Source: an uncultured Candidatus Moduliflexus sp. (lineage in GTDB: Bacteria > Moduliflexota > Moduliflexia > Moduliflexales > Moduliflexaceae). From it: a stretch of DNA of 64,000 nucleotides. The stretch covers positions 3,371 to 67,370 of the forward strand of contig CAZCGG010000001.1 in NCBI GenBank assembly GCA_964498135.1, given 5' to 3'. How positions within the stretch are numbered: the stretch's first letter is position 1; each line of letters starts with the position of its first letter. A program made the translations under genes and the position numbers. The notes beneath the pieces were generated by a model, which saw only the letters and a list, made by a program, of their open reading frames with translations, had not been told where the DNA came from and searched no databases. This document shows positions 1 through 64,000 of the stretch, piece after piece.

Positions 1-3
1 GCG

Positions 4-486
4 TTAAATTTCGATTTTTTCCGGAAAATCGGGCAAGAGCAGGGAGCGTTCAATTTGCCCGGACGGGGTATAAAACTCAATCGCGCCGTTATTGTCACAC
101 AGCCAGACTTCCTGCGCTCCGGCCTCGAAATACAGCTTGCCTTTCCCAAGCATTTGGGCTTTCGTGTTCCCCGGCGACATCACTTCGACGCAGACTTCCG
201 GCGCAATCGGGCTGGAGACGCGATCTCCGATCTGCGCAAAACGCTCGTCAGACATCCAAATCACATCCGGCGCTTTGACGTTTTCCGATGTTTCTACCGG
301 AAATTCCTGCAACGTTTTGCCGCGTTTGCTCAAAAATTTCAGCCATTCGGCAATCCGATCTTGAAACAGCACATGCCTAATGCTCGCGGGACTCATCACA
401 ATTTGCTCCCATTGATTGAGTTCGATTTTATATGGCAAATTCTGCAAACTTGCGTTGACGCACACTTGTTCCCAATTCATAGGCAT
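4..486 (-). CDS. Uma2-family (DUF820) restriction-endonuclease-like protein
   Basis: 160 aa ORF; motif pattern PDV..EV.SP.....D...K...Y...G..E.W..D typical of Uma2/PD-(D/E)XK fold proteins. Confidence 0.55.
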   Translation of the reverse strand: MPMNWEQVCVNASLQNLPYKIELNQWEQIVMSPASIRHVLFQDRIAEWLKFLSKRGKTLQEFPVETSENVKAPDVIWMSDERFAQIGDRVSSPIAPEVCVEVMSPGNTKAQMLGKGKLYFEAGAQEVWLCDNNGAIEFYTPSGQIERSLLLPDFPEKIEI

Positions 487-617
487 TCTCCTTAAAAATC
501 ATGATAGCGAGGCTGACGAAATTTGTCAAGCGGATACGAGCATTTCCGCGTTTTCGCCGCGACATGCCATTTCCGCAAGAAACTACACAGGGAAACACGA
601 AACAAACCAAAAAAATA

Positions 618-646
618 TTGACAAATTCGCAAACGTGATCATAATC
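618..646 (+). promoter_or_regulatory. sigma70-like promoter (TTGACA-N17-ATAATC) upstream of chemosensory operon
   Basis: TTGACA at 618-623, 17 nt spacer, ATAATC/CATAAT at 639-646 in the 344-bp intergenic region. Confidence 0.3.
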
Positions 647-695
647 TACTGAATGACTTGTCAGAGGGAAAACTCGATGCGGAAAGAGTTTGTTC

Positions 696-725
696 TTGAC
701 AAAAATGCTAAAATGAGATTATAGA
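696..725 (+). promoter_or_regulatory. second sigma70-like promoter candidate (TTGACA-N17/18-TATAGA)
   Basis: TTGACA at 696-701, spacer, TTATAG/TATAGA at 719-725; about 105 nt upstream of ATG 831. Confidence 0.25.
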
Positions 726-830
726 AGTTTCGCTGAGGGTTCTCAGCGAGAAAATAAACGCCTGAAAAGATCGGCATGTTAGAATAACCGGCATCATTCA
801 ATCGTGTGTAAGGCTGGAGAGGGCGACATC

Positions 831-1925
831 ATGAGCAAGCCGAATGTGTTAGTCATTACCGAACAAACGGACATGCAGGACGAATTACAAACGATTCTCA
901 CGGAACAGTATGAGTATCTTGCGGCGCACACCGGAGTTGACGGCGTGGCAATCTCCCGAATGGCGCGTCCTGCCGCGATTTTCGTGGACATGAACCTCCC
1001 CCGCTTTCAGGCGGTTGGCGTCTGCAAATCGCTCTTAGCCAACGAGCATGCGCGAACGATTCCCGTGTTCGTTGTGGCGGATGAATCGGCGCAGGCGGAT
1101 GGCGATTTAAGCGCGCTTGCCAATTTCAAAGGCATGCTTCCGCGCCCATTCCACGCTGACGACGTGAAATCAAAACTGCAAGCCGCGCTCTCCGGCGCGC
1201 CGGTCTCGGGCGGCAAAGCAGGCGCGCGGGCGGGCGCCAAGCGCGACGAGCCGATTCGAGTCCTTTCAGTAGATGATAGCTCGGTTGTCCGAAAATTGGT
1301 CACGATGATTTTGACGGCGGAAGGCTTTAAAGTCTCCACCGCGTCCGACGGCTTAGAAGGCGTCAACAAAGCCAAAGAAATCAAGCCCGATATTATTCTG
1401 CTCGATTTCGTCATGCCGAAAATGAACGGGTTTCAAGTTTGCCGCATTTTGCAAAAAGATGAAAAATTGCGCCATATTCCGGTCATTCTCGTCACGTCAA
1501 AAGGGGATAAAGTCGGCGACAAGTTCGTGGATCAACTCGGCGTTACGGGCTACATTACCAAGCCGTTTCAGCCCGAAGAATTAGTCAGCAAAATTCATCA
1601 GACCTTAGAAGGCCAGCCGTCCACAGCAGAACCGTCGTCCGCGGCTGGCGAACAGGCCGCCACCCCGACATTTGAAGGAGAAGCGGCCGCTCCGGCAGAG
1701 CATCCCGCGCCCGCCGCGCCGAAAGCCGAGCCTGCCAAACATGCCGCCCCCGCGCATGCCGCGCCAGTCGCCGCAGCCGCGCCACATGACATGGAGCAGC
1801 AGATCAAGCACTTGGTGAAAGCTGAAGTTGAAGCCGCGATGGCGTCTCTGGAAAAACATCTGGAAAAATTGGTCGTTGAAAAACTGAATGAATACATTCG
1901 ACGAGCAAAGAAAAAAGACGCTTAA
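831..1925 (+). CDS. response regulator with degenerate N-terminal receiver plus canonical CheY-like receiver, Pro/Ala-rich linker and C-terminal coiled coil (PilG/FrzZ-like)
   Basis: ATG 831 preceded by GGAGAGGG. Second domain IRVLSVDDS...ILLDFVMPKMNGF...TSK is a canonical REC. First domain is REC-like but lacks the acidic pair. ORF track start 804 is probably too long. Confidence 0.75.
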   Translation: MSKPNVLVITEQTDMQDELQTILTEQYEYLAAHTGVDGVAISRMARPAAIFVDMNLPRFQAVGVCKSLLANEHARTIPVFVVADESAQADGDLSALANFKGMLPRPFHADDVKSKLQAALSGAPVSGGKAGARAGAKRDEPIRVLSVDDSSVVRKLVTMILTAEGFKVSTASDGLEGVNKAKEIKPDIILLDFVMPKMNGFQVCRILQKDEKLRHIPVILVTSKGDKVGDKFVDQLGVTGYITKPFQPEELVSKIHQTLEGQPSTAEPSSAAGEQAATPTFEGEAAAPAEHPAPAAPKAEPAKHAAPAHAAPVAAAAPHDMEQQIKHLVKAEVEAAMASLEKHLEKLVVEKLNEYIRRAKKKDA

Positions 1926-1940
1926 AAAGGACGCGGGGGT

Positions 1941-2321
1941 ATGGGGAAAAAAATATTAATTGTAGATGACAGCCTTGTCGAAATCAAAATTCTTCAAAGC
2001 TTCTTGGCGGAGACGGACTATCTCATCACCGTTGCGCGCAACGGCGAGGAAGGCGAAGCCACCGCCAAGACGGTTGCGCCGGATTTGATTTTTCTGGATG
2101 TCGTCATGCCCAAAAAAAACGGATTCCAAGTTTGTCGAGATTTACGAAAAGAACCGCGATTTCAGCAAACCCCAATCATCATGCTCACGTCAAAATCTCA
2201 AGACACCGATAAATTTTGGGGGATGCAGCAAGGCGCGACCGATTATATTACGAAACCATACGAAAAACAGCAGATTCTCGAAATTTTACGCCAATATTTA
2301 AGCCGCGAGCAGGCGGGATGA
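1941..2321 (+). CDS. cheY: single-domain CheY-like response regulator
   Basis: 126 aa; KILIVDDS...LIFLDVVMPKKNGF...TSK...DYITKP. Confidence 0.85.
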   Translation: MGKKILIVDDSLVEIKILQSFLAETDYLITVARNGEEGEATAKTVAPDLIFLDVVMPKKNGFQVCRDLRKEPRFQQTPIIMLTSKSQDTDKFWGMQQGATDYITKPYEKQQILEILRQYLSREQAG

Positions 2322-2392
2322 GAGGATGTCATTCCGCATGCGCCGCGTGAGCGAGACGCCGGACGCAGCCGTCGGCAGGCGTCCGAAGCCGT

Positions 2393-2890
2393 ATGAAACG
2401 GGTTCATTCCCTTACTGAACATCACCATGCCAAACGAGACGAAGGCAGCCTTGAGCCGCAGGAACGGATTCAAGTCTGCATCTTTGAGCTTGCCGACCGG
2501 CTTTTCGGATTGAGCATTTTCGATGTGCAGGAAATCATGGAAAATTCGCAGATCACGCCTGTGCCGACGACCCCCAATTTTTTATTAGGCGTGATTAACC
2601 TGCGCGGAGACATTGTGCCAATTGCGGATATTCGGGGCATTCTTCATCTTCCGTTTAAAGAGCGCACGCGCGAAAGCCGCATCATGATTCTGAACATTAA
2701 AGATGTGCGGATTGGGATTTTAGTGGATGCGATCAAGGAAGTCTGCCATTTGGATAAGCGCACGTTTCAAGCAGATGCCGCGCAGACCGGCTTGGCGGAC
2801 GGCAAGTTCATCGCCAACATCATTCAATATAAAGACAGTTTGTTAGCGTTGCTCAATTTAGGGCATATTTACAACAGCATCCAATTATAA
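2393..2890 (+). CDS. cheW: CheW coupling protein
   Basis: CheW-like domain (LSIFDVQEI...LGVINLRGDIVPIADIRGIL); start may lie downstream of 2393. Confidence 0.8.
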   Translation: MKRVHSLTEHHHAKRDEGSLEPQERIQVCIFELADRLFGLSIFDVQEIMENSQITPVPTTPNFLLGVINLRGDIVPIADIRGILHLPFKERTRESRIMILNIKDVRIGILVDAIKEVCHLDKRTFQADAAQTGLADGKFIANIIQYKDSLLALLNLGHIYNSIQL

Positions 2891-3024
2891 GCGAGCAGGG
2901 AAAACTGGAACATACACACCGTTACGATGTCTGACAACCCAACAAAGACGAAGACGCCAGAGAAAAGAGGGCATCCCACGAACGGTGCCGTTTTTTCTCC
3001 GAGTTCTTTTCTCTTTCAGCGCGA

Positions 3025-5115
3025 ATGAGTCAGGATCAAGGGCTGCTATCAAAAAAAGGGTTTCATTTTCTGCAAAGTTTCTGGTTTAAATTCTCCGTGC
3101 TGACAGGAAGCCTTGTGCTGATTGCCGTGCTGGTCAACTGGGGACTTGTGCGCTCAGTCTATGAACGGACGCTGGCGTCTGAATTAGAAGAAAAGGGGCA
3201 TATTATCGCCAAATTTGTCCGTTCCTTTAAGATTTCCACGTATTACACGGAAAAAAATTTTGCTCGGATGGAAGAAATGCTCATCGCCGCGCGAAAGCAG
3301 GATCGCGGCATTATTTATGCGTATGTCAAAGACGACGAAGGCAAAATCGTCGCGCAGACGCCGGAAAGCATTACAACCAATTCCACGTCAGAAGGTTTGC
3401 TGGAAGTCATCAATCCGCTTGCCGAAAACACGGCGGTCGCGCATAAGCATCTGACGCTCAAGCTTCCCAACGGCATCCAATATACGATTATTGACACGGC
3501 CATTCAACTGCTGCCCGACCATCAAGCCGAATTGCATGTCGGCTTGCGCACCGGCAGCCGGACGGCATCCTATCTCAGCACCATTCAATTAATTGTCCTC
3601 CTCGCAGTGTTTATCGGCTTAACCGTTCTGATTCTGCGCCGGTTCGTCGTCTCCCAAATTCAAGCGCCGCTCGACCAACTCGTGCATTTCATCAAGCAGA
3701 TCGGTCAGGGCAACATGGAACACTCGCTGACCATGAATGTCAAAAACGAAATGGCGGTTGTCGGCAATAATTTAACCGACATGGCGGAGCAACTCAAAGG
3801 CATGGTGCAGACCGAAGCGGACATCAACCGGATGCAAGGCCAAATCATGAACATGTTAAGCACCGTGAGCGCTGCGGCAGACGGCAATCTCACGGTCGAG
3901 GCTGAAGTCACCGCCGACGCGCTCGGCTCGCTCGCCGACGCTTTTAACATGATGGTGGCGAGTTTGGCGTCATTAGTCCAGCAAGTCCGTAATTCCGCTT
4001 CTGACATGAGCATGGCGACGAACGAAATTCTCGCGTCGTCGGAACAGATGATTAAAGGCGCGGAAGAGCAGCAAAATCACATCAATAACATCACCAGCGC
4101 CGTTGATGAAATCGCCATTTCGATGCAGCAAGTGGCGAATAACGCCGAATCCGCCGCCCGCGCGTCGCAAAAAGCGACGGAAGCCGCGCAGAAAGGCGAA
4201 AAATCGGTGGAAGAAACGATTCGCGGCATGCACCGCATTCGCAATACCGTGCAAGTCACGAGCAAGAAAATCAAAAGCCTTGGGGATCGTTCCATCGAAA
4301 TTAACGAAATTATTACGACGATTGACGACATCGCCCGTCAAACCACGATTCTTGCCTTGAACGCCGCCATCGAAGCCGCCCGCGCCGGAGAACACGGACG
4401 CGGATTCGGCGTCGTCGCTGAAGAAGTGCGGAAATTAGCGGAACGGTCGAGCAAGGCGACGCAGGACATTGCGGATTTGATCAAAGGCATTCAAGCGGAA
4501 ACCAACGAAGCCGTCCGCACGATGGAAGAAGGCACGCGCGAAGTGGAAGAAGGGACGCGGTTGGCCGATATTGCCGGATCGTCGTTGAAAGAGATTGATA
4601 AAAGCGTTGATCAAGTGGCGAGCCTCATTCAAGAAATCTCGCTGGCGGTCAAACAGCAGGCGCGCGGCACGGATGGCGTGGTGCATTCAATGGAGACGAT
4701 TTCGGACATTACGCAACTGCATGGCGACGGCGTGCGCAAGACCACGAAGACGATTCAGCAATTAGCCATGCTGTCAGACCGCTTAGTGGCGGCTATCGGC
4801 AATTTCAAAATCGCGGAATCCGGCGCGCGCGTGGAAATCGCCCGCCCGAAACCGTTAGCATCCGCCCCTGCGCAGCCGCAGCAACACGCGCAGCCACATC
4901 CGCCTCAGCCGCCCCAAGCGCAGCCGCCGCAGCCTCGCCCCAAACCGCAGCCGATTGAGGCGAAAGCGTCGCAGCCGCAGCCACCTCAACCAATGCCGCC
5001 TGCTCAATCGCAAGCCGCGCAAGATTCCGCGCAATTACGAACGTTGTTCGGCAGCCGGGAGGAAGACGAGGATGAAATGATCACGGAAGAAGATTTCGGT
5101 ATCCTCGAAAAATAG
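3025..5115 (+). CDS. methyl-accepting chemotaxis protein with two TM helices, periplasmic sensor domain, HAMP and MCP signalling domain, plus Pro/Gln-rich C-terminal tail
   Basis: 696 aa; hydrophobic segments near residues 20-40 and 190-210; conserved signalling core ...[40 protein letters not shown]... Confidence 0.9.
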
Positions 5116-5121
5116 CCGCCG

Positions 5122-7785
5122 ATGAGTGAAGGATTCAATCGTTCTGACATCGTTGATTTTTTTCTGGTTGAGGCGAGCGAACATCTCCAAACCCTCAATG
5201 ATGGCCTGCTTTCCTTAGAAGAAAACAGCGAAGATTTGAGCATCGTGGATGAAATCTTCCGTTCCGCCCATACGATCAAGGGATCGGCGGCCATGCTCGG
5301 CTTCAATGTTATCAGCAAGCTGGCGCACAAAATGGAGGATTTGCTGGGCAAAATCCGCAGCCGCGAGCTTGAACTGTCTGAGCCGGTGGTTGATCTGCTC
5401 TTGCAGTCGGTAGATTCGCTGACCATGCAGGTCAACGGCATTCCCGGCGGACAGATGGGCGATGAATCCATCCTCCTGATGTTCAATGATCTGTATGCGG
5501 AATATTTAACGGGAGGCGCAGGCAAACCTGCTCCGTCCCAGGCCAAACCCGCCGTAAAAGAGCCGGAGCCGGTCGCCCCGCCCGCAGAAGCGGAAGAGCC
5601 TGAAGAGCCGCTCGAACTGCCGGAAGACCTTGAACTCGACGCCATTCCGCTTGAAGAACTTGCCGAAATTCTGCCTGAAGAAGAGGAAGAAGAATCCGCC
5701 AAGCCCGTTGAAACTGCGCCGGTTGTCGAACCGCCCAAAACGCCGCCAGCCCCTGTCGTTCAGGCCGCGCCGCCGCAAAAAGCGGCTCCAGCAAAACCGT
5801 CAACCATACCCAAAAAAGAGGCGGCGGAGCAATCGCTCGTCTCCGCAAGCGATCAGAAAATCATCAAAGTCGGCGTGGAAGGCTTGAACCTGCTGATGAA
5901 TTTGGTCGGGGAATTGGTGATTAACCGCACCCGCATGGATCAACGGATTCTCTATGTCGGCAAAATCGGCGCGGAACTGAGTTTCAGCCAAGAACGGCTG
6001 CTCAGGGTGATTCGTGATTTCAAGGAAAAATACGAATTCGGCAAGCTCAACGAAACCCCGCCGCCCGCGCCGGAAGCCCGCGTTGAAGAATTCGGCGAGA
6101 CGGAAACGGCCTCGGAATTGTTGGACGGATTTTTCGAATTGGAATTCGATAAATACGACGATTTCAACATCCTCTCGCGCAGCCTTATGGAAATCGGTTC
6201 GGATATTTCGGAAATCATGAGCCAGCTCACCGATTTCTTTGATAAATTCGAAGAGGAATCGTCCCAGATCCGCCGCATTACCAATGAGTTGCAAGAAGAA
6301 ATCACCAATATCCGCATGGTGCCGGTCGGGCAATTGTTCAGCCGATTTCATCGCACGGTGCGCGACTCGGCCAAAGAAGAAGCCAAGCAGGTGACGCTGA
6401 AAATCTCCGGCGAAGACGCCAAACTCGACAAAACCGTCATCAACGAAATCGCCGATCCGCTCATGCACTTGGTGCGCAATTCGGTGTCGCACGGCATCGA
6501 AATCCCGGACGTCCGCAAAGCGCGCGGCAAGTCGGAAGAAGGCACCATCACGCTGAACGCCTACAAAGAAGGGGATAATATCATTATCGAAATCACCGAC
6601 GACGGCAACGGCATAGACGTGCAGCGCGTGCGCGAAACCATCGCGGAAAAAGGGCTGCGTTCGATGGCGGAAGTCGAGCGCATGCCGGATGATGAAGCGA
6701 TCAAATATATTTTCGCGCCCGGCTTTTCGACGAAAAAAGAAGTCAGCGCGATTTCGGGGCGCGGCGTCGGGATGGATGTCGTCAAAACCAATATTTCCAA
6801 GCTTGGCGGCAGCATTGAAATCAAAACCGAACCCGGCAAAGGCAGCAAATTTTCGATTAAACTGCCGTTGACGCTGGTTATTTACGCCGCGTTGTTGGTA
6901 AAATGCAACGAACAGGAATTTGCGATTTCGTTAACGTCCGTTGAGGAAACCGCCCGCATCCCGGTCTATCATATTCACAATATCGGCAAGCAGGAAGTGA
7001 TCAAACTGCGCGACCAAGTGCTGCCGATTCGCAGGCTCAGCCGGATTCTGCGCTATCCGTCCAGCAACGGCTCGCCGTCGAAACAGCAGTACGTTCCGAT
7101 TGTCATTGTCAAATCGGCGGAACATTCCTTAGCCTTAGTCGTGGACGAACTGATCGGGCAGGAAACCATCGTCATCAAGCCGTTGGGCGATTATCTGAAA
7201 AAGGTCAAGCTGTTTTCCGGCGCGACGATTTCAGGGGAAGGCAAAGTCCGGCTGATTCTCGATATTTCCACGATTGTCGAGCGCGAGTTGCTGAGTGAAT
7301 TGGCGAGCGATGTCACGTCCGCGACCATAGATCTGAATGAAGACGTGTTCCAGCCTGTCCCTGCATCGCCCGAACAGGAAGCGGCAAGCACCGAGGCGGC
7401 GGAATTGCTCTTAGTGGATGATTCCATCAGCATTCGCAAAATCATTGCCATGCTGCTGGAAAAGGCCGGATACAAGGTTGACGTGGCCGTAGATGGCGTG
7501 GAAGCCATTGAAAAGCTTGCCAGTAAGTCGTATGCGCTGCTGATTACCGATCTGGAAATGCCGCGCATGCACGGCTATGAACTGATCGCGGAAGTCAGGG
7601 GCAGCAATCAGGCAATCAGTTCGGTTCCGATTATCGTCATGACCTCCCGCGCAGGCGATAAACATCAGGCGAAAGCGATAGAACTCGGCGCAAACGATTA
7701 CATCATCAAGCCGGTTGACGAAGAAACCCTGCTCAAAAGCGTCCGCAGTTTATTGGCGAATCAACGAACGGGGATCGCGCCGTGA
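5122..7785 (+). CDS. cheA: CheA histidine kinase-receiver hybrid (Hpt, dimerisation, HATPase, CheW-like, C-terminal REC)
   Basis: Hpt HTIKGSAAMLGF; HATPase G-boxes (DDGNGID, GRGVGMD); C-terminal LLLVDDSISIRK...LITDLEMPRMHGY receiver; acidic/Pro-rich linker. Confidence 0.9.
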   Translation: MSEGFNRSDIVDFFLVEASEHLQTLNDGLLSLEENSEDLSIVDEIFRSAHTIKGSAAMLGFNVISKLAHKMEDLLGKIRSRELELSEPVVDLLLQSVDSLTMQVNGIPGGQMGDESILLMFNDLYAEYLTGGAGKPAPSQAKPAVKEPEPVAPPAEAEEPEEPLELPEDLELDAIPLEELAEILPEEEEEESAKPVETAPVVEPPKTPPAPVVQAAPPQKAAPAKPSTIPKKEAAEQSLVSASDQKIIKVGVEGLNLLMNLVGELVINRTRMDQRILYVGKIGAELSFSQERLLRVIRDFKEKYEFGKLNETPPPAPEARVEEFGETETASELLDGFFELEFDKYDDFNILSRSLMEIGSDISEIMSQLTDFFDKFEEESSQIRRITNELQEEITNIRMVPVGQLFSRFHRTVRDSAKEEAKQVTLKISGEDAKLDKTVINEIADPLMHLVRNSVSHGIEIPDVRKARGKSEEGTITLNAYKEGDNIIIEITDDGNGIDVQRVRETIAEKGLRSMAEVERMPDDEAIKYIFAPGFSTKKEVSAISGRGVGMDVVKTNISKLGGSIEIKTEPGKGSKFSIKLPLTLVIYAALLVKCNEQEFAISLTSVEETARIPVYHIHNIGKQEVIKLRDQVLPIRRLSRILRYPSSNGSPSKQQYVPIVIVKSAEHSLALVVDELIGQETIVIKPLGDYLKKVKLFSGATISGEGKVRLILDISTIVERELLSELASDVTSATIDLNEDVFQPVPASPEQEAASTEAAELLLVDDSISIRKIIAMLLEKAGYKVDVAVDGVEAIEKLASKSYALLITDLEMPRMHGYELIAEVRGSNQAISSVPIIVMTSRAGDKHQAKAIELGANDYIIKPVDEETLLKSVRSLLANQRTGIAP

Positions 7786-8891
7786 TACGAGTGCTTGTGG
7801 TGGATGATTCCGCGCTCATGGTGCGCATGTTGAGCGACATCATCAACGCTGATGCAGAGTTAGAAGTCATCGGAACGGCGATGCACGGCTATGAGGCGGT
7901 GCGAAAAACCGAGCGGCTGCGGCCGGATGTCATCACAATGGATGTCAACATGCCGCGCATGGACGGCCTGCGCGCCGTCGAGCAAATCATGACCACCATG
8001 CCAACGCCGATTGTGATGATTAGCTCAATGACGCGCGAAGGCGCGACCACTACGCTCAACGCCCTTGAACTGGGCGCGATTGATTTCATCTCCAAACCGT
8101 CCGGCGTCGTCTCTCCCGATATTGGCGAATTAGCCGTCGAAATTGTCGCGAAAATCAAAATCGCCTCGAAAATTCGCGTTGTCCGCACGGTCAAACGGAC
8201 GACGGCCGCCCTGCCGCCAGCGCCTGCGGCGAATGCCGACGCGCCGGATATTGACCGTGCGATTTTCAACTACGTCAAATCCAATCTGCCCGGCAATGTC
8301 TATAAATACGACCGCATCGTGGCGATTGGCTGCTCAACCGGCGGGCCGCAGGCATTAAACGAGATTCTGCCGCGTTTTCCCGTGAATTTTGAAGCGCCGA
8401 TTCTCGTCGTGCAGCACATGCCGAAAAAATTTACCAGCAAGCTCGCGGAATTATTGAACAAACGCCTGAATTTGGGCGTTGTCGAAGCGGCGGCGGGCAT
8501 GAAAATCCGCAAAGGCATGGTGTATATCGCGCCGGGCGGCCATCACCTCAAAATCTTGCCTGATCGCACGCTCGCGCTGTTCGATGGGCCGAAACGCCCC
8601 TCCGAACCCTGCCCGTCCGCCGATATGCTGATGCAATCTGTCGCCGCCGTGTTTGGTAGTCAGGCGATTGGCGTCATTTTAACCGGCATGGGCAATGACG
8701 GCGTTTCCGGCATGATGGCGATTAAAGAGGCTAACGGCGCGACCATCGCGCAGGATGAAGAAACGTCCCTCGTTTTCGGCATGCCCAAAACGGCGATTGA
8801 AGCCGGTTGCGTTGATGCGATTGTCCCGCTGCCCGGCATTGCCAACGAAATTATCGAACGTGTTTTAGGAAAGCGTTACCATCAGGGATAG
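7782..8891 (+). CDS. cheB: CheB methylesterase (REC plus methylesterase domain)
   Basis: IRVLVVDDSALMVR...; catalytic region GCSTGGPQAL...ILVVQHMP; 4-nt overlap with cheA stop. Confidence 0.9.
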   Translation: MIRVLVVDDSALMVRMLSDIINADAELEVIGTAMHGYEAVRKTERLRPDVITMDVNMPRMDGLRAVEQIMTTMPTPIVMISSMTREGATTTLNALELGAIDFISKPSGVVSPDIGELAVEIVAKIKIASKIRVVRTVKRTTAALPPAPAANADAPDIDRAIFNYVKSNLPGNVYKYDRIVAIGCSTGGPQALNEILPRFPVNFEAPILVVQHMPKKFTSKLAELLNKRLNLGVVEAAAGMKIRKGMVYIAPGGHHLKILPDRTLALFDGPKRPSEPCPSADMLMQSVAAVFGSQAIGVILTGMGNDGVSGMMAIKEANGATIAQDEETSLVFGMPKTAIEAGCVDAIVPLPGIANEIIERVLGKRYHQG

Positions 8892-8945
8892 TGCGACTCT
8901 CTCCCCCGCCCGCCGAACTCACATTTTTGTAAAAAATCCTGATTT

Positions 8946-9467
8946 TTGCGACTTTTTGCTTGCTATATGGAAGAGAATGGAGTAAGTTTAGTCTGTTTTG
9001 AAATTTGCGGCGAGAAATTCGCCTTTGATTTGGAATATCTCGTTGAAATTGTTCGCGTTCAGCCGTCAGAAATCACGCCGTGGTATTCGCCTGTGCCGAT
9101 TATTCGGGGAAAATGGGAATATCGCGGGCAAACGGTCTCTATCATAGACCTGCGGGAATTCTTTGGATTACAGCCGACTGCGGAACAATCTCCGCAGAAC
9201 GCGACGCCGGAACAGGGAGCGAAAAATATTCTGGTCATCAGCGTCGAAGACCAGACGTTTGGCTTGCTGACGGATAAAGTCCTGCACATGCAGCCCCTGA
9301 GTTCCTATTACGAATATCCCGCGTTCATTTCACATCTGCCGCGCCGCTATTTCGGAGGCGTAACGATGCGCGAGGCGGAATTAGTGATTCTGTTGGCGGT
9401 TGAAAATTTCGTGAGCGCGTATGAATTGGACATCCTCTCTGGTGACGCGGAGACGGAAGGCGCATGA
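8946..9467 (+). CDS. second CheW-like coupling protein
   Basis: CheW-like fold (VCFEICGEKFAFDLEYLVEIVRV...IIRGKWEYRGQTVSIIDL); start codon uncertain (TTG 8946 or ATG 8967). Confidence 0.65.
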   Translation: MRLFACYMEENGVSLVCFEICGEKFAFDLEYLVEIVRVQPSEITPWYSPVPIIRGKWEYRGQTVSIIDLREFFGLQPTAEQSPQNATPEQGAKNILVISVEDQTFGLLTDKVLHMQPLSSYYEYPAFISHLPRRYFGGVTMREAELVILLAVENFVSAYELDILSGDAETEGA

Positions 9468-9559
9468 ACGCTTGCCGCCGCGACGGGCGCGAGGCGACGC
9501 TGGGAACTCGTCTCGGAACGCCTCATCGAAACGGTTGACGGGCATGGGAGAAAAACGAT

Positions 9560-10762
9560 ATGGCGCAGAAAATACTTATTGCCGATGATCAAATTGCTTC
9601 GCGGCGCATGTTCGAAATGGTGCTTTCCCGCGAAGGGTACGATGTCATTTCTGTCAGTTCCGGCGCGGAGGTCTTGGAAACGGCGACGAAAAAACGCCCG
9701 GATATTGCGCTGATTGACGCGGTTATGCCGGGAGTGGACGGCTATCAGGTCTGCGAATCGCTGAAAAAACATCCGAACTTCAAGACGCTGCCGGTCATTT
9801 TGCTCGCCGGAAAATATGAAGCGTTCGATAAAGAACGCGGGGTGAAAATGGTCGGAGAGCAAGCCATTCTGAGCAAACCGGCGACTTCCGGCGACATTCT
9901 TGCCAAAGTGCAGCAACTGCTCGCCGAGCAATCCAGACAGGCGCAGATAGCGAAAGAGATGCCGGCCGCGCAGGCGAAAGTCGTCGAAGAGCCGCCCGTC
10001 GTGCAGGAAGAATACGAATTTGACGAAGATTCCGAAGAAGCTGATTTAGTCGTGGAAAGCGAAATTCTCGAAGAAGGCGAAATTTTCGATGTTGAAGAAG
10101 CGCCGCAGGATACCGAAGATTTCACGATTTCCGAAAATGCCGCGCAAGCGGAAGAAGACCTTGAAGTAGAGGAAGAAATTCTGGAAGAGGCTGATGAAGG
10201 CGAAGAACCGGCGGTCGCCGAAAAACCAGAGGAAACAGAAGAACCCGAAGAAGAAGCAGATATCGAGGAAACGCCGGAGGCGGAGATCGAGGAAGAAATC
10301 GCCGACATCGAAGAGGAAACGCTCCCCGAAGACGAAATGATTATGGAAGAAGAGCCGGAAGCCGAAGAAGAAATCGAAGAAATTGCGGAACTCGGCGAGA
10401 TGCAGGCGGAAGACATCAAGGAAGAAGTCATCGAAGCAACGCCGGCCCCGCAGCCGTTCGTCGCGCCGACAGTGACGATGCAGACCGTCGTGACGCCGCC
10501 CGCCGCGCCAAAAGTTGCGCCGCAGATCGCGCCAAAACCGGCCAAAGTCGAGGCGATGCCAGAAATTTCCGACGAAACACTTGACATGCTGACCGAGCAA
10601 ATCGCACAACGGTTAGCCGGAAAACTTGTCCCGGCGTTAATGCAGGAAATCTCCGCCTATTTACTGCAATTCCCGGCGGTCACTGCCATCGTCGAGCAGA
10701 CCAGCAAACGCTTGGTGAAAGACCTGTTGCCGGAAATTCAACACTCACGAACGAACGCCTGA
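9560..10762 (+). CDS. response regulator: REC domain, ~150-aa polyglutamate/acidic linker, C-terminal domain of unknown function
   Basis: KILIADDQIASRRMFE...ALIDAVMPGVDGY...LSKP canonical REC; residues ~140-300 almost entirely E/D/A/I; last ~100 aa non-acidic, helical, unrecognised. Confidence 0.8.
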   Translation: MAQKILIADDQIASRRMFEMVLSREGYDVISVSSGAEVLETATKKRPDIALIDAVMPGVDGYQVCESLKKHPNFKTLPVILLAGKYEAFDKERGVKMVGEQAILSKPATSGDILAKVQQLLAEQSRQAQIAKEMPAAQAKVVEEPPVVQEEYEFDEDSEEADLVVESEILEEGEIFDVEEAPQDTEDFTISENAAQAEEDLEVEEEILEEADEGEEPAVAEKPEETEEPEEEADIEETPEAEIEEEIADIEEETLPEDEMIMEEEPEAEEEIEEIAELGEMQAEDIKEEVIEATPAPQPFVAPTVTMQTVVTPPAAPKVAPQIAPKPAKVEAMPEISDETLDMLTEQIAQRLAGKLVPALMQEISAYLLQFPAVTAIVEQTSKRLVKDLLPEIQHSRTNA

Positions 10763-10800
10763 ACGATTGCGCGACATGATGAAAGAAGGACGAACGACGT

Positions 10801-13467
10801 ATGAATGACACACGCAGACGATTTATCAGTATTGATCCGCAAACCCTTGCCAAACATTTTGACGCAAAGGAGGCCGAAGAGCGTTGGGATCGCGCATGGC
10901 AGGAGCAGGGCATTTACCGCTACGACCCGACCGCGCCGCGCGAACAAACGTTTGTGGTTGACACGCCGCCGCCGACCGTGTCCGGCTCGCTCCACATGGG
11001 GCATATTTTCAGCTATACGCACACGGATGTCATCGTGCGCTACAAACGCATGCAAGGGCTGAACATTTTCTATCCGATGGGATGGGATGACAACGGGTTG
11101 CCGACGGAACGGCGGGTACAAAATTATTTTCACGTGACCTGCAACCCGAAACTTCCCTATCAGCCCGATTTCCAGAGGGAACATGCTGGCGCGAAATCGC
11201 GCGAACATCACCCGTTAGAACTCTCGCGGAAAAATTTCATCGAACTCTGCCAGCAGTTGACGAAAGAAGATGAAAAGGCGTTCATGGAATTGTGGCGGCG
11301 GGTCGGCTTGTCCGTAGATTGGAGCGAGGAATACGCCACGATTGGCGATCACGCCCGACATATCGCGCAACTCAGCTTTTTGGATTTGTACGAAAAAGGA
11401 CATATTTATCATCACGAAGCGCCGACGATGTGGGATATTCATTTCCAAACGGCGGTCGCGCAGGCCGAACTTGAGGATCGCCCGGTCAACGGGGCGTTTT
11501 ACCGGGTCGCGTTCGGCGTCGAAGGACAAGACCGGTCATTCGTGATTGCGACGACGCGCCCGGAATTATTAGCGGCCTGCGTCGGCGTGACCGCGCATCC
11601 TGATGACAGCCGCTACAAAGATTTATTCGGCAAACGCGCCGTCACGCCGTTGTTCCGCGTGCCTGTGCCGATTTTCCCCAGCGAACTCGCTGACCCGGAA
11701 AAAGGCACCGGCATTCTGATGGTCTGCACGTTCGGCGATCAAACTGACGTGCGCTGGTGGAAAGAGCAAAAGCTGCAACTCCGGCAAGTTCTCGGCATGG
11801 ACGGGCATTTTCTGCCGATCACCTATGGCGCGGCAGGCTGGGAAAGCCTGAATCCCGAAGCTGCGAATGTGTACTATGCCCAATTAGTCGGCAAAAATGT
11901 CAAGGCCGCGCATAAAATCATGGACGAGATGCTGCGCGATCCGAATGGCGCGGCGACGAACGCGACGCAGGGCGCGCCGCTGCAAGGCGAACCGCAGCCG
12001 TTGACACATGATGTCAAATTTTACGAAAAAGGCGAGACGCCGCTCGAATTCATCACAACGCGCCAATGGTTCGTCCGCCTGCTCGATAAAAAAGACATGT
12101 TGCTGGAGAAGGGCAACCGCATCCAATGGCATCCCGATTACATGCGGCTGCGCTACGCGAACTGGACGGAAAACCTGCAATTCGATTGGTGCATCAGCCG
12201 CCAGCGTTATTTTGGCATTTCGTTTCCGGTCTGGTATCCGGTCAACGCCGACGGGCAGGCCGATTACGCGCATCCGATTTTGGCCGACCGCTCGCAGCTG
12301 CCGGTTGATCCAATGGTGGACGTTCCGCCGTCTTATGCGCCGGAACAGCGCGACATGCAGGGCGGATTCACCGGCGAAGCGGATGTATTCGACACCTGGT
12401 TTACCAGCTCGATGTCGCCGCAAATCGGCTCGCATTGGGAAAAAAATCTGGCGCGCCACAAAGCATTATTTCCGATGGATATTCGCCCGCAGGCGCATGA
12501 CATTATCCGTACGTGGGCGTTTTACACGATTGCGAAAGCGGCGCTACACGAAGACGTGATTCCGTGGAAGCACGTCCTGCTGTCCGGCTGGATTCTCGAT
12601 CCGGATCGCAAAAAAATGTCGAAAAGCAAGGGAAACGTCGTCACGCCGATGCAATTCGTCGAAGATTTTTCGGCGGACAGCGTGCGCTATTGGGCATCCA
12701 ATGCGCGGCTCGGCACGGATACCGCGTTTGATCAAGGCATGTTCAAAATCGGCAAGCGCCTTGTGACAAAATTATTTAACGCGGGCAAATTCGTCTTGAT
12801 GAACGAAGCGGAAGTTATGCCGATAACCGAAGAGCTTGACCGTGCCTTCGCGCAGAAACTCGCGCAGCTTGTCCAAAAAGCGACCACCGCGCTTGAGGAA
12901 TTTGATTTTGCGACCGCGCTTTCGGAAACGGAAAAATTCTTCTGGCAGCATTTTACCGATAATTATCTTGAGCTTGCCAAAAACCGCGCAAAGGGGGCAG
13001 ACGGCATCAGCGAAGCGGCGCAAAGCTCGGCGGTGGCGGGGCTGCGGTTAGGGTTGAGTGTGTTGCTGCGCCTGTTTGCGCCGATGCTGCCGTACATTAC
13101 GGAAGAAATCTGGTCATGGGCGTTTGCGGCGGAAACCGGCTGCCCATCCATTCATAAAGCCGCATGGCCGGGCGCGGCTGATTTTCAGGGCATTGACGCG
13201 CCGCAAGCCGCCGATAGTTTCGATGTCGCCGTCGCTTGCATCACGGAGTTGCGCAAATATAAAACCGAGCATGGGCTTTCGATGGTGCGGGAGTTGGAGC
13301 ATGTCACGCTAGCCGGGCATCCGAATACGCTGGCAATCAGCCAGCGCGTTCTCGGCGACGTGCTGGCCGCGATTCATGTCAACGCTTACGCGCTTGAACC
13401 GGATCCGGCGATGTCAGAAAATACGTTTGTCGTGCGAGACGCGGCAATCGCGCCACAGCCAGAATAA
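10801..13467 (+). CDS. valS: valyl-tRNA synthetase (class I aaRS, short type)
   Basis: 888 aa; PPPTVSGSLHMGH (HIGH motif region) and KMSKSKGNVV (KMSKS); ValRS-like N-terminus. Confidence 0.75.
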   Translation: MNDTRRRFISIDPQTLAKHFDAKEAEERWDRAWQEQGIYRYDPTAPREQTFVVDTPPPTVSGSLHMGHIFSYTHTDVIVRYKRMQGLNIFYPMGWDDNGLPTERRVQNYFHVTCNPKLPYQPDFQREHAGAKSREHHPLELSRKNFIELCQQLTKEDEKAFMELWRRVGLSVDWSEEYATIGDHARHIAQLSFLDLYEKGHIYHHEAPTMWDIHFQTAVAQAELEDRPVNGAFYRVAFGVEGQDRSFVIATTRPELLAACVGVTAHPDDSRYKDLFGKRAVTPLFRVPVPIFPSELADPEKGTGILMVCTFGDQTDVRWWKEQKLQLRQVLGMDGHFLPITYGAAGWESLNPEAANVYYAQLVGKNVKAAHKIMDEMLRDPNGAATNATQGAPLQGEPQPLTHDVKFYEKGETPLEFITTRQWFVRLLDKKDMLLEKGNRIQWHPDYMRLRYANWTENLQFDWCISRQRYFGISFPVWYPVNADGQADYAHPILADRSQLPVDPMVDVPPSYAPEQRDMQGGFTGEADVFDTWFTSSMSPQIGSHWEKNLARHKALFPMDIRPQAHDIIRTWAFYTIAKAALHEDVIPWKHVLLSGWILDPDRKKMSKSKGNVVTPMQFVEDFSADSVRYWASNARLGTDTAFDQGMFKIGKRLVTKLFNAGKFVLMNEAEVMPITEELDRAFAQKLAQLVQKATTALEEFDFATALSETEKFFWQHFTDNYLELAKNRAKGADGISEAAQSSAVAGLRLGLSVLLRLFAPMLPYITEEIWSWAFAAETGCPSIHKAAWPGAADFQGIDAPQAADSFDVAVACITELRKYKTEHGLSMVRELEHVTLAGHPNTLAISQRVLGDVLAAIHVNAYALEPDPAMSENTFVVRDAAIAPQPE

Positions 13468-13779
13468 ATCCGAAACTGCCCGATGGTTTCCTCAGATGCC
13501 ATCGGGCGATCTTAACGACGCAAAACAAACAAAAGTTTGTCATACAAAAATAGTCATAATTATTTACTATTGTTTATAATTATTAAAAACCGGCGCCGAT
13601 TTTAAAAATCCAATAACATCCTCCGTGAAAATGGGGCGCGATTCAACCTCTCGATGCGCGCCGTGTCAAAATAAAAGAGGAACAGCAGGATTCAAACACG
13701 AAAAAGCAACGGAATGACGTTGTCTTTTTTTATGCGGCTGAAATTGTCAACCTGCCGAGAATAAGGTGAAAACGAACTT

Positions 13780-14808
13780 ATGTCCGCGAAAGCTTCGGGA
13801 AAAAAATTTATGCTGTCGAATGCCAATTTAAGTATCAACGCCAAAATTCTTGATGTGCTACGCTCAAAATCGCACAATTATATTTCGGGCGAGCAACTCA
13901 GCCGTGAATTGAACATGTCGCGCACAGCGATTTGGAAGCACGTCAACGCGCTGCGAGATTTGGGGTATCGCGTTGAAGCGATTACGTCGGTTGGATATAA
14001 ACTCCTCTCCTCGCCGTCCCTGCTACTGCCGTTGGAAATCAAGAACGGCCTGCGCACCAAGTTCATCGGTCAAGAAGTGCACTGGGAATACGAAGTCGGC
14101 TCAACGAATACCGTCGCGTTGCAATTAGCGGAGCAAGGCGAGCCGGAAGGCACGGTCGTTGTCAGCGAATCTCAGCGTCAGGGGCGCGGGCGCATGGGGC
14201 GCACGTGGATTTCTCAGCCCGAAAGCGGCATTTACCTTTCCATAATTCTCCGCCCCCATTTCGTGCCAATGAAAGCCGTCTGCGTCACGTTTATCGCCGC
14301 GATTGCCGTTGTAGAAGCGATTGAGCGGCTATTCGGCCTGCGCGCGCAAATTAAATGGCCGAACGACGTGATGATTCACGGAAAAAAGATGGCCGGGATT
14401 TTGACGGAACTGCGCGCCGAAATGGAAGGGATTCATTACATGATTGTCGGCATGGGCGTGAACGTCAATACCACGCGCTTTCCCAAAGAACTTCAGTCAA
14501 AAGTGACCTCGTTGAACGTGGAATTGAAAGAAAAAATTTCGCGCGTGAAGCTTGCGCAAGCGATTTTGGAAAGCTTGGAACAGTGGTATCTCATCACGCA
14601 GAGCGAGGGTGGCGTGGAACGGGCGTTTGACCAGTGGCGCGAACTTTCCTGCACGTTAGGCCATCGCGTCGAAATCAATTTAGGCACAGAAATCGTGCAT
14701 GGCCTTGCCACGCATCTCGGCCAGATGGGGTCGCTGTTTGTCACGCTTGATTCCGGCGAAGAACGCGAAATTCTTGCCGGAGATGTCACGATGGTTGAAC
14801 GGGTGTAA
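13780..14808 (+). CDS. birA: bifunctional biotin-[acetyl-CoA-carboxylase] ligase / biotin operon repressor BirA
   Basis: N-terminal wHTH (LSRELNMSRTAIWKHVNALRDLGY); biotin ligase motif GRGRMGRTWISQPESGIYLSIIL and KWPNDV. Confidence 0.85.
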   Translation: MSAKASGKKFMLSNANLSINAKILDVLRSKSHNYISGEQLSRELNMSRTAIWKHVNALRDLGYRVEAITSVGYKLLSSPSLLLPLEIKNGLRTKFIGQEVHWEYEVGSTNTVALQLAEQGEPEGTVVVSESQRQGRGRMGRTWISQPESGIYLSIILRPHFVPMKAVCVTFIAAIAVVEAIERLFGLRAQIKWPNDVMIHGKKMAGILTELRAEMEGIHYMIVGMGVNVNTTRFPKELQSKVTSLNVELKEKISRVKLAQAILESLEQWYLITQSEGGVERAFDQWRELSCTLGHRVEINLGTEIVHGLATHLGQMGSLFVTLDSGEEREILAGDVTMVERV

Positions 14809-14824
14809 TTTTCGGGTTGGCAAT

Positions 14825-15517
14825 ATGGACGCCTCATCATATTTTGAGCAGATCGAACGCTATTTTGTCGCCAAACGTGGCAGCGCGCTGATTTTATCGC
14901 CGAAAGATTGGCCGGTGGTTGCCTCTTGGGAAGAGCGCGGCGTTCCCGTCGAAGTCATTTTTGAAGGGATTGACCGGGCATTTGCGCGTTTTCAAGATAA
15001 ACACGCCGCCGGACAGCATCAAACCGTTTGCACACTGTCGTCCTGCCAATATGATGTGGAAGATGTGTGGAAATCATGGCGCGAAGAGCATCCTGAAGCG
15101 CGCAAACCGGTTGAAGAACATTCTTACGATGCCGAACGCCGCAAGTTTTCGATGAAATTGCAGCATACGATCACCCGCCTGCAATCTTGCTGCGCGGACG
15201 CGCATTACGTTTGCATTCACGACGCGCTCGCGGCAGCCGCCGAGCAATTGCGCGCGCTTGCGGCGCAAATCGAAACGGTTGCGGACGACGAGGAGCTTGC
15301 TGCGCTCGCCGCTTCTATTCACGACATCGAACTCGCGCTGACGACGCATCTTGAATATGCGATCAGCGACGAGCTTCGCCGCGCGTTGCAGGCAAAAGCC
15401 GAAGCGCGCCTCGCGTCGCACAAGCATCAGATGAATGACGCGATTTACCAAGAAACCCTGCGCCTTGCGTTCCTGCAAGAACTCCACAACGCCTATCCCC
15501 TGCCATCATTTGCATGA
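14825..15517 (+). CDS. hypothetical protein (helical, acidic; no recognised domain)
   Basis: ORF track gives 14699..15517, but that start overlaps birA by 110 nt with a basic out-of-frame-looking N-terminus. ATG 14825 just after birA stop is more plausible. Confidence 0.45.
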   Translation: MDASSYFEQIERYFVAKRGSALILSPKDWPVVASWEERGVPVEVIFEGIDRAFARFQDKHAAGQHQTVCTLSSCQYDVEDVWKSWREEHPEARKPVEEHSYDAERRKFSMKLQHTITRLQSCCADAHYVCIHDALAAAAEQLRALAAQIETVADDEELAALAASIHDIELALTTHLEYAISDELRRALQAKAEARLASHKHQMNDAIYQETLRLAFLQELHNAYPLPSFA

Positions 15518-15698
15518 CGCTTTTTCCTGAATTTTCATGCACTTTCCAGTTGACATTCGGTTCTGTAATCCCATATTCTAGTTTTGAATATATGCTCATC
15601 CATCGTCAGCAGCAAGCCAACCAGAATTTGCCCTGCACTCGTTGCGTTTCGTGGATTGACGGTCATGCAACGACGCGCAGGCGCGTGAGGGATGCACC

Positions 15699-16547
15699 GT
15701 GCAAGCTCGTTTCAATGACCAGCACATCAACGCGATAAAAATTGCCACGATCAGCGTTGCGCTTCTCCTGTTATACTATCCGACGTTTCACATGTTTTTG
15801 TATGATTGGAGCAATGACGACAACTATTCTCACGGATTTCTCGTCCCGTTCATTGTCGGCTATCTCGTTTGGCAGAAGCGCGAGCGACTCAAATCACTTC
15901 TTCCTACGCCCTCAATCATCGGTCTGCCGGTCTTGGTCGCCGGTTTAAGCGCCTATCTTATCGGCACAATTGGCGCGGAATGGTTTCTCAAGCGGGCGTC
16001 TCTGCTTATCGTGATTGCGGGCATTATTTTGTATCTGTATGGCACGGAATTTTTCAAACACCTCCTTTTTCCGCTCGCCTTTCTGTTTTTCATGGTGCCG
16101 CTTCCGGCAATTATTTACTCTGCGATGGCGTTTAGGCTGCAATTGTTCGTGTCGGTGATTTCCGCGAAATTGATTGGGATGGCTGGCGTGGCCGTTTTTC
16201 GGGAGGGGAATATTTTGTATGTCTCCAGCGGCCCATTGGCGGTGGAAGAGGCGTGCAGCGGCATGCGTTCGATTATGGCACTGTTGGCGTTAAGCGCGCT
16301 GTTCGCGTATTTGGTGTATGCGTCGCGCCTTAAACAATGGATTCTTGTGATTGCCGCGCTTCCAATTGCCGTCATAACAAACGTGATTCGAGTGACGACA
16401 ACCGGCATTTTAGCACATTACTGGGGGAAAAGCTTTGCTGAAGGGATTTTGCATGAATCGTTTGGCTGGATGGTGTTTGTCATAGCGTTCATGCTGCTTT
16501 TTTTATTAGGAAAAACCTTAGATTGGCTGCTTCCTTCCCGCGTTTAG
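15699..16547 (+). CDS. exosortase/archaeosortase-family transpeptidase (multi-TM)
   Basis: N-terminal W..D..YSHGFLVP motif, active-site Cys in EEACSGMRS, conserved NVIRV Arg, about 8 predicted TM helices. Confidence 0.8.
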   Translation: MQARFNDQHINAIKIATISVALLLLYYPTFHMFLYDWSNDDNYSHGFLVPFIVGYLVWQKRERLKSLLPTPSIIGLPVLVAGLSAYLIGTIGAEWFLKRASLLIVIAGIILYLYGTEFFKHLLFPLAFLFFMVPLPAIIYSAMAFRLQLFVSVISAKLIGMAGVAVFREGNILYVSSGPLAVEEACSGMRSIMALLALSALFAYLVYASRLKQWILVIAALPIAVITNVIRVTTTGILAHYWGKSFAEGILHESFGWMVFVIAFMLLFLLGKTLDWLLPSRV

Positions 16548-16552
16548 AGTAC

Positions 16553-16591
16553 ATAAAAAAACGAGATGACCTGTAAAAAAGGCCATCTCGT
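16553..16591 (-). terminator. rho-independent terminator at end of rplQ operon (also convergent end of exosortase gene)
   Basis: hairpin ACGAGATGACC-loop-GGCCATCTCGT at 16561-16591, followed on the minus strand by the T-tract complementary to 16553-16560. Confidence 0.6.
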
Positions 16592-16628
16592 TCACACCAA
16601 ACAGCACAACCCACCTTATAAAAGCGCG

Positions 16629-16988
16629 TTATTTGCCGTCAACTAATTCAATAATTGCCATTGGCGCGGCATCTCCCTGCCGTTGCCCAAGTTTCAGGAT
16701 ACGAGTATATCCACCCTGCCGGGTTGCCGATTTCGAGGCAATCGTATCAAATAATTGATGGACGACATCTTTGCTTTGAATAAACGCCAACGCTTGTCTG
16801 CGGGCATGAAGGTCACCGCGTTTTCCGAGCGTAACCATTTTTTCCGCAATGCTTTTAATTGCTTTGGCTTTGGGCAATGTTGTCGTAATGCGGCCGTGAC
16901 GCAGCAATTCCGTCACTAAATTTCTAAACAACGCCCTCCGATGACTGTACCGTCTTCCTAATTTTTTTCCGGCTACTCTATGACGCAT
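16629..16988 (-). CDS. rplQ: 50S ribosomal protein L17
   Basis: [24 protein letters not shown]... Confidence 0.95.
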
Positions 16989-17041
16989 AATCTTTCACCT
17001 TCTTCTTAACCGTTCAACATTCTATCCGCCATAACTCGCGG

Positions 17042-18073
17042 TTATGATTCGTCGTCATCCTCTTCTTCTTTCGGCCTTGGCGGGAAGTTCTCTAATTTCA
17101 TGCCTAAAGAAAGTCCCATATCTGTCAAAATCGCTTTAATCTCGTTTAATGACTTTTTCCCAAAGTTTCGAGTTTTCAACATTTCAGCATCTGTCTTTTG
17201 CACTAATTCGCCGATGGTACGAATATTCGCGTTTTTCAAGCAATTATTGGAACGCACAGACAATTCCAATTCATCCACGCTACGGAAGAGATGTTCGTTG
17301 ATCAAATCTTCTTCTTCCACTTCGATAACTTCTTCCTCTGGCTCTTCTTCGAATGTAATCAGCCCGGCTAAATGCTGCGCCAGCACTTTTGCGCTCTGTC
17401 CAATAGCTTCCGCCGGGGAAAGACTTCCATCCGTCCAGACTTCCAACGTCAATTTATCAAAATCTATTCTCCGCCCGATACGCGTAGGCTCGACAAAAAA
17501 CGTCACTTCCGTGACCGGACTAAACAGGGCATCTACGAAAAGCATTCCCTCTTCATGTCCGTTCTTTTGGCGAAAGATTTCGGCGGGAAGATACCCTCGC
17601 CCGCTTTCAATGCGTATTTCGGCGTGAAAAGATTTTTTCGGTTTGAGCGTTAAGAGCGGAAGTTCCGAATTCAGAATCCTCAACTTTGCTGCATCAACTT
17701 GAATATCCGATGCTTTCACCACATATTCTTGATCTGAAGAATTTTTCACATCAATGCGAAGCATAACAGGCAAATCAACCCCGTCATTTTCTAATATTTT
17801 ACATCGCAACAATTTAATATTCAACACAACGCTTAATGTGTCTTCGACCACGCCGGGGATTGGAGAAAATTCATCAGGAACACCAGCAATTTTTATTCCC
17901 GTTACGGCTAATCCCCGCAAAGATGAAAGCAATACACGGCGAAGGGAATGTCCTACAGTTATCCCAAAACCTCGCTCAAAAGGTTCGGCAGAAAACTTTC
18001 CGTAGGAGTTTGTCAAGCTCCCGCGATCACATTCTAAATTTTTAGCTTTTTGTATTCCCTTCCAATGTTGCAT
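17042..18073 (-). CDS. rpoA: DNA-directed RNA polymerase alpha subunit
   Basis: 343 aa; alpha NTD/CTD conserved sequence (…VVLNIKLL…; C-terminal …[15 protein letters not shown]…). Confidence 0.95.
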
Positions 18074-18164
18074 GGAACAACGTTACGTCCTTATTGAGGT
18101 TAATCTTCTTTTCTCAGTATCCCCGTATTCAGCATAGCATCTTTCATGGAGAAAACAGCAGAAA

Positions 18165-18201
18165 ACCTGTCTAACAGGAAAGTGATTCCTTTCAGACAGG
18201 T
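18165..18201 (-). other. stem-loop (ACCTGTCT...AGACAGGT) in rpsD-rpoA intergenic region, followed by T-rich run on minus strand; possible attenuator
   Basis: 8-bp perfect inverted repeat at 18165-18172 / 18194-18201; minus-strand downstream TTTTCTGCTGTTTTCTCC. Confidence 0.35.
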
Positions 18202-18214
18202 CATCATTTGCATG

Positions 18215-18841
18215 CTACTTCGAATACAATTCAACGATCAACTGTTCCTGAATTTCCTCACTAATATCCTGACGTTTTGGAAAATCAAGAATCGTGCCTG
18301 CGAAATGTTCACGATCTACAGATAACCATTGAGGGACTGCGCGACGTTCGCTCGATTTCATCGCTTCTTGGATTCTTTTGATCTTTCGGCTTTTTTCCTG
18401 AATCTCTATTTTCTGATTTTTGCCCACTAAAAATGACGGAATATCAACGCGCTTTCCATTCACCATCACATGGCCGTGACGCACGATCTGCCGCGCCTCA
18501 ATCCGAGAGGAAGATAATCCTAAACGGTAAATCACGTTATCCAAACGTCGTTCCAATAAAACAAGCAAATTCTCACCCGTGATCCCGTGTTGCCGCTCGG
18601 CTTTTTGAAAATATCCGCTAAACTGGGCTTCTAATAAGCCATACATTCGTTTAACTTTCTGTTTTTCGCGGAGTTGCGTTCCATAATCAGAACGTTTAGT
18701 CCGTCGTTGTCCATGTTGTCCAGGCGCATAATTTCTACGCTCAATCGCGCATTTCTCCGTATGGCAACGATCACCTTTCAAATATAATTTTACACCTTCG
18801 ACTCGACAGAGCCGACATACTGGACCTGTATAGCGTGCCAA
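18215..18841 (-). CDS. rpsD: 30S ribosomal protein S4
   Basis: LARYTGPVCRLCRVEG... ; TTG start at 18841 preceded by GAGGAGGAAGG. ORF track start 18868 would put the SD inside the gene. Confidence 0.9.
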   Translation of the reverse strand: MARYTGPVCRLCRVEGVKLYLKGDRCHTEKCAIERRNYAPGQHGQRRTKRSDYGTQLREKQKVKRMYGLLEAQFSGYFQKAERQHGITGENLLVLLERRLDNVIYRLGLSSSRIEARQIVRHGHVMVNGKRVDIPSFLVGKNQKIEIQEKSRKIKRIQEAMKSSERRAVPQWLSVDREHFAGTILDFPKRQDISEEIQEQLIVELYSK

Positions 18842-18925
18842 TGACCTTCCTCCTCTTTTTCCTATCACCTTTCGTGAACAAAAGACGATAATTTTCTCTC
18901 TGCCACGATAGTGAGTTTACAGTAA

Positions 18926-19333
18926 TTAGACACGTCGTCTTTTAGGCGGGCGGCATCCATTGTGAGGAATCGGCGTCACATCTTTAATGGCCTTTACCTC
19001 TAAACCGACAGCCTGTAATGCCCGAATTGCGGCTTCTCGCCCTGCTCCCGGGCCTTTTACATACACTTCAATCTGCCGCATGCCTAAATCTATTGCCTTC
19101 TTTCCGCAGTCTCTTGCGGCCATTTGAGCAGCAAACGGAGTATTTTTTCGAGATCCTTTATATCCAACGCTTCCGGCACTTGACCATGAAATCGTATTAC
19201 CATTCACATCCGAAATTGTAATAATCGTATTATTAAATGTGCTTTGGACATGGGCGACTCCTCGGTCAATATTGCCTAAATCTCGCCGTTTTTTCTTTGC
19301 GGTTGTTACTTTCTTTTGTTGCACTTTTGCCAT
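18926..19333 (-). CDS. rpsK: 30S ribosomal protein S11
   Basis: ...[28 protein letters not shown]... Confidence 0.95.
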
Positions 19334-19420
19334 TGCGTTACGTATTCAGGAATGACAAGAGGTATAAAGTTGAATGTTCATGTAACTCTCTTCCTGTCAT
19401 CCTCCGTATGAGTGAACGTC

Positions 19421-30990: not shown

Positions 30991-33069
30991 CTACATTTTG
31001 CCTGCAACAACTTGTTCTTTGACATGTTGCGGCACTTCTTCGTAATGAGAAAATTCCATTGAAGATGTTGCACGGCCTTGCGTCATCGAACGTAAATCGG
31101 TTGTATAGCCAAACATCTCCGACAAAGGAACAAGCGCACGAACAACCTGAGAACCGGTGCGCGCTTCCATATCAACAATCTTCCCACGCCGAGAATTCAG
31201 ACTACCAATCACGTCTCCCAAAAATTCTTCAGGAAGCACGACCTCGACTTTAACGATTGGCTCTAACAAATTCGATCCAGCAATCCGCAACGCTTCACGA
31301 AAACCCATCGAACCTGCGATTTTAAAAGCCATTTCGGACGAATCAACGGCATGGAATGAGCCATCATATAACTCAACCGCGACATCAACCACAGGAAACC
31401 CAGCTAACTCGCCATTTTCCATACATTCCCGAATACCGTGCTCAACAGCAGGGATATATTCTTTCGGAATGACGCCGCCAACAATTGCGTTTTCAAACAC
31501 AAACCCTTCATTACGAAGCAAAGGACGCACACGAAGCCGTACATGCCCATACTGTCCACGCCCTCCGGTTTGTCGGATAAATCGGCCTTCGGCTTCCGCA
31601 GGTCTAGCAATCGTTTCTTTGTACGCCACTTGTGGCCTACCGACATTCGCGGAAACGTTAAATTCTCGAACGAGGCGGTCAACGATGATCTCTAAATGCA
31701 ATTCCCCCATGCCGGAAATCAACGTCTGTCCGGTTTCATTATTATATTTGGTTTGGAACGTTGGATCTTCATGCGCCAATCTCGCCAAACTCAAAGACAA
31801 TTTTTCCTGATCGGATTTTGTCTTAGGCTCAATCGCAACAGAAATGACTGGCTCAGGAAAGACGATTGATTCCAAAATAATCGAGGACTTCTCATCACAC
31901 AAAGTATCTCCGGTGATGGTATTTTTCAGACCGACTGCCGCGATAATATCACCCGCATACGCTGCGTCAATTTCTTCGCGTTTATTGGCATGCATTCGAA
32001 GCAGCCGCCCAATTCGCTCCCGCTTGTCTTTTGTTGAATTATAGACATACGATCCGGCGCTAATAATCCCTGAATACGTGCGAATAAAGGTCAATTGCCC
32101 AACATACGGATCATTCATGACCTTAAAAGCCAATGCCGATAAAGGTTCTTCATCGGAAGCGGTTCGAATTTCCTCGTCGTCTGTTCCCGGACATTTCCCT
32201 TTAATCGAAGGCACGTCCAATGGTGCAGGGAGATAATACACAACCGCATCTAATAATGATTGCACCCCTTTATTTTTAAACGCCGTGCCGCATAAGACTG
32301 GCACAATTTTTCCTTTGATAGTAAGCTCGCGAATTGCCTGACGAATGCTATCCTCTGGCACGTCATGCTCTTCAAGGTAACGCTCAAGGATGCGATGACT
32401 TCCATCGCCATCAATCGCTTCAAACAGCATTTCTCGATAAGTAGCGGCAAGTTCACGAGACGTTTCAGGAATATCCTCTTCATGAAAAACTGTCCCCATG
32501 GATTCCTGCTCATAGACAAGCAATTTCATGCGGACTAAGTCAATAATTCCATCAAATTCTTCGCCTTGTCCATAAGGAATCTGTACCGCCACGGCCGATG
32601 TGCCGAGCCGTTTATTCATCATCTCAAGCACACGAAAAAAATCTGCGCCGACGCGATCCATCTTATTCACGAAGGCAATCCGAGGAACGCCGTATTTATC
32701 GGCCTGCCGCCAAACAGTTTCAGATTGCGGCTCAACCCCGCCAACTCCGCAAAATACGCCGACCGCCCCATCAAGGACACGCAGCGAGCGTTCAACTTCT
32801 ACGGTAAAATCAACATGGCCGGGCGTATCAATAATATTAATCCGATGATCTAACCAGAAACATGTCGTCGCGGCAGAAGTAATCGTAATGCCGCGCTCTT
32901 GCTCCTGCACCATCCAATCCATTGTCGCCGCGCCATCATGCACTTCGCCGATTTTATAAGTTCGACCGGTATAGTAAAGAATGCGTTCCGTTGTCGTCGT
33001 TTTTCCGGCGTCAATATGGGCGATAATTCCGATATTGCGACACTTTTCTAAATCAATTTTTCGCTCCAA
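30991..33069 (-). CDS. fusA: elongation factor G
   Basis: 692 aa; [20 protein letters not shown]-domain, EF-G domains II-V. Confidence 0.95.
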
Positions 33070-33136
33070 TGTCCTGCTGAGTAAAAAGATAATGAAAGAG
33101 ACGCTTCGTCATTAACTCTTGCTCATTCTTAAAAGT

Positions 33137-33610
33137 TTACCACCGATAATGGGCAAAGGCTTTATTTGCTTCCGCCATTTTATGAGTATCTTCGCGTTTC
33201 TTAATGGCAGTTCCCCGGCTATTTGCGGCATCAAGCAATTCAGAAGCCAAGCGTTCCTGCATTGTTTTTTCCGAGCGCCCACGCGATGCGTCAATAATCC
33301 AACGCATGCTCAATGTCGTGCGCCGCGCAGGCCGCACTTCCACCGGCACTTGATATGTCGAACCGCCAACGCGCCGAGAACGAATTTCTAAAATCGGCTT
33401 CGTATTCGACACCGCTTTATTAAACACCGCCAATACATCACGATTGCCCGTGCGATCACGAATCTGATCTAATGCGCCATAAAAAATTTGTTCAGCAATG
33501 CTCTTTTTGCCATCATACATCAACATATTGACAAACTTCGTCACCAAAGCACTGTTAAATTTCGGATCTGGCAACACCACTCGTTTTGAGACTAATTTCC
33601 GACGTGACAT
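33137..33610 (-). CDS. rpsG: 30S ribosomal protein S7
   Basis: [40 protein letters not shown]... Confidence 0.95.
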
Positions 33611-33728
33611 AGTAAATTTCCTTGAACCTCAAGCGTCTCGCCTGTTCGTTAAAAGAAAAAATTTCTTTACAACACGCCAAACGTGACGATTGCGGCACAG
33701 CTACATTTGCGATAACGTGTCAACGCTG

Positions 33729-34118
33729 CTATTTCTTTTTCGCGTCTTTTTTCGCCCTCTTCGCCCCATATTTCGAGCGACTCTGCATTCTATTCTGCAC
33801 GCCTGCGCTATCCAATGCGCCACGAACAATATGATAACGAACACCGGGTAAATCTTTCACGCGGCCGCCACGAACCAACACTAACGAGTGTTCCTGCAAA
33901 TTATGGCCGACCCCCGGAATATACGTCGTCACTTCAACCCCGTTCGTCAAACGCACGCGAGCGACTTTTCGAAGCGCAGAGTTCGGTTTTTTCGGCGTTG
34001 ACGTGTACACGCGGACGCATACCCCTCGCTTTTGCGGACATGAGCGCAATGCCGGACTATCTGATTTAGAAGCAACTTTCTGACGACCATTTCTGATCAA
34101 TTGATGAATTGTTGGCAT
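33729..34118 (-). CDS. rpsL: 30S ribosomal protein S12
   Basis: [15 protein letters not shown]...[19 protein letters not shown]... Confidence 0.95.
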
Positions 34119-34366
34119 ACATCACATCTCCTAACTCATTGTTTTTATTATATTTAATTCCTTTGTTGCAAAAATAGGCAAACCGTAACAACCTCCACTT
34201 GCCTTGTCAAGCTATTTTCGATGCTAAAACGTCTTTCTTTAAAAGAGAAACCTTTTCTATCAACCATGATTGCTGCGTAATCTTCGTCTTGCCTGCTAAA
34301 AAGATGAATTTGCCCGACATGAGTGATGTCGGGCAAATGTAATCGAACGCCAGTTCCCGCCGCCGT

Positions 34367-37300
34367 CTATTCTGCAAACGCTTCTGACGGGGAGAGCTGC
34401 AATGCTTTTCGGCGATATTCCACGGCTCCCGTCCCCGCCGGAATCAGCCGTCCAACAATCACGTTCTCCTTTAAGCCGCGCAAATCATCCTTTCTGCCGG
34501 AGATGGCCGATTCTGTCAGCACTCTCGTCGTTTCTTGGAAGGATGCCGCCGACAGGAAACTGTCTGTACTTAAAGAGGCGACGGTAATTCCAAGCAAGAG
34601 CGGTCTTCCGCTCGCTGGTTTGCCGCCTTCAGCAATGATGCGTTCGTTTTCTTCATCAAATTCGAACCGGTCAACATACTCATCAAGCAAGAATAATGTA
34701 TCGCCGGGATCAGAGATTTTCACGCGGCGCAGCATTTGCCGCACAATCACTTCAATATGCTTATCGTTGATGCTGACGCCCTGCAAACGATACACTTGCT
34801 GCACTTCATCTACAAGATATTTCTGCACTTCTTTCGCGCCGAGAACTTGCAGAATATCATGCGGATCAGACGGGCCATCCATCAACGCTTCGCCTGCGCT
34901 TACTCGGTCTCCCTCTCGCACATTGATATGCGTTCCGCGAGGAAGTGAATATTCACGTTCATCGCCGCTCTCGTTTTTCACGAGGATTTTCCGCATGCCG
35001 CGAGAAATTTCGCCGAAATGCACCACGCCGTCAATTTCGCTGATCGTTGCCGGTTCTTTCGGCTTGCGGGCTTCAAACAACTCCACAACGCGCGGCAGAC
35101 CGCCGGTAATGTCTTTCGTCTTGGTCGTATCACGCGGAATTTTCGCAATAATATCGCCCGCGAAAACAATATCGCCATCATTCACCTGCAAATGCGCTCC
35201 AGTCGGGAACATCTTCTGATCAATCGTTTTATTCCCTTCTTTATCTTTCAGCAAGACGCGCGGCTGATATTGCTCATCGGCGCTGTCAATAATCACTTTG
35301 GTCGTTAAACCGGTCACTTCGTCCACTTCTTCACGCATCGTAATGCCTTCAACCACATCGCGTAACGCAATCATGGACTCGCCGGAAATTTCAACAATCA
35401 TTGGAGTCGTAAACGGGTCCCAACGGGCAATTTCTTGCCCTTCCTCAACAACCGCGCCCTCACTTACGAGAAGCGTCGCGCCATACACCAACGGCGGATA
35501 ATGGTCTTCAACCACTTTCCCCTTATCTTGAAGCGAAATGCCGATAAATCCGCCTTTTGATTTCACTGAAAGCGTATTATTCCGGTTGGCGACATATTCA
35601 ATATTATGGAAACGCACTGTTCCGCCGCGTCTCGCCACAAGGGTAGATTGTTCCGTCACGCTCGCCGTGCCGCCGATATGGAACGTCCGCATGGTCAGCT
35701 GCGTCCCGGGCTCGCCGATGGACTGCGCCGCGATAATGCCGACCGCTTCGCCCATATTGACGAGTCGCCGCGTCGAAAGGTTACTGCCGTAGCAGAGCGC
35801 GCATGCGCCGCGTTTCGATTGGCAGGTCAACACGGAACGAATCTTTACTTTATCCAACCCCGCGTTCTCAATGCTTTCCGCTAATTCCTCATCAATCAGT
35901 TCGTTCGCGTTGACAATAATTTCGTCCGTTGCAGGATGTCGAATATCTTCCAAGGCCACGCGCCCAAGCACGCGGTCGCGCAACGATTCAATGACCTCGC
36001 CGCCTTCGACAATCGGCGTGACGTAAATGCCGTCAATCGCGTGACAATCATGCTCCATAATCATCACGTCCTGCGACACGTCAACCAAACGGCGCGTCAA
36101 ATAGCCGGAATCCGCCGTTTTCAATGCCGTATCCGCCAAGCCTTTCCGCGCGCCGTGCGTTGAAATGAAGTATTGCAACACGCTCAAACCTTCGCGGAAA
36201 TTCGCCGTAATCGGCGTTTCGATAATTTCACCGGATGGCTTTGCCATCAAGCCACGCATTCCGGCAAGCTGACGAATCTGCTGACGACTTCCGCGCGCGC
36301 CCGAATCCGCCATCATAAAAATCGGGTTAAACCGCGCATTTTTTCTAATGACATCGTCGCGTGAATAATCTTGCAGCCCGCGCTTTCCGGCCAAACTCGC
36401 TTGAGCCGATTCCGATGTTTCCAAATCGTCGAACATGGCTTGCGCGACTTCTTCCGTCACTTTCGACCAAATATCAATAACTTTATTTTTCCGTTCGCCG
36501 TTGGTGATGACGCCGTTATTATACTGATCGTCAACTTCGCCGACCTCTTGCTGCGCTTCCTGAATCAATTCAGCTTTTCTGCCCGGCACTTGCATATCGT
36601 CAATGCCGATAGACAAGCCGGAAATCGTCGAGAACTTAAAACCGAGGTCTTTCAGTTTATCCAAAACATCTACGGCAATCTCATTCCCATAGTGCAGATG
36701 AATATTGGTAATCATTTTGCCCAGCGTTTTTTTATCCATCTGCTTATTGACAAACGCATATCCTTTCGGCAAAATTTGATTGAAAATTACGCGCCCAACG
36801 GTCGTATCGAGCATTTTCATTTTGCCGTCAGAAAGACTCCGCACCCGAATTGCTTCGAGCAGACCGACGCGCCGGTCATTGTACGCGCGAATCACTTCCT
36901 CGACCGAGGAGAATGTTTTGCGCTGCGCAGCTCTGCGGCAATCAAGCAGCGTTTGGAGCTGGAAGCCGTTAATGTCTTTCAGAACCGCGCCAGATGGAAG
37001 ATTGGGATGCTTCTCATATCCATCCCCTTCCTTAAAACCTCGCAACACAACGCGGCCGTGAAGCATTGCCAAACGAGCGCCACTCAAAGGAGATACGAGT
37101 CCATCGGCCTCATCCTGCAACTCGCCTAACGCGATCACCGCCGTTTGCGTGTCCGACGATTCCGGCGATGCCGCGTAACGGACAATATCTCGATGAGGAA
37201 TTTCTTTCGTGATGTAATAAATGCCAAGCACCATGTCCTGCGATGGCAAGGCTAACGGGCCTCCATGCGCAGGCGAAAGCAGGTTGCTCGTCGTCATCAT

Positions 37301-38755
37301 CAGGATTTTCGCTTCCACTTGCGCTTCAATCGAAAGCGGCACGTGTACCGCCATTTGATCGCCATCAAAATCGGCGTTAAACGCGGAGCAGACCAACGGA
37401 TGAATGCGGATCGCTTTGCCATTCACCAACACTGGCTCAAACGCCTGAATGCCAGCGCGATGCAGCGTCGGCGCACGGTTGAGCAGCACGGGATGATCTT
37501 TCACGACTTCTTCCAGCACTTCCCAGACTTCAGACGTTTCGCGCTCCACCATTTTCTGCGCGTTTTTAATGGTGGTCGCAAATCCTTTTTCTTGAAGCTT
37601 ATGAAACACGAACGGCTTGAACAATTCCAACGCCATTTTTTCCGGCAGGCCGCATTGATGCAGTTTCAACTCAGGGCCAACCACGATGACCGACCGTCCC
37701 GAATAATCCACGCGCTTGCCAAGCAAATTTTGGCGGAAACGCCCCTGTTTGCCTTTGAGCATGTCGCTCAACGATTTCAACGGGCGATTCTTCGAGCCGC
37801 GCAACACGCGCCCACGTCGGCCATTGTCAAACAGCGCGTCCACCGATTCCTGCAACATGCGCTTTTCGTTGCGGATAATCACTTCTGGCGCTTTCAATTC
37901 TTGCAGGCGGTGCAAACGATTATTCCGGTTAATCACGCGGCGATACAGATCATTTAAATCCGACGTGGCAAACCGCCCGCCGTCAAGCGGAACTAATGGC
38001 CGCAATTCCGGCGGAATAATTGGAATGACCTCAAAAATCATGTGTTCCGGTTTGCAGCCTGATTGACGGAACGCCTCAACCACCTTCAACCGTTTGGTCA
38101 GCTTTTTCTTTTTCTGAAGCGACGTTTCGAGCTTCATCTGCTCACGAAGTTCATTGGACATCTTTTCGACTTCAATCTTCTTGAGCAGTTCCCGAATCGC
38201 TTCCGCGCCGATGCCGACTTTGAATCGTCCGGCATAATCAGGTTCTTCTGACAGTAGGCGATACTGATCTTCGGTCAGCAGTTGTTTTTCATCCAAATTC
38301 GTGCTGCCCGGATCAACAACGACATAATTTTCGAAATATAAAATTGTTTCGAGTTTTTTGACCGGCATGTCGAGCAATTGACCGATCCGGCTTGGCAAGC
38401 CTTTGAAAAACCAGATATGGGAAACCGGACAGGCAAGTTCAATATGCCCCATGCGTTCTCGTCTGACTTTGGCCTGCGTGACTTCGACGCCGCACTTCTC
38501 GCACACCACGCCCCGATGACGAATGCGTTTATATTTGCCGCATAAGCATTCCCAGTCTTTGACCGGGCCGAAAATTTTTGCGCAAAACAGGCCGTCACGT
38601 TCAGGTTTAAACGTCCGATAGTTAATGGTTTCGGATTTTTTGACTTCGCCATACGACCATTCACGAATCTTTTCCGGCGCAGCAATCGAAATCCGAATCG
38701 CATCAAAATCCGTCTCGTTCGATGAACGTTTAAACAATTCTAAAAAATCTTGCAT
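34367..38755 (-). CDS. rpoC: DNA-directed RNA polymerase beta' subunit
   Basis: about 1462 aa from [10 protein letters not shown]...; [14 protein letters not shown] catalytic motif; ORF track start 38812 is an upstream in-frame extension. Confidence 0.95.
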
Positions 38756-38857
38756 AGCGACACAAGCAAGGCAGAGTGCAACGCGAACGACCGTGCTGCG
38801 CGCCCCGATCATGCAATCATCGAAGGCGCGGCGCGTCGAACACCAAGCACGATCCCC

Positions 38858-41800
38858 TTACTGCTTCATCAGTTCCATATCCAAACCAAGGCTTTGCAAT
38901 TCCTTGACTAATACGTTGAATGATTCGGGAACTCCGGGTTCAAGCGTATGCTGGCCTTTCACGATGGATTCATAAATTTTGGTGCGCCCGACCACGTCAT
39001 CCGACTTCACGGTCAACAATTCTTGCAAATTGTAGGCTGCGCCATACGCTTCCAATGCCCATACTTCCATTTCGCCGAAACGCTGCCCGCCGAATTGCGC
39101 CTTTCCGCCAAGCGGCTGCTGCGTTACCAAGGAATAAGGGCCGATGGAGCGCGCATGCATCTTGTCATCAACCAAGTGGGACAATTTCACCATGTAGATA
39201 TAGCCCACCGTCGTTTCCTGCTCGAACGGCTCGCCGGTTTTGCCATCATACAGCCGAGTTTTCCCAGACGGATTCAATCCGGCCGTCCGCAATTTTTGCT
39301 TAACGGCCTCTTCTGATGCGCCGTCAAACACTGGCGTCGCAAAATGCACGTCATTTTTGATGGCATGCGCCAAATATAACAGACCTTCCGCCGCTCCGCT
39401 CTCAAGATACTTCGTCACCGTCTCATCTTTGCGCATGCCGTCGTAAATATCATGCAACAATTTTCGCAGGCGTTCGGTCACGGCGTCGCGGAAGAGCTTT
39501 TCCGCGCCGGGCTGATCAACAGAGAGATTCAATTCATCGAGAATCGCGGCAAATTCCCGATCCTGCTTGCTAATCTGGCGCAATGGCGTTTCCATCCAGC
39601 GAATATGCTGGTGAAGTTTGTTCATGAAGTTCTTGCTCGCCCAGCCGAGGCAAGTTTCCAGAATCTGGCCGACATTCATGCGCGACGGGACGCCCAACGG
39701 ATTCAACACAATGTCCACCGGCGTGCCGTCTGGCATAAACGGCATATCTTCAACGGGCGCGATATTCGAAACGACGCCTTTATTGCCATGCCGTCCAGCC
39801 ATTTTGTCGCCGACCGACAAGCGCCGCTTCATAGCGATATAGACCTTGACCAATTTGACGACGCCCGGCGGCAATTCGTCGCCTGTGCGGAGTTTATTGG
39901 TCTTTTCATTCATAATCGTTTCCAGAATATGAATTTGATCCATCGCGTTTTCCTGCAACGCTTCGATCTCGTCGCGGACATCCTGAATTTCCTGAATTTT
40001 GATTTTGCCGAGATCGTCCACGGAGATATCCGCCAATTTTTCCGCCGAGAGCAATTCGCCCTTTTTCAAAATCGGCTGCTGCTTCGACTGTTTCGACGGA
40101 CGAGCTTCTTCAAATTCGTCTTCATTCTCCTCCTCGTCCAAACTCTCGTCAAACTCCTCTTCGTAAGAGAGCGTCGCGGATTTTTTGGCAAAATCTTCGG
40201 GATAATAATCGCGGGCGACCGTCTTGCCTTTGAGCAGATGAATAATCTTTTTCTTCAATTCATCGCGCACGATCTGGATTTCATCTTGATAATCCCGCTC
40301 AATCTTTGCGATCTCGGCGTCTTCGATGCTTTGCGCACGTTCGTCTTTTTCCACACCTTTCCGCGAGAAGACTTTCACGTCAATGACGATACCGCTGACC
40401 CCTTGCGGCGTCCGCAGCGACGCATCTTTCACATCGCCTGCCTTCTCGCCAAAAATCGCCCGCAAAAGCTTTTCTTCCGGCGCAAGATGGGTTTCCCCTT
40501 TCGGCGAAATCTTGCCGACAAGAATGTCACCGGGAGTAACTTCCGCGCCGATGCGCACGATGCCGCTTTCATCAAGATCGCTCAAGGCGTCTTCGCCGAC
40601 GTTCGGAATGTCGCGCGTGATTTCTTCGCGCCCAAGCTTGGTGTCGCGGGCTTCGATTTCGCATTCTTCGATGTGAATCGAGGTGAACATGTCGTCTTTG
40701 ACGACATTCTCGCTCATCAAAATCGCGTCTTCAAAATTATACCCGCCCCAAGGCATGAACGCGACTAACACGTTCCGACCTAACGCGAGTTCCCCGCGTT
40801 CCGTAGAGAAGCCATCCGCAATGACTTGTCCGGCCGCCACGCGGTCGCCGATCTTCACAAGCGGACGCTGATTGACGCAGGTATTCTGGTTCGAACGCTG
40901 GAATTTCATCAATTCATACCGATCAATCAACGTGGATTCTTCATCCTCTTCTTCCTCAAACGAAGGCAGGCGGAACGCGGCGAATTGCTGGACTTTTTCA
41001 CGATCTTCCTGATTCACCTCAGCATCCACTCGAATCACAATGCTGCGCGAATCCACGCTTTCGATTTCGCCGGAACGTCTGGCAATAATGACCGTGCCGG
41101 AATCGCGGGCGGCAATCGCCTCCATGCCCGTGCCGACATAGGGGGCTTGCGGCTGAATCAACGGCACGCCTTGACGCTGCATGTTCGATCCCATGAGAGC
41201 GCGGTTCGCGTCATCATGTTCCAAGAACGGAACCAACGAAGCGGAGACGCTGACTAATTGCTTCGGCGACACGTCCATGTAATGCACCTGCTCCGGTGTG
41301 ACCATCACGAAATCGCCGCCCCACCGCGCCGAAATACGGTCGTTCAGGAACCGCCCGGTTTCTTTGTCAATCGGGGCATTGGCTTGCGCAATGATATATT
41401 GCTCGTCTTTGAACGCGGAAAGATATTCGATGGTATCAGAAACGCGCCCGTTTTCGACTTTCCGGTACGGCGTTTCGATGAAACCGTATTCGTTAATGCG
41501 CCCGTATGTGCTGAGCGACGCGATCAAACCGATATTCGGGCCTTCCGGCGTTTCAATCGGACAAATCCGGCCATAGTGCGTGGCATGCACATCGCGCATT
41601 TCAAATCCGGCGCGTTCACGGCTTAATCCGCCCGGGCCAAGCGCGCTCATGCGGCGCTTATGCGTCAGTTCAGAGAGCGGATTGGTTTGATCCATGAACT
41701 GGGACAACTGACTGCTGCCGAAAAATTCTTTGACCGCGCTCATTACCGGCTTGGCGTTAATCAAATCGTGCGGCATGACAGTATCAAGTTCCTGCAAACT

Positions 41801-43441
41801 CATGCGCTCTTTGGTGGCGCGCTCAACGCGCACCAATCCCATGCGGAACTGATTTTCAAGCAATTCGCCGACCGACCGCACACGGCGGTTGCCGAGATGG
41901 TCAATGTCGTCAATTTCCCCTTCGCCCATCCGCAATTTCAGCATGTAATTCGTAATGGCGAGCAAATCCTGCACATCCAGCACACGCTGATCCACCGATT
42001 TTTCCAGCCGCAATTTCTCATTGATTTTGAGGCGCCCCACTTTAGAAAGATCGTAGCGATCTTCATGGAAAAAGAGATTGAGGAACAGCTTTTCCGCGCT
42101 TTCTTCCGTAGGCGGATCGCCAGGGCGCAAGGTGCGGTAAATTTCCAGCAACGCGTCAAGCATGGTGCGCACGCCATCTTTCATAAAAGTGTTGCTCAGG
42201 GCGTCGCCGCCGACCGACTTATCAATCAGCAAGACCTCCAACGTATTGACTTTGGAATTATACAAGTCTGTCAAATTTTCTTGCGTAATCTCCTCATTGC
42301 ACTCAATCAGCACTTCCCCAGTATCAGGGTCAATCACGTCTTTCGCTGAAACCATGCCGATTAAAGCCGACGATTCAACCAACAGAGATCGAATGCCTTG
42401 CTGATGACTTAAGCGCAAAACCTTTTTGGTAATCTTTTTTCCCTCTTTGATGATGACCGTGCCATCAGACGCAATTACATCCTTTTTCGCAACGTAACTG
42501 CGGAGAAATTCGCTGAGCGCGTCAGCACTGGAAACGCTCAAATCCACATTCAACTGGACAGAACAGGTCTCACGTGATATCCGGTCAACATCATCGAACG
42601 TGAACGTCACGGTATCATAAAAACTGCGCAGAATGCTTTCCGTCGAAGAAAGATCGGGCAAGGACTTTGCGACATTTCCTTGTTCTTCGGCCTCTCGCCG
42701 CGCTTCATTCACAGCGCATTGCAACGCGCGCAAGAACAAACTCACCAGTAATTTCCGCTTTTTATCAATCCGCACATAGAGATAATCACGATAATCAAAT
42801 TCGAATTCGAGCCACGAACCACGATAGGGAATCACACGGCTGCTATACAGAATTTTGCCACTGAAATGCCCTTTCCCTTTATCGTGATCGAAGAAGACAC
42901 CGGGCGACCGATGCATTTGACTCACAACCGTTCGTTCCGTGCCGTTGATGATAAACGTCCCTTTCGTCGTCATCATCGGGATTTCGCCGAAATAAATATC
43001 TTGCTCTTTAATATCGCGGATTGATTTACTGTTGGTGTCAATATCAATATCCCACGTCACGAGGCGCACCGTCACTTTCAACGGAATCGAATACGTCATT
43101 CCCCGTTCCCGGCACTCCGTCGCGCTATATTTCGGTTTGCCGAAGCTATAGCTGACAAACTCTAACAAGGCGATATCATTGTAATCGGAAATCGGGAAGA
43201 CCGAGTTGAAAATTTCTTGCAGCCCGATATTTTCCCGTTCATCAGGGGGGACGTTCAATTGCAGGAAGCGCTCATAGGAGCGTTGCTGCACTTCGATGAG
43301 GTTGGGAATATCCAGAATCACTGGAATCTTCCCGAAATCTAAGCGTTTTCGGACGGTGGAAACCATTCCTTCGCCAGCCAAACGCCCTCGTTCTTGTTGC
43401 GTACGAGTTCCTTCGCCGTTATCTATCGCGGTATATTCCAT
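38858..43441 (-). CDS. rpoB: DNA-directed RNA polymerase beta subunit (long form with insertions)
   Basis: 1527 aa (or ~1502 if start is Met at 43366); conserved beta regions incl. ...[10 protein letters not shown]..., acidic insertion near nt 40080-40200. Confidence 0.95.
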
Positions 43442-43735
43442 TGCGTCTAAATTATGTCGTCACGAAACACACAACACACGTCCCCATCAGGGACGAACAA
43501 GCTCTTTTGCTTATGCGTTTCGTGAGTTGTTCCCAACAATCAGACGGAAATTGTCATGCAAACGCTGCGTTTGCATACGCAGAAATGCCCCATCATAGGC
43601 AGCAGACACACGAGGATTGTTATCAGGCATCCAAAAATTGAACATGTAGTGGCGTGTACGCATGATGAGGTGGATGAGAGAAAAAAGAGAAACGCATGTG
43701 CAAGAAGTTTCCTTCTCATCAGCGTTTCTCGACAT

Positions 43736-43775
43736 TCTTCGCTGCGCAATTTCGCGCAGCGAAGAATCACAATGA
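43736..43775 (-). other. strong stem-loop in rplL-rpoB intergenic region (attenuator/processing-site candidate)
   Basis: CTTCGCTGCGC-AATTTC-GCGCAGCGAAG perfect 11-bp inverted repeat; no clear T-tract. Confidence 0.4.
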
Positions 43776-43792
43776 CTACGGCCGCAAGATGG

Positions 43793-44179
43793 TTACTTCA
43801 CTTCAACAACTCCACCAGCGGCTTCCACTTTAGTCTTAATATCCTGAGCTTCTTCTTTGGAAACGCTTTCCTTAATATTCGCCGGCGCGCCGTCCACAAG
43901 AGCTTTGGCTTCTTTCAGTCCCAAACCGGTGATTGTGCGGATTTCTTTAATCACCTGAATCTTATTCGCGCCCGCGCTCGCAAGAACAACCGTAAATTCA
44001 GTTTGCTCTTCCACTGCGGCAGCCTGTGCTGCTCCCGCGCCAGGCATTGCGCCCATCATTACAGGTGCGGCGGCGGTCACGCCATATTTTTCTTTTAATT
44101 TTTCGACCAGTTCATGTAACTCAATCACGCTCATGCTATCAATAAAGGACAAAACATCTTCAATCGTAATATTAGCCAT
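43793..44179 (-). CDS. rplL: 50S ribosomal protein L7/L12
   Basis: [34 protein letters not shown]...Ala-rich hinge...[12 protein letters not shown]. Confidence 0.95.
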
Positions 44180-44310
44180 GTGAATTTCCCTCAATAAAGT
44201 TGCGTATCGCGCGCCATGTGTTGCCCATTATTAAGGACGTTGCATCCACAACCCATCACTCGCAATCGAAACTTGCCATACAATATGCGTTACATTATTA
44301 TTATGAATGG

Positions 44311-44850
44311 TTACTGCGCTTCTGCTTTCTTATCGGCAACAGCCTGAAGTGTATAGACAAATTCGTTGATCACGCCTTGTAATGCGCCAACCAAGCCGCT
44401 AATCGGCGATTCCAAAGAAGCAACCAACTGCGCCAACAATTCTTGACGCGGCGGCAGCGTCGAAACTTTTCGAATACCTGCGGCATCTAACACAGCACCT
44501 TCAACAATGCCACCTTTGATTTTAATCCCTTTGCCGTCTTGCTGCTCGGACTCGGTTGCAAATTTCGTGACAACCTTCGCTAATCCAGCAACGTCACAGG
44601 GACAAAAAACAACCCCTGTAGGATTGACAAAAAACTTGCTCAGCCCTTCAAAAGGAGTATCCTGCACTGACCGTTTTGCCAACGTATTTTTAACAACCTG
44701 ATATTCTCCTGAGGCTTGTTGAATCTCGCGGCGGAAATTCGTCGTTTTTTCTACTGTAAACTTGTCAAAACCAACGCAAATCACCGACGAACTTTTTTGA
44801 AAACGGTCTTTTAGTTGATTGATAATTTCCAGCTTTTCGTTTTGGTTCAC
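44311..44850 (-). CDS. rplJ: 50S ribosomal protein L10
   Basis: MNQNEKLEIINQLKDRFQKSSSVICVGF... Confidence 0.9.
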   Translation of the reverse strand: MNQNEKLEIINQLKDRFQKSSSVICVGFDKFTVEKTTNFRREIQQASGEYQVVKNTLAKRSVQDTPFEGLSKFFVNPTGVVFCPCDVAGLAKVVTKFATESEQQDGKGIKIKGGIVEGAVLDAAGIRKVSTLPPRQELLAQLVASLESPISGLVGALQGVINEFVYTLQAVADKKAEAQ

Positions 44851-44929
44851 GCGACTCTGGAAGACTGGCGGTTGCTAATTGTACAACATGACAATTATCA
44901 AACGACAATCCTTCTGTTGCTCCTCATTC

Positions 44930-45631
44930 TTAGTGTAAGTTGGACATGACTTCGGCAGGATCTAATTTAATCCCAACGCCCATTGTCGAAGAAATCGTCA
45001 TCCCTTTGACATAATGTCCCTTACTTGAAGCAGGCTTCATGCGCAGAAGCATGTCAAGCAACGCCCGCGTATTTTCTGTTAACTGCTCCACGGAGAAAGA
45101 TCGTTTTCCAACGGGACAATGAATAATTCCCGCCTTCTCGACACGAAATTCCACTTGCCCAGCCTTCACATCTTTCACAGCCTGCGCGACATCCATCGTG
45201 ACCGTTCCGGTTTTTGGGTTGGGCATCAAGCCGCGCGGCCCAAGAATGCGTCCCAACTTTCCGACAAGCCCCATCATGTCGGGCGTGGCAATCGCTCGAT
45301 CAAAGTCAAACCATCCACCTTGAATTTTTTCGGCGAAATCTTCGGCCCCAACATAATCAGCCCCCGCATCACGAGCCTCTTTCTCTTTTTCCCCTTTCGC
45401 AAACACCAACACTTTCACAGATTTTCCCGTGCCGTTCGGCAATGTGACAGAACCGCGCACCATCTGATCTGCTTTACGAGGATCAACGCCTAACTTTACA
45501 GCAATATCAACGGTTTCATCAAACTTTGCGAAACTCACTTCTTTTAAAAGAGCCAACCCTTCTTCTAACGTATATTTTTTCGTCTCGTCGACCTTTTTCA
45601 TCGCGTCGAGATATTTTTTTCCTTTAGCCAT
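44930..45631 (-). CDS. rplA: 50S ribosomal protein L1
   Basis: [31 protein letters not shown]... Confidence 0.95.
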
Positions 45632-45717
45632 CTCTCTTAGACCAGAAACAGCAGGTAGTCATACGGCCTTGGCGCATCAAACGCGCCATCAACCTCCTGC
45701 CTCCTGTTCCGCCTCAA

Positions 45718-46143
45718 TTAATCAATGATTTCAATCCCCATGCTTCGCGCAGTTCCTTCGACGGTACGAATTGCCATCTCTAACGTCCTCGCATTCAAAT
45801 CCGGCATTTTTGTCGCCGCAATTTCCTGCACTTGGGTACGAGAGACTTTCCCTACTTTATTCCGATTCGGTTCGCCAGAGCCTCTAGCAACTCCTGCCGC
45901 TCGCTTTAATAACACCGCAGCGGGCGGCGTTTTCGTCACGAACGTAAATGTGCGATCAGAATAGACCGTGATCACAACCGGAATAATCAACCCTTCCTGC
46001 CCCTGCGTTCGCGCATTAAAGGTTTTGCAGAACTCCATGATATTCACCCCATGCTGGCCGAGTGCCGGCCCAACCGGAGGCGACGGATTTGCTTGCCCGG
46101 CAGGAACTTGTAATTTGACCTGAGCTAAGACTTTCTTTGCCAT
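45718..46143 (-). CDS. rplK: 50S ribosomal protein L11
   Basis: [44 protein letters not shown]... Confidence 0.95.
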
Positions 46144-46224
46144 TTTACGTTTGATTCTTTGATTGTCCGATGCCGATCTACATCGTCGGCTCGCTCCAAT
46201 CAGTCATCATTACCGTTACACGAG

Positions 46225-46947
46225 TTAACTCTCTCCCTTTTCAACCTGTCCGAACTCTAACTCAACAGGCGTTGAACGTCCGAAAATAGTGACCATGACC
46301 TTTAACTTCCCCTGCTCTGGATAAATACTATCAATCACACCAGTGAAGTTACTGAACGGGCCATCAATAATGCGAACGGATTCACCCTGCTCAAAAAGCA
46401 CTTTCGGCTGTGGGCGCTCTGACGTTTCTTTCATCTGCTTTAATATCGCGTCAACTTCCGAATCCAAAAGCGGCGAGGGCTTAGCTCCGCCGACAAATCC
46501 TGAAACTTTCGGCGTATTCCGAATGGCATACCAAACTTCATCGTCAATTTCCATTTTCACAAAAACGTATCCAGGGAAAGATCGTTTTGTAAAAACTTGC
46601 TTCTTCCCGCTCTTAACTTCCATGACGTCTTCGGTCGGGATCAACACTTCGGAAACTCTCGCCGCCAGCCCAAGAGAACGTAATCGCTGCTCTAAATTCT
46701 CTTTTACGACTTTTTCAAATCCAGAATATGTATGTATGACATACCATTTATGTATGTGACTTTTCACTTCCCGCAACGCCTCTTCTCCCAGTGAGTTGCG
46801 TTGCGCTTCAGATAATCCGTCAAACCGCATTGCAACAAAGTCACTTTCTTTCTTTACGCCATCCTCAAAAATAATTTCCGCATTAGGAAAACGCGCCACG
46901 AAATTCTGATATTCTTGCTTCTTGAAATATGCCCACTTCTCTTGCAT
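46225..46947 (-). CDS. nusG: transcription termination/antitermination factor NusG (with ~55-aa N-terminal extension)
   Basis: NGN domain begins KWYVIHTYSGFEKVV...; KOW ...GESVRIIDGPFSNFTGVIDSI...; 18-nt gap to secE supports the long start. Confidence 0.85.
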   Translation of the reverse strand: MQEKWAYFKKQEYQNFVARFPNAEIIFEDGVKKESDFVAMRFDGLSEAQRNSLGEEALREVKSHIHKWYVIHTYSGFEKVVKENLEQRLRSLGLAARVSEVLIPTEDVMEVKSGKKQVFTKRSFPGYVFVKMEIDDEVWYAIRNTPKVSGFVGGAKPSPLLDSEVDAILKQMKETSERPQPKVLFEQGESVRIIDGPFSNFTGVIDSIYPEQGKLKVMVTIFGRSTPVELEFGQVEKGES

Positions 46948-46965
46948 AGCACACTCTCGAACTTA

Positions 46966-47169
46966 TCACATTCCCAATAAGTGAATCAGCCCATATACTG
47001 TTCGAAAAAAGATCACATCAAGAAGCCCCAAAAATAAGCCTGCCGCAATAGAAAGCACAATAACCAACGTTGTTGCGCTGATAATCTCTTTGCGAGTCGG
47101 CCAGGATACCTTCTTTAACTCTAAGCGGGCTTCCTTCAGAAATTCTATTATTTTTTTCATACCGTCCAT
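46966..47169 (-). CDS. secE: preprotein translocase SecE
   Basis: 67 aa, ...KKVSWPTRKEIISATTLVIVLSIAAGLFLGLLD... single TM. Confidence 0.85.
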   Translation of the reverse strand: MDGMKKIIEFLKEARLELKKVSWPTRKEIISATTLVIVLSIAAGLFLGLLDVIFFRTVYGLIHLLGM

Positions 47170-47216
47170 TCCGTTCGAACTTTCGACTCCACTCGTATAT
47201 CGCAGGAGAAAAAAAA

Positions 47217-47290
47217 CAGACCAGGAGGGACTCGAACCCCCAACCCCCGGATTTGGAGTCCGGAGCTCTATCCATTTGAGCTACTGGTCT
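47217..47290 (-). tRNA. tRNA-Trp (anticodon CCA)
   Basis: cloverleaf AGACCAG/CTGGTCT acceptor, anticodon loop CTCCAAA, discriminator G, no encoded CCA. Confidence 0.9.
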
Positions 47291-47319
47291 GTATATTTTT
47301 CACGAAAATCACACACTGC

Positions 47320-47469
47320 CTACTTTGTCTCGCGGTGAAGCGTATGTTTTCGATCAAACTTGCAATACTTTTTTAACTCGAGCTTTTTAGGTGTCCGCTT
47401 TTTATTTTTAGTCGTCGTATAATTACGACGTTTGCATTCCGTGCATGCTAATGTAATAATCTCGCGCAT
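47320..47469 (-). CDS. rpmG: 50S ribosomal protein L33
   Basis: [49 protein letters not shown]. Confidence 0.9.
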
Positions 47470-47539
47470 AGCGGATAGACAAATAGTAGTTGTCGGCAGA
47501 CACATTACATATCAGCCGACAACTATAATATATGCCTGA

Positions 47540-48748
47540 TTACTCGGTAATTTCAGCCACGACTCCTGCGCCAACCGTCCGGCCACCTTCCCGGATCGCA
47601 AACCGCAAGCCTTTTTCCATGGCGATAGGCGTAATCAACTCTGCCGTAATAGAGACATTATCTCCCGGCATAACCATTTCAACTCCCTGCGGCAAATTCA
47701 AGGAGCCAGTCACATCCGTTGTGCGGAAATAGAACTGCGGACGATAGCCATTAAAGAACGGCGTATGACGTCCACCTTCTTCCTTGGACAGAACATACAC
47801 TTCTCCGCTGAATTTTGTATGCGGAAGAATGCTCTTCGGCTGCGCCAAAACTTGCCCGCGCTCAACGTCTTCGCGCTTCACGCCGCGCAATAACACGCCG
47901 ATGTTATCGCCAGCCTGCGCTTCATCCATCAGTTTGCGAAACATTTCTACGCCCGTCGCTACCGTCTTGCGCGTTTCGCGGAAGCCAACAATTTCCACTT
48001 CATCGCCGACTCTGACTTTACCACGCTCAACGCGTCCAGTTGCCACAGTACCACGCCCAGAAATGCTAAACACATCTTCCACCGGCATCAAGAACGGCTT
48101 ATCAATTTCGCGCTGCGGTTCAGGAACAGATTCGTCAATTGCCTTCATCAGTTCTAAAATACACTTGGCATCAGAACTATCCGGATCAGTACACTGCAAC
48201 GCCTTCAAGGCCGACCCACGAATCACCGGCAAATCATCTCCCGGAAATTCATATTTATTCAACAAATCGCGAACTTCCATTTCAACAAGGTCTAACAGTT
48301 CCTGATCGTCAACTTTATCCACTTTGTTCATAAACACGACAATATAAGGCACATTCACCTGCCTCGCCAATAAAACGTGTTCACGAGTCTGCGGCATCGG
48401 GCCGTCTTCCGCGCTCACAACAAGAATTGCGCCATCCATTTGCGCCGCGCCAGTGATCATGTTCTTCACATAATCCGCGTGGCCTGGGCAATCTACGTGC
48501 GCATAATGCCTCTTTTCAGTTTCATATTCAACGTGCGCCGTTGCAATCGTCAAAATTTTTGAATCATCGCGGCGGCCTTGCGATTCAGATGCCTTTGCAA
48601 CTTCATCATAAGGAACATACCGGGATAAGCCTTTTAAAGAAGCAACCTTGGTGATTGCGGCGGATAATGTCGTTTTGCCATGATCAACGTGACCAATCGT
48701 TCCTACATTTACATGCGGCTTCGTCCGCTCAAACTTTGCTTTTGCCAT
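47540..48748 (-). CDS. tuf: elongation factor Tu
   Basis: [28 protein letters not shown]... Confidence 0.97.
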
Positions 48749-48816
48749 TACAGAACCCCCTCCATTTATAGCGCATCAACTTGTACGTAATTACCAACAT
48801 TTCCAGACAACAATAA

Positions 48817-48889
48817 AGCCCACGACCGGACTTGAACCGGTGACCACTTGCTTACCATGCAAGTGCTCTACCGTCTGAGCTACGTGGGC
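48817..48889 (-). tRNA. tRNA-Thr (anticodon GGT)
   Basis: acceptor GCCCACG/CGTGGGC, anticodon loop ATGGTAA, T-loop TTCAAGT. Confidence 0.9.
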
Positions 48890-48994
48890 AACACACAAGC
48901 CCTCCCCGCCTTTTTACGCGCCCTCATACAACCATCTTGAAATTGAGTATGAGTTAAGAATCCAGACCGCTGGAGGAAAATAGGAGCAATAAAA

Positions 48995-49071
48995 TGGAGC
49001 GGGAAACGGGGTTCGAACCCGCGACCCTCAGCTTGGAAGGCTGATGCTCTAACCGACTGAGCTACTCCCGC
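48995..49071 (-). tRNA. tRNA-Gly (anticodon TCC), 3' CCA encoded
   Basis: acceptor GCGGGAG/TTCCCGC, anticodon loop CTTCCAA, T-loop TTCGAAC, genomic TCCA after stem. Confidence 0.9.
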
Positions 49072-49181
49072 AAAAACCCGTTTTATTACTTCCTTGGATG
49101 GATACATGCAATTGAGGCTGCAACAGAAACAGATTCTTGCGCGAAACGCAAAAATCTTTATCACCATGACACCCTTTAAAA

Positions 49182-49264
49182 TGGGGAGAGAAGGATTCGA
49201 ACCTTCGAAGGACTCCGCCAACAGATTTACAGTCTGCCCCCTTTAGCCACTTGGGTATCTCCCC
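49182..49264 (-). tRNA. tRNA-Tyr (anticodon GTA), class II long variable arm
   Basis: acceptor GGGGAGA/TCTCCCC, anticodon loop CTGTAAA, long variable arm TGGCGGAGTCCTTCGAAGG. Confidence 0.9.
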
Positions 49265-49286
49265 AACAATCCAATTGCACGCACAA

Positions 49287-49358
49287 AGCTGGCGAAGGGA
49301 TTTGAACCCCCGACCGGCTGATTACAAATCAGCTGCTCTACCCCTGAGCTACACCAGC
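49287..49358 (-). tRNA. tRNA-Thr (anticodon TGT)
   Basis: acceptor GCTGGTG/CGCCAGC, anticodon stem-loop GCTGA-TTTGTAA-TCAGC. Confidence 0.9.
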
Positions 49359-49380
49359 CTGACTGCTGAAAACCTATCCT

Positions 49381-49410
49381 AAATTTTTACATGAAATAGT
49401 CAAGCAAAAA
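49381..49410 (-). promoter_or_regulatory. candidate sigma70 promoter for tRNA-tuf operon
   Basis: minus strand TTGACT-N16-TAGGAT about 25 nt upstream of tRNA-Thr(TGT) 5' end. Confidence 0.3.
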
Positions 49411-49605
49411 CTTCTCTTTATTACATTGCAATGAATTTGCTCGAAAAGAACAGTATTCCTTCAAAAAAATTCTCTCGGAAATGTCAAGATTTTTTTGTAT
49501 AAAAATCAAAAAACCTCTTACTGCACAGACAGTTCTCGTCCTCGCTATTCGCCCATCTGGATGCATCAAAATTGCCGAAAAAACACGCATCTCCCATAGA
49601 ACGGT

Positions 49606-51483
49606 CTAATTTTCCGCAAGCGGCAGGCGAATGTTAAAAATCGTTTTTTCCGCGCTGGCGCACGTGATGATGCCTTGATGCGCCTCAATGATATGCTGGC
49701 AGATGGACAGGCCGAGTCCGGTATTTTTCTTGCCGAGTTTCGTGCTGAAAAATGGATCAAAAATTTTATCCATGACTTCCGGCGGAATGCCCGATCCGTT
49801 ATCCGTCACCGCCAATTCGACATAACCTTCTTCATGTCGCGCATTCAGGGCAATCTCAATCGTTCCCGCTTCCGCAACCGCATCAATGCTGTTGACGACA
49901 AGGTTCATAATCACTTGCTTGAGTTGATTTTCATCCCCGATAATCGGCGCGTCATCGGCATTCTGCGTTCGTAGCAGCGCGATCTGCTTTTCTTTGAGCT
50001 TATGATTGAGCAGCAACAGCGTTTCATCCAACACCGCCGCCAAATTCACGCGCTTCATCGGCAGTGTTTTCCGCCGCGAAAACGACAGCAGACTTTCGAC
50101 AATCCCGCTGATGCGCTGAAGCTCGTCTTCGACTTTGCTCAATTTCTGCTGGCTGTCGTCATCTATCGCGGGTTTGCGCTTCAGTAGCGTGATGTAATTT
50201 TGAATAATGCCTAACGGATTGTTGATTTCGTGCGCAACCCCCGCCGCCACTTCCGCGACGGACGCGATTTTTTGCACGCGCAACAGATATTCATTAAAAT
50301 AGCGTTCCTGCGATACGTCGGCGATAATAATAATCGTGCCGAGAAATTTATAATCCTCGTCTTTGAACGGAAAAATTTGGATTTTCAGGATTTTTTCTTG
50401 TCCATATTTCACGTCATCCCACGCTTCTTCTTCCTGCCGGGAAATTTTTTCCAGAATTTCCGCCGCGTGTTCAATGGAATTGGCGGGGAAAATGGACTGC
50501 ACGCCCTGCCGAAGCATCGCCTGCTCATCAAGGCCGAGAATCCGCGCCGCCGCGTAATTGGCAAGATATACGACCTGCTCAGGATCGAGAATAATCACGC
50601 CTTCCGGCAGATTTTTAATGATATTTTCATTATATTTTTTCAGCAGATACAGTTCCCGGTTGTCGCTTTCCAACTCCTCGCGGCTCATGACAAAGGAATA
50701 GGTCAGCTTAATCAATTTCACTCGGTCGAGATCGCGGACTTCCTCCGTCCCGCGCAAATAGCCGTTATGCAGGATCGTCACGCGGTCGGCAAAGCGAAAA
50801 ATTTCGTCCATGTCGTGCGAAATGTAAATCACGCTTTTGCCCTGTTCTTTCCATTGAAACAGCAGTCGGTAAATGATTTCCATTTCTTCCGGCGTGAACT
50901 TGTTAGCGATTTCATCAAAAATCAACACGTTCGGATCAATGGAAAGCACTTTTGCCAATTCCACGACATGCTGCGCCGCTTCGGAGAGCATTTTAAGCGG
51001 AATGTTCAACGGAATTTCAACGCCAATCAGCGCGAAAATTTCTTTCGCCCGCGCCGCCATTTGACGATCTTTCAGCCAGCCCCAGCCATTCGCAATATCT
51101 CGCCCAGTGAAAATATTTTCCACGGCGGTCATGGTTGGAATAAGCTGGCTTTCTTGATACATCACGCCGATTTTATGCTTGAGAGCTAATTTCGGGGTAA
51201 AATATTCGAATTTCTGGCCGTCGAACCAGATGTCGCCGCGCGCTTTGCGCACCGCGCCGCTCAGCAGCTTGACTAACGTTGATTTTCCGGCGCGGTGTTC
51301 GCCGACCAATCCATGAATTTCGCCGCGATACAGGTCAAAATCCACCCCTTTCAGGATGTGATATTCCCCGTAATATGCATGAATATTTTTCATGGACAAC
51401 AGAGGCGTGTCGCGTTCGTTTTTTTCCATTTGGATATTGAGAAACTCTATTTCTGTGAGAAACTGAATTTCTCCGCGCCGCAA
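49606..51483 (-). CDS. sensor histidine kinase with N-terminal ABC-transporter-type ATPase (NBD) domain: NBD-PAS-HisKA-HATPase_c fusion
   Basis: N-terminal ~240 aa resemble RbsA/MglA NBD1: Walker A GEHRAGKST, Q-loop MYQESQL, signature LSEAAQHVVELAKVL, Walker B LIFDE, H-loop YISHDM. Then PAS, HisKA H-box AHEINNPLG, and N/G1/G2 boxes (NLVVNSIDA, DNGSGI, GLGLSIC). TTG start 7 nt after regulator stop (alternative ATG 51429). Confidence 0.8.
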   Translation of the reverse strand: MRRGEIQFLTEIEFLNIQMEKNERDTPLLSMKNIHAYYGEYHILKGVDFDLYRGEIHGLVGEHRAGKSTLVKLLSGAVRKARGDIWFDGQKFEYFTPKLALKHKIGVMYQESQLIPTMTAVENIFTGRDIANGWGWLKDRQMAARAKEIFALIGVEIPLNIPLKMLSEAAQHVVELAKVLSIDPNVLIFDEIANKFTPEEMEIIYRLLFQWKEQGKSVIYISHDMDEIFRFADRVTILHNGYLRGTEEVRDLDRVKLIKLTYSFVMSREELESDNRELYLLKKYNENIIKNLPEGVIILDPEQVVYLANYAAARILGLDEQAMLRQGVQSIFPANSIEHAAEILEKISRQEEEAWDDVKYGQEKILKIQIFPFKDEDYKFLGTIIIIADVSQERYFNEYLLRVQKIASVAEVAAGVAHEINNPLGIIQNYITLLKRKPAIDDDSQQKLSKVEDELQRISGIVESLLSFSRRKTLPMKRVNLAAVLDETLLLLNHKLKEKQIALLRTQNADDAPIIGDENQLKQVIMNLVVNSIDAVAEAGTIEIALNARHEEGYVELAVTDNGSGIPPEVMDKIFDPFFSTKLGKKNTGLGLSICQHIIEAHQGIITCASAEKTIFNIRLPLAEN

Positions 51484-51490
51484 GGCAAAA

Positions 51491-52810
51491 CTATATCCCT
51501 AATTTTTTCATGCGGTTATAAAGCGTTCTCCGGCTGATATTCAGCAAATCCGCCGCCTTCTGCTTCACGCCGCCGCTGCGCCCAAGCGCGTCAAGAATAA
51601 TCTCGCGGTTCAGGCTTTCAAACACTTCCTCATAGCTGCTCGTCGCCGCCCGTTGAATCAATTCCGTGTATTGCGTCGCCAAATCGTCAAGCTCAATCAT
51701 CGGATGCTCGCAGAAAATAATCGCCCGCTCCACGCAATTTTTGAGTTCACGGACATTGCCCGGCCATTGGTGCGAATGAAAAAATCGCCGCACGTCGTCT
51801 GACATGCCCTGAATCTGCTTCTGATACACCTCATTGTAATGCTTGATGAAATACTCCGCGAGCAGCAGCGCGTCGTCCTGCCGCTCGCGCAAGGGCGGCA
51901 AGTGCATCGTCACGACGGACAGCCGATAATACAGGTCATCGCGGAACGTCTGCTCTTCAATCATTTTTTGCAACGGCTTATTTGTGGCGGCGATAATCCG
52001 AATATCGGCTTTCAGCGTTTTCGAGCCGCCCACGCGCTCAAATTCCCGCTCTTGAATCACGCGCAGAATTTTGGCCTGCGTCCGCAAGCTCATGTCGCCG
52101 ATTTCATCGAGAAAAATCGTGCCGTTGTCCGCCAACTCGAATCGCCCCTTGCGCTCTTTGACCGCGCCGGTGAACGCCCCGCGCTCGTGGCCGAAGAGTT
52201 CGCTTTCCAGCAATTCTTCGGGCAACGCCGCGCAATTCACCTTGACGAACGGCTGCGCGGCGCGGCGGCTGAGGTGGTGAATGGAATTCGCCACCATCTC
52301 TTTGCCCGTGCCGCTTTCCCCCGTAATTAAGACCGGCGCGGGCGTCGGCGCGACTTTCTCAATCGTGTGGAGAATTTTCTGCATGGACGGATCCGCCGTC
52401 ACAATCTGATGCGCGCCGGTCGGCTTGGCTTGGCGTTTCCGCTCATCTCTGACCGCCAATTCGCGGATTTCCCGCACAAGTTCCTCAAATTTAATCGGCT
52501 TGGGATAGACGTTCACCGCCCCGTATTTCATGGCGCATACCGCGTCTTCAATCGTCGGATAGCCCGTAATCATAATGACAGGGAGGGCGCGCTGCTGCTG
52601 CTTAATCGTTTTCAGCAACTCGATGCCGCCGATGCCGGGCATGCGAATATCCATGATGAGCAGGTCAATCGCATGTTGCTGAAGCAGGCGAGATGCGTCA
52701 AGCGGATCTGTCGAGTATTCCACTGCATATCCTTCAGCGCGCAGCAATTCCGAGAGGGACAGGCACATTTCAACTTCATCGTCAATCAGCAGGATCGTAT
52801 AGGGCGTCAT
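51491..52810 (-). CDS. sigma54-dependent Fis-family response regulator (REC, AAA+ sigma54-activator, HTH)
   Basis: [11 protein letters not shown]...[16 protein letters not shown]; GESGTGKE Walker A; GAFTGA motif ([19 protein letters not shown]); C-terminal [25 protein letters not shown]. Confidence 0.9.
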
Positions 52811-52845
52811 GGCAAAAAAACAGCCCGGCGGGGTAAGCCGGGCTG
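52811..52845 (-). terminator. intrinsic terminator/attenuator after hydA, T-tract abuts regulator ATG
   Basis: CAGCCCGGC-GGGGTAA-GCCGGGCTG hairpin (52821-52845), followed on the minus strand by TTTTTTTGCC then ATG (52810). Confidence 0.6.
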
Positions 52846-52861
52846 TCGCGTGTTTCAGATG

Positions 52862-54613
52862 TTAGTCTTTTGTGTACTTCTTCTTCGGAAAATATTCCGT
52901 GTGCAGGAGCTCGTGAGCTTTGTGACTGCCCGGTTTTTCAAAGAACTCCGCATACAGGGTTTTAATGGACGGATTTTCATGCGATTTGCGAATGTCTTTA
53001 TCCGTATCCACCTGATACAACGCTTTTGTGCGCTGCTCGATGACTTCCTTCCGTTCTTCGCTGAACGGCTGACCGCCGCCGTTGATGCATCCGCCGGGGC
53101 AGGCCATGATTTCAATCACGTGATATTTCGATTTCCCTTCGCGGATGTTTTGCAACAGCGTCCGGGCGTTGCCAAGCCCCGAAGCCGCCGCGACATTCAA
53201 CTTTTTGCCGCCGAGGTCAATCGTCGTCTCGCGCACGCCTTGCAGCCCGCGCACGGCGGTAAAATTGACATCCTCCAGCGTTTTGCCGGTCGCCCATTCG
53301 TAGGCGGTGCGCAGCGCCGCTTCCAACACGCCGCCAGTCACGCCGAAAATCGCGCCCGCGCCGGTGGATTCGCCGAGTGGATTGTCGAAATCTTCTTCTT
53401 CGATGTAGCGCAGATCAATGCCGGCTTCCTTGAACATCTTCGCCAGTTCGCGCGTCGTGATCACCGTGTCAACGTCTCGCGCCCCGCTGGAGCAGTGTTC
53501 CGGGCGCGCCGCTTCATATTTCTTCGCCAAGCACGGCATGACGGAAACGACCTTCATTTCGTTCGGGCTGACGCCGATTTTCTGGGCATAGTAGGTTTTC
53601 GCCACCGTGCCGAGCATCTGCTGCGGCGATTTGCACGAAGACGGAATGTGCTTCAAATCCGGGAACTGATATTCGAAGAAATTAATCCACGCCGGGCAGC
53701 ACGACGTCAACACCGGCAGGTTTTCGTTCTTCTCAACTCGATCCAGAATCTCGCGGGCTTCTTCCATAATCGTCAAATCCGCGCCGAAATCGGTATCGAA
53801 CACGGCGTCAAAGCCGAGTTTCCGCAATCCGGCGGCGAGCTTGCGCGTCACCGGCTCGCCGAGCGGCAAACCAAATTCTTCGCCAATCGCGGCGCGAACC
53901 GCCGGGGCAATCTGCACGACGGAATGCTTCGCGTCGAAAATCGCCCGCCATGCCTGCTGCGTGGAATTGATGCCGAACAACGCGCCGGTCGGGCAAACGC
54001 TTACGCATTGGCCGCAATACGTGCAAATCGTGTCTTTCAGCGGCTTCATTTCCGCCGTGCCGACGACTGCCGGGAAACCGCGCCCGAAGCCGGTCAACAC
54101 GCCGACCGTCTGCACTTCGTTGCACATCGTTTCGCATCGGCGGCACATGATGCACTTGTCAGGCTCGCGTTTCAAGGCCATGCTGCTCTCATCATCAGGG
54201 TAGGACGATTGCGCCCCGTTGTACGGGCGCTGATTGATGCCGAATTCATACGCCAGCGCTTGCAATTCGCAATCGGTGGATTTCGGGCAGACTAAGCAAT
54301 CGAACGGGTGATCGGAAAGCAGCAGTTCCAGAATTTTCCGGCGCGACCGCAGCACGCGGCGGGAATTCGTCGTAATCTTCATCCCTTCAAACACCGGCGT
54401 GGCGCACGCGGGCGCAAGATTGCGGCGGCCTTCGACTTCGACCACACAAATTCGGCACGACGCCACCTTGTTGACCATTTTCAATTCTTCAAGATTCAGA
54501 TAGCATAAGGTCGGGATATGGATATGCACCTGTTTGGCGGCGTCCAAAATCGTCGTCCCCTCTTTGACCGCTATCGGCTGTTTGTCAATCGTGATATTTA
54601 CCATGTTTTTCAA
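52862..54613 (-). CDS. hydA: [FeFe]-hydrogenase catalytic subunit HydA (N-terminal 2Fe-2S and 4Fe-4S domains plus H-cluster domain)
   Basis: H-cluster motifs L1 TSCCPAW, L2 MPCLAKKYEA, L3 EIMACPGGCINGGGQ; NuoG-like N-terminus with Cys clusters. Confidence 0.92.
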   Translation of the reverse strand: MKNMVNITIDKQPIAVKEGTTILDAAKQVHIHIPTLCYLNLEELKMVNKVASCRICVVEVEGRRNLAPACATPVFEGMKITTNSRRVLRSRRKILELLLSDHPFDCLVCPKSTDCELQALAYEFGINQRPYNGAQSSYPDDESSMALKREPDKCIMCRRCETMCNEVQTVGVLTGFGRGFPAVVGTAEMKPLKDTICTYCGQCVSVCPTGALFGINSTQQAWRAIFDAKHSVVQIAPAVRAAIGEEFGLPLGEPVTRKLAAGLRKLGFDAVFDTDFGADLTIMEEAREILDRVEKNENLPVLTSCCPAWINFFEYQFPDLKHIPSSCKSPQQMLGTVAKTYYAQKIGVSPNEMKVVSVMPCLAKKYEAARPEHCSSGARDVDTVITTRELAKMFKEAGIDLRYIEEEDFDNPLGESTGAGAIFGVTGGVLEAALRTAYEWATGKTLEDVNFTAVRGLQGVRETTIDLGGKKLNVAAASGLGNARTLLQNIREGKSKYHVIEIMACPGGCINGGGQPFSEERKEVIEQRTKALYQVDTDKDIRKSHENPSIKTLYAEFFEKPGSHKAHELLHTEYFPKKKYTKD

Positions 54614-54688
54614 CGTACCGCATGCGCCCGGCTCGCGGAGAATCGTTCTCCTCCAAACGGGACATGTGCGGGACGATCCGGGCAGTCG

Positions 54689-56569
54689 TTACTTTTTGAT
54701 GATCGCTTTGAACTTACAGGTTGACATGCACGCGCCGCATTTGATGCACTTGCTCTGATCAATTGTATGCAACTGCTTCACCTGACCGGAAATGCAGTTG
54801 ACTGGGCAAACGCGAGCGCAGGCCGTGCAGCCTTTGCATTTCTCTGCCAAAATCTCATAGCGCAGCAACTTCTGGCAGACTCCGGCGGGGCAGCGTTTTT
54901 CTTCCACGTGCGCCTGATATTCGTCCATGAAATACTTCAGGGTGCTGAGCACCGGGTTCGGCGCCGTCTGACCAAGACCGCAAAGTGACGTGTCTTTAAT
55001 GATATTGGAGAGTTCTTCCAATTCCGCCAAATGTTCCGGCTTGCCGCGCCCTTCCGTAATATCCGTCAGGATTTCATGCAGGCGTTTGTTGCCGATGCGA
55101 CACGGCGTGCATTTGCCGCACGATTCGTCCACCGTGAATTCAAGGTAGAACTTGGCGATATTGACCATGCAATCTTTCGCGCTCAACACGATCATGCCGC
55201 CCGATCCCATCATTGAGCCAACCGCCGCCAAGGATTGATAGTCAATCGGCGTGTCGAGGAACTGTTTCGGGAGGCAGCCACCGGACGGCCCGCCGGTTTG
55301 CGCCGCTTTGAACTCTGCACCGTCTTTGATGCCGCCGCCGATTTCATAAATGATTTCCCGCAGCGTCGTTCCCATCGGCACTTCCACGAGGCCGACGTTA
55401 TTGATTTGGCCGGAGAGCGCGAACACTTTCGTCCCTTTCGAGGTCGCCGTGCCAATAGAACTGAACCATTCCGCGCCGTTCAAAATAATCGGCGGCACGC
55501 TGGCAAACGTTTCGACGTTGTTCACGTTTGTGGATTTGCCCCACACGCCTTCGACGGACGGGAACGGCGGTTTCGTGGTTGGCTCGCCGCGCTCGCCTTC
55601 AATGGAGTGAATCAGCGCGGTTTCTTCGCCGCAGACGAACGCACCCGCGCCGAGTTTGATTTGCAGATCGAAATTAAAGCCGGTGCCCATGATATTTTTG
55701 CCGATCAACCCGGCTTCTTTGGCTTGCGCTAAGGCGAGTTTCAGCCGTTTGATCGCCAACGGATATTCGGCGCGAATGTAGATGTAGCCGTTCGATGCGC
55801 CGATAGCATAGCCCGCAATCGCCATCGCCTCGAGGACGCTGTGCGAATCGCCTTCCATAATTGACCGATCCATGAACGCGCCCGGATCGCCTTCGTCCGC
55901 GTTGCAGATGATGAATTTTTCATCGCATTTCACAGAACGGGAAATTTCCCATTTTTTGCCGGTCGAGAAGCCGCCGCCGCCGCGCCCGGCCAGCCCGGAT
56001 TTTTTCACCGCGTCAATCACCTGTTCCGGCGTCATCTCGGTCAGCGCTTTGCCCAACGCCTGATATCCTTTGTTCGCAATATATTCTTCGATTTTTTCAG
56101 GGTTAATCAGACCGCAGTTCCGCAGGGAAATGCGCATTTGTTTTTTGTAGAACGTCATTTCCGCCTGCGTCTCGACTTTCTGTTTCAGCGTCGGTTCTTC
56201 GTACAGCAGCTTTTTCACGCGCTTTTTCTCGATGAGATGCGTCTGCACGATTTCTTCGGCATCTTCCGGCTTGACTTGGACGTAGAAGACGTTATCCGGG
56301 AAAATCTGAACAATCGGCCCTTTTTCGCAGAACCCGAAGCAGCCGGTAATGGAGACCTCCACGCTGTTCGTCAATTGCTGGTCGGCGACCGCTTGTTTGA
56401 AATTGGCGACGAGCCGCTGGCTTTCCGACGCCTGACAGCCCGTTCCGCCACAGACAAGCACCATCGTCTTCTGCTGTCCGGCGGCCTTCATATTCACGCG
56501 CGAATCGAGCAGCGACTTGACGTGATCGTATGTTCCCAATAATGCTTGATACGATGTAATCCGTTCCAT
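54689..56569 (-). CDS. hydB: NADH-binding flavoprotein subunit HydB (NuoF-like with N-terminal Trx-like 2Fe-2S and C-terminal 2x[4Fe-4S])
   Basis: 626 aa; VCGGTGCQ...CFGFCEKGP; GRGGGGFSTG FMN site; ESCGKCTPCRIG; C-terminal CPAGVC...CKGCTACARVCP...CIKCGACMSTC. Confidence 0.9.
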   Translation of the reverse strand: MERITSYQALLGTYDHVKSLLDSRVNMKAAGQQKTMVLVCGGTGCQASESQRLVANFKQAVADQQLTNSVEVSITGCFGFCEKGPIVQIFPDNVFYVQVKPEDAEEIVQTHLIEKKRVKKLLYEEPTLKQKVETQAEMTFYKKQMRISLRNCGLINPEKIEEYIANKGYQALGKALTEMTPEQVIDAVKKSGLAGRGGGGFSTGKKWEISRSVKCDEKFIICNADEGDPGAFMDRSIMEGDSHSVLEAMAIAGYAIGASNGYIYIRAEYPLAIKRLKLALAQAKEAGLIGKNIMGTGFNFDLQIKLGAGAFVCGEETALIHSIEGERGEPTTKPPFPSVEGVWGKSTNVNNVETFASVPPIILNGAEWFSSIGTATSKGTKVFALSGQINNVGLVEVPMGTTLREIIYEIGGGIKDGAEFKAAQTGGPSGGCLPKQFLDTPIDYQSLAAVGSMMGSGGMIVLSAKDCMVNIAKFYLEFTVDESCGKCTPCRIGNKRLHEILTDITEGRGKPEHLAELEELSNIIKDTSLCGLGQTAPNPVLSTLKYFMDEYQAHVEEKRCPAGVCQKLLRYEILAEKCKGCTACARVCPVNCISGQVKQLHTIDQSKCIKCGACMSTCKFKAIIKK

Positions 56570-57121
56570 TTATGCCTCCTCCTTGCTTTCCGTTTCCACC
56601 AGATATTCTTCAACGATGCCGCGAACGCTTTCCGGTTTCACTTTGCCGTACACTTTTTCATTAATCATCACGACCGGCGCAAGGCCGCATGCGCCGACGC
56701 AGCGCAGACTTTCAATAGAAAAGCGTTTATCTTCGGTCACTTCGCCGGATTTAATGCCTAACACGCGCTCGAATTCGGCCAGCACTTTTTCCGCGCCGCG
56801 CACGTAGCAGGCCGTTCCCATGCAGACGTTGATTTTGTACTGCCCTTTCGGCGTCGTTGTGAAATAATTGTAAAAACTGATGACGCCGGAGACTTCCGCA
56901 TGATGAACGCCAAAGCGCGTGGCGATGTGCAATTGAACTTCTTCGGGCAGATAGCCGAAAATTTCCTGCGCTTTGTGCAACGATTGAATCAGAAATTCTT
57001 TCTTTCTGGCCGCCTGCGGCTCAACGCCCAATTCTTCGATAAACCGGTCAAGTTCATCATAGAGCGGCTCAGGGAGAATGCGTTGGACAGGTTCCGGGTT
57101 GATATGCAGCTTGTTTAACAT
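56570..57121 (-). CDS. hydC: NuoE-like [2Fe-2S] subunit HydC
   Basis: 183 aa; CMGTACYVRG ... CVGACGLAPV thioredoxin-like ferredoxin motifs. Confidence 0.9.
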   Translation of the reverse strand: MLNKLHINPEPVQRILPEPLYDELDRFIEELGVEPQAARKKEFLIQSLHKAQEIFGYLPEEVQLHIATRFGVHHAEVSGVISFYNYFTTTPKGQYKINVCMGTACYVRGAEKVLAEFERVLGIKSGEVTEDKRFSIESLRCVGACGLAPVVMINEKVYGKVKPESVRGIVEEYLVETESKEEA

Positions 57122-57202
57122 GCGTTCCCCTCCTTACACGGGTGCGTGATTCACTCACATGCCGCGCCTGCGCGGAACATTATGCCATGCGGGTGAATCG
57201 GG

Positions 57203-58366
57203 TTAACAATACTCGATTGTAACATCTTTGTGCAATTCGCGCAGCAGTCGGGCTAATTGCTCCACCAGATTTTTACGAATCGAGATGCTGACGGGCAGCA
57301 GCGGATTTTGATAAAACGGGTTAATCTGCTGCCCGACTAAAAAATGCAAATCGTCGGCATACAAAATTTCCAGCGCAAGCATGGTCGCGCCGTTGATGTC
57401 GGTCGGCAAGCGGCTGTAATCGCCGCGACTCTCTTTGATATGCTCAATCGCCTTGCTGATGGTCAAAATGCCTTCCGTCAGCAGATCTATGCCGTCCAGC
57501 ACGCCGATGGGCGGCGTATCGGGCTTCAACGTGGCGAGTTCGACTTCGATGTCTTGACGCAGATAGCGGGCGACGATATTGCCCGTCGTGCCGCCGCACA
57601 CGATTTTCCGTCCGTCAAATTCCGCGACGCGCTGGGCGCAGCGTTCGTCCTCAGCGCGATCAAGCGGCGGGCCGGTGAAAATCATGGCCGAATGGCGCGG
57701 CCGGAGATACAAGCCGATGAGCGTGGCGTCATCGCCGGGCTGGCTGCCATACAGCATGTTCGTATAATCCAGCACGCGCTCCACGACGGTTTGGGCGGTA
57801 TTGACGCGGCTGTGCAGGATTTCCGCCATGAACTCCGCAATATTGTTCCAGCCCCAGCCAAAATTGAAGGTTTGCCCCAAGCCCGCATACCAGACGCCAT
57901 CGCTGACCGCCGCTAAAAAATCTCCTTCCTCCAACGTCCCTTCTCGAAGCAAGATTTTTTTGTCAAGAATGTTCAAAATCTTCGGCTCAATCTTTTGCTG
58001 AACGCCTCCGGCCTTGAAAAAGAACGTTTCAGGGTTATCGAAATTCATCACGCGGAAATGAAACGAGTGGTGGTCAATTTCAACGACCGTGAACGTGGCA
58101 TACGCGATATTGCGGACTTTGCAAATCGGCAGCGTGCCGAGAATCGTCTCCACCACGTCATACAGCGCGGCGTCGGCTTTCAGCATGGTGATGATGATTT
58201 GCGACGTGAGCGTCGCCAAAATGCTCGCTTTAATCCCGCTGCCCAGCCCATCGGACAGCACGACCCACGTTTTCGTATCCGTCCGGGCGATTTTGACTTG
58301 ATCGCCGCAGATTTCTTCCCCGAATTTGTTCAGCGATTGATACGAAATATCGAGGAAGTGGCTCAT
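57203..58366 (-). CDS. SpoIIE/PP2C-family serine phosphatase with ~150-aa uncharacterised C-terminal domain
   Basis: CGDQVKIARTDTKTWVVLSDGLGSGIKAS, SDGVWYAGLG, GDDATLIGLYL PPM motifs; C-terminal KIVCGGTTGNIVARYL... unrecognised. Confidence 0.75.
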   Translation of the reverse strand: MSHFLDISYQSLNKFGEEICGDQVKIARTDTKTWVVLSDGLGSGIKASILATLTSQIIITMLKADAALYDVVETILGTLPICKVRNIAYATFTVVEIDHHSFHFRVMNFDNPETFFFKAGGVQQKIEPKILNILDKKILLREGTLEEGDFLAAVSDGVWYAGLGQTFNFGWGWNNIAEFMAEILHSRVNTAQTVVERVLDYTNMLYGSQPGDDATLIGLYLRPRHSAMIFTGPPLDRAEDERCAQRVAEFDGRKIVCGGTTGNIVARYLRQDIEVELATLKPDTPPIGVLDGIDLLTEGILTISKAIEHIKESRGDYSRLPTDINGATMLALEILYADDLHFLVGQQINPFYQNPLLPVSISIRKNLVEQLARLLRELHKDVTIEYC

Positions 58367-58896
58367 CGCCGCAACACCTCTTGTTCGACCATTGCTCGGA
58401 GTTTCAGCAGGCTGACTTTGGTTTCCGCCGTCGCTTCGCCCAATAACCCAGCGATTTCCTGCGCAACGTGCATGTGCTTGTTCACGACCTGATTGACTTG
58501 CTCAAGCGTTTCGCGCTGAATGCGGAGCATGTCGTTCTGCTGCTGCCATTCATGCGTCAAATCAACGATAATGCAGGCGACAAAGCCTTCGTTTTTGATG
58601 GGGAAAATCACGCGGCGGGCGTATAAATGGTATTGGGGATATTCGGTTTCCGGGCATTTCACGACTTTATTCTCGCGCCACGCGGTTTGCAGATCGTTCG
58701 CATCCCCAAGCACGGCGGCGATGTCCCGATCCAGCAGATCGGCCTCCGTTTGTTTGAACATATCGCAGAATGCCGGATTGACAAGGCGGATCCGCATGGT
58801 TTGATCCACCACAACCAGCCCATTCGGGTCATAATCCCACAGCAACTTCCAGAGCGTATCGGCGGCGCGGAACGGCATGGCCGGAACTCCTTTCAT
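58363..58896 (-). CDS. stand-alone PAS-domain protein with C-terminal helical segment
   Basis: 177 aa; PAS core LVVVDQTMRIRLVNPAFCDMFKQTEADLLDRDI...; overlaps neighbours by 4 nt on both sides. Confidence 0.65.
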   Translation of the reverse strand: MKGVPAMPFRAADTLWKLLWDYDPNGLVVVDQTMRIRLVNPAFCDMFKQTEADLLDRDIAAVLGDANDLQTAWRENKVVKCPETEYPQYHLYARRVIFPIKNEGFVACIIVDLTHEWQQQNDMLRIQRETLEQVNQVVNKHMHVAQEIAGLLGEATAETKVSLLKLRAMVEQEVLRR

Positions 58897-59162
58897 GACC
58901 GGAGATGCGGCAACATCTCATTGACGAATTTTTCTTCGATATTTTGCGGACGGATGCGCGTGAACAACATCGTTTTGTATTTCAACACAATGCCATCCGA
59001 GCAGGGGCCGAGGCAGAACGCCCCTTTCAATTCAACCGTGAGGTCTAAACGATAGCGCTCAATCAATTCCTGCAATTTTGGCAGCACGTCATAGACGCCT
59101 AATTGATGGCAGGCCGATCCCATGCACACATATAAACACGCTGTTGCTGTTTCTTGTTCCAT
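58893..59162 (-). CDS. thioredoxin-like [2Fe-2S] ferredoxin (NuoE-fold, 89 aa)
   Basis: Cx4C ... Cx3C: VCMGSACHQLG ... FCLGPCSDG. Confidence 0.75.
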   Translation of the reverse strand: MEQETATACLYVCMGSACHQLGVYDVLPKLQELIERYRLDLTVELKGAFCLGPCSDGIVLKYKTMLFTRIRPQNIEEKFVNEMLPHLRS

Positions 59163-59460
59163 CTATGCCGTCCCTGCCTGCTGTTCAGGCCAAACATCGC
59201 CGTTTCGTCTCTCGTGAAAAACGCGGCGGGAAAACAGCGATTTCTTTTGCCCATTCCATAAAGAATTCTTGACTTTTTTTCGTGAACGCCGCAGAGTGAA
59301 TGCAGGAGAATGATGAGACACATTGCCATATCCCGTCATTCTTGTCAAGTCAAGAGATTGGAAAGTTGAAAATCGCCAGAAAAGGCGCGCGCATTCTCCG
59401 CGCCGATGCCGAATTTCCTCTCAATGAGAACCCTCATGACGCTCAAAGGAGGCGCTCATT

Positions 59461-61116
59461 ATGTCAATCTATCGTGCGCATGTTTTAGTTTCCACTGACG
59501 CCGAAAGCCGACTGCGCGGCGCGGAACAAGTCATTCAGCGTCTTCGGGATGAACTCGCCAAGCGCGACTTAGCCAATGAAATCATGGTCGCCGAAACCGG
59601 CAACCCCGGTCGCGGCGTCCGGCTGCCCGCCGTATTAGTCTATCCCGACGGCGTGACGTATCAGGCCATCTCGCCGGAAGACGCCGCCATCATCGTCGAG
59701 GAACACCTCTACAAAGGCCGCGTGGTCAAAGAATTTACCTCCCAACTCGCGCCGATGACCGGCAGCATCGTTCGCCTTCCCAAAGCGCATAAGCATTTTC
59801 AGGAACAGCAGAAAATCGTGCTGAAAAATTGCGGCGACATCAACCCCGAAGTGATTGAAGAATATATCGCTGTTGACGGCTACATGGCGCTTGGCAAGGC
59901 ATTAACCAACATGACACCGGCACAGACGCTTGAGGAAATCAAAGCCTCCGGGCTGCGCGGACGCGGCGGCGCGGGCTTTCCGACCGGGCGCAAGCTGGAA
60001 TTTTCGCTCGGCGTCAAAGCCGCGCAAAAATATATCGTCTGCAACGCCGACGAATCCGAACCCGGCACGTTCAAAGACCGCCTGATTATCGAGGGCGACC
60101 CGCATAAGCTGATTGAAGGGATGATCATTGCCGGCTATTGCATCGGCGCGACGCAGGGCTACGTCTATATTCGCGGCGAATACGTGCTGGCGCATGACCG
60201 CCTGCTCAAAGCCATCGAGCAAGCTCGGGAAATGGGGCTGCTGGGGAACAATATTTTCAATTCCGGGTTCAATTTCGACATTTTCGTGCATTCCGGCGCG
60301 GGCGCGTATGTTTGCGGCGAAGAGACCGCGCTGCTGAATTCGCTCGAAGGCCAGCGCGGCGAACCGCGCAAACGCCCTCCGTTCCCGCCGGTCGCCGGAT
60401 TTCACCAGATGCCGACCATCGTGAACAATGTCGAAACGCTCGCCAACCTGCCGCCGATTCTGCTGAATGGCGCGGCATGGTTCACGCGCTTCGGCACAGA
60501 AAATTCAACCGGCACGAAAGTTTATACCATGCTCGGCAACATCAACAATACCGGCCTGATTGAAGTGCCGATGGGGATTACGCTGCGCGAAGTCATCGAA
60601 TTCTACGGCGGCGGCATGAAAGATGGCCGGGCGTTCAAATTCGCCCAGACCGGCGGCAGTTCCGGCTCGATTATTCCGCAGGAATTGCAGGACGTGCCGA
60701 TGGATTTCGCGTCAATGGCGAAATACGGCGTGTCAATGGGGTCGGGCGCGCTGCTGATTTGCGATGACCGCGCGTGCGTTGTGGACGTGATTAAAGTGCT
60801 GCTCAATTTTTTCAAGGTCGAATCATGCGGCAAATGCGCGCCCTGCCGAATCGGCACGCAGCAGTTGCACGACGCGTTTGCGCGGATTGCGGGCGGCGTC
60901 GGCACGATGGACGATTTAGAGCGCGCCGCGCATGTGGGCGAGCAGATGATCAAAGCGAGCTTCTGCGGGCTTGGGCAGACCGCGCCCGCGCCGATTCTGA
61001 CAGGCTTGAAATATTTCCGCAGCGAAATCGAAGCGCACATCAGAGATCAGTATTGCGAAGCGAATGTCTGCGAATTCGAGCTTGTGAAAAAGAAAAAAAG
61101 CCCCTCCGCCAAATAG
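59461..61116 (+). CDS. NuoF-like NAD(H)/FMN-binding iron-sulfur protein paralog lacking N-terminal [2Fe-2S] Cys and C-terminal ferredoxin domains
   Basis: 551 aa; GRGGAGFPTG, ESCGKCAPCRIG...C present; N-terminal Trx-like region has no Cys; ends shortly after the SLBB/4Fe-4S module. Confidence 0.85.
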   Translation: MSIYRAHVLVSTDAESRLRGAEQVIQRLRDELAKRDLANEIMVAETGNPGRGVRLPAVLVYPDGVTYQAISPEDAAIIVEEHLYKGRVVKEFTSQLAPMTGSIVRLPKAHKHFQEQQKIVLKNCGDINPEVIEEYIAVDGYMALGKALTNMTPAQTLEEIKASGLRGRGGAGFPTGRKLEFSLGVKAAQKYIVCNADESEPGTFKDRLIIEGDPHKLIEGMIIAGYCIGATQGYVYIRGEYVLAHDRLLKAIEQAREMGLLGNNIFNSGFNFDIFVHSGAGAYVCGEETALLNSLEGQRGEPRKRPPFPPVAGFHQMPTIVNNVETLANLPPILLNGAAWFTRFGTENSTGTKVYTMLGNINNTGLIEVPMGITLREVIEFYGGGMKDGRAFKFAQTGGSSGSIIPQELQDVPMDFASMAKYGVSMGSGALLICDDRACVVDVIKVLLNFFKVESCGKCAPCRIGTQQLHDAFARIAGGVGTMDDLERAAHVGEQMIKASFCGLGQTAPAPILTGLKYFRSEIEAHIRDQYCEANVCEFELVKKKKSPSAK

Positions 61117-61539
61117 AGCTTTTATGAGCGCGCAGGCCGTACCCGGCGTGACATTTTTCGGGGAGATAATTCTGTATGCTATGGCAAGAGGTTTGCGAAC
61201 ATCCCGCGTTGCGGAATTTGCCGTTCAAGATTGAATTGAACAAACGAGGAACAATCCTTATGAGTCCGGTCAACGTGTCGCATTCGTTATTTCAAGGGAA
61301 AATCCTGATTTTGCTGAAAACGCTCTTTCACGAAGGAAGTCTGGCATTGCGCTGAAGACGGGACGCTGACCTTGTACAGTCCAGTTGGGAAAATGCCGCA
61401 TTCCAGCCTTGCGCCTGCGTTTCCGGCGAAGATCGACTTATAAAAGATTGACGCGGTGGCATGAATTTTGCTTGGAATATCCCTGACGCATCTCACTATG
61501 CACAACACAATAAACACATCTTTCAAAGAGGAACGCATT

Positions 61540-62184
61540 ATGAAACATCTGAATCGAATGGGGAACGTTTTTGGCATGCTGTTGGCCGCTCTGCTGGCCT
61601 CTTCGCAAATGGGATTGGCCTGCGAACAAGGTTCGTTTCGGGATTTCAGCGGCGCAACGGACGTTGAATTCGGCAGCGGCACGGTCTATAAATATTCCGT
61701 CATCGCGGACGGAAAATTTCAGTATGTCAAATTCAGCGCCACCGGCGGCGAACTTGGGAACACGTGGAACGAAGGGAACACCTATTATGCCGAAGTGCGC
61801 TGGACGCAAAATAGCGCGGACGATCCCTCGAAGTTGAAAGTTTATGGCGAAGACAAGTGCGGCACGATGCAGGATTTGCGCCATTTCGTCAAGCCCGCCA
61901 GCGGCGGATCGCGCGGCGCGTCCAAAGGAATTGTGCGGCTCTTTGACCAAGAATCGGGCAAAGGGAAGAGTTTTGTCGCGGCGCAAAGCCTTGAAAAGCT
62001 TGGCAACAAGTGGAATGACAAAATCCGGTCGGTCTGGGTCGGCGGCGGCGTCACGCTGATTCTGTATGAAAATTACGAGCATAAAGGCCGCAGCGTGACG
62101 CTGCGCGGCGAAGGCGAGGGCACGATGTTCAACCTCTCGTCCTACGATTTCGACAAAATCGCGTCATCGCTCAAGGTTGAGTAA
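61540..62184 (+). CDS. secreted beta/gamma-crystallin-fold protein
   Basis: ATG 61540 preceded by AAGAGGAA; signal peptide MKHLNRMGNVFGMLLAALLASSQMGLA; C-terminal Greek-key signature ...WNDKIRSVWVGGG...YENYEHKGRSVTL...FDKIASSLKVE. Confidence 0.7.
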   Translation: MKHLNRMGNVFGMLLAALLASSQMGLACEQGSFRDFSGATDVEFGSGTVYKYSVIADGKFQYVKFSATGGELGNTWNEGNTYYAEVRWTQNSADDPSKLKVYGEDKCGTMQDLRHFVKPASGGSRGASKGIVRLFDQESGKGKSFVAAQSLEKLGNKWNDKIRSVWVGGGVTLILYENYEHKGRSVTLRGEGEGTMFNLSSYDFDKIASSLKVE

Positions 62185-62195
62185 ACGGCTGTCTC

Positions 62196-62237
62196 AAAAA
62201 AACCTGACTGGTGTTCAAGACCGGTCAGGTTTTTTTA
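62196..62237. terminator. bidirectional intrinsic terminator between convergent genes
   Basis: AAAAAAACCTGACTGG-TGTTCAAGA-CCGGTCAGGTTTTTTT; stop codon of the minus-strand kinase gene lies in the loop. Confidence 0.7.
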
Positions 62238-63417
62238 TGCCAACAATCGGCTTCGGCAGCGTCAGATGAAACATCGTGCCGATTCCGGCTTTGCTCTCAA
62301 CCCAAATATTCCCGCCATTTTGCTCCGCTAATTCTTTGCAGAGAATCAACCCCAGCCCCGAGCCTTTTTCGCCGGACGTGCCGGCGCGGCTGAATTTCAC
62401 GTCAATCCGAAATAATTTTTCCACATCGCCTTCTGACATGCCGACGCCGTTATCGGCAATCGTGATTTCCACATCGTCGGCATGCTCAATCGCGGCAAGC
62501 CGGATTGCGCCGCCGACCGGCGTAAATTTCAGCGCGTTCGAAATACAATTCCGCAAAATGGTATTCACCATCTCTTGATCAGCATAGACAAATATATCGC
62601 TGCCGAAATCGAAGGCGAGCGTGATGCGCTTCTGCGACGCATTGGCGGAAAAGACCGTCATCATCAGGCTGGTCAGCGAATTCAACGGAAATCGCTGCGG
62701 CGCGTATGCGATGAGGCCGCGCTGCAAGCGTGACCATGTGAGTAAATTTTCAAGAAGTTCATAAACGCTTTTCGTGGTTTTCTCCAAGATACCTAACGCT
62801 TCTCGAATCTCCTCCGCGCTGTACTCCTGCCAACTTTCGGAAAAAAGCTGCGTCAAGCCAATCAGCCCGTGAAACGGGGAGCGCAGGTCGTGGGCGATAA
62901 TCGAAAAGAACGTGTCTTTGCTGGCATTGGCGGCTTCCAGCGCGGCCGTCCGCTCTTTGACCTGCTGTTCCAGCACCGCGTTCATATTGCGCAGCACCTC
63001 GTTCTGCTCCGCCAAGCGCTTATCCTGATCAAACCGGCGAATCGCCTCTTTGACGGTCAAAATCAGGTCGGTCGTTTCCCAAGGTTTGGCGATGTAGCGA
63101 TAGAGCTCGGCGCGGTTCACGGCATCGGTGACGGCATCCAAATCCGCTTGGCCGGTCAGCAGAATGGTCAGCGTGTTGGGAGATCGTTCATGAATCCGGC
63201 GCAACAGGTCATTGCCCTTCATGTCGGGCATGATCTGATCCGAAATCACGACGGGGATTTCATGCCGCTCGGCAAGCAGTTCTTCGAATAATTCCAGCGC
63301 GTCGTTTCCACTGTCGGCGGTTTCGATAAAAAAATCAGGGAAAGGCCTCTGCAATTCCCGTTTCAGGCTTTTTAAAACGATTTCCTCGTCATCAACGCAA
63401 AAAATCACTCGTTCCAT
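62215..63417 (-). CDS. hybrid response regulator/histidine kinase (REC, coiled coil, HisKA, HATPase_c)
   Basis: N-terminal REC VIFCVDDEEIVLKS...ISDQIMPDMKGND...; H-box IAHDLRSPFHG; G-boxes DNGVGM, GSGLGL. Confidence 0.85.
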   Translation of the reverse strand: MERVIFCVDDEEIVLKSLKRELQRPFPDFFIETADSGNDALELFEELLAERHEIPVVISDQIMPDMKGNDLLRRIHERSPNTLTILLTGQADLDAVTDAVNRAELYRYIAKPWETTDLILTVKEAIRRFDQDKRLAEQNEVLRNMNAVLEQQVKERTAALEAANASKDTFFSIIAHDLRSPFHGLIGLTQLFSESWQEYSAEEIREALGILEKTTKSVYELLENLLTWSRLQRGLIAYAPQRFPLNSLTSLMMTVFSANASQKRITLAFDFGSDIFVYADQEMVNTILRNCISNALKFTPVGGAIRLAAIEHADDVEITIADNGVGMSEGDVEKLFRIDVKFSRAGTSGEKGSGLGLILCKELAEQNGGNIWVESKAGIGTMFHLTLPKPIVGIKKPDRS

Positions 63418-63695
63418 ACCTCCGCCTTTCCCAGTGTCATGTCAGCCGGTTTGCGTTCGATAGCGTTCACCGCGTTTCTTGATACGCGCAACATTCTACC
63501 GCAAGGCAGACAGTTCTGTCAAGCGTAAATTTCCCTTGACACCATTCCAGAAATTTCGCTTCCGTCACGCAACAGCATTTCATTGTTTTCGGAACAATTT
63601 CTTCATTGACGAATAGTATGCGGACTGTTTTCGCCCTGAAACGAAAATGAAATAGATGCTTTATTTATGGGCAGAAACGGCGGAGGAAGTTTATC

Positions 63696-64000
63696 ATGTT
63701 TGAGCGTTATCAGCACATTCTTTGGGATTGGAACGGGACGCTGTTCGATGATGCGTGGCTCTGCATCGCTTCGATGAATCACATGCTGGAGCGGCACGGG
63801 CTGCCGCTGTTGACGCATGAACGCTATCGAGACGTGTTCCGCTTTCCCGTCCGCGAATATTACCGCGACTTGGGGCTTGATTTTTCGCGCGAGTCGTTTG
63901 AACATCTCAGCGTTGAATTTATGGCGTACTATGAAGCTCGCAAAATCGAATGCAACCTATTTGACGGCGTTCACGCCACGCTTGCGCACGTCCGGCAGTT
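63696..64000 (+). CDS. HAD-superfamily hydrolase, 5' partial (runs off window)
   Basis: ATG 63696 preceded by GGAGGAAG; motif I-like ILWDWNGTLFDD; no stop before window end. Confidence 0.55.
   Translation, partial: MFERYQHILWDWNGTLFDDAWLCIASMNHMLERHGLPLLTHERYRDVFRFPVREYYRDLGLDFSRESFEHLSVEFMAYYEARKIECNLFDGVHATLAHVRQ

What the first reader, a model, noticed from the sequence alone, without database searches (positions are those of the whole stretch)
804..10762. Pil-Chp/Frz-like chemosensory operon lacking CheR, ending in a non-canonical output regulator
The gene order is dual-receiver regulator, CheY, CheW, transmembrane MCP, CheA-REC hybrid, CheB, CheW, then a REC-acidic regulator. This mirrors Pseudomonas pilG-pilH-pilI-pilJ-(pilK)-chpA-chpB-chpC and the Myxococcus Frz system (FrzZ dual CheY, FrzE CheA-CheY), which govern surface motility and other non-flagellar outputs rather than flagellar chemotaxis. 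There is a methylesterase but no methyltransferase in the cluster. The terminal gene is neither a DNA-binding nor a diguanylate-cyclase regulator. This suggests a chemosensory pathway with an alternative cellular function and an undefined output.
Basis: partly seen in the sequence, partly recalled or inferred. Interest (0 to 1): 0.6.

Follow-up and report, generated by a model that had tools for sequence, protein, structure and literature searches.

The report
Chemosensory operon ending in RomR
This is a chemotaxis-like gene cluster from a non-flagellated, gliding, filamentous bacterium (candidate phylum KSB3), and its puzzling last gene is a divergent copy of RomR, the cell-polarity regulator of Myxococcus, which suggests which kind of kinase originally controlled RomR.

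Summary
The eight genes are present as described: RR1, CheY, CheW, a transmembrane MCP, CheA-REC, CheB, a second CheW and a REC-acidic protein. There is no CheR in the window, in 4.3 kb upstream of it, or in any orthologous locus. The organism belongs to KSB3/Moduliflexota, which are gliding filaments without flagella. The receptor resembles PilJ (40H length, with an extra HAMP-like segment). CheY is closest to PilH. The true receiver of RR1 is about 60% identical to receivers of PatA-type (PATAN) regulators. The CheA core, however, did not cluster with ChpA.

The main new result is that the terminal regulator is a RomR ortholog. Its receiver falls in the RomR clade (bootstrap 178/200). Its layout is REC, disordered linker, then a helical C-terminus. 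That C-terminus links to RomR-C through acidobacterial intermediates. The neighbourhood CheW-romR-valS matches Myxococcus.

A Nitrospirota locus carries PatA-CheY-CheW-MCP-CheA-REC-CheW-CheW-RomR (canonical)-ValRS, so che-romR-valS is conserved across phyla. Acidobacterial copies have no che genes upstream and have lost the phospho-acceptor Asp; KSB3 copies keep it. This is a new variant of known systems. It is a lead on the unidentified RomR kinase.

The parts
618..645 (+). Promoter-like site (TTGACA-16-CATAAT) upstream of the first gene
   Evidence: Consensus scan, 11 of 12 matches. This is a consensus match only, not shown to function.
831..1925 (+). RR1: degenerate pseudo-receiver (aa 10-130), true receiver (aa 150-268), Pro/Ala-rich linker, then a conserved basic C-terminal helix (...EKxNEYIRRAKKK). 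It sits in the PilG/PixG position.
   Evidence: Pfam REC x2. Ortholog alignment. The gene is called as 364 aa from ATG 831 in L052. REC2 is 58-63% identical to receivers of PATAN/PatA_N regulators of Nitrospirota. Orthologs are named in Ca. Moduliflexus flocculans and Ca. Vecturithrix granuli.
1941..2321 (+). Single-domain CheY, PilH-like
   Evidence: Pfam. BLASTP gives 106 bits to A. baumannii PilH, 100 to the CheY of the D. radiodurans cluster and 47 to E. coli CheY. It is 50% identical to the CheY of the Nitrospirota cluster. In the REC tree it groups with PilH.
2393..2890 (+). CheW1, primary coupling protein (PilI position)
   Evidence: Pfam CheW E=2.7e-31.
2970..2989 (+). Terminator-like hairpin followed by a T-run, between CheW1 and the MCP; possible attenuator
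   Evidence: Consensus scan. The number of such sites in the region does not exceed the shuffles, so this is weak evidence.
3025..5115 (+). Transmembrane MCP with a periplasmic domain of unknown family, HAMP, a second HAMP-like PilJ-type segment, a 40H-length signalling domain and a P/Q-rich tail
   Evidence: Pfam. 38.7% identity to A. baumannii PilJ over 344 aa with almost no gaps. Two 14-residue insertions relative to E. coli Tar, one on each arm. Best hits among plasmid and chromid records are Deinococcus MCPs and Acinetobacter PilJ. E/Q pairs (EEQQ 348-351, QQ 544-545) align with Tar methylation sites 1 and 4.
5077..5097 (+). Conserved acidic-aromatic motif M/L-I-T-E-E-D-F at the end of the MCP tail; candidate tether for CheB, analogous to NWETF
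   Evidence: Conserved in KSB3, L005 and L055 orthologs, while the linker before it varies. Its function is inferred.
5122..7785 (+). Hybrid CheA: P1(Hpt), acidic/Pro-rich linker with no P2, then P3, P4, P5 and REC
   Evidence: Pfam. His in AHTIKG and Asp in ITDLEMP are present. 39% identity over the full length to the Nitrospirota cluster CheA, 619 bits. Collinear with the ChpA core plus REC and with the Deinococcus CheA. The core did not cluster with ChpA.
7782..8891 (+). CheB methylesterase/deamidase with receiver; overlaps cheA by 4 nt
   Evidence: NCBIfam CheB 402.8 bits, above the cut-off. Catalytic Ser (STGG), His (QHMP) and Asp (GMGNDG) and the receiver Asp align with E. coli CheB.
8967..9467 (+). 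CheW2, divergent second coupling protein (ChpC position). Its ortholog in L005 is an Hpt-CheW fusion.
   Evidence: Pfam CheW E=3.2e-19. 38% identity to the CheW part of the L005 Hpt-CheW protein.
9560..10762 (+). RomR ortholog (the 'terminal regulator'): REC with D9, D10, D53 and K106, and Ala at the Thr position; disordered acidic linker; helical C-terminal domain
   Evidence: REC clade with Myxococcus RomR, bootstrap 178/200. Shared signature PV(V/I)LLAGx(F/Y)EAFD. AF2: REC pLDDT above 90, aa 174-330 below 50, helices 338-368 and 372-398. Synteny CheW-romR-valS matches Myxococcus.
9980..10075 (+). Near-invariant acidic-aromatic linear motif (VVEEPxxVQEEYEFDEDSEEADLVVESEILEE, aa 141-172) inside the disordered linker
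   Evidence: Invariant columns across 43 homologs. Predicted unstructured, pLDDT 54-66. Similar F/Y-E-F/V-D/E motifs occur in Nitrospirota, acidobacterial and L055 RomR linkers. The binding partner is unknown.
10571..10753 (+). C-terminal two-helix hairpin, a divergent RomR-C
   Evidence: AF2 pLDDT 91. No Pfam hit. Only 15 hits among 1.84 billion representatives. hhalign to the acidobacterial C-terminus: E=4.4e-11, probability 97%. The acidobacterial profile matches Nitrospirota RomR-C at E=6.4e-9 and Myxococcus RomR-C at about 1e-4. The direct comparison is not significant.
10801..13467 (+). Class I aminoacyl-tRNA synthetase in the valS slot, 38 nt after romR
   Evidence: Pfam. 50% identity to the acidobacterial gene in the same position. 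A ValRS follows romR in Myxococcus, Nitrospirota and L005/L055.
13780..15517 (+). BirA and a conserved protein of about 230 aa with unknown function, which complete the old romR-valS-birA synteny block
   Evidence: NCBIfam and Pfam BirA. The 230-aa protein is homologous in KSB3, L005 and Acidobacteria, E=1e-12.

Best explanation
The region is a chemosensory operon of a KSB3 (Moduliflexota) filamentous glider. It is built like the pilus-controlling Pil-Chp/Pix systems, and its last gene is a divergent ortholog of RomR, the Myxococcus polarity regulator.

Shown:
- the identity of all parts;
- the PilJ-like receptor, the PilH-like CheY and the PatA-like receiver of RR1;
- an intact CheB and the absence of CheR from the cluster;
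- RomR orthology of the last gene;
- conservation of the che-romR-valS arrangement in KSB3, an unnamed sister lineage (L005/L055) and Nitrospirota, with a CheW-CheW-romR-valS remnant in Myxococcus.

Inferred mechanism:
1. The transmembrane 40H receptor, coupled by CheW1 and CheW2, controls the hybrid kinase CheA.
2. The P1 domain of CheA passes phosphate to RR1 and CheY (an antagonistic PilG/PilH-like or PixG/PixH-like pair), to its own receiver (a sink), to CheB and to RomR at Asp53.
3. RomR acts through its disordered acidic linker and its oligomerising helical C-terminus as a polar scaffold. Its phosphorylation state would set or switch the direction of surface motility of the filament.
4. 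CheB, possibly docked on the MCP tail motif ITEEDF, deamidates or demethylates the receptor. Methylation, if any, would need one of the CheR genes encoded elsewhere in the genome.
For: - Parts.
- Taxon and lifestyle: homologs are named KSB3, Ca. Moduliflexus and Ca. Vecturithrix. These organisms have no flagellar genes, glide in sugar gradients and have a partial type IV pilus gene set (PMC4312070).
- The operon is conserved gene for gene in L001, L002, L003, L005, L052 and L055.
- Receptor: best matches are Deinococcus MCPs and A. baumannii PilJ, inside clusters that read RR-RR-MCP-ChpA and CheY-CheW-MCPx3-CheA-PATAN protein-RR. The length class is 40H like PilJ (PMC13599512).
- CheY is closest to PilH. 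RR1 REC2 is about 60% identical to PATAN-regulator receivers.
- RomR orthology rests on the REC clade at 178/200, the LLAGx(F/Y)EAFD signature, the REC-disordered-helical layout (compared with PMC3441718 and PMC12719032), the transitive C-terminal profile links and the synteny with valS and a CheW gene (PMC2034494).
- The Nitrospirota locus has a canonical RomR-C (56% identity to Myxococcus, with the Trp and Pro) at the end of an orthologous che operon. There the MCP is 46%, CheA 39% and CheY 50% identical to the window proteins.
- Coupling to phosphorylation: all 46 KSB3 copies keep the acceptor Asp. In acidobacterial copies, which have no che genes upstream, 122 of 123 have lost it.
- No terminator-like site lies between CheW2, romR and valS.
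- In L003, where valS is missing, romR stays with the che genes.
Against: - No experiment exists for any KSB3 protein.
- The CheA P3-P5 core formed its own clade with the Nitrospirota and L055 orthologs. It did not join ChpA or the Deinococcus CheA (2/200), and it was no closer to them than to E. coli, Rhizobium or Deferribacter CheA.
- CheA has one Hpt domain, not several.
- The direct profile comparison of the KSB3 C-terminus with Myxococcus RomR-C is not significant (E=0.07).
- The Trp that binds MglC (W394, PMC12719032) and the Glu that contacts RomX (E108, bioRxiv 10.1101/2024.02.20.581209) are not conserved in KSB3.
- The presence of MglA, MglB, RomX or MglC in KSB3 was not tested.
- In Myxococcus, FrzE did not phosphorylate RomR in vitro (an unpublished remark in PMC3441718), and the role of D53 phosphorylation is disputed (PMC6428892).
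- romR-valS is also conserved without che genes, so the adjacency could be inherited rather than functional.
Confidence: 0.68

Rival explanations
1. The che genes and the terminal gene are neighbours by descent only. romR belongs to an old romR-valS-birA block, and the seven-gene che operon merely abuts it. On this view RomR is not an output of this CheA. The true outputs are RR1 and CheY.
For: - In Vicinamibacterales the block RR-valS-nadC-birA-coaX-230 aa protein follows methylmalonyl-CoA mutase genes, with no che genes.
- The 230-aa protein and the aaRS are orthologous to those of the window.
- There is a 92-nt gap before romR.
- The RomR kinase is unknown in Myxococcus, and FrzE failed to phosphorylate it in vitro (PMC3441718).
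Against: - The che-romR junction is kept in at least three deep lineages, namely KSB3, L005/L055 and Nitrospirota. Myxococcus keeps a CheW-CheW gene there.
- Loss of the che genes coincides with loss of the acceptor Asp.
- romR stays with the che genes where valS has left the position (L003).
- No terminator-like site precedes romR.
Confidence: 0.22
2. The system is an 'alternative cellular function' pathway that controls something other than motility, such as exopolysaccharide production, filament development or bulking. The terminal protein would then serve as a scaffold or a phosphate sink.
For: - The CheA core did not join the Tfp reference kinases.
- CheA-REC hybrids are also typical of the ACF class (PMC10782961).
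- An exosortase gene lies 5 kb downstream.
- No pilus genes lie within 64 kb.
- The conserved Thr of the terminal receiver is Ala.
Against: - The receptor, CheY and RR1 receiver are most similar to components of pilus-controlling systems.
- The Thr-to-Ala change is shared with Myxococcus RomR, so it is a family trait and not a sign of a sink.
- RomR is known only as a motility polarity factor (PMC3441718, PMC4546325).
- The exosortase is not kept next to the block in L002 or L003.
Confidence: 0.1
3. It is a flagellar chemotaxis operon of an F class.
For: - NCBIfam CheA models for Halobacterium and E. coli match the kinase well, although below their cut-offs.
- The CheA core is as close to E. 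coli, Rhizobium and Deferribacter CheA as to ChpA.
- CheW1 is closest to the Ralstonia and E. coli CheW among the few references available.
Against: - No flagellar genes are in the window or the flanks.
- No flagellar genes are in the published KSB3 genomes (PMC4312070).
- CheY gives only 47 bits to E. coli CheY against 106 to PilH.
- The cluster has no CheZ, CheC or CheX, and it ends in RomR.
Confidence: 0.02

Closest known systems
RomR of Myxococcus xanthus (MXAN_4461), polarity regulator working with RomX, MglA, MglB and MglC downstream of Frz
   Same: - N-terminal receiver with acceptor Asp53 and the LLAGx(F/Y)EAFD signature.
- Long disordered linker and helical C-terminal region.
- The gene lies between a CheW-domain gene and valS.
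   Different: - The linker is acidic, not Pro-rich, and carries a near-invariant EEYEFDEDSEE motif.
- The C-terminal domain is a longer two-helix hairpin that lacks the invariant Trp (W394).
- The Glu that contacts RomX is absent.
- Here the gene closes a complete che operon instead of standing next to a lone CheW-CheW gene.
Pil-Chp system of Pseudomonas and Acinetobacter (pilG-pilH-pilI-pilJ-pilK-chpA-chpB-chpC), Tfp class
   Same: - Same gene order: two response regulators, CheW, MCP, CheA-REC, CheB, second CheW.
- 40H PilJ-like receptor with an extra HAMP-like segment.
- PilH-like CheY.
- No P2 domain in CheA (PMC13599512).
   Different: - No PilK (CheR).
- One Hpt domain instead of many.
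- The first regulator has an added pseudo-receiver and a basic C-terminal helix.
- The kinase core does not cluster with ChpA.
- A RomR gene is appended.
Cyanobacterial Tax/Pix systems (pixG-pixH-pixI-pixJ-pixL) and other PatA-type (PATAN) regulator clusters
   Same: - The order is regulator with an accessory domain, CheY, CheW, MCP, CheA-REC.
- The RR1 receiver is about 60% identical to receivers of PATAN regulators.
- The orthologous Nitrospirota operon starts with a REC-PATAN protein (PMC11181946).
   Different: - RR1 has no PATAN domain. A degenerate receiver takes the accessory position.
- CheB is present.
- The receptor has no photosensory domain.
Frz system of Myxococcus xanthus (ACF class)
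   Same: - Hybrid CheA-CheY, CheB, two CheW-like proteins and a two-receiver regulator.
- RomR acts downstream of Frz (PMC4546325).
- Controls non-flagellar surface motility.
   Different: - The receptor is transmembrane, not cytoplasmic.
- There is no CheR-TPR (FrzF).
- The first receiver of RR1 is degenerate, whereas both FrzZ receivers are phosphorylated.
- The gene order differs.
- No Frz protein sequences could be fetched for a direct comparison.

Membership tests
Tfp-class chemosensory system (Wuichet and Zhulin classification, MiST) | CheA P3-P5 core assigned to the Tfp class by class-specific HMMs or phylogeny | tested here: inconclusive
   The MiST HMMs are not available here. In a nine-sequence NJ tree the window CheA clustered with its Nitrospirota and L055 orthologs (171/200) and not with A. 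baumannii ChpA or the D. radiodurans CheA (2/200).
Tfp-class chemosensory system (Wuichet and Zhulin classification, MiST) | Gene order: two CheY-like regulators, CheW, MCP, then a CheA with C-terminal receiver and no P2; a second CheW in proteobacterial members | tested here: met
   Compared with the A. baumannii pilG-pilH-(pilI)-pilJ-chpA locus and PMC13599512.
Tfp-class chemosensory system (Wuichet and Zhulin classification, MiST) | PilJ-type receptor of heptad class 40H | tested here: met
   The alignment to PilJ runs 344 aa with almost no gaps at 38.7% identity. There are two 14-residue insertions relative to the 36H receptor Tar, and the HAMP-like linker segment is shared with PilJ and Deinococcus MCPs. 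The PilJ_N sensor domain was not detected.
Tfp-class chemosensory system (Wuichet and Zhulin classification, MiST) | Multiple Hpt domains in CheA (typical, not universal) | tested here: not met
   A single Hpt domain at aa 10-100; aa 100-245 are low-complexity.
Tfp-class chemosensory system (Wuichet and Zhulin classification, MiST) | Genome encodes type IV pili that the system controls | not testable with these tools
   Only 64 kb plus flanks are visible. The literature reports pilB, pilC, pilG, pilT and pilV but an incomplete set in KSB3 (PMC4312070).
RomR family | N-terminal receiver belonging to the RomR clade | tested here: met
   NJ tree of 27 receivers: KSB3, L005, Myxococcus RomR and acidobacterial proteins form one clade, 178/200. 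36% identity to M. xanthus RomR REC. Shared beta4-alpha4 signature.
RomR family | Unstructured linker of lineage-specific composition | tested here: met
   AF2 pLDDT is below 50 for aa 174-330. The linker varies in length and is acidic among 43 homologs.
RomR family | Conserved alpha-helical RomR-C with invariant Trp and Pro and many Glu (PMC3441718) | tested here: inconclusive
   The region is helical and conserved. Homology is supported only transitively: KSB3 to Acidobacteria E=4.4e-11; Acidobacteria to Nitrospirota RomR-C 6.4e-9; Acidobacteria to Myxococcus 1e-4 to 2e-6. The direct comparison is not significant (E=0.07). Pro is present; the Trp is absent.
RomR family | Conserved neighbourhood with valS (and a CheW-domain gene) | tested here: met
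   PMC2034494 Fig. 1 legend. Verified in Myxococcus loci L017 and L045, Acidobacteria, Nitrospirota and the window.
RomR family | Co-occurrence with MglA/MglB (and RomX) | not tested
   No whole KSB3 genome could be scanned. None of these genes lies in the window.
Frz system (ACF class) | Cytoplasmic receptor FrzCD, CheR-TPR FrzF, and FrzZ with two phosphorylatable receivers | tested here: not met
   The receptor has two hydrophobic segments and a HAMP domain. No CheR is present. REC1 of RR1 lacks the acidic pair, the Thr and the Lys.
Flagellar F-class chemotaxis | Flagellar genes in the neighbourhood or genome; CheY that targets FliM; a dedicated phosphatase | tested here: not met
   No flagellar genes in the window or flanks. 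The phylum is reported to lack flagellar genes. No CheZ, CheC or CheX is present.

The most novel reading that the evidence does not exclude
The arrangement PatA/PilG-like regulator, CheY, CheW, MCP, CheA-REC, (CheB), CheW, RomR, valS is the ancestral RomR signalling module, and RomR began as the dedicated output regulator of this CheA.

On this reading:
- Myxococcus kept only the CheW-CheW gene (MXAN_4462) and rewired RomR to Frz.
- Vicinamibacterales lost the che genes and, with them, the phospho-acceptor Asp.

This would name the class of kinase that phosphorylates RomR, which has been unknown since 2007. It would also extend the RomR polarity module to filamentous gliders of candidate phylum KSB3 and to Nitrospirota.
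Probability: 0.4. Interest if true: 0.72.

Novelty: new variant of a known kind. Interest (0 to 1): 0.58.

Why it matters
RomR is a central polarity factor for Myxococcus motility, but the kinase that phosphorylates it has never been identified. FrzE reportedly failed to do so in vitro, and even the need for phosphorylation is debated.

This work finds romR as the last gene of a complete, conserved chemosensory operon in three deep lineages. It also finds that the acceptor Asp is lost exactly where the che genes are missing. Together these give a concrete, testable candidate: a hybrid CheA of this operon type.

The finding also explains the odd CheW-CheW gene next to romR in Myxococcus.

Finally, it gives a first mechanistic handle on directional control of gliding in KSB3 filaments. 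These filaments cause bulking in anaerobic wastewater reactors, and their motility mechanism is unknown.

Tried and rejected
- PopZ/DUF2497-like C-terminal domain. This was recalled from memory as a lead. Pfam at E<=10 gave no such hit, so it was dropped.
- Foldseek of the C-terminal hairpin against the PDB gave no match. A two-helix hairpin is not informative for fold search.
- A PDB sequence search with the terminal protein returned only generic receivers and no RomR entry.
- The direct hhalign of the KSB3 C-terminus against Myxococcus RomR-C was not significant. Homology rests on intermediates and on synteny.
- CheW2 against the Myxococcus CheW-CheW protein MXAN_4462 showed no detectable similarity. 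Their correspondence is positional only.
- The CheA core tree with the references I could fetch did not place the kinase with ChpA, so I do not file it as a Tfp-class member.
- A search for Moduliflexota in the supplement of the CheA architecture survey found nothing. The Wuichet and Zhulin 2010 paper is not held.
- RomR sequences are not printed in the papers or their supplements. They were obtained by scanning genomes with a published romR primer.
- MglA/MglB presence in KSB3 could not be tested, because the tools list only the best 120 hits and cannot scan a chosen genome.

Full report
OBSERVATION

All eight genes are real and sit at the stated coordinates on the + strand.
- RR1 (804/831-1925) has two Response_reg stretches.
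- CheY is at 1941-2321 and CheW1 at 2393-2890.
- The MCP (3025-5115) has HAMP and MCPsignal domains.
- CheA (5122-7785) has Hpt, dimerisation, HATPase, CheW and REC domains.
- CheB (7782-8891) has a receiver and a methylesterase domain.
- CheW2 is a weak CheW at 8946/8967-9467.
- The last gene (9560-10762) encodes a 400-aa protein in which only the N-terminal receiver is recognised.

Intergenic gaps run from -4 to 134 nt. A strong promoter-like site lies at 618-645. No terminator-like site separates CheW2, the last gene and the aminoacyl-tRNA synthetase that follows (consensus scans only).

The phospho-acceptor and catalytic residues of CheA, CheY, CheB and the second receiver of RR1 are intact. 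The first receiver of RR1 is degenerate (DD->TE, Thr->Ala, Lys->Arg; 33 bits).

CheR is absent. tblastn with E. coli CheR found nothing below E=0.1 in the window or in the related loci. The contig copy L052 shows that the 4.3 kb upstream of window position 1 encode an aminotransferase, an ABC-2 permease and Uma2. The rest of the window holds housekeeping genes and has no flagellar or pilus genes.

ORGANISM

Homologs of the first and last genes carry the names candidate division KSB3, Candidatus Moduliflexus flocculans and Candidatus Vecturithrix granuli.

These filaments have no flagellar genes and glide at 20-30 um/min in glucose or maltose gradients. Each genome encodes more than 60 MCPs, 17-19 CheA-COG proteins, 8-16 CheB and 7-8 CheR, and the type IV pilus gene set is incomplete (PMC4312070 text and Table S8).

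A flagellar output is therefore excluded in practice. A CheR acting from elsewhere in the genome remains possible.

THE CHE PART

The operon is conserved gene for gene, always without CheR, in four KSB3 contigs and in a more distant unnamed lineage (L005, L055).

Receptor:
- Among 72,556 plasmid and chromid records, its best matches are Deinococcus MCPs and Acinetobacter baumannii PilJ.
- Those matches lie inside the clusters pilG-pilH-(pilI)-pilJ-chpA and CheY-CheW-MCPx3-CheA-PATAN protein-RR.
- It aligns to PilJ over 344 residues almost without gaps.
- It has two 14-residue insertions relative to the 36H receptor Tar.
- It shares with PilJ and the Deinococcus MCPs a second HAMP-like segment.
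- PilJ is a 40H receptor (PMC13599512).

Regulators:
- CheY scores 106 bits against PilH and 47 against E. coli CheY.
- The true receiver of RR1 is 58-63% identical to receivers of PATAN (PatA_N) regulators. PATAN regulators open cyanobacterial pilus-controlling operons and bind the pilus motor (bioRxiv 10.1101/2021.06.11.447907; PMC11181946).

Kinase:
- CheA lacks P2 and carries a C-terminal receiver. That architecture is concentrated in the F3, F5, ACF and Tfp classes (PMC10782961).
- Its P3-P5 core did not cluster with ChpA or the Deinococcus kinase in a small tree. The window, L055 and Nitrospirota kinases formed their own clade (171/200), while a union with ChpA appeared in only 2 of 200 replicates.

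I therefore describe the system as Pil-Chp/Pix-like in layout, receptor and regulators. I do not file it as a Tfp-class member.

THE TERMINAL GENE

Its family has about 50 clusters, all KSB3-like. The layout is as follows:
- a receiver with D9, D10, D53 and K106, and Ala in place of the conserved Thr;
- a disordered linker;
- a near-invariant acidic-aromatic motif (aa 141-172);
- a variable acidic stretch;
- a 60-residue two-helix hairpin (AF2 pLDDT 91).

The hairpin has no Pfam match. A profile of it found only 15 proteins among 1.84 billion representatives. Some of these are long acidobacterial response regulators with repeated copies of its two helices.

Those acidobacterial genes number more than 600 and come from Vicinamibacterales. 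They sit in the block response regulator-valS-nadC-birA-coaX-230 aa protein, with no che genes. The aaRS and the 230-aa protein are orthologous to those downstream of the window gene.

That pattern recalled RomR. The first RomR paper states that romR (MXAN4461) lies between a Val-tRNA synthetase gene and a gene with two CheW domains (PMC2034494). I fetched 36 myxobacterial romR loci with a published primer and confirmed the order CheW-CheW, romR, valS, nadC.

M. xanthus RomR shares the signature PVVLLAGTFEAFDE with the window protein (PVILLAGKYEAFDKE), the acceptor at position 53 and the Thr-to-Ala change. In a tree of 27 receivers, the KSB3, L005, acidobacterial and myxobacterial proteins form one clade (178/200).

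The C-terminal comparisons gave these results:

| Comparison | Result |
|---|---|
| Acidobacterial profile vs KSB3 hairpin | E=4.4e-11, probability 97% |
| Acidobacterial profile vs Nitrospirota RomR-C | E=6.4e-9, probability 96% |
| Acidobacterial profile vs Myxococcus RomR-C | E about 1e-4 to 2e-6 |
| KSB3 hairpin vs Myxococcus RomR-C, direct | not significant, E=0.07 |

The architecture of receiver, disordered linker and oligomerising C-terminal helix is that described for RomR (PMC3441718; PMC12719032). I conclude that the terminal gene is a divergent RomR ortholog.

It differs from Myxococcus RomR in several ways:
- It lacks the Trp that binds MglC.
- It lacks the Glu that contacts RomX.
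- It has an acidic rather than a Pro-rich linker.
- It has a longer C-terminal domain.

THE LINK BETWEEN THE TWO PARTS

A Nitrospirota contig (L054) reads CheD, REC-PATAN regulator, CheY, CheW, MCP, CheA-REC, CheW, CheW, a 452-aa protein, ValRS.

The 452-aa protein is a canonical RomR. Its receiver is 39-40% identical to M. xanthus RomR, and its last 41 residues are 56% identical, including the Trp and the Pro. The che proteins of that locus are orthologs of the window proteins: MCP 46%, CheA 39% over the full length, CheY 50%.

So che-romR-valS is conserved in Nitrospirota, in KSB3 and in the L005/L055 lineage. Myxococcus keeps only a CheW-CheW gene at the junction. Vicinamibacterales keep none.

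The phospho-acceptor Asp tracks this pattern. It is present in all 46 KSB3 copies, in L005/L055, in Nitrospirota and in Myxococcus. It is replaced by Gly, Ala or Ser in 122 of 123 acidobacterial copies. In L003, where valS is absent from the position, romR stays with the che genes.

This argues that RomR is a phosphorylation target of the operon's CheA. The argument is an inference from comparative data and has not been shown directly.

ADAPTATION

- CheR is missing from every version of the cluster.
- CheB is present in KSB3 and L005/L055. The Nitrospirota version has CheD instead. Both enzymes deamidate receptor glutamines.
- The receptor keeps E/Q pairs at positions that align with Tar sites 1 and 4 (EEQQ 348-351, QQ 544-545).
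- The receptor ends in a flexible tail with a conserved ITEEDF motif in the lineages that have CheB.
- I infer that CheB docks on the tail, as it does on NWETF in E. coli. I also infer that regulated deamidation or demethylation is the conserved function. Any methylation would depend on a CheR encoded elsewhere.

VERDICT

The 'undefined output' is resolved as RomR.

I found no report of a che-romR operon in the papers searched. Guzzo et al. proposed a primary circuit in which a CheA phosphorylates RomR directly (PMC4546325). Keilberg et al. noted that the RomR kinase is unknown (PMC3441718).

This locus is a new variant of known systems, with moderate to good interest for the motility-polarity field. 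The main uncertainties are:
- the formal class of the kinase;
- whether KSB3 has MglA/MglB and a complete pilus;
- whether CheA really phosphorylates RomR.

Noticed in passing
window 49606-51483 (-), with 51491-52810 (-) and 52862-57121 (-): One protein fuses an ABC-transporter ATPase domain to a PAS-HisKA-HATPase histidine kinase. It lies next to a sigma-54 response regulator and a HydABC-type [FeFe] hydrogenase (large subunit, NuoF-like, NuoE-like). Sekiguchi et al. 2015 already remarked that hydrogenase genes sit next to signalling genes in KSB3.
   Followed up: no
window 5077-5097 (MCP aa 685-691); L001, L002, L003, L005 and L055 orthologs: The MCP ends in a variable P/Q-rich linker followed by a conserved (D/E)(L/F)I(T/S)(E/D)(E/K)DF motif. 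This resembles the tethered NWETF pentapeptide of E. coli receptors. The Nitrospirota ortholog, whose cluster has CheD instead of CheB, has a different tail.
   Followed up: partly
P0126, P0128, P0134-P0252; loci L004, L014, L015: Vicinamibacterales RomR-like proteins have lost the phospho-acceptor Asp in 122 of 123 cases but keep the Glu that contacts RomX in Myxococcus. They carry up to seven tandem copies of the 'ITDEKLDQIAxRVAxRL' unit, or many copies of the 'ETSERLVR' unit.
   Followed up: partly
L005 8128-9189: In the unnamed sister lineage the second CheW is an Hpt-CheW fusion. Its Hpt domain is 63% identical to the P1 domain of the window CheA, so it looks like a partial duplicate of CheA.
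   Followed up: no
window 9980-10075; L054 17826-19184; L055 18514-19641: Acidic-aromatic short motifs (F/Y-E-F/V-D/E, for example EEYEFDED, TFEVEPEFEVEPE, FEVDDxWF) recur in the disordered linkers of RomR proteins from KSB3, Nitrospirota, Acidobacteria and L055, but not in the Pro-rich Myxococcus linker. The partner is unknown.
   Followed up: partly
window 14825-15517; L001 14799-15491; L005 14971-15660; L014 16726-17445: A protein of about 230 aa with no Pfam match follows birA (or coaX) in KSB3, in L005 and in Acidobacteria. The copies are homologous (E=1e-12), so it belongs to the old romR-valS-birA block.
   Followed up: partly
window 10801-13467 compared with L017 3203-7027 and L005 10508-13165: The aaRS after romR is 50% identical to the acidobacterial one but only 27-29% identical to the ValRS of Myxococcus and L005, which carry the Val_tRNA-synt_C arm. 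Two different ValRS types therefore occupy the same slot.
   Followed up: no
window 16000-50000: The ribosomal-protein, rpoBC and EF-Tu superoperon on the minus strand has 43-47% GC and a strongly negative GC skew. The flanks have 51-57% GC.
   Followed up: no
L009 15571-17211 (D. radiodurans plasmid 3): The Deinococcus pilus-type che cluster also ends with extra regulators: a PATAN (DUF4388) protein and a 253-aa response regulator. The receiver of the latter has an LPVILMSG segment where RomR has LLAG, and in the receiver tree it branches next to the RomR clade.
   Followed up: no

What the first reader, a model, noticed from the sequence alone, without database searches (positions are those of the whole stretch)
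49606..59162. Nine-gene hydrogenase operon wiring bifurcating-type HydABC to a PAS/PP2C module and a sigma54 two-component pair
All nine genes are co-directional on the minus strand with 0-80 nt gaps or 4-nt overlaps. The order is Trx-like [2Fe-2S] ferredoxin, PAS protein, PP2C phosphatase, HydC, HydB, HydA, terminator, sigma54 NtrC-type regulator, then ABC-NBD-PAS histidine kinase. HydABC with H-cluster motifs L1-L3 is the classical trimeric NADH/ferredoxin [FeFe]-hydrogenase. As far as I recall, known HydABC loci (Thermotoga, Thermoanaerobacterium hfs) carry a PAS-containing sensory [FeFe]-hydrogenase (HydS/HfsB), a PP2C phosphatase and a GHKL Ser-kinase. This locus has the PAS and PP2C parts but no sensory hydrogenase and no GHKL kinase. 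Instead it carries a sigma54 enhancer-binding regulator and a kinase of unprecedented architecture. That points to a different, possibly undescribed, regulatory circuit for H2 metabolism.
Basis: partly seen in the sequence, partly recalled or inferred. Interest (0 to 1): 0.85.

Follow-up and report, generated by a model that had tools for sequence, protein, structure and literature searches.

The report
Hydrogenase operon with sensor-less HydS module
A normal NADH-linked [FeFe] hydrogenase operon is preceded by a widespread but apparently unstudied three-gene signalling module: the output half of the known 'sensory hydrogenase' system, without its hydrogen-sensing domain. The neighbouring sigma-54 two-component pair is most likely a sugar-transport regulator that only happens to lie next to it.

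Summary
The genes and domains are real, but there are eight genes, not nine. The region holds two units.

**Unit 1 (conserved in Moduliflexus-like KSB3 bacteria):** a divergent NuoF-like gene, then Trx-like [2Fe-2S] (89 aa), PAS protein (177 aa), PP2C (387 aa), HydC, HydB and HydA. The first three genes are collinear homologues of the [2Fe-2S] / HydS (HfsB) / PP2C (HfsC) genes of sensory-hydrogenase loci. The sensor, however, is reduced to its C-terminal PAS plus helical hairpin. This "short" trio is common (34 of 63 classifiable loci). It sits beside HydABC, ferredoxin-type [FeFe] hydrogenases and, in filamentous cyanobacteria, the [NiFe] Hox hydrogenase.

**Unit 2:** the NtrC-type regulator and the ABC-NBD–PAS–histidine kinase.
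- The kinase architecture is not unprecedented: more than 2,700 homologues were found.
- The pair is conserved as a pair in about 77 of 80 genomes.
- Elsewhere it sits beside CUT2 sugar ABC transporters with sigma-54 promoters, and beside a hydrogenase in only 1 of 80 loci.
- The closest relative with the same hyd operon has efflux genes after hydA, not this pair.
- No sigma-54 promoter or matching upstream site lies near hyd.

**Verdict:** the sigma-54 wiring is unsupported. The hydrogenase-domain-less HydS module is a genuine new variant of a known kind.

The parts
58893..59162 (-). Small thioredoxin-like [2Fe-2S] protein (89 aa); first gene of the trio
   Evidence: Pfam PF01257, weak but specific. 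Four invariant Cys (C13, C18, C50, C54) across KSB3, cyanobacterial and Halobacteroides homologues (A3). 36% identical (E 4e-22) to the 81-aa gene preceding HydS in Halobacteroides halobius.
58363..58896 (-). PAS domain plus DHp-like helical hairpin (177 aa); homologue of the C-terminal output module of HydS/HfsB, lacking the H-cluster domain and the PF04060 Fe-S motif
   Evidence: Exhaustive search: residues ~5-173 align with the last ~165 residues of 550-580-aa proteins. These proteins are Fer4, Fe_hyd_lg_C, FeS and PAS. 32% identity, E 6e-28, to H. halobius HydS residues 402-561. Invariant tail motif VAQEIAGLLGExTAxTK. AF2 model pLDDT 85: PAS fold plus two long helices; Foldseek hits PAS/LOV-DHp kinases.
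57203..58366 (-). PP2C (SpoIIE/RsbU/RsbX-type) Ser/Thr phosphatase with a conserved C-terminal Rossmann-like domain (387 aa); HfsC homologue
56570..57121 (-). HydC (NuoE-like [2Fe-2S] subunit)
   Evidence: PF01257, E 5e-49; NuoE/HoxE models.
54689..56569 (-). HydB (NuoF-like FMN/NADH subunit with an N-terminal Trx-like domain and a C-terminal 2x[4Fe-4S] domain)
   Evidence: Pfam; NuoF family.
52862..54613 (-). HydA, catalytic [FeFe] hydrogenase subunit with H-cluster motifs
   Evidence: Fe_hyd_lg_C E 1e-98 and Fe_hyd_SSU. NF040763, 870 bits, above the 765 cut-off. Motifs read.
52819..52847 (-). Intrinsic terminator after hydA; its T-tract runs directly into the GCC-ATG start of the regulator gene
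59461..61116 (+). Divergent stand-alone NuoF-like flavoprotein (551 aa; cysteine-free Trx-like N-terminus). It is a conserved neighbour of the trio in the KSB3 lineage
   Evidence: Pfam. The same divergent gene lies next to the trio in L086, L088, L172 and L173; 77-78% identity.
59258..59275 (-). Conserved promoter-region element AAGTCAAGAATTCTTTAT (contains the 10-bp palindrome AAGAATTCTT), about 100 nt upstream of the trio's first ATG
   Evidence: Unique in the window; chance expectation 0.08. The same 13-mer sits at the same relative place in L086 and L088, with a variant in L087. Function unknown.
51491..52810 (-). NtrC/AtoC-type sigma-54-dependent response regulator (separate module)
   Evidence: REC, Sigma54_activat (E 3e-75) and HTH_8. 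GAFTGA is present in the translation. Lies immediately upstream of the NBD-kinase in ~77 of 80 genomes.
49606..51483 (-). ABC-NBD, PAS, HisKA and HATPase_c histidine kinase (probable true start 51429; separate module)
   Evidence: Pfam. More than 2,700 homologues; the top 120 all have the same architecture and are ~604 aa. The NBD is closest to the N-terminal NBD of CUT2 sugar ATPases YtfR/AraG/AlsA/RbsA/XylG. The PAS-DHp-CA part resembles ThkA, PDB 3a0r.

Best explanation
Two functional units lie back to back.

**Unit 1.** This is the conserved hydrogenase cluster of Moduliflexus-like (KSB3) bacteria: a divergent NuoF-like gene, then Trx-like [2Fe-2S], PAS-hairpin protein, PP2C, HydC, HydB and HydA. 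HydABC is an ordinary NADH/ferredoxin-linked [FeFe] hydrogenase. The three leading genes are a hydrogenase-domain-less version of the HydS(HfsB)/PP2C(HfsC) sensory system. The order [2Fe-2S] -> sensor -> PP2C is retained, but the sensor is only the PAS plus helical-hairpin output half.

Inferred mechanism: the trio has no H-cluster of its own, so it cannot bind H2. Instead the small [2Fe-2S] protein reports the redox state of the electron pool, or of the NuoE/F-type diaphorase module of the partner enzyme. It passes this to the dimeric PAS-hairpin protein, which gates the PP2C. The PP2C dephosphorylates a still-unknown phospho-Ser/Thr target and so tunes hydrogenase expression or activity. Homology and gene linkage are shown. 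The signal, the interactions and the substrate are inferred.

**Unit 2.** The NtrC-type regulator and the NBD-PAS-kinase form an independent, widespread pair. Elsewhere this pair sits beside a sigma-54-dependent CUT2 sugar ABC transporter operon and most likely controls it. The kinase's CUT2-type NBD probably couples sensing to the transporter. In this genome the pair has landed between the hydA terminator and a tRNA cluster. Its adjacency to hyd is most likely positional, not regulatory.
For: **Trio equals the HydS system minus the H-domain**
- All three proteins match the collinear Halobacteroides halobius genes: Trx-like 81 aa, HydS 562 aa, SpoIIE 382 aa. The values are E 4e-22, 6e-28 and 2e-93, with full-length coverage for Trx and PP2C and coverage of the HydS C-terminus for PAS.
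- The exhaustive search maps the PAS protein onto the C-termini of Fer4/Fe_hyd_lg_C/FeS/PAS proteins.
- Loci L123, L124, L130, L132 and L171 read Trx, HydS, PP2C, HydC, HydB, HydA. This is the window's order with HydS in place of PAS.

**The short trio is a real, selected entity**
- 34 short versus 29 long loci.
- PP2C is 56-79% identical and length-conserved from KSB3 to cyanobacteria.
- Invariant Cys4 in Trx and an invariant tail motif in PAS.

**Link to hydrogenases carrying a NuoE/F module**
- The trio lies behind hoxEFUYH in cyanobacterial loci.
- It lies with HydABC in L087, L115, L117, L118, L172 and L173.
- It lies with only a NuoF-like gene in L088.

**Two-component pair is independent**
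- Regulator and kinase are paired in ~77 of 80 loci; HydA/HydB is nearby in 1 of 80.
- Sugar-binding protein and permease are neighbours in 68 and 70 of 80 loci.
- Sigma-54 promoters abut the pair in ~35 loci, with a TGGGAA-N6-TTCCCA upstream site.
- In the window the upstream site occurs only at chance level, and there is no -24/-12 element upstream of hyd.
- L173 (PP2C 76% identical, Ca. Moduliflexus flocculans cluster) has RND efflux genes after hydA.
- The same metagenome has the pair beside an ABC transporter on another contig.
Against: - The regulator gene starts 51 nt after hydA. The terminator's T-tract abuts its ATG, with no Shine-Dalgarno sequence and no room for a promoter. Its transcription may therefore depend on read-through from the hyd operon, which would be a form of coupling.
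- One KSB3 relative (L087) has a different sigma-54 activator 1 kb beyond hydA.
- One database protein fuses a HydS-like PAS to a sigma-54 AAA+ domain (P0250).
- No sugar transporter is present in the window, so the pair's target here is unknown.
- For the trio, no kinase and no substrate are encoded nearby.
- The PAS domain has no conserved Cys or His to suggest a cofactor.
- The redox-sensing role of the [2Fe-2S] protein is inferred only from its position and its cysteine ligands.
Confidence: 0.7

Rival explanations
1. The sigma-54 regulator and the NBD-PAS kinase are the dedicated transcriptional arm of the hydrogenase circuit. They replace HydS and the GHKL kinase and control the hyd operon together with the PAS/PP2C module.
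For: - Same strand, with a 51-nt gap, and the terminator abuts a start codon that has no ribosome-binding site or promoter space.
- L087 has a REC-PAS-sigma-54 activator near hydA.
- P0250 fuses a HydS-like PAS to a sigma-54 activator.
- Precedent from established knowledge: the Ralstonia HoxJ/HoxA H2-sensing circuit uses an NtrC-family regulator (summarised in PMC5707799).
Against: - No TGGC-N8-TGC or usable GG-N10-GC element lies upstream of the operon.
- The upstream site used by this regulator family elsewhere is absent.
- The pair is linked to sugar ABC transporters in 68-70 of 80 loci and to a hydrogenase in 1 of 80.
- The closest relative's hyd operon is followed by efflux genes.
- A strong terminator separates hydA from the pair.
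Confidence: 0.1
2. The trio is not a signalling device but an accessory to the enzyme. The small [2Fe-2S] protein is an extra electron-transfer subunit. The PAS and PP2C proteins act in the assembly, maturation or stabilisation of NuoE/F-containing hydrogenases.
For: - Small Trx-like [2Fe-2S] proteins are encoded in hydrogenase operons. A Thermotoga example was characterised biochemically (Pan et al. 2003, cited in PMC10055695).
- The trio is co-operonic with structural genes and overlaps them translationally.
- It accompanies three different hydrogenase types.
Against: - PAS plus a DHp-like hairpin plus a PP2C with intact metal-binding aspartates is a signalling architecture.
- The homologous HydS/Hfs genes give regulatory, not structural, phenotypes in Thermoanaerobacterium (PMC5707799; PMC11837493).
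- In L088 the trio occurs without any hydrogenase structural genes.
Confidence: 0.12
3. The 177-aa PAS gene is merely a decayed remnant of a HydS gene in this genome, a pseudogene fragment without function.
For: It aligns only with the C-terminal third of HydS.
Against: - Stand-alone PAS proteins of 165-186 aa recur in 34 loci from several phyla.
- They share 48-79% identity and an invariant tail motif.
- They keep a 4-nt overlap with the flanking genes.
- No H-domain remnant lies between Trx and PAS.
Confidence: 0.03

Closest known systems
HydS / HfsB sensory [FeFe]-hydrogenase loci (group C). Examples: Thermotoga maritima HydS, Ruminococcus albus HydS, Thermoanaerobacterium hfsABCD, and the Halobacteroides halobius locus L091
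   Same: - Same gene order: small Trx-like [2Fe-2S], then a PAS-bearing sensor, then a SpoIIE-type PP2C with the same C-terminal domain.
- Often placed directly in front of hydCBA (L123, L130, L171).
- The PAS plus tail carries the same invariant motif.
   Different: - The sensor lacks the two N-terminal [4Fe-4S] motifs, the whole H-cluster domain and the PF04060 4-Cys motif, so it cannot sense H2 through its own H-cluster.
- The PP2Cs form a distinct, more conserved group: 40-73% identical to the window's PP2C, against 36-43% for HydS-linked ones.
- The short form also accompanies [NiFe] Hox hydrogenases. The long form was never seen to do so here.
Electron-bifurcating HydABC of Thermotoga maritima and related NADH-dependent [FeFe] hydrogenases
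   Same: Three subunits with the expected cofactor-binding domains and H-cluster motifs. HydA passes the NCBIfam curated cut-off.
   Different: Nothing notable in the structural genes. Bifurcating activity itself cannot be tested here.
Partner-switching PP2C phosphatases (RsbU, RsbX, SpoIIE)
   Different: No STAS substrate, no GHKL anti-sigma kinase and no sigma factor is encoded nearby. The C-terminal Rossmann-like domain is not found in those phosphatases.
AtoS/AtoC- and NtrB/NtrC-type sigma-54 two-component systems; CUT2 sugar ABC ATPases (RbsA, XylG, AraG)
   Same: - The regulator has REC, an AAA+ domain (GAFTGA) and HTH_8.
- The kinase has PAS, HisKA and HATPase_c.
- The N-terminal domain is a CUT2-type NBD with Walker A, Walker B and an H-loop.
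   Different: - All scores are below the equivalog cut-offs (AtoS 260 vs 646; AtoC 440 vs 714), so the pair is not AtoSC.
- The kinase is soluble, with an NBD in place of a membrane sensor.
- Sensing through a transporter is known in principle for BceS-BceAB (own knowledge). There, however, the kinase and the ATPase are separate proteins.
HoxBC-HoxJ-HoxA H2-sensing circuit of Ralstonia eutropha
   Same: A known case where an NtrC-family regulator and a PAS kinase control hydrogenase genes (as summarised in PMC5707799).
   Different: That circuit needs a regulatory [NiFe] hydrogenase bound to the kinase. No such sensor, no homology, and no sigma-54 promoter at the hyd operon is seen here.

Membership tests
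NADH-dependent / bifurcating-type HydABC [FeFe] hydrogenase | HydA with an H-cluster domain (motifs L1-L3) plus N-terminal [2Fe-2S] and [4Fe-4S] domains | tested here: met
   Pfam Fe_hyd_lg_C 1e-98, Fe_hyd_SSU, Fer2_4 and NADH-G_4Fe-4S_3. NF040763, 870 bits vs cut-off 765. Motifs read.
NADH-dependent / bifurcating-type HydABC [FeFe] hydrogenase | NuoF-like HydB (FMN/NADH site, [4Fe-4S], extra ferredoxin domains) and NuoE-like HydC, encoded adjacently | tested here: met
   (Complex1_51K, NADH_4Fe-4S, Fer4 x2, 2Fe-2S_thioredx); gene order.
NADH-dependent / bifurcating-type HydABC [FeFe] hydrogenase | Synergistic NADH plus ferredoxin-dependent H2 production | not testable with these tools
   Requires enzymology.
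HydS/HfsB-type sensory hydrogenase system ([FeFe] group C) | The sensor protein contains an H-cluster (Fe_hyd_lg_C) domain | tested here: not met
   The PAS protein is 177 aa with PAS hits only. No second Fe-hydrogenase domain in the window. None within +/-10 kb in relatives L172 and L173.
HydS/HfsB-type sensory hydrogenase system ([FeFe] group C) | 4-Cys 'FeS' motif (PF04060) between the H-domain and PAS | tested here: not met
   Present in HydS hits. Absent from the window protein. No invariant Cys.
HydS/HfsB-type sensory hydrogenase system ([FeFe] group C) | C-terminal PAS domain plus conserved helical tail | tested here: met
HydS/HfsB-type sensory hydrogenase system ([FeFe] group C) | Adjacent SpoIIE-type PP2C (HfsC) downstream and a small Trx-like [2Fe-2S] gene upstream | tested here: met
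   the same arrangement in 29 long-form loci.
   None among the eight ORFs. Also not seen in L091 or in long-form loci where HydC abuts HydB, so it is probably not a defining feature.
NtrC-type sigma-54 two-component system | Regulator with REC, a sigma-54-interaction AAA+ domain (GAFTGA) and HTH; adjacent HisKA/HATPase_c kinase | tested here: met
   pairing conserved.
NtrC-type sigma-54 two-component system | A sigma-54 (-24/-12) promoter with an upstream activator site at the regulated operon | tested here: not met
   Met in other genomes, next to ABC transporter genes. In the window none lies at hyd, and the upstream site occurs only at chance level. The only good -24/-12 site is at 61457, before an unrelated secreted-protein gene.
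AtoS/AtoC (name given by several databases) | Score above the NCBIfam equivalog cut-off | tested here: not met
   AtoS 259.8 vs 646; AtoC 439.7 vs 714.
ABC-transporter nucleotide-binding domain (CUT2 type) | Walker A, Q-loop, signature, Walker B and H-loop | tested here: met
   GEHRAGKST, the DE of Walker B and the H-loop ISH are invariant in 20 homologues. The signature is the CUT2-like LSEAxQQ variant. Best NCBIfam hits are YtfR, AraG, AlsA and RbsA.

The most novel reading that the evidence does not exclude
The Trx-like [2Fe-2S] / PAS-hairpin / PP2C trio is a self-sufficient redox-sensing phospho-switch that does not depend on the hydrogenase type. It would control hydrogenases built on a NuoE/F diaphorase: [FeFe] HydABC in KSB3 and other anaerobes, and [NiFe] Hox in filamentous cyanobacteria. 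This would mean that HydS-type signalling does not in principle need an H2-binding domain. It would also mean that cyanobacterial Hox has an unrecognised post-translational or Ser/Thr-phosphorylation-based regulator.
Probability: 0.35. Interest if true: 0.7.

Novelty: new variant of a known kind. Interest (0 to 1): 0.5.

Why it matters
How HydS-type sensory hydrogenases pass on their signal is unknown. How the NAD(P)H-linked hydrogenases (HydABC, Hox) are regulated beyond transcription is also largely unknown.

A naturally "beheaded" version of the system keeps the [2Fe-2S] protein, the PAS-hairpin and the PP2C. It is strongly conserved from KSB3 bacteria to cyanobacteria and follows both [FeFe] and [NiFe] enzymes. 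It therefore isolates the signalling core and suggests that the conserved input may be redox state rather than H2.

This gives direct experiments: knock-outs, phosphoproteomics and reconstitution. These could be done in organisms of biotechnological interest, such as H2-producing cyanobacteria and ethanologenic thermophiles, where hfsB loss raises ethanol yield.

The negative result matters too. The NBD-fused kinase plus NtrC pair should not be annotated as a hydrogenase regulator. It is a widespread, uncharacterised module linked to sugar transporters, and it is interesting in its own right.

Tried and rejected
- **Sigma-54 promoter upstream of the hyd operon.** TGGC-N8-TGC gave 14 sites in the window, against 11.5 expected, and none lies in 59162-59461. 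The loose GG-N10-GC pattern gave only one poor match.
- **Upstream activator site of the regulator family.** TGGGAA-N6-TTCCCA, derived from other loci, occurs in the window only at chance level.
- **Rex operator.** TTGTGAA-N4-TTCACAA has no credible site.
- **ABC transporter in the window.** A sugar-binding protein or permease homologue was sought in the whole window; none found.
- **Literature.** No paper in the searchable library describes PAS/PP2C genes behind cyanobacterial hox operons or a hydrogenase-less HydS module. Absence from this library is not proof of novelty. Zheng et al. 2014 (R. albus HydS) is not held.
- **Structure prediction of the PAS protein.** It was redone with HydS proteins.
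- **Low-GC stretch at 16-34 kb.** A genomic island was considered. It is the ribosomal-protein/secY/rpoA/EF-G region, so it is not an island.
- **The ~160-aa gene after the cyanobacterial PP2C.** It was considered as the missing GHKL kinase or as HoxW. It has no Pfam hit at E <= 1.

Full report
**Observation**

The minus strand between 49606 and 59162 carries eight ORFs, not nine, with short gaps or 4-nt overlaps.
- a small thioredoxin-like [2Fe-2S] protein (58893-59162);
- a PAS protein (58363-58896);
- a SpoIIE-type PP2C (57203-58366);
- HydC, HydB and HydA (56570-57121, 54689-56569, 52862-54613);
- a REC/sigma-54-activator/HTH_8 regulator (51491-52810);
- an ABC_tran/PAS/HisKA/HATPase_c kinase (49606-51483; the true start is probably 51429, because near-identical database proteins are 607 aa).

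HydA shows the three H-cluster motifs. It also exceeds the curated NCBIfam cut-off for NADH-dependent [FeFe] hydrogenase (870 vs 765 bits). A strong terminator follows hydA. No other Fe-hydrogenase domain exists in the 64-kb window. Downstream lie a tRNA cluster and tuf. Upstream, on the other strand, is a stand-alone NuoF-like gene (59461-61116).

**The two-component pair**

The kinase architecture is not unprecedented. More than 2,700 proteins match at E <= 1e-10, and the best 120 all have the same domains and are about 604 aa.

A scan of one genome per species returned 80 loci, mostly Spirochaetota. The closest (61-64% identity) were the KSB3/Modulibacteria genomes UASB270 and UASB14 and Ca. 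Moduliflexus and Ca. Vecturithrix MAGs. The comparison gave these results:
- The NtrC-type gene lies directly upstream of the kinase in about 77 of the 80 loci. HydA/HydB lies within 10 kb in only one, 8 kb away on the other strand.
- The conserved neighbours are a periplasmic sugar-binding protein (68 loci), a BPD_transp_2 permease (70 loci) and a double-NBD ATPase. Together these form a CUT2 sugar ABC transporter.
- About 35 loci have a strict TGGCAY-N5-TTGCW promoter immediately next to the pair, facing the transporter genes.
- These promoters are preceded by a palindrome, TGGGAA-N6-TTCCCA.
- The kinase's NBD is most similar to the N-terminal NBD of CUT2 ATPases: YtfR, AraG, AlsA, RbsA and XylG.

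The window has no transporter homologue. The palindrome occurs only at chance level. No -24/-12 element lies upstream of the hyd operon.

The most telling comparison is the closest relative with sequence beyond hydA. Locus L173 has a PP2C 76% identical to the window's, and its protein cluster includes Ca. Moduliflexus flocculans GAK53170.1. It has the same NuoF-like | Trx-PAS-PP2C-HydC-HydB-HydA cluster, but RND efflux genes follow hydA. The same metagenome has the regulator-kinase pair on another contig, next to a sugar transporter (L082).

I conclude that the pair is an independent module linked to a sugar transporter, and that it was relocated here. One caveat remains. The regulator's ATG follows the terminator's T-tract directly, with no ribosome-binding site or promoter space. 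Its expression in this genome may therefore depend on read-through from hyd.

**The trio**

The PP2C has more than 5,000 homologues. The best 120 are 347-400 aa (most 386-388) and 56-97% identical, including many from filamentous cyanobacteria such as Arthrospira/Limnospira, Planktothrix and Lyngbya.

In those cyanobacterial loci the order is hoxE-hoxF-(hcp)-hoxU-hoxY-hoxH, then an 84-94-aa gene, a 167-172-aa PAS gene, the PP2C, and a ~160-aa ORF. So the same trio follows a [NiFe] bidirectional hydrogenase.

An exhaustive search with the 177-aa PAS protein found stand-alone homologues. It also found end-to-end alignments to the last ~165 residues of 550-580-aa proteins. These proteins are Fer4/Fe_hyd_lg_C/FeS(PF04060)/PAS, which is the HydS-type sensory hydrogenase architecture.

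In Halobacteroides halobius the locus reads Trx-like (81 aa), HydS (562 aa), SpoIIE (382 aa), Trx-like, [FeFe] hydrogenase, Rex, AdhE. Apart from the extra Trx-like gene before the second hydrogenase, this is an hfsABCD-type arrangement, as described for Thermoanaerobacterium (PMC5707799; PMC11837493). All three window proteins match their collinear counterparts there:
- Trx: 36% identity, E 4e-22.
- PAS residues 13-173 against HydS residues 402-561: 32% identity, E 6e-28.
- PP2C over its full length, including the C-terminal domain: 36% identity, E 2e-93.

A metagenome scan with the PP2C alignment plus tblastn typing gave 34 "short" loci (Trx, stand-alone PAS, PP2C) and 29 "long" loci (Trx, HydS, PP2C).
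- Short-form PP2Cs are 40-73% identical to the window's PP2C. Long-form ones are 36-43% identical.
- The short form sits beside Hox (10 loci), HydABC (4), only a NuoF/HydB-like gene (3) or a ferredoxin-type hydrogenase (3).
- The long form sits beside ferredoxin-type hydrogenases (10) or HydABC (5, plus 2 partial), and never beside Hox.
- Several long loci (L123, L124, L130, L132, L171) read Trx, HydS, PP2C, HydC, HydB, HydA. This is the window's order with HydS in place of PAS.

**Anatomy**

The Trx-like protein has four invariant cysteines, in the C-x4-C ... C-x3-C pattern.

The PAS protein has no invariant Cys or His. It has an invariant tail motif, VAQEIAGLLGExTAxTK, shared with HydS. Its AF2 model (pLDDT 85) is a PAS fold followed by two long helices, with the motif at the turn between them. 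Foldseek aligns the model with PAS/LOV-DHp segments of histidine kinases.

**Mechanism**

Three things are shown. The trio is homologous to the [2Fe-2S]/HydS/PP2C system. It lacks an H-cluster domain. It is genetically linked to hydrogenases, most of which contain a NuoE/F diaphorase module.

The rest is inferred. The [2Fe-2S] protein would report redox state rather than H2. The dimeric PAS-hairpin protein would transduce this signal, and the PP2C would dephosphorylate an unknown target. The conserved threonines at the hairpin tip are one candidate substrate, and the diaphorase subunits are another. Neither a kinase nor a substrate is encoded in the locus.

A conserved element, AAGTCAAGAATTCTTTAT, lies about 100 nt upstream of the trio. 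It recurs at the same place in related KSB3 loci and may be the operator or promoter of this operon.

**Comparison and novelty**

The structural genes are ordinary HydABC. The trio works like, and descends from the same stock as, the HydS/Hfs system. It fails that family's defining feature, a sensory hydrogenase domain, so it is best called a new variant of a known kind.

I found no description of it, or of PAS/PP2C genes behind cyanobacterial hox operons, in the searchable literature. That is not proof of novelty.

The claim of an unprecedented kinase architecture is wrong.

**Scores**

Interest is 0.5: the original story collapses, but what remains is a well-supported and experimentally approachable lead on how NAD(P)H-linked hydrogenases are sensed and regulated.

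Noticed in passing
window 61457-61472 (+) and 61540-62184 (+): The best sigma-54-type promoter in the window, TGGCATGAATTTTGCT, lies about 70 nt before a gene for a signal-peptide-bearing 214-aa protein. The protein has a beta/gamma-crystallin / peptidase-inhibitor I36-like C-terminal domain. No TGGGAA-N6-TTCCCA site lies upstream, so which activator drives it is unknown.
   Followed up: partly
window 59258-59275 (-): The element AAGTCAAGAATTCTTTAT (with inner palindrome AAGAATTCTT) is conserved in the divergent promoter region between the NuoF-like gene and the trio. It also occurs in L086 (8973), L088 (8988) and, as a variant, in L087. It is a candidate operator or promoter of unknown factor.
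   Followed up: partly
window 62215-63417 (-): A REC-HisKA-HATPase_c hybrid kinase (400 aa). A 60%-identical copy lies in the same neighbourhood as the NuoF-like gene and the trio in L088. This may be shared synteny or a functional neighbour.
   Followed up: partly
window 52810-52862: The regulator's ATG follows the hydA terminator T-tract directly (…GCCGGGCTGTTTTTTTGCCATG), with no Shine-Dalgarno sequence and no promoter space. In other genomes the regulator has 100-600 nt of upstream intergenic DNA.
   Followed up: partly
loci L001, L003, L006, L011, L017, L043, L081, L082 and others, between kinase and ABC transporter genes: A family-wide regulatory signature for the NBD-kinase/NtrC pair: one or two TGGGAA-N6-TTCCCA palindromes about 100-230 nt upstream of a TGGCAY-N5-TTGCW promoter, facing a CUT2 sugar transporter operon. 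This module appears uncharacterised. Databases call it AtoS/AtoC, but it scores far below those cut-offs.
   Followed up: partly
L084 9242-9721; L085 9234-9728; L089 11192-11677: In cyanobacteria a conserved ~160-aa ORF follows the PP2C (45-55% identity among loci). It has no Pfam match even at E <= 1. It may be a fourth member of the Hox-linked version and is absent from the window.
   Followed up: partly
protein P0250: A 643-aa protein with GAF, a HydS-like PAS (41% identical to the window's PAS protein), Sigma54_activat and HTH_8. In some organism this PAS type is fused directly to a sigma-54 activator.
   Followed up: no
L119; L146, L152, L153, L166: Variant arrangements of the module. In L119 the PAS segment precedes an H-domain (Trx, PAS, H-domain, PP2C). 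In the other four loci about 1.8 kb of unidentified coding sequence lies between Trx and PAS, with no match to the HydS H-domain.
   Followed up: no
L087 16747-18558 (-): A KSB3 genome with the same Trx-PAS-PP2C-HydCBA operon has a REC-PAS-sigma-54 activator (603 aa, 37% identical to the window's regulator in the AAA+ part). It lies 1 kb beyond hydA on the opposite strand, without an NBD-kinase.
   Followed up: no

What the first reader, a model, noticed from the sequence alone, without database searches (positions are those of the whole stretch)
49606..51483. Histidine kinase fused to a complete ABC-transporter ATPase domain
The N-terminal ~240 residues align motif-by-motif with the first nucleotide-binding domain of sugar importer ATPases (RbsA/MglA/XylG type). 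Walker A is GEHRAGKST, the Q-loop is MYQESQL, and the degenerate signature LSEAAQ matches RbsA LSIGDQ. Walker B is LIFDE with the catalytic Glu retained, and the H-loop is YISHDM. No transmembrane segment is present, and the NBD is followed by PAS, HisKA and HATPase_c. ABC NBDs dimerise head-to-tail around ATP, and histidine kinases are obligate dimers. ATP-driven NBD dimerisation could therefore act directly as the input switch, for example sensing adenylate or energy charge, or docking onto a transporter. I know of no characterised sensor kinase with this input domain.
Basis: seen in the sequence. Interest (0 to 1): 0.8.

Follow-up and report, generated by a model that had tools for sequence, protein, structure and literature searches.

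The report
Sensor kinase with ABC-ATPase input domain
A soluble bacterial sensor kinase uses the ATP-driven motor domain of a sugar-uptake pump as its sensing end; its relatives almost always sit beside such a pump and appear to switch it on, which suggests the kinase plugs into the pump to sense sugar, and I found no published description or solved structure of such a kinase.

Summary
Window 49606-51429 (minus strand; the ATG at 51429 is a likelier start than the TTG at 51483) encodes an uninterrupted, soluble 607-aa protein. Its order is ABC nucleotide-binding domain (Pfam ABC_tran E=5e-25; NBD1 of CUT2 sugar ATPases E<=1e-47), a near-invariant 45-aa linker, PAS, HisKA and HATPase_c.

It is not a frameshift artefact. 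More than 120 cluster representatives and 123 genomic loci share its length and architecture, mostly in Spirochaetota and Moduliflexus/Vecturithrix, and dN/dS is about 0.07. The Walker A Lys, Q-loop Gln, Walker B Asp-Glu and H-loop His are invariant or nearly so. The signature is degenerate as in NBD1, and the P-loop (GEHRAGKS) and D-loop are family-specific.

In most of 80 related loci, the kinase and its sigma54 regulator adjoin a CUT2 sugar importer. That operon carries a sigma54 promoter in 48 of 73 loci and, in eight loci including the nearest relatives, a conserved enhancer repeat. The family therefore controls sugar importers. The NBD probably docks on the importer's permease (inferred, about 45%).

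This window's copy is an orphan. It has no transporter or enhancer, and the only sigma54 promoter-like site is 10 kb away. It sits behind a hydrogenase-operon terminator. No literature or PDB precedent was found. It is a new variant of transporter-coupled sensing.

The parts
49606..51429 (-). NBD-PAS-histidine kinase gene (607 aa plus stop). The in-frame TTG at 51483 is an unlikely alternative start.
   Evidence: ORF; Pfam and NCBIfam; homolog lengths; identical start in four independent assemblies.
50740..51405 (-). ABC nucleotide-binding domain (aa 9-230), NBD1 type of the CUT2 sugar ATPases.
   Evidence: ABC_tran E=5e-25; YtfR, AraG and RbsA first half; pLDDT about 90; Foldseek to FbpC, FtsE and MalK; 33% identity to neighbours' NBD1 against 22% to NBD2.
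51277..51303 (-). Walker A, GEHRAGKST (aa 43-51). The Lys is invariant and the His-Arg pair is family-specific.
50971..50988 (-). Degenerate signature motif, LSEAAQ (aa 148-153).
   Evidence: Only L and Q are conserved in the family.
50911..50928 (-). Walker B, VLIFDE (aa 168-173), with the catalytic Glu. It is followed by the family-specific D-loop (this window IANKFTP; family consensus I/L-S-N/S-K-L-T-P).
   Evidence: D and E are 100% conserved; S93-x-K93-L95-T97-P97 in the family against PTSALT in NBD1.
50809..50826 (-). H-loop, YISHDM (aa 202-207).
   Evidence: His conserved in 99% of members.
50602..50739 (-). Family-specific NBD-to-PAS linker (aa 231-276), nearly invariant. It comprises a hinge followed by a long helix.
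   Evidence: Conservation; helix 250-272 and low-pLDDT hinge 232-254; no nonsynonymous changes against the sister lineage; used as the family signature.
50317..50601 (-). PAS domain (aa 277-371).
   Evidence: Pfam PAS_9 and PAS_4; model.
50074..50313 (-). DHp/HisKA helices (aa 373-452). The phospho-acceptor is His400 (HEINNPL; codon 50230-50232).
49621..50055 (-). Catalytic ATP-binding (HATPase_c) domain (aa 459-603) with N, G1, F and G2 boxes.
51491..52810 (-). Cognate NtrC-type response regulator: REC, sigma54 AAA+ domain (GAFTGA at aa 211) and HTH_8. It lies 61 nt upstream of the kinase ATG.
   Evidence: Pfam; GAFTGA; the same pairing in 75 of 81 loci.
52819..52847 (-). Intrinsic terminator of the upstream hydrogenase operon, ending about 8 nt before the regulator's ATG. 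No promoter-like site was found between it and the regulator.
   Evidence: 11-bp stem with 8 GC pairs and a T-tract.

Best explanation
WHAT IT IS (shown): a soluble class-I histidine kinase. Its N-terminal input module is an ABC-transporter nucleotide-binding domain derived once, long ago, from NBD1 of a CUT2 (ribose/xylose/galactofuranose-type) sugar-importer ATPase. A near-invariant hinge-helix linker joins this NBD to a PAS-DHp-CA kinase core. It is paired with an NtrC-type, sigma54-dependent response regulator encoded immediately upstream.

WHAT THE FAMILY DOES (shown by comparative genomics, not by experiment): the kinase-regulator pair sits beside a complete CUT2 importer, made of a Peripla_BP_4 binding protein, its own ATPase and a BPD_transp_2 permease. 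That importer's operon carries a sigma54 -24/-12 promoter and, in eight loci including the nearest relatives, one or two copies of the inverted repeat TGRGAA-N6-WTCYCA upstream. The pair is therefore the dedicated transcriptional switch of a sugar importer.

HOW IT MOST LIKELY SENSES (inferred):
1. The two NBDs of the kinase dimer dock on the conserved coupling helices (GxNxxAARLSG) of the importer's permease dimer, as a transport ATPase would.
2. Docking of the sugar-loaded binding protein on the outside drives ATP-dependent closure of the NBDs.
3. The change in spacing at the NBD C-termini passes through the linker coiled coil and PAS to the DHp bundle.
4. This switches autophosphorylation of His400, and the phosphorylated regulator then activates the sigma54 promoter.
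5. The degenerate signature and the remodelled P-loop and D-loop would make this NBD homodimer a slow, signalling-grade ATPase rather than a motor.

THIS WINDOW'S COPY: it is intact and under strong purifying selection, but it is an orphan. There is no CUT2 gene and no enhancer repeat in the 64 kb, and the only sigma54 promoter-like site is 10 kb away in front of an unrelated gene. Its partner permease and regulon must lie elsewhere in the genome. It is probably transcribed by read-through of the hydABC terminator.
For: Architecture and integrity:
-.

Conserved family rather than an accident:
- At least 120 cluster representatives at 51-99% identity share the Pfam architecture.
- 123 loci occur in species-representative genomes.
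- The linker-only query finds about 160 representatives, of which about 90 are around 600 aa with the linker at residues 222-300.
- dN/dS is 0.07 for the NBD, 0 for the linker and 0.08 for the kinase, measured against a sister lineage.

Single origin from NBD1:
- Identity is 53% among kinase NBDs, 33% to NBD1 and 22.5% to NBD2. Same-locus NBD1 (33.2%) is no closer than other-locus NBD1 (33.0%).
- The motif pattern equals that of NBD1.

ATP machinery kept:
- The A-loop Tyr20 is nearly invariant. K49, D172 and E173 are conserved in 100% of 76 family NBDs and H205 in 99%. Q92 is invariant in the 16- and 40-sequence alignments.

Transporter linkage:
- The sigma54 regulator is adjacent in 75 of 81 loci.
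- The binding protein, permease and tandem ATPase all lie within 5 genes in 47 of 81 loci; 73 of the 80 related loci carry a binding-protein or permease gene somewhere in the fetched locus, and several of the rest are truncated contigs.
- Two of the three nearest non-conspecific relatives have the cassette directly downstream.

Regulon:
- There are 41 strict sigma54 sites against about 5 expected, and 25 of them lie within 160 nt upstream of a cassette gene.
- With the relaxed matrix, 52 of 127 hits fall in the 2.9% of sequence that lies upstream of transporter genes, in 48 of 73 loci.
- The enhancer repeat sits in the kinase-to-transporter intergenic region of 8 loci, against about 1.4 matches expected over all loci.

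Support for docking specifically:
- The Q-loop to helical-subdomain segment, which forms the coupling-helix groove in ABC importers (established from the MalFGK2 and MetNI structures), keeps the NBD1 consensus: IPSLNAVENIFAGR against IPSLTVAENIFLGR.
- The permease EAA-type motif GxNEEAARLSGV is shared by the two permeases examined.
- Three loci (L022, L044, L082) have an extra binding-protein plus permease pair with no ATPase of its own next to the kinase.
- Geometry is compatible. In MalK and MetN, the C-terminal domains hang from the NBD dimer on the side opposite the membrane, and Foldseek aligns MetN and PH0203 over about 400 columns.
Against: - No physical interaction has been shown or modelled.
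- Gene adjacency is fully explained by the transporter being the regulon. It does not by itself require docking.
- The adjacent importers have their own complete ATPases, either tandem or self-sufficient single NBDs. These would compete for the same permease.
- A homodimer of NBD1-like domains places a degenerate signature opposite each Walker A, and the P-loop Gly is replaced by Arg. Canonical ATP-sandwich closure may therefore be impaired.
- The PAS domain could be the true ligand sensor.
- The copy in this window has no transporter, no enhancer repeat and no nearby sigma54 promoter. For this gene, both partner and target are unknown.
Confidence: 0.5

Rival explanations
1. Free-standing ATP or energy-charge switch. 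The NBDs of the kinase dimer close around ATP in the cytoplasm without touching any transporter, and adenylate status gates kinase activity. The sugar importer is merely the regulon.
For: - The ATP-binding and catalytic residues are invariant.
- The P-loop and D-loop, both at the NBD-NBD interface in ABC dimers, carry family-specific invariant changes, as expected for an interface remodelled for homodimerisation.
- The protein is soluble.
- The window's copy works without an adjacent transporter.
Against: - It does not explain why the input domain comes specifically from the sugar-importer NBD1 lineage.
- It does not explain why nearly every paralog, up to three per genome, is tied one-to-one to its own CUT2 importer.
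- It leaves sugar specificity unexplained.
- A pure binding sensor would not need the catalytic Glu and the H-loop His to be invariant.
Confidence: 0.2
2. The PAS domain senses an internalised sugar or metabolite. The NBD is only a dimerisation scaffold or an evolutionary relic with no signalling role.
For: - PAS domains commonly bind cytoplasmic ligands.
- PAS residues of about 296-345 vary between paralogs, as specificity determinants might.
- In L081, a neighbouring protein uses a cytoplasmic Peripla_BP plus PAS module to sense.
Against: - The NBD is as constrained as the kinase core, with dN/dS of 0.07 against 0.08.
- The catalytic residues are conserved in 99-100% of 76 members.
- The NBD-to-PAS linker is the most conserved stretch of the protein. 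That fits signal transmission from the NBD and does not fit a relic.
Confidence: 0.12
3. Partner-switch or bifunctional model. Either the NBD binds the importer's own ATPase or another soluble partner, reporting idle versus busy transporter as in a reversed MalK-MalT. Or it actually energises transport through binding-protein plus permease pairs that lack an ATPase.
For: - L022, L044 and L082 have extra permease plus binding-protein pairs without an ATPase.
- MalK-MalT is an established precedent for an NBD subunit acting as a regulator (own knowledge).
Against: - Most loci have exactly one permease set together with its own ATPase.
- The idea that the kinase NBD is the missing half of a split ATPase was tested and rejected. 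The short ATPases have both a canonical Walker A and LSGGQRQ.
- The degenerate signature argues against an efficient motor.
Confidence: 0.1
4. Artefact: two separate genes, an ABC ATPase and a kinase, joined by a sequencing frameshift, a misassembly or a read-through annotation.
For: None found.
Against: - The ORF is uninterrupted.
- At least 120 homologs have the same length and domain order.
- Four independent assemblies carry the same 607-aa gene.
- The junction region is the most conserved part of the protein.
Confidence: 0.01

Closest known systems
BceS-BceAB flux-sensing modules of Firmicutes (bioRxiv 10.1101/2020.02.28.969956; review PMC8534201)
   Same: The activity of a histidine kinase is controlled by an ABC transporter, and the two-component system in turn induces that transporter's operon. 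The logic is transporter-coupled sensing.
   Different: - BceS is a two-TM intramembrane kinase that contacts the permease BceB within the membrane, and the ATPase BceA is a separate protein.
- Here the kinase is soluble and is itself fused to an NBD.
- The transporter here is a binding-protein-dependent sugar importer, not a peptide-antibiotic resistance pump.
- The regulator here is sigma54-dependent, not OmpR-type.
Kinases fused to transporter membrane domains, such as KsAmt5 (Amt domain-HK; PMC8534201) and CbrA-type SLC5-HK (own knowledge)
   Same: A transporter module has been recruited in cis as the input domain of a histidine kinase.
   Different: Those fusions carry the substrate-binding membrane domain. 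Here only the cytoplasmic ATPase engine is fused, so any substrate information must arrive through separate permease and binding-protein subunits.
NBD1 of CUT2 sugar-importer ATPases (RbsA, YtfR, AraG, AlsA, XylG, MglA)
   Same: - These are the best NCBIfam hits, at 1e-38 to 7e-54 over the first half of the models.
- The motif pattern is the same: canonical Walker A Lys, Q, DE and H, with a degenerate signature.
- The fold is the same.
   Different: - The kinase has one NBD, not two.
- Scores are far below every equivalog cutoff (183 against 850 for YtfR).
- The P-loop is GEHR instead of GENG and the D-loop is ISNKLTP instead of PTSALT.
- It is followed by a kinase rather than by NBD2.
AtoS/AtoC, ZraS/ZraR and NtrB/NtrC sigma54-dependent two-component systems
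   Same: - The PAS-HisKA (HEINNPL)-HATPase_c core aligns to AtoS positions 263-610 (E=5e-77) and to ZraS.
- The regulator is REC-AAA+(GAFTGA)-HTH_8, and AtoC is its best hit.
   Different: - AtoS and ZraS are membrane proteins with periplasmic or TM input.
- The score of 260 is below the AtoS cutoff of 646, so the public 'AtoS' annotations of family members are over-calls.
- The regulon is a sugar importer, not acetoacetate or zinc-stress genes.
MalK (regulatory C-terminal domain; MalK-MalT and EIIA-Glc control) and MetN C2 domains (own knowledge; structures 3puv and 3tui appear)
   Same: The NBD of an ABC importer carries a C-terminal extension that hangs below the NBD dimer and links the transport state to regulation.
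   Different: In MalK and MetN, the extension is a small regulatory domain acting on the transporter or sequestering an activator. Here the extension is a complete PAS-histidine kinase, and the NBD is not the transporter's own engine.
XylFII-LytS and other binding-protein-dependent kinases (LuxPQ, TorTS, ChvE-VirA) (own knowledge)
   Same: A two-component system adjacent to a CUT2 importer senses the sugar through a periplasmic binding protein and induces the importer.
   Different: In those systems, the binding protein contacts the kinase's own periplasmic or membrane domain. This kinase has no membrane or periplasmic part.
KdpD N-terminal P-loop domain (own knowledge)
   Same: It is a sensor kinase with a cytoplasmic Walker A/B nucleotide-binding input domain that controls a transporter operon.
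   Different: The KdpD N-domain is not an ABC-type NBD, and KdpD is membrane-anchored.

Membership tests
ABC ATPase superfamily (Pfam PF00005 ABC_tran) | Profile score above the gathering threshold | tested here: met
   89.1 bits against a cutoff of 25, E=5.2e-25.
ABC ATPase superfamily (Pfam PF00005 ABC_tran) | Walker A GxxGxGK[ST] | tested here: inconclusive
   GEHRAGKST. The general P-loop pattern GxxxxGK[ST] and the Lys are present, but the fourth-position Gly typical of ABC proteins is Arg in 99% of family members.
ABC ATPase superfamily (Pfam PF00005 ABC_tran) | Q-loop Gln, Walker B hhhhDE with catalytic Glu, and H-loop His | tested here: met
   Q92 is invariant in the 16- and 40-sequence alignments. 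D172 and E173 are conserved in 100% of 76 members and H205 in 99%.
ABC ATPase superfamily (Pfam PF00005 ABC_tran) | Signature (C-loop) LSGGQ | tested here: not met
   LSEAAQ. Only L (99%) and Q (95%) are conserved and there is no GG. NBD1 of CUT2 ATPases shows the same degeneracy.
ABC ATPase superfamily (Pfam PF00005 ABC_tran) | RecA-like plus helical subdomain fold | tested here: met
   AF2 pLDDT of about 90 over aa 9-230. Foldseek matches FbpC at rmsd 2.4 over 224 columns and FtsE at TM 0.83-0.85.
ABC ATPase superfamily (Pfam PF00005 ABC_tran) | ATP binding and hydrolysis | not testable with these tools
   This needs biochemistry on aa 1-232 and on the full-length protein.
CUT2 sugar-importer ATPase (RbsA/YtfR/AraG/XylG/MglA equivalogs) | Two tandem NBDs in one polypeptide of about 500 aa | tested here: not met
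   There is one NBD. Only positions 1-246 of the roughly 500 model positions align.
CUT2 sugar-importer ATPase (RbsA/YtfR/AraG/XylG/MglA equivalogs) | Score above the NCBIfam equivalog cutoff | tested here: not met
   183 against 850 (YtfR), 179 against 689 (AraG) and 162 against 745 (RbsA).
CUT2 sugar-importer ATPase (RbsA/YtfR/AraG/XylG/MglA equivalogs) | Encoded with a BPD_transp_2 permease and a Peripla_BP_4 binding protein | tested here: not met
   Not met in this window. Across the family, 73 of the 80 related loci carry a binding-protein or permease gene, and those loci also have their own ATPase.
Class I (HisKA) sensor histidine kinase | H-box His in the DHp, and N, G1, F and G2 boxes in the CA domain | tested here: met
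   H400 (HEINNPL), N509/N513, D543-G545-G547, F557 and G571-G573 are invariant across 40 members. HisKA E=3e-13 and HATPase_c E=6e-27.
Class I (HisKA) sensor histidine kinase | Adjacent cognate response regulator | tested here: met
   A REC-sigma54 AAA+-HTH_8 gene lies 61 nt upstream of the kinase ATG. The same pairing occurs in 75 of 81 loci.
AtoS (NCBIfam NF008468), the name public sources give to family members | Full-length match above the cutoff, with the membrane-anchored N-terminal region | tested here: not met
   259.8 bits against a cutoff of 646. Only model positions 263-610 align, and there is no TM segment.
Bce-type transporter-dependent kinase | Intramembrane-sensing kinase with two TM helices and no input domain, partnered with a BceAB-type transporter | tested here: not met
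   There are no TM helices. The neighbours in the family are binding-protein-dependent importers. The resemblance is functional only.
NBD-PAS-HK family defined here | GEHRAGKS P-loop, ISxKLTP D-loop, KLxYSFxxSREEL...YNExIIxNxP linker, and a PAS-HisKA-HATPase_c protein of about 605 aa | tested here: met
   All are present in the window protein.
NBD-PAS-HK family defined here | Adjacent CUT2 importer operon with a sigma54 promoter and the TGRGAA-N6-WTCYCA enhancer | tested here: not met
   The window has no CUT2 genes and no enhancer repeat beyond chance. Its only sigma54 site, at 61457, lies in front of an unrelated gene.

The most novel reading that the evidence does not exclude
The kinase dimer physically takes the place of the transport ATPase on the permease dimer of a binding-protein-dependent ABC importer. 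This creates a receptor complex of binding protein, permease and NBD-kinase. A soluble cytoplasmic kinase would thereby read extracellular sugar through ABC transmembrane domains, with slow ATP-dependent NBD closure as the transmembrane signal. That would make an ABC importer scaffold work as a signalling receptor. It would be a mechanism of transmembrane signalling for two-component systems that has not been described.
Probability: 0.4. Interest if true: 0.85.

Novelty: new variant of a known kind. Interest (0 to 1): 0.66.

Why it matters
Two long-standing questions meet here: how ABC importers transmit binding-protein docking across the membrane to their NBDs, and how histidine kinases without membrane or periplasmic parts perceive external signals.

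A natural NBD-kinase fusion offers a built-in reporter. Autophosphorylation of the kinase and transcription from the sigma54 promoter would report the conformational state of the NBD.

If the NBD docks on the permease, this would be a new class of receptor. It would also provide a modular design for biosensors, pairing any CUT2 binding protein and permease with a transcriptional output.

The work also corrects annotation. Family members are currently labelled 'AtoS' or 'ATP-binding cassette domain-containing protein'. It further predicts the regulon (CUT2 sugar importers), the promoter type (sigma54) and an enhancer motif for dozens of uncultured Spirochaetota and for Moduliflexus/Vecturithrix relatives.

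Tried and rejected
1. Frameshift or two-gene artefact: rejected.

2. The kinase NBD is the missing NBD1 of a split transporter ATPase. In loci with short (~264 aa) ATPases, those ATPases have both a canonical Walker A (GDNGAGKS) and LSGGQRQ, so they are self-sufficient. Rejected.

3. The NBD arose by recent duplication of the neighbouring ATPase. Same-locus identity (33.2%) equals other-locus identity (33.0%). Rejected in favour of one ancient fusion.

4. Functional linkage to the adjacent [FeFe]-hydrogenase.
   - hydAB lies near the kinase in only 1 of 80 related loci, and there on the opposite strand.
   - There is no sigma54 promoter or enhancer repeat around the hyd operon.
   - Not a family trait. 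Only transcriptional read-through in this lineage remains possible.

5. Finding the orphan copy's target inside the window.
   - There are no CUT2 genes.
   - The one good sigma54 site, at 61457, precedes an unrelated secreted protein and has no enhancer repeat.
   - Unresolved.

6. A structural template for the NBD-permease interface. No CUT2 permease or tandem ATPase is in the PDB.

7. Literature precedent. Ten full-text searches and checks of four papers found no description of an NBD-kinase fusion. The library lacks most subscription-journal papers, so absence is not proof.

8. Mirror-tree or co-variation analysis between the NBD and the permease. I considered this and did not run it, because co-inheritance of the whole cassette would confound it and about 60 sequences are too few for direct-coupling analysis.

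9. Taxonomic placement of the window. The closest named relatives, at 63-68% identity, are Ca. Moduliflexus and Ca. Vecturithrix.


Full report
OBSERVATION

The ORF at 49606..51483 lies on the minus strand and is uninterrupted: 625 aa from a TTG. The ATG at 51429 gives 607 aa. This matches the 600-615 aa of homologs and the start used by independent gene calls in four other assemblies. I use 607-aa numbering below.

Pfam gives ABC_tran (E=5.2e-25, 89 bits against a gathering score of 25), PAS_9/PAS_4, HisKA (3e-13) and HATPase_c (6e-27), in that order. NCBIfam aligns residues ~10-256 (28-274 of the 625-aa ORF) to the first half of the tandem sugar ATPases: YtfR (6.6e-54), AraG, AlsA, RbsA (2.8e-47), XylG and MglA. 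It aligns residues ~260-606 (278-624) to AtoS positions 263-610. All of these scores are far below the equivalog cutoffs.

The strongest 19-residue hydrophobic window scores 1.5 and lies inside the NBD core, so there is no TM segment.

An AlphaFold2 model built on a 40-sequence family alignment has a mean pLDDT of 79. It shows these modules:
- a confident NBD (aa 9-230, pLDDT about 90)
- a low-confidence hinge (aa 232-254)
- a long helix (aa 250-272)
- PAS (aa 277-371)
- a two-helix DHp (aa 373-452)
- a CA domain (aa 459-603)

Foldseek against the PDB superposes the N-terminal half on transporter NBDs (FbpC, FtsE, MalK; rmsd 2.4-3 A). It superposes the C-terminal half on PAS/LOV-kinases (YF1, ThkA, ZraS). 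No solved chain spans both halves.

A CONSERVED FAMILY, NOT AN ACCIDENT

- A search of 5.8 billion protein clusters returned at least 120 representatives of about 605 aa, at 51-99% identity over the full length, all with PF00005 plus PAS, HisKA and HATPase_c.
- A scan of one genome per species (185,579 genomes) found 123 loci. Nearly all are in Spirochaetota MAGs and in the UASB14/UASB270 and Ca. Vecturithrix/Moduliflexus records. A few are in Desulfobacteraceae, Gynuella and Elusimicrobia bins. Some genomes hold up to three paralogs.
- The 76-residue linker alone, used as a family-specific probe against 1.84 billion 50%-identity representatives, found 160 hits. About 90 of them are ~600 aa with the linker at residues 222-300.
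- Against a 97%-identical sister lineage, dN/dS is 0.07 for the NBD, 0 for the linker and 0.08 for the PAS-kinase part. The NBD of this particular copy is therefore as constrained as the kinase.

ANATOMY OF THE NBD

I compared 76 kinase NBDs with NBD1 and NBD2 of 64 neighbouring tandem ATPases.
- The kinase domain is 33% identical to NBD1 and 22.5% to NBD2.
- It is no closer to the NBD1 next door (33.2%) than to any other (33.0%). Together with its internal coherence (53%), this indicates a single ancient fusion.
- In the tandem ATPases, NBD1 has a canonical Walker A (GENGAGKST), Q, DE and H, with a degenerate signature (LSvsQQ). NBD2 has a degenerate Walker A (GxxGxGR) and lacks the Q and H, but has a canonical LSGGNQQ. 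This gives one consensus ATP site per ATPase.
- The kinase domain reproduces the NBD1 pattern. The A-loop Tyr20 is nearly invariant. K49, D172 and E173 are 100% conserved and H205 is 99% conserved. Q92 is invariant in the 16- and 40-sequence alignments. In the signature, only L and Q are conserved.
- Two synapomorphies are nearly invariant: GEN-G becomes GEH-R in the P-loop, and DE-PTSALT becomes DE-(I/L)S(N/S)KLTP in the D-loop. In ABC sandwich dimers both elements lie at the NBD-NBD interface (established structural knowledge). I infer that the interface was remodelled for NBD1-like homodimerisation.
- 'Complete ATPase domain' is therefore right for the nucleotide-binding half-site. It is uncertain for closure and hydrolysis.

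CONTEXT ACROSS THE FAMILY

I called ORFs in 80 related loci plus the window, chose genes by cross-locus conservation, and clustered them. Beyond the kinase, four families recur:
- A sigma54-dependent REC-AAA+-HTH_8 regulator lies immediately upstream in 75 of 81 loci.
- A Peripla_BP_4 sugar-binding protein occurs in 65 loci.
- A BPD_transp_2 permease occurs in 69 loci.
- A tandem-NBD ATPase of about 510 aa recurs alongside these.

Pfam confirms these identities. All three transporter parts lie within five genes of the kinase in 47 of 81 loci. In all, 73 of the 80 related loci carry a binding-protein or permease gene. Several of the exceptions are truncated contigs.

The cassette lies downstream, upstream or divergent from the pair. 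Two of the three nearest non-conspecific relatives have it directly downstream. The third has a CUT1 sugar transporter and a rhamnosidase instead.

THE REGULON

- Strict sigma54 -24/-12 matches (TGGYAY-N5-TTGCW) number 41 in 1.38 Mb. About 5 are expected from base composition, and 25 lie within 160 nt upstream of a cassette gene.
- With a relaxed matrix there are 127 hits, against 70 +/- 7 in shuffles. Of these, 52 fall in the 2.9% of search space that lies within 300 nt upstream of a transporter gene. They occur in 48 of the 73 loci that carry a permease or binding-protein gene.
- In eight loci, including the nearest relatives (L002, L003, L005, L082, L083), the kinase-to-transporter intergenic region also carries one or two copies of the inverted repeat TGRGAA-N6-WTCYCA, 100-250 nt upstream of the sigma54 site. 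About 1.4 matches are expected over all loci.

This is the layout of a bacterial enhancer-binding-protein target. I conclude with high confidence, although from genomics alone, that the family is the dedicated switch of a CUT2 sugar importer.

THIS WINDOW'S COPY IS AN ORPHAN

- tblastn with binding-protein, permease and ATPase queries finds nothing in the 64 kb except the kinase's own NBD.
- The enhancer repeat is absent beyond chance.
- The only good sigma54 site (61457, TGGCATGAATTTTGCT) precedes an unrelated secreted protein.
- The regulator's recognition helix ([12 protein letters not shown]) is identical to that of L005. The same enhancer would therefore be expected, so the target must lie elsewhere in the genome.

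Upstream is an [FeFe]-hydrogenase operon. Its strong terminator (52847-52819) ends about 8 nt before the regulator's ATG, and no promoter-like site lies between them. Downstream are four tRNA genes and tuf. Four independent assemblies reproduce this arrangement. Hydrogenase adjacency is not a family trait: it occurs in only 1 of 80 loci, and there on the opposite strand. The hyd operon has no sigma54 or enhancer signal.

MECHANISM

Shown: the architecture, conservation of the ATP half-site, conservation of the linker, the pairing with a sigma54 regulator, and the linkage to CUT2 importers with sigma54 promoters and enhancers.

Inferred: how the NBD senses. I favour docking on the permease (about 45%), for five reasons:
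- The input domain descends from the very subunit that docks there.
- The Q-loop to helical-subdomain segment, which forms the coupling-helix groove in solved ABC importers, keeps the NBD1 consensus (IPSLNAVENIFAGR against IPSLTVAENIFLGR).
- The permease EAA-type motif (GxNEEAARLSGV) is shared by the two permeases examined.
- Three loci have extra binding-protein plus permease pairs without an ATPase beside the kinase.
- A C-terminal extension hanging from an NBD dimer on the side away from the membrane is the MalK/MetN geometry. It would feed NBD opening and closing straight into the linker coiled coil.

Invariance of the catalytic Glu and the H-loop His suggests a real, probably slow, ATP cycle rather than mere binding.

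Against the docking model:
- Adjacency is explained by the regulon alone.
- The importers have their own complete ATPases, which would compete for the permease.
- The degenerate signature facing a P-loop Arg may hinder closure.
- The PAS domain could be the sensor.
- No complex could be modelled.

COMPARISON WITH WHAT IS KNOWN

Functionally, the closest system is BceS-BceAB flux sensing, in which an ABC transporter controls its kinase (bioRxiv 10.1101/2020.02.28.969956; PMC8534201). Architecturally, the closest are kinases fused to transporter membrane domains, such as KsAmt5 (PMC8534201).

Neither involves an NBD fused to a kinase. The 2021 review of kinase input mechanisms lists no such case, and ten full-text searches found none.

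The protein is not a member of the CUT2 ATPase equivalogs, because it has a single NBD and scores below cutoff. It is not AtoS, because it scores below cutoff and has no membrane part. It is not a Bce-type kinase, because it has no TM helices.

VERDICT

The fusion is real and conserved and, as far as I could find, uncharacterised. It is a new variant of transporter-coupled two-component sensing. The family-level regulon prediction is strong, while the sensing mechanism remains open and testable. The copy in this window is an atypical orphan, so a transporter-linked relative is a better experimental entry point than this locus. Interest: 0.66.

Noticed in passing
window 52862-59162 (-): An operon for a HydABC-type [FeFe]-hydrogenase: HydC/NuoE-like 56570-57121, HydB/NuoF-like 54689-56569 and HydA 52862-54613. 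It is preceded in the same operon by an 89-aa Cys-rich ORF (58893-59162), a small PAS protein (58363-58896) and a PP2C/SpoIIE phosphatase (57203-58366). This looks like a built-in regulatory module for the hydrogenase. A sigma70-like TTGACA promoter lies upstream.
   Followed up: partly
window 52819-52847 (-): A strong intrinsic terminator (11-bp stem with 8 GC pairs, then a T-tract) ends only about 8 nt before the response-regulator ATG at 52810, and no promoter-like site lies between them. The two-component genes may be expressed by terminator read-through from the hydrogenase operon.
   Followed up: partly
window 61457-62184 (+): This is the best sigma54 -24/-12 site in the window (TGGCATGAATTTTGCT). 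It lies about 65 nt upstream of a 214-aa secreted protein (ATG 61540) with weak beta/gamma-crystallin and Inhibitor_I36 hits, and a terminator follows the gene. No enhancer repeat of the NBD-kinase family type is nearby, and its activator is unknown.
   Followed up: partly
window 52367-54295 (+): A 642-aa ORF lies antisense to hydA and is longer than hydA itself (583 aa). It is almost certainly spurious, but a longest-ORF gene caller would pick it.
   Followed up: no
window 59461-61116 (+): A second NuoF-like gene (Complex1_51K, SLBB, NADH_4Fe-4S) is transcribed divergently from the hydrogenase operon.
   Followed up: no
window 62215-63417 (-): A hybrid REC-HisKA-HATPase_c protein of 400 aa, with the receiver domain at the N-terminus.
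   Followed up: no
window 804-8891 (+): A chemotaxis cluster: a double-REC protein, an MCP with HAMP, CheA with fused CheW and REC, and CheB. It is followed by another REC protein at 9560-10762.
   Followed up: no
window 16000-34000: GC content falls to 43-45% with strongly negative GC skew, against 50-57% elsewhere in the window. The low-GC stretch was not annotated; it lies just beyond the rpoB/rpoC region, which begins at about 34.4 kb.
   Followed up: no
L081 9898-13680: In one relative, the NBD-kinase is followed by a 1260-aa protein that combines Peripla_BP_1/3, PAS and a sigma54-activator domain. This appears to be a one-component cytoplasmic sugar-sensing enhancer-binding protein. A CUT1 transporter and a rhamnosidase come next.
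   Followed up: no
L082 14555-16550; also L022 and L044: An extra permease plus binding-protein pair, with no ATPase gene of its own, lies next to the NBD-kinase. These pairs are candidates for a dedicated sensing complex that uses the kinase's NBD.
   Followed up: partly
L074 3426-4676 and eight other loci (cluster 4): A URO-D-like (uroporphyrinogen decarboxylase/methyltransferase family) gene of about 418 aa recurs beside the CUT2 cassette in 9 loci. Its function in this context is unknown.
   Followed up: no
L046, L052, L057, L062, L067, L069: A sub-group of the adjacent importers uses a single-NBD ATPase of about 264 aa (GDNGAGKS and LSGGQRQ) with a larger permease of about 415 aa, in place of the tandem ATPase. 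In L057, L062, L067 and L069 a conserved protein of about 613 aa (cluster 10) also accompanies them.
   Followed up: partly

What the first reader, a model, noticed from the sequence alone, without database searches (positions are those of the whole stretch)
58363..59162. Sensory module without a sensory hydrogenase: orphan PAS protein plus Trx-like ferredoxin heading the hyd operon
An 89-aa Cx4C/Cx3C [2Fe-2S] ferredoxin and a 177-aa PAS protein are translationally coupled by 4-nt overlaps to the PP2C phosphatase upstream of hydCBA. In HydS-type systems the PAS domain is the C-terminal part of the sensory hydrogenase. Here the PAS protein is free-standing with a helical tail. It could be a remnant of domain loss, or it could sense redox or a ligand through a cofactor such as flavin or haem and pass the signal to the PP2C. 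The small ferredoxin may supply or report electrons.
Basis: inference. Interest (0 to 1): 0.6.

Follow-up and report, generated by a model that had tools for sequence, protein, structure and literature searches.

The report
HydS-type signalling cassette lacking the hydrogenase domain
The small ferredoxin, PAS protein and phosphatase in front of this hydrogenase operon form a widespread three-gene signalling cassette, equivalent to the output half of the "hydrogen-sensing" HydS system without its hydrogen-binding domain, and the same cassette sits inside the Hox hydrogenase operons of many cyanobacteria.

Summary
On the minus strand one operon encodes an 89-aa Trx-like [2Fe-2S] ferredoxin, a PAS-plus-helix protein (probably 171 aa rather than 177), a 387-aa SpoIIE-type PP2C phosphatase and HydC-HydB-HydA, and it ends in a strong terminator.

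The PAS protein is homologous over its whole length to the C-terminal PAS-helix module of HydS sensory [FeFe]-hydrogenases (hhalign 99.2%, E 3e-19). The PP2C is the same two-domain phosphatase that follows HydS (36% identity, E 2e-83). Loci exist that match gene for gene, Fd-HydS-PP2C versus Fd-PAS-PP2C.

It is not an orphan or a decayed remnant. The PAS protein is 50-60% identical across phyla and was found in at least 582 species genomes. The trio sits next to HydABC, next to group B [FeFe] hydrogenases, next to NuoEF-like genes, and between hoxH and hoxW in at least 30 cyanobacterial species, including Arthrospira platensis. I found no paper describing it.

Proposed mechanism (inferred): an Fe-S redox signal passes through the PAS dimer to the PP2C, which dephosphorylates an unknown target. 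I rate it a new variant of a known kind.

The parts
58893..59162 (-). Fd1: 89-aa thioredoxin-like [2Fe-2S] ferredoxin (CMGSACHQ...FCLGPC), first gene of the cassette
   Evidence: PF01257 E 7e-5. The four Cys are invariant in 66/66 homologues. It is closer to the Fd that precedes HydS or free PAS (Fd1 class) than to the Fd2 class that precedes group B hydrogenases.
58363..58878 (-). PAS + signalling-helix protein (171 aa from the ATG at 58878; the ORF also opens at the ATG at 58896 = 177 aa). It is homologous to the C-terminal module of HydS.
   Evidence: Pfam PAS_8/PAS_4. AF2 PAS core pLDDT >93 plus helices 108-170. Foldseek PAS hits. hhalign to HydS C-termini 99.2%, E 3.4e-19. The family is 50-60% identical across phyla.
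57203..58366 (-). SpoIIE/RsbU-type PP2C phosphatase (residues ~1-222) fused to a family-specific alpha/beta C-terminal domain (residues ~226-387). The start codon overlaps the PAS stop codon (ATGA).
   Evidence: PF07228 63.5 bits. Foldseek hits SpoIIE, RsbU and RsbX. The acidic motifs GD22, SD39G, D110, SD156G and GD212D213 are invariant. The C-terminal domain occurs almost only at the C-terminus of ~380-430-aa proteins of this PP2C's length, the five checked being SpoIIE-type PP2Cs. It is 36% identical over full length to the HydS-adjacent PP2C P0259.
56570..57121 (-). HydC (NuoE-like [2Fe-2S] subunit)
   Evidence: PF01257 166 bits. It follows the PP2C gene after an 81-nt gap containing an AAGGAGG.
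54689..56569 (-). HydB (NuoF-like FMN/NADH subunit with an N-terminal Trx-like domain and a C-terminal 2x[4Fe-4S] domain)
   Evidence: Complex1_51K, NADH_4Fe-4S and Fer4 hits.
52862..54613 (-). HydA, catalytic [FeFe] hydrogenase of the NADH-dependent HydABC type
   Evidence: NCBIfam NF040763, 870 bits against a cut-off of 765.
52819..52847 (-). Intrinsic terminator closing the Fd-PAS-PP2C-hydCBA operon
   Evidence: An 11-bp stem with 8 G-C pairs followed by a T-run.
59163..59460 (.). 298-bp divergent intergenic region, the presumed promoter region of the operon
   Evidence: Read directly from the sequence. No convincing sigma-54 or Rex site was found.
59461..61116 (+). Divergent lone NuoF-like flavoprotein. 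It may be functionally linked; the synteny is conserved in the nearest relative.
   Evidence: Pfam/NCBIfam nuoF_fam. Same arrangement in L009. NuoE/NuoF-like pairs flank the cassette in L030, L068 and L070.

Best explanation
The finding is the first two genes of a conserved three-gene signalling cassette: Fd1 (a Trx-like [2Fe-2S] ferredoxin), a PAS-helix protein, and a PP2C phosphatase with a special C-terminal domain. The cassette is the evolutionary counterpart of the group C sensory [FeFe]-hydrogenase system (Fd1, HydS, PP2C), except that the PAS-bearing protein lacks the H-cluster domain and its accessory [4Fe-4S] motifs.

Shown here:
- homology of all three proteins to their HydS-locus counterparts;
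- gene-for-gene equivalence of the two locus types;
- strong purifying conservation;
- repeated, independently arranged linkage to NAD(P)H/ferredoxin-linked hydrogenases (HydABC, group B [FeFe], cyanobacterial [NiFe] Hox) and to NuoEF-like genes.

Inferred mechanism:
- The cassette cannot bind H2 itself. It probably reads the redox state of an Fe-S carrier, Fd1, which would equilibrate with the hydrogenase/diaphorase electron chain or with the ferredoxin/NAD(P)H pool.
- Fd1 docks on the PAS dimer. The invariant N-cap LWxLLWDYDPNGL is specific to the free form.
- The conserved helix ...QEIAGLLGETTAETK... relays the state to the co-translated PP2C.
- The PP2C dephosphorylates a still unknown Ser/Thr-phosphoprotein that adjusts hydrogenase expression or activity, or fermentative redox balance.
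For: - PAS protein versus HydS: BLASTP to L089 HydS residues 421-552, E 1e-8; to L091 HydS, E 5e-6; hhalign of the 40-sequence family against three HydS C-termini, 99.2%, E 3.4e-19, 157 columns.
- PP2C: 36% identity and E 2e-83 to P0259, which overlaps the end of a HydS gene. Its C-terminal domain is confined to the C-terminal ~160 residues of ~380-430-aa proteins, with 889 representatives. All five whose gene context was looked up carry SpoIIE and follow either HydS or a free PAS gene.
- Matching loci: L095 is Fd-HydS-PP2C-Fd2-group B hydrogenase, and L096 and L044 are Fd-PAS-PP2C-Fd2-group B hydrogenase. L091 is HydCBA-Fd-HydS-PP2C, and the window is Fd-PAS-PP2C-HydCBA.
- Fd1: the four Cys are invariant in 66/66, and Fd1 clusters with the Fd that precedes HydS.
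- Conservation and spread: 50-60% identity across Moduliflexota, Chloroflexota, Cyanobacteria, Bacteroidota, Verrucomicrobiota and others, and at least 582 species genomes.
- Linkage in 80 species loci: 30 Hox, 10 HydABC, 1 group B and 3 NuoEF-only, in at least 6 different gene arrangements. Arthrospira platensis has hoxEF-hcp-hoxUYH-Fd-PAS-PP2C-hoxW.
- Operon: ATGA overlap, short gaps and a single terminator.
- The PP2C catalytic acidic motifs are invariant.
- The literature treats HydS-PAS plus a Ser/Thr phosphatase as a putative H2-signalling unit whose partners are unknown (PMC6776011, PMC13104023, PMC5707799).
Against: - No biochemical data exist for any member.
- The phosphatase substrate and any kinase are unidentified. 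None lies in the operon, among the window ORFs that were Pfam-scanned, or in the sampled loci.
- 36 of 80 loci show no hydrogenase within the available flank. Many are truncated contigs, but at least 8 have full 10-kb flanks, so the cassette is not strictly tied to hydrogenase genes.
- About 10 loci lack Fd1, so the ferredoxin is not obligatory.
- In a group D HydS the C-terminal cluster did not respond to H2 (PMC13104023), so Fe-S redox-state signalling is unproven even in the parent system.
- The PAS domain could bind an unseen ligand.
Confidence: 0.6

Rival explanations
1. The PAS protein is an autonomous small-molecule or cofactor sensor (flavin, haem, metabolite). Fd1 only supplies or removes electrons from that cofactor, and the HydS relationship is historical.
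For: PAS domains commonly bind cofactors. The fold resembles short LOV proteins with a J-alpha helix. Two well conserved Cys (C38 and C102, about 90%) are specific to the free-standing family.
Against: There is no LOV NCRFLQ motif and no invariant His or Cys in the core; C38 and C102 are replaced by Ser or Ala in several members. The PAS core is small, about 88 residues. The best conserved parts are the N-cap and the C-terminal helix, which are interaction surfaces rather than pocket residues.
Confidence: 0.15
2. The three proteins are accessory or regulatory subunits physically attached to the hydrogenase. Fd1 would be a HydD-like electron-transfer subunit, and PAS-PP2C would act directly on a hydrogenase or diaphorase subunit, not on gene expression.
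For: The genes are co-transcribed with hydCBA and lie between hoxH and hoxW in cyanobacteria. Small Trx-like [2Fe-2S] proteins are encoded in Fe-hydrogenase operons, for example in Thermotoga maritima (Pan et al. 2003, cited in PMC10055695). The link is with enzymes that share NuoE/F-type modules.
Against: The trio also occurs with no hydrogenase within 10 kb (L011, L016, L022, L056, L087), and with group B hydrogenases that have no NuoEF module. Fd1 travels with PAS-PP2C, not with the enzyme genes.
Confidence: 0.15
3. It is a general-stress or energy-stress partner-switching phosphatase of the RsbP/RsbU type, split into PAS-coiled-coil and PP2C genes. It would act on a STAS anti-anti-sigma factor, and its position beside hydrogenase genes would be incidental.
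For: The PP2C is closest in fold to SpoIIE, RsbU and RsbX. RsbP has a PAS-coiled-coil-PPM architecture (PMC3183031). Many loci are not linked to a hydrogenase.
Against: No STAS, GHKL kinase or RsbQ-like hydrolase lies next to the cassette in the window or in the gene lists of the loci retrieved with them. Linkage to hydrogenase genes recurs in at least 6 arrangements across phyla. The PP2C carries a C-terminal domain shared only with HydS-linked phosphatases.
Confidence: 0.08
4. The PAS ORF is a non-functional leftover of a truncated hydS gene.
For: It corresponds exactly to the C-terminal part of HydS.
Against: It has an intact ORF with its own Shine-Dalgarno. It is 50-60% identical across phyla, with 21 invariant positions. 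It occurs in at least 582 species, always at about 165-175 aa, and is usually translationally coupled to the PP2C gene.
Confidence: 0.02

Closest known systems
Group C putative sensory [FeFe]-hydrogenase systems (HydS of Thermotoga maritima and Ruminococcus albus; HfsB with HfsD of Thermoanaerobacterium)
   Same: The PAS-plus-helix module is homologous (99.2% hhalign). The PP2C with its unique C-terminal domain is the same and immediately follows. The same small Trx-like Fd lies immediately upstream. The location is beside catalytic hydrogenase genes.
   Different: The PAS protein has no Fer4 domain, no H-cluster domain and no PF04060 [4Fe-4S] motif, so it cannot bind H2. It has a family-specific invariant N-cap (LWxLLWDYDPNGL). 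The cassette occurs in phyla and contexts where HydS is not expected, such as cyanobacterial [NiFe] Hox operons. No HfsC-like kinase is adjacent.
RsbP (Bacillus subtilis energy-stress PAS-coiled-coil-PP2C phosphatase) and the SpoIIE/RsbU PP2C subfamily
   Same: A PAS domain and a helical linker drive a SpoIIE-type PPM phosphatase. The catalytic fold and acidic motifs match.
   Different: PAS-helix and PP2C are separate polypeptides. There is no RsbQ partner and no STAS or RsbW genes nearby. There is an extra C-terminal domain and an Fe-S partner.
Thioredoxin-like [2Fe-2S] ferredoxins (NuoE/HoxE/HydC C-terminal domain; the small [2Fe-2S] protein of the T. maritima Fe-hydrogenase operon; HydD-type subunits)
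   Same: The Cx4C...Cx3C ligand pattern matches, there is a PF01257 match, the size is about 80-100 aa, and the gene lies in a hydrogenase operon.
   Different: Fd1 forms its own subclass that travels with PAS/HydS-PP2C, not with the enzyme subunits. The window copy scores just below the Pfam threshold.
[NiFe] regulatory hydrogenase system HoxBC-HoxJ-HoxA of Cupriavidus (named Ralstonia eutropha in PMC5707799)
   Same: It is a dedicated signalling device encoded with hydrogenase genes, and its kinase component HoxJ, from my own recollection, contains a PAS domain. This is a functional analogy only.
   Different: The proteins are unrelated. That system uses histidine kinase/response regulator chemistry and contains a true H2-binding site.

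Membership tests
Group C sensory [FeFe]-hydrogenase (HydS/HfsB) system | The PAS-bearing protein contains an H-cluster domain (Fe_hyd_lg_C) with N-terminal Fer4 clusters | tested here: not met
   The 171/177-aa protein has PAS hits only. The HydS comparators carry Fer4 plus Fe_hyd_lg_C.
Group C sensory [FeFe]-hydrogenase (HydS/HfsB) system | An atypical C-terminal [4Fe-4S] motif (PF04060 FeS, CGGCGYxSC...C) precedes the PAS domain | tested here: not met
   The alignment starts after this motif. The free PAS N-terminus is LWxLLWDYDPNGL and has no Cys cluster.
Group C sensory [FeFe]-hydrogenase (HydS/HfsB) system | A C-terminal PAS domain plus a conserved signalling helix | tested here: met
   hhalign 99.2%, E 3.4e-19, 157 columns. 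The motif QEIAGLLGEATAE corresponds to QKIAFLLGESAAD and QEIAGLLAENAAQ in HydS.
Group C sensory [FeFe]-hydrogenase (HydS/HfsB) system | An adjacent Ser/Thr phosphatase (PP2C) gene of the HydS-linked type | tested here: met
   36% identity and E 2e-83 over full length to P0259, which follows HydS. The C-terminal domain is shared.
Group C sensory [FeFe]-hydrogenase (HydS/HfsB) system | The system responds to H2 | not testable with these tools
   This needs biochemistry or genetics. Direct H2 binding is impossible without an H-cluster.
Thioredoxin-like [2Fe-2S] ferredoxin (PF01257) | Four Cys ligands in the pattern Cx4C...Cx3C | tested here: met
   C13, C18, C50 and C54 are invariant in 66/66 homologues.
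Thioredoxin-like [2Fe-2S] ferredoxin (PF01257) | The Pfam score reaches the gathering threshold | tested here: inconclusive
   The window copy scores 23.1 bits against 24.8. A related Fd1 (L091) scores 40.8 bits.
PAS domain superfamily | A five-stranded antiparallel sheet with flanking helices | tested here: met
   AF2 core pLDDT >93. 217 Foldseek PDB hits at E<=1e-3, and the 50 best listed are PAS or LOV structures.
LOV (flavin) or haem-binding PAS sensors | GxNCRFLQ flavin-adduct motif, or a conserved axial His/Cys | tested here: not met
   The motif is absent. No His or Cys is invariant in the 40-sequence alignment. Identity to LOV structures is 14-19%.
PPM/PP2C phosphatase, SpoIIE-RsbU subfamily | PP2C fold with conserved metal-binding Asp motifs | tested here: met
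   PF07228 63.5 bits. Foldseek hits SpoIIE and RsbU at E 1e-11 to 1e-12. D22, D39, D110, D156, D212 and D213 are invariant.
Partner-switching module (PP2C + STAS + GHKL Ser-kinase) | STAS antagonist and HATPase_c_2 kinase genes lie next to the phosphatase gene | tested here: not met
   None was seen in the operon, among the Pfam-scanned ORFs of the window, or in the gene lists of the loci retrieved with them. The rest of the genome is unseen.
RsbQ-RsbP energy-stress module | PAS fused to the PP2C, with a partner alpha/beta-hydrolase RsbQ | tested here: not met
   The genes are separate, and no hydrolase is adjacent.

The most novel reading that the evidence does not exclude
Fd1-PAS-PP2C may be a self-sufficient Fe-S/redox-responsive phospho-signalling device that serves both [NiFe] Hox and [FeFe] HydABC/group B hydrogenases across bacterial phyla. 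HydS would then be this device with a hydrogenase domain fused on as one optional input. On this reading the cassette is an undescribed post-translational or transcriptional regulator of the cyanobacterial bidirectional hydrogenase. It also shows that the long-sought HydS output pathway does not require H2 binding.
Probability: 0.35. Interest if true: 0.75.

Novelty: new variant of a known kind. Interest (0 to 1): 0.62.

Why it matters
How putative sensory [FeFe]-hydrogenases signal is an open question. A 2026 study concludes that the interaction partners still have to be identified (PMC13104023).

This cassette isolates the conserved output core: Fd1, the PAS-helix protein, and the PP2C with its special C-terminal domain. 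That core is a small soluble system without the oxygen-sensitive H-cluster, so reconstitution and structural work become much easier.

The cassette also sits inside the hox operons of many filamentous cyanobacteria, including Arthrospira/Limnospira and Planktothrix. This points to an unrecognised layer of Hox regulation, which is relevant to photobiological H2 production. The link to enzymes that share NuoE/F-type modules suggests that the signal is cellular redox poise rather than H2 itself.

Tried and rejected
- **Solved structures, by sequence:** the PAS protein gave nothing below E 0.39. The PP2C gave only weak SpoIIE/RsbX hits.
- **Literature:** nine searches with PAS, PP2C, SpoIIE, hox, HydS, Arthrospira and Anabaena locus-tag terms found no description of the cassette. 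The Lyngbya majuscula and L. aestuarii hox papers describe other ORFs. Zheng et al. 2014 is not held.
- **Anabaena PCC 7120:** whether its three ORFs between hoxH and hoxW are this trio could not be checked. A search seeded with the 'Scytonema' MAG PP2C returned no Nostocales names.
- **Promoter region:** no convincing sigma-54 or Rex motif was found in the 298-bp upstream region, and the sigma-70 scan was at background.
- **PAS-PP2C fusion proteins:** none appeared among the 150 best representatives of the C-terminal domain.
- **Cys as cluster ligands:** I considered that the two conserved PAS Cys ligate a cluster. I rejected this because both are substituted in some members.
Full report
**Observation.**

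The minus strand between 59162 and 52819 carries six co-directional genes:

| Coordinates | Product |
|---|---|
| 58893-59162 | 89-aa protein with C13-x4-C18...C50-x3-C54; weak PF01257 match (E 7e-5, 23.1 bits against a 24.8 threshold) |
| 58363-58896 | PAS ORF |
| 57203-58366 | 387-aa SpoIIE-type PP2C |
| 56570-57121 | HydC |
| 54689-56569 | HydB |
| 52862-54613 | HydA; NCBIfam 'NADH-dependent [FeFe] hydrogenase, group A6', 870 bits |

- The PAS stop codon and the PP2C start codon overlap (ATGA).
- The PP2C-hydC gap is 81 nt, hydC abuts hydB, and the hydB-hydA gap is 75 nt.
- A strong hairpin with a T-run lies at 52819-52847, directly after hydA. The six genes are therefore one operon.
- The sigma-54 response regulator (51491-52810) and the ABC-PAS-histidine kinase (49606-51483) behind the terminator form a separate unit.
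The ORF opens at the ATG at 58896, which overlaps the ferredoxin stop codon. The ATG at 58878 is preceded by AAGGAG at an 8-nt spacing, and homologues are 164-175 aa. The protein is therefore probably 171 aa, and the Fd-PAS spacer is 14 nt.

**The PAS protein belongs to a large, strongly conserved family.**

- A search of 5.8 billion proteins returned 638 hits. The best 120 are all about 163-194 aa and are 50-100% identical.
- They come from Candidatus Vecturithrix/KSB3, Anaerolineae, Bacteroidetes, Terriglobales and many filamentous cyanobacteria.
- A 40-sequence alignment has 60% mean column identity. The N-cap (LWxLLWDYDPNGL) is invariant, and the C-terminal helix (QMKVAQEIAGLLGETTAETKVSLL) is nearly invariant.
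- AlphaFold2 gives a confident compact PAS core (residues 20-106, pLDDT >93), followed by a 40-residue helix and a second helix.
- Foldseek finds short LOV proteins and histidine-kinase PAS domains at 14-22% identity.
- There is no LOV motif and no invariant His or Cys. The two frequent Cys (C38 and C102) are substituted in some members.

**The trio is a cassette.**

- Gene neighbourhoods of homologues from a cyanobacterium, an Anaerolineae and a Bacteroidetes genome all show an 88-99-aa Fd-like gene, the PAS gene and a 386-aa SpoIIE gene in a row.
- In the 80 best loci, tblastn and ORF extraction gave all three genes in 66 cases and PAS plus PP2C in 14. Intergenic distances were mostly between -20 and +30 nt.
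- The four Cys of the ferredoxin are invariant in 66/66.
- About ten loci truly lack the ferredoxin.
- The nearest relative of the window is a Candidatus Moduliflexus MAG (L009). Its PAS protein is 81% identical and its synteny is the same, including the divergent NuoF-like gene.

**The cassette is linked to hydrogenases of different classes.**

- Of the 80 species loci, 30 (cyanobacteria) have hoxEFUYH-Fd-PAS-PP2C, most followed by hoxW and some by hypAB(F).
- Ten have HydABC in three arrangements: the cassette upstream, downstream or divergent.
- Three have only NuoE/NuoF-like genes, and one has a group B [FeFe] hydrogenase preceded by Rex.
- Thirty-six show nothing within the available flank. 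Many of these are truncated contigs, and three still carry hoxW/hyp genes. At least eight with full 10-kb flanks are truly unlinked.
- Arthrospira platensis has hoxE-hoxF-hcp-hoxU-hoxY-hoxH-Fd(92)-PAS(167)-PP2C(388)-hoxW.
- [NiFe] and [FeFe] enzymes use unrelated catalytic subunits and unrelated maturases. The shared features are the electron-carrier side (NuoE/F-type modules, ferredoxin) and the physiology.

**The cassette is related to HydS.**

- The PP2C has a confident C-terminal alpha/beta domain (residues 226-387) with no Pfam match.
- An exhaustive HMMER search with this domain alone found 889 representatives. Almost all matches lie at the C-terminus of 380-430-aa proteins, the length of this PP2C.
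- Context look-ups of diverged members were decisive:

| Locus | PP2C | Gene order |
|---|---|---|
| L089 | P0259 | HydS (575 aa: Fer4, Fe_hyd_lg_C, FeS PF04060, PAS) - PP2C - 88-aa Trx-like Fd - group B hydrogenase |
| L095 | P0300 | Fd(80) - HydS(556) - PP2C - Fd(78) - group B hydrogenase |
| L091 | P0376 | HydC - HydB - HydA - Fd(81) - HydS(652) - PP2C |
| L096 | P0254 | Fd(92) - PAS(167) - PP2C - Fd(80) - group B hydrogenase |

- The free-PAS and HydS architectures therefore match gene for gene.
- The window PP2C is 36% identical over its full length to P0259 (E 2e-83).
- The window PAS protein aligns to HydS residues 421-552 (E 1e-8) and to a second HydS (E 5e-6).
- The family profile against three HydS C-termini gives 99.2% probability, E 3.4e-19, over 157 columns. 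The match runs from the N-cap through the helix motif: QEIAGLLGEATAE against QKIAFLLGESAAD and QEIAGLLAENAAQ.
- The PF04060 Cys motif that precedes the PAS domain in HydS is absent from the free protein.
- The cassette ferredoxin groups with the Fd that precedes HydS (Fd1), not with the Fd2 class that precedes group B hydrogenases.

**Interpretation.**

- What is shown: the finding is the H-cluster-less counterpart of the group C sensory hydrogenase system. It is conserved under strong constraint and is repeatedly placed next to NAD(P)H/ferredoxin-linked hydrogenases.
- What is inferred: Fd1 reports an Fe-S redox state to the PAS dimer, and the conserved helix controls the co-translated PP2C. 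The control would resemble the regulatory switch of SpoIIE/RsbU-type phosphatases (PMC5468089, title and abstract only). The PP2C then dephosphorylates an unknown target.
- The PP2C looks catalytically competent. The acidic motifs are invariant, and it aligns with the SpoIIE catalytic motifs GD and SDGMGNG.
- No kinase or STAS partner lies among the Pfam-scanned ORFs of the window or in the sampled loci.
- Published work regards HydS-PAS plus a Ser/Thr phosphatase as a putative H2-signalling unit (PMC6776011). It shows regulatory phenotypes for hfsA-D (PMC5707799) and states that the interaction partners remain to be found (PMC13104023). None of these papers describes the free-standing form or its place in hox operons, and nine full-text searches found no such description.

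**Rivals and limits.**

- An autonomous cofactor-binding PAS sensor is not excluded but has no sequence support.
- A role as physical accessory subunits of the enzymes is possible, but it fits poorly with the unlinked loci.
- An RsbP-like general stress role fits the fold but not the neighbourhoods.
- A decayed remnant is excluded by conservation.
- The direction of evolution (loss of the H-domain, or fusion to make HydS) is unresolved.
- MAG taxonomy and truncated contigs limit the census.
- The fold of the PP2C C-terminal domain is unassigned. The only lead is a weak SIS-like hint (E 0.19).

**Verdict.**

This is a new variant of a known kind of system. Its interest is moderate to high because it offers a tractable core for the unsolved HydS signalling problem and an undescribed component of many cyanobacterial hox operons.

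Noticed in passing
window 59461-61116 (+): A lone NuoF-like flavoprotein (551 aa) is transcribed divergently from the operon. Its N-terminal thioredoxin-like domain has lost all Cys, and it lacks the C-terminal 2x[4Fe-4S] domain of HydB. The same synteny occurs in L009, and NuoE/NuoF-like pairs flank the cassette in L030, L068 and L070.
   Followed up: partly
window 49606-51483 (-) and 51491-52810 (-): An unusual fusion of an ABC-transporter ATPase domain with PAS-HisKA-HATPase_c lies next to a sigma-54-dependent response regulator. Both sit directly downstream of the hydA terminator and might be a second regulator of the locus.
   Followed up: partly
window 57203-57691 (-), PP2C residues 226-387: This family-specific alpha/beta C-terminal domain has the invariant motifs GPP..D, CGGTT, PP, TEG and G...N. 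It has no Pfam family. The only lead is a weak SIS-like (phosphosugar-binding loop) hint at E 0.19.
   Followed up: partly
L098 (Arthrospira platensis) 8180-10721; L001, L014, L018, L019 and others: In many filamentous cyanobacteria the trio lies between hoxH and hoxW. The Arthrospira cluster is hoxEF-hcp-hoxUYH-Fd-PAS-PP2C-hoxW. A paper notes three unnamed ORFs between hoxH and hoxW in Anabaena PCC 7120 (PMC3858816); I could not check whether they are this trio.
   Followed up: partly
L044 8981-9646 (+): In a Sedimentisphaerales MAG an ORF that looks Rex-like (redox-sensing repressor) by eye sits directly upstream of Fd-PAS-PP2C-Fd2-group B hydrogenase. The identification rests on the reading of the translation only; no domain search was run.
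   Followed up: no
L095, L096, L044, L089 (Fd2 genes): A second subclass of small Trx-like ferredoxin (78-97 aa) immediately precedes group B [FeFe] hydrogenase genes. It is distinct from the Fd1 that precedes PAS or HydS.
   Followed up: partly
window 804-8891 (+): A chemotaxis-type cluster is present: a double-REC protein, an MCP with HAMP, a CheA-CheW-REC hybrid and CheB.
   Followed up: no
window 61468-62184 (+): A 238-aa protein has a C-terminal beta/gamma-crystallin / peptidase-inhibitor I36-like domain.
   Followed up: no
window 52367-54295 (+): A 642-aa ORF lies antisense to hydA. It is almost certainly a spurious shadow ORF of the G+C-rich coding strand.
   Followed up: no
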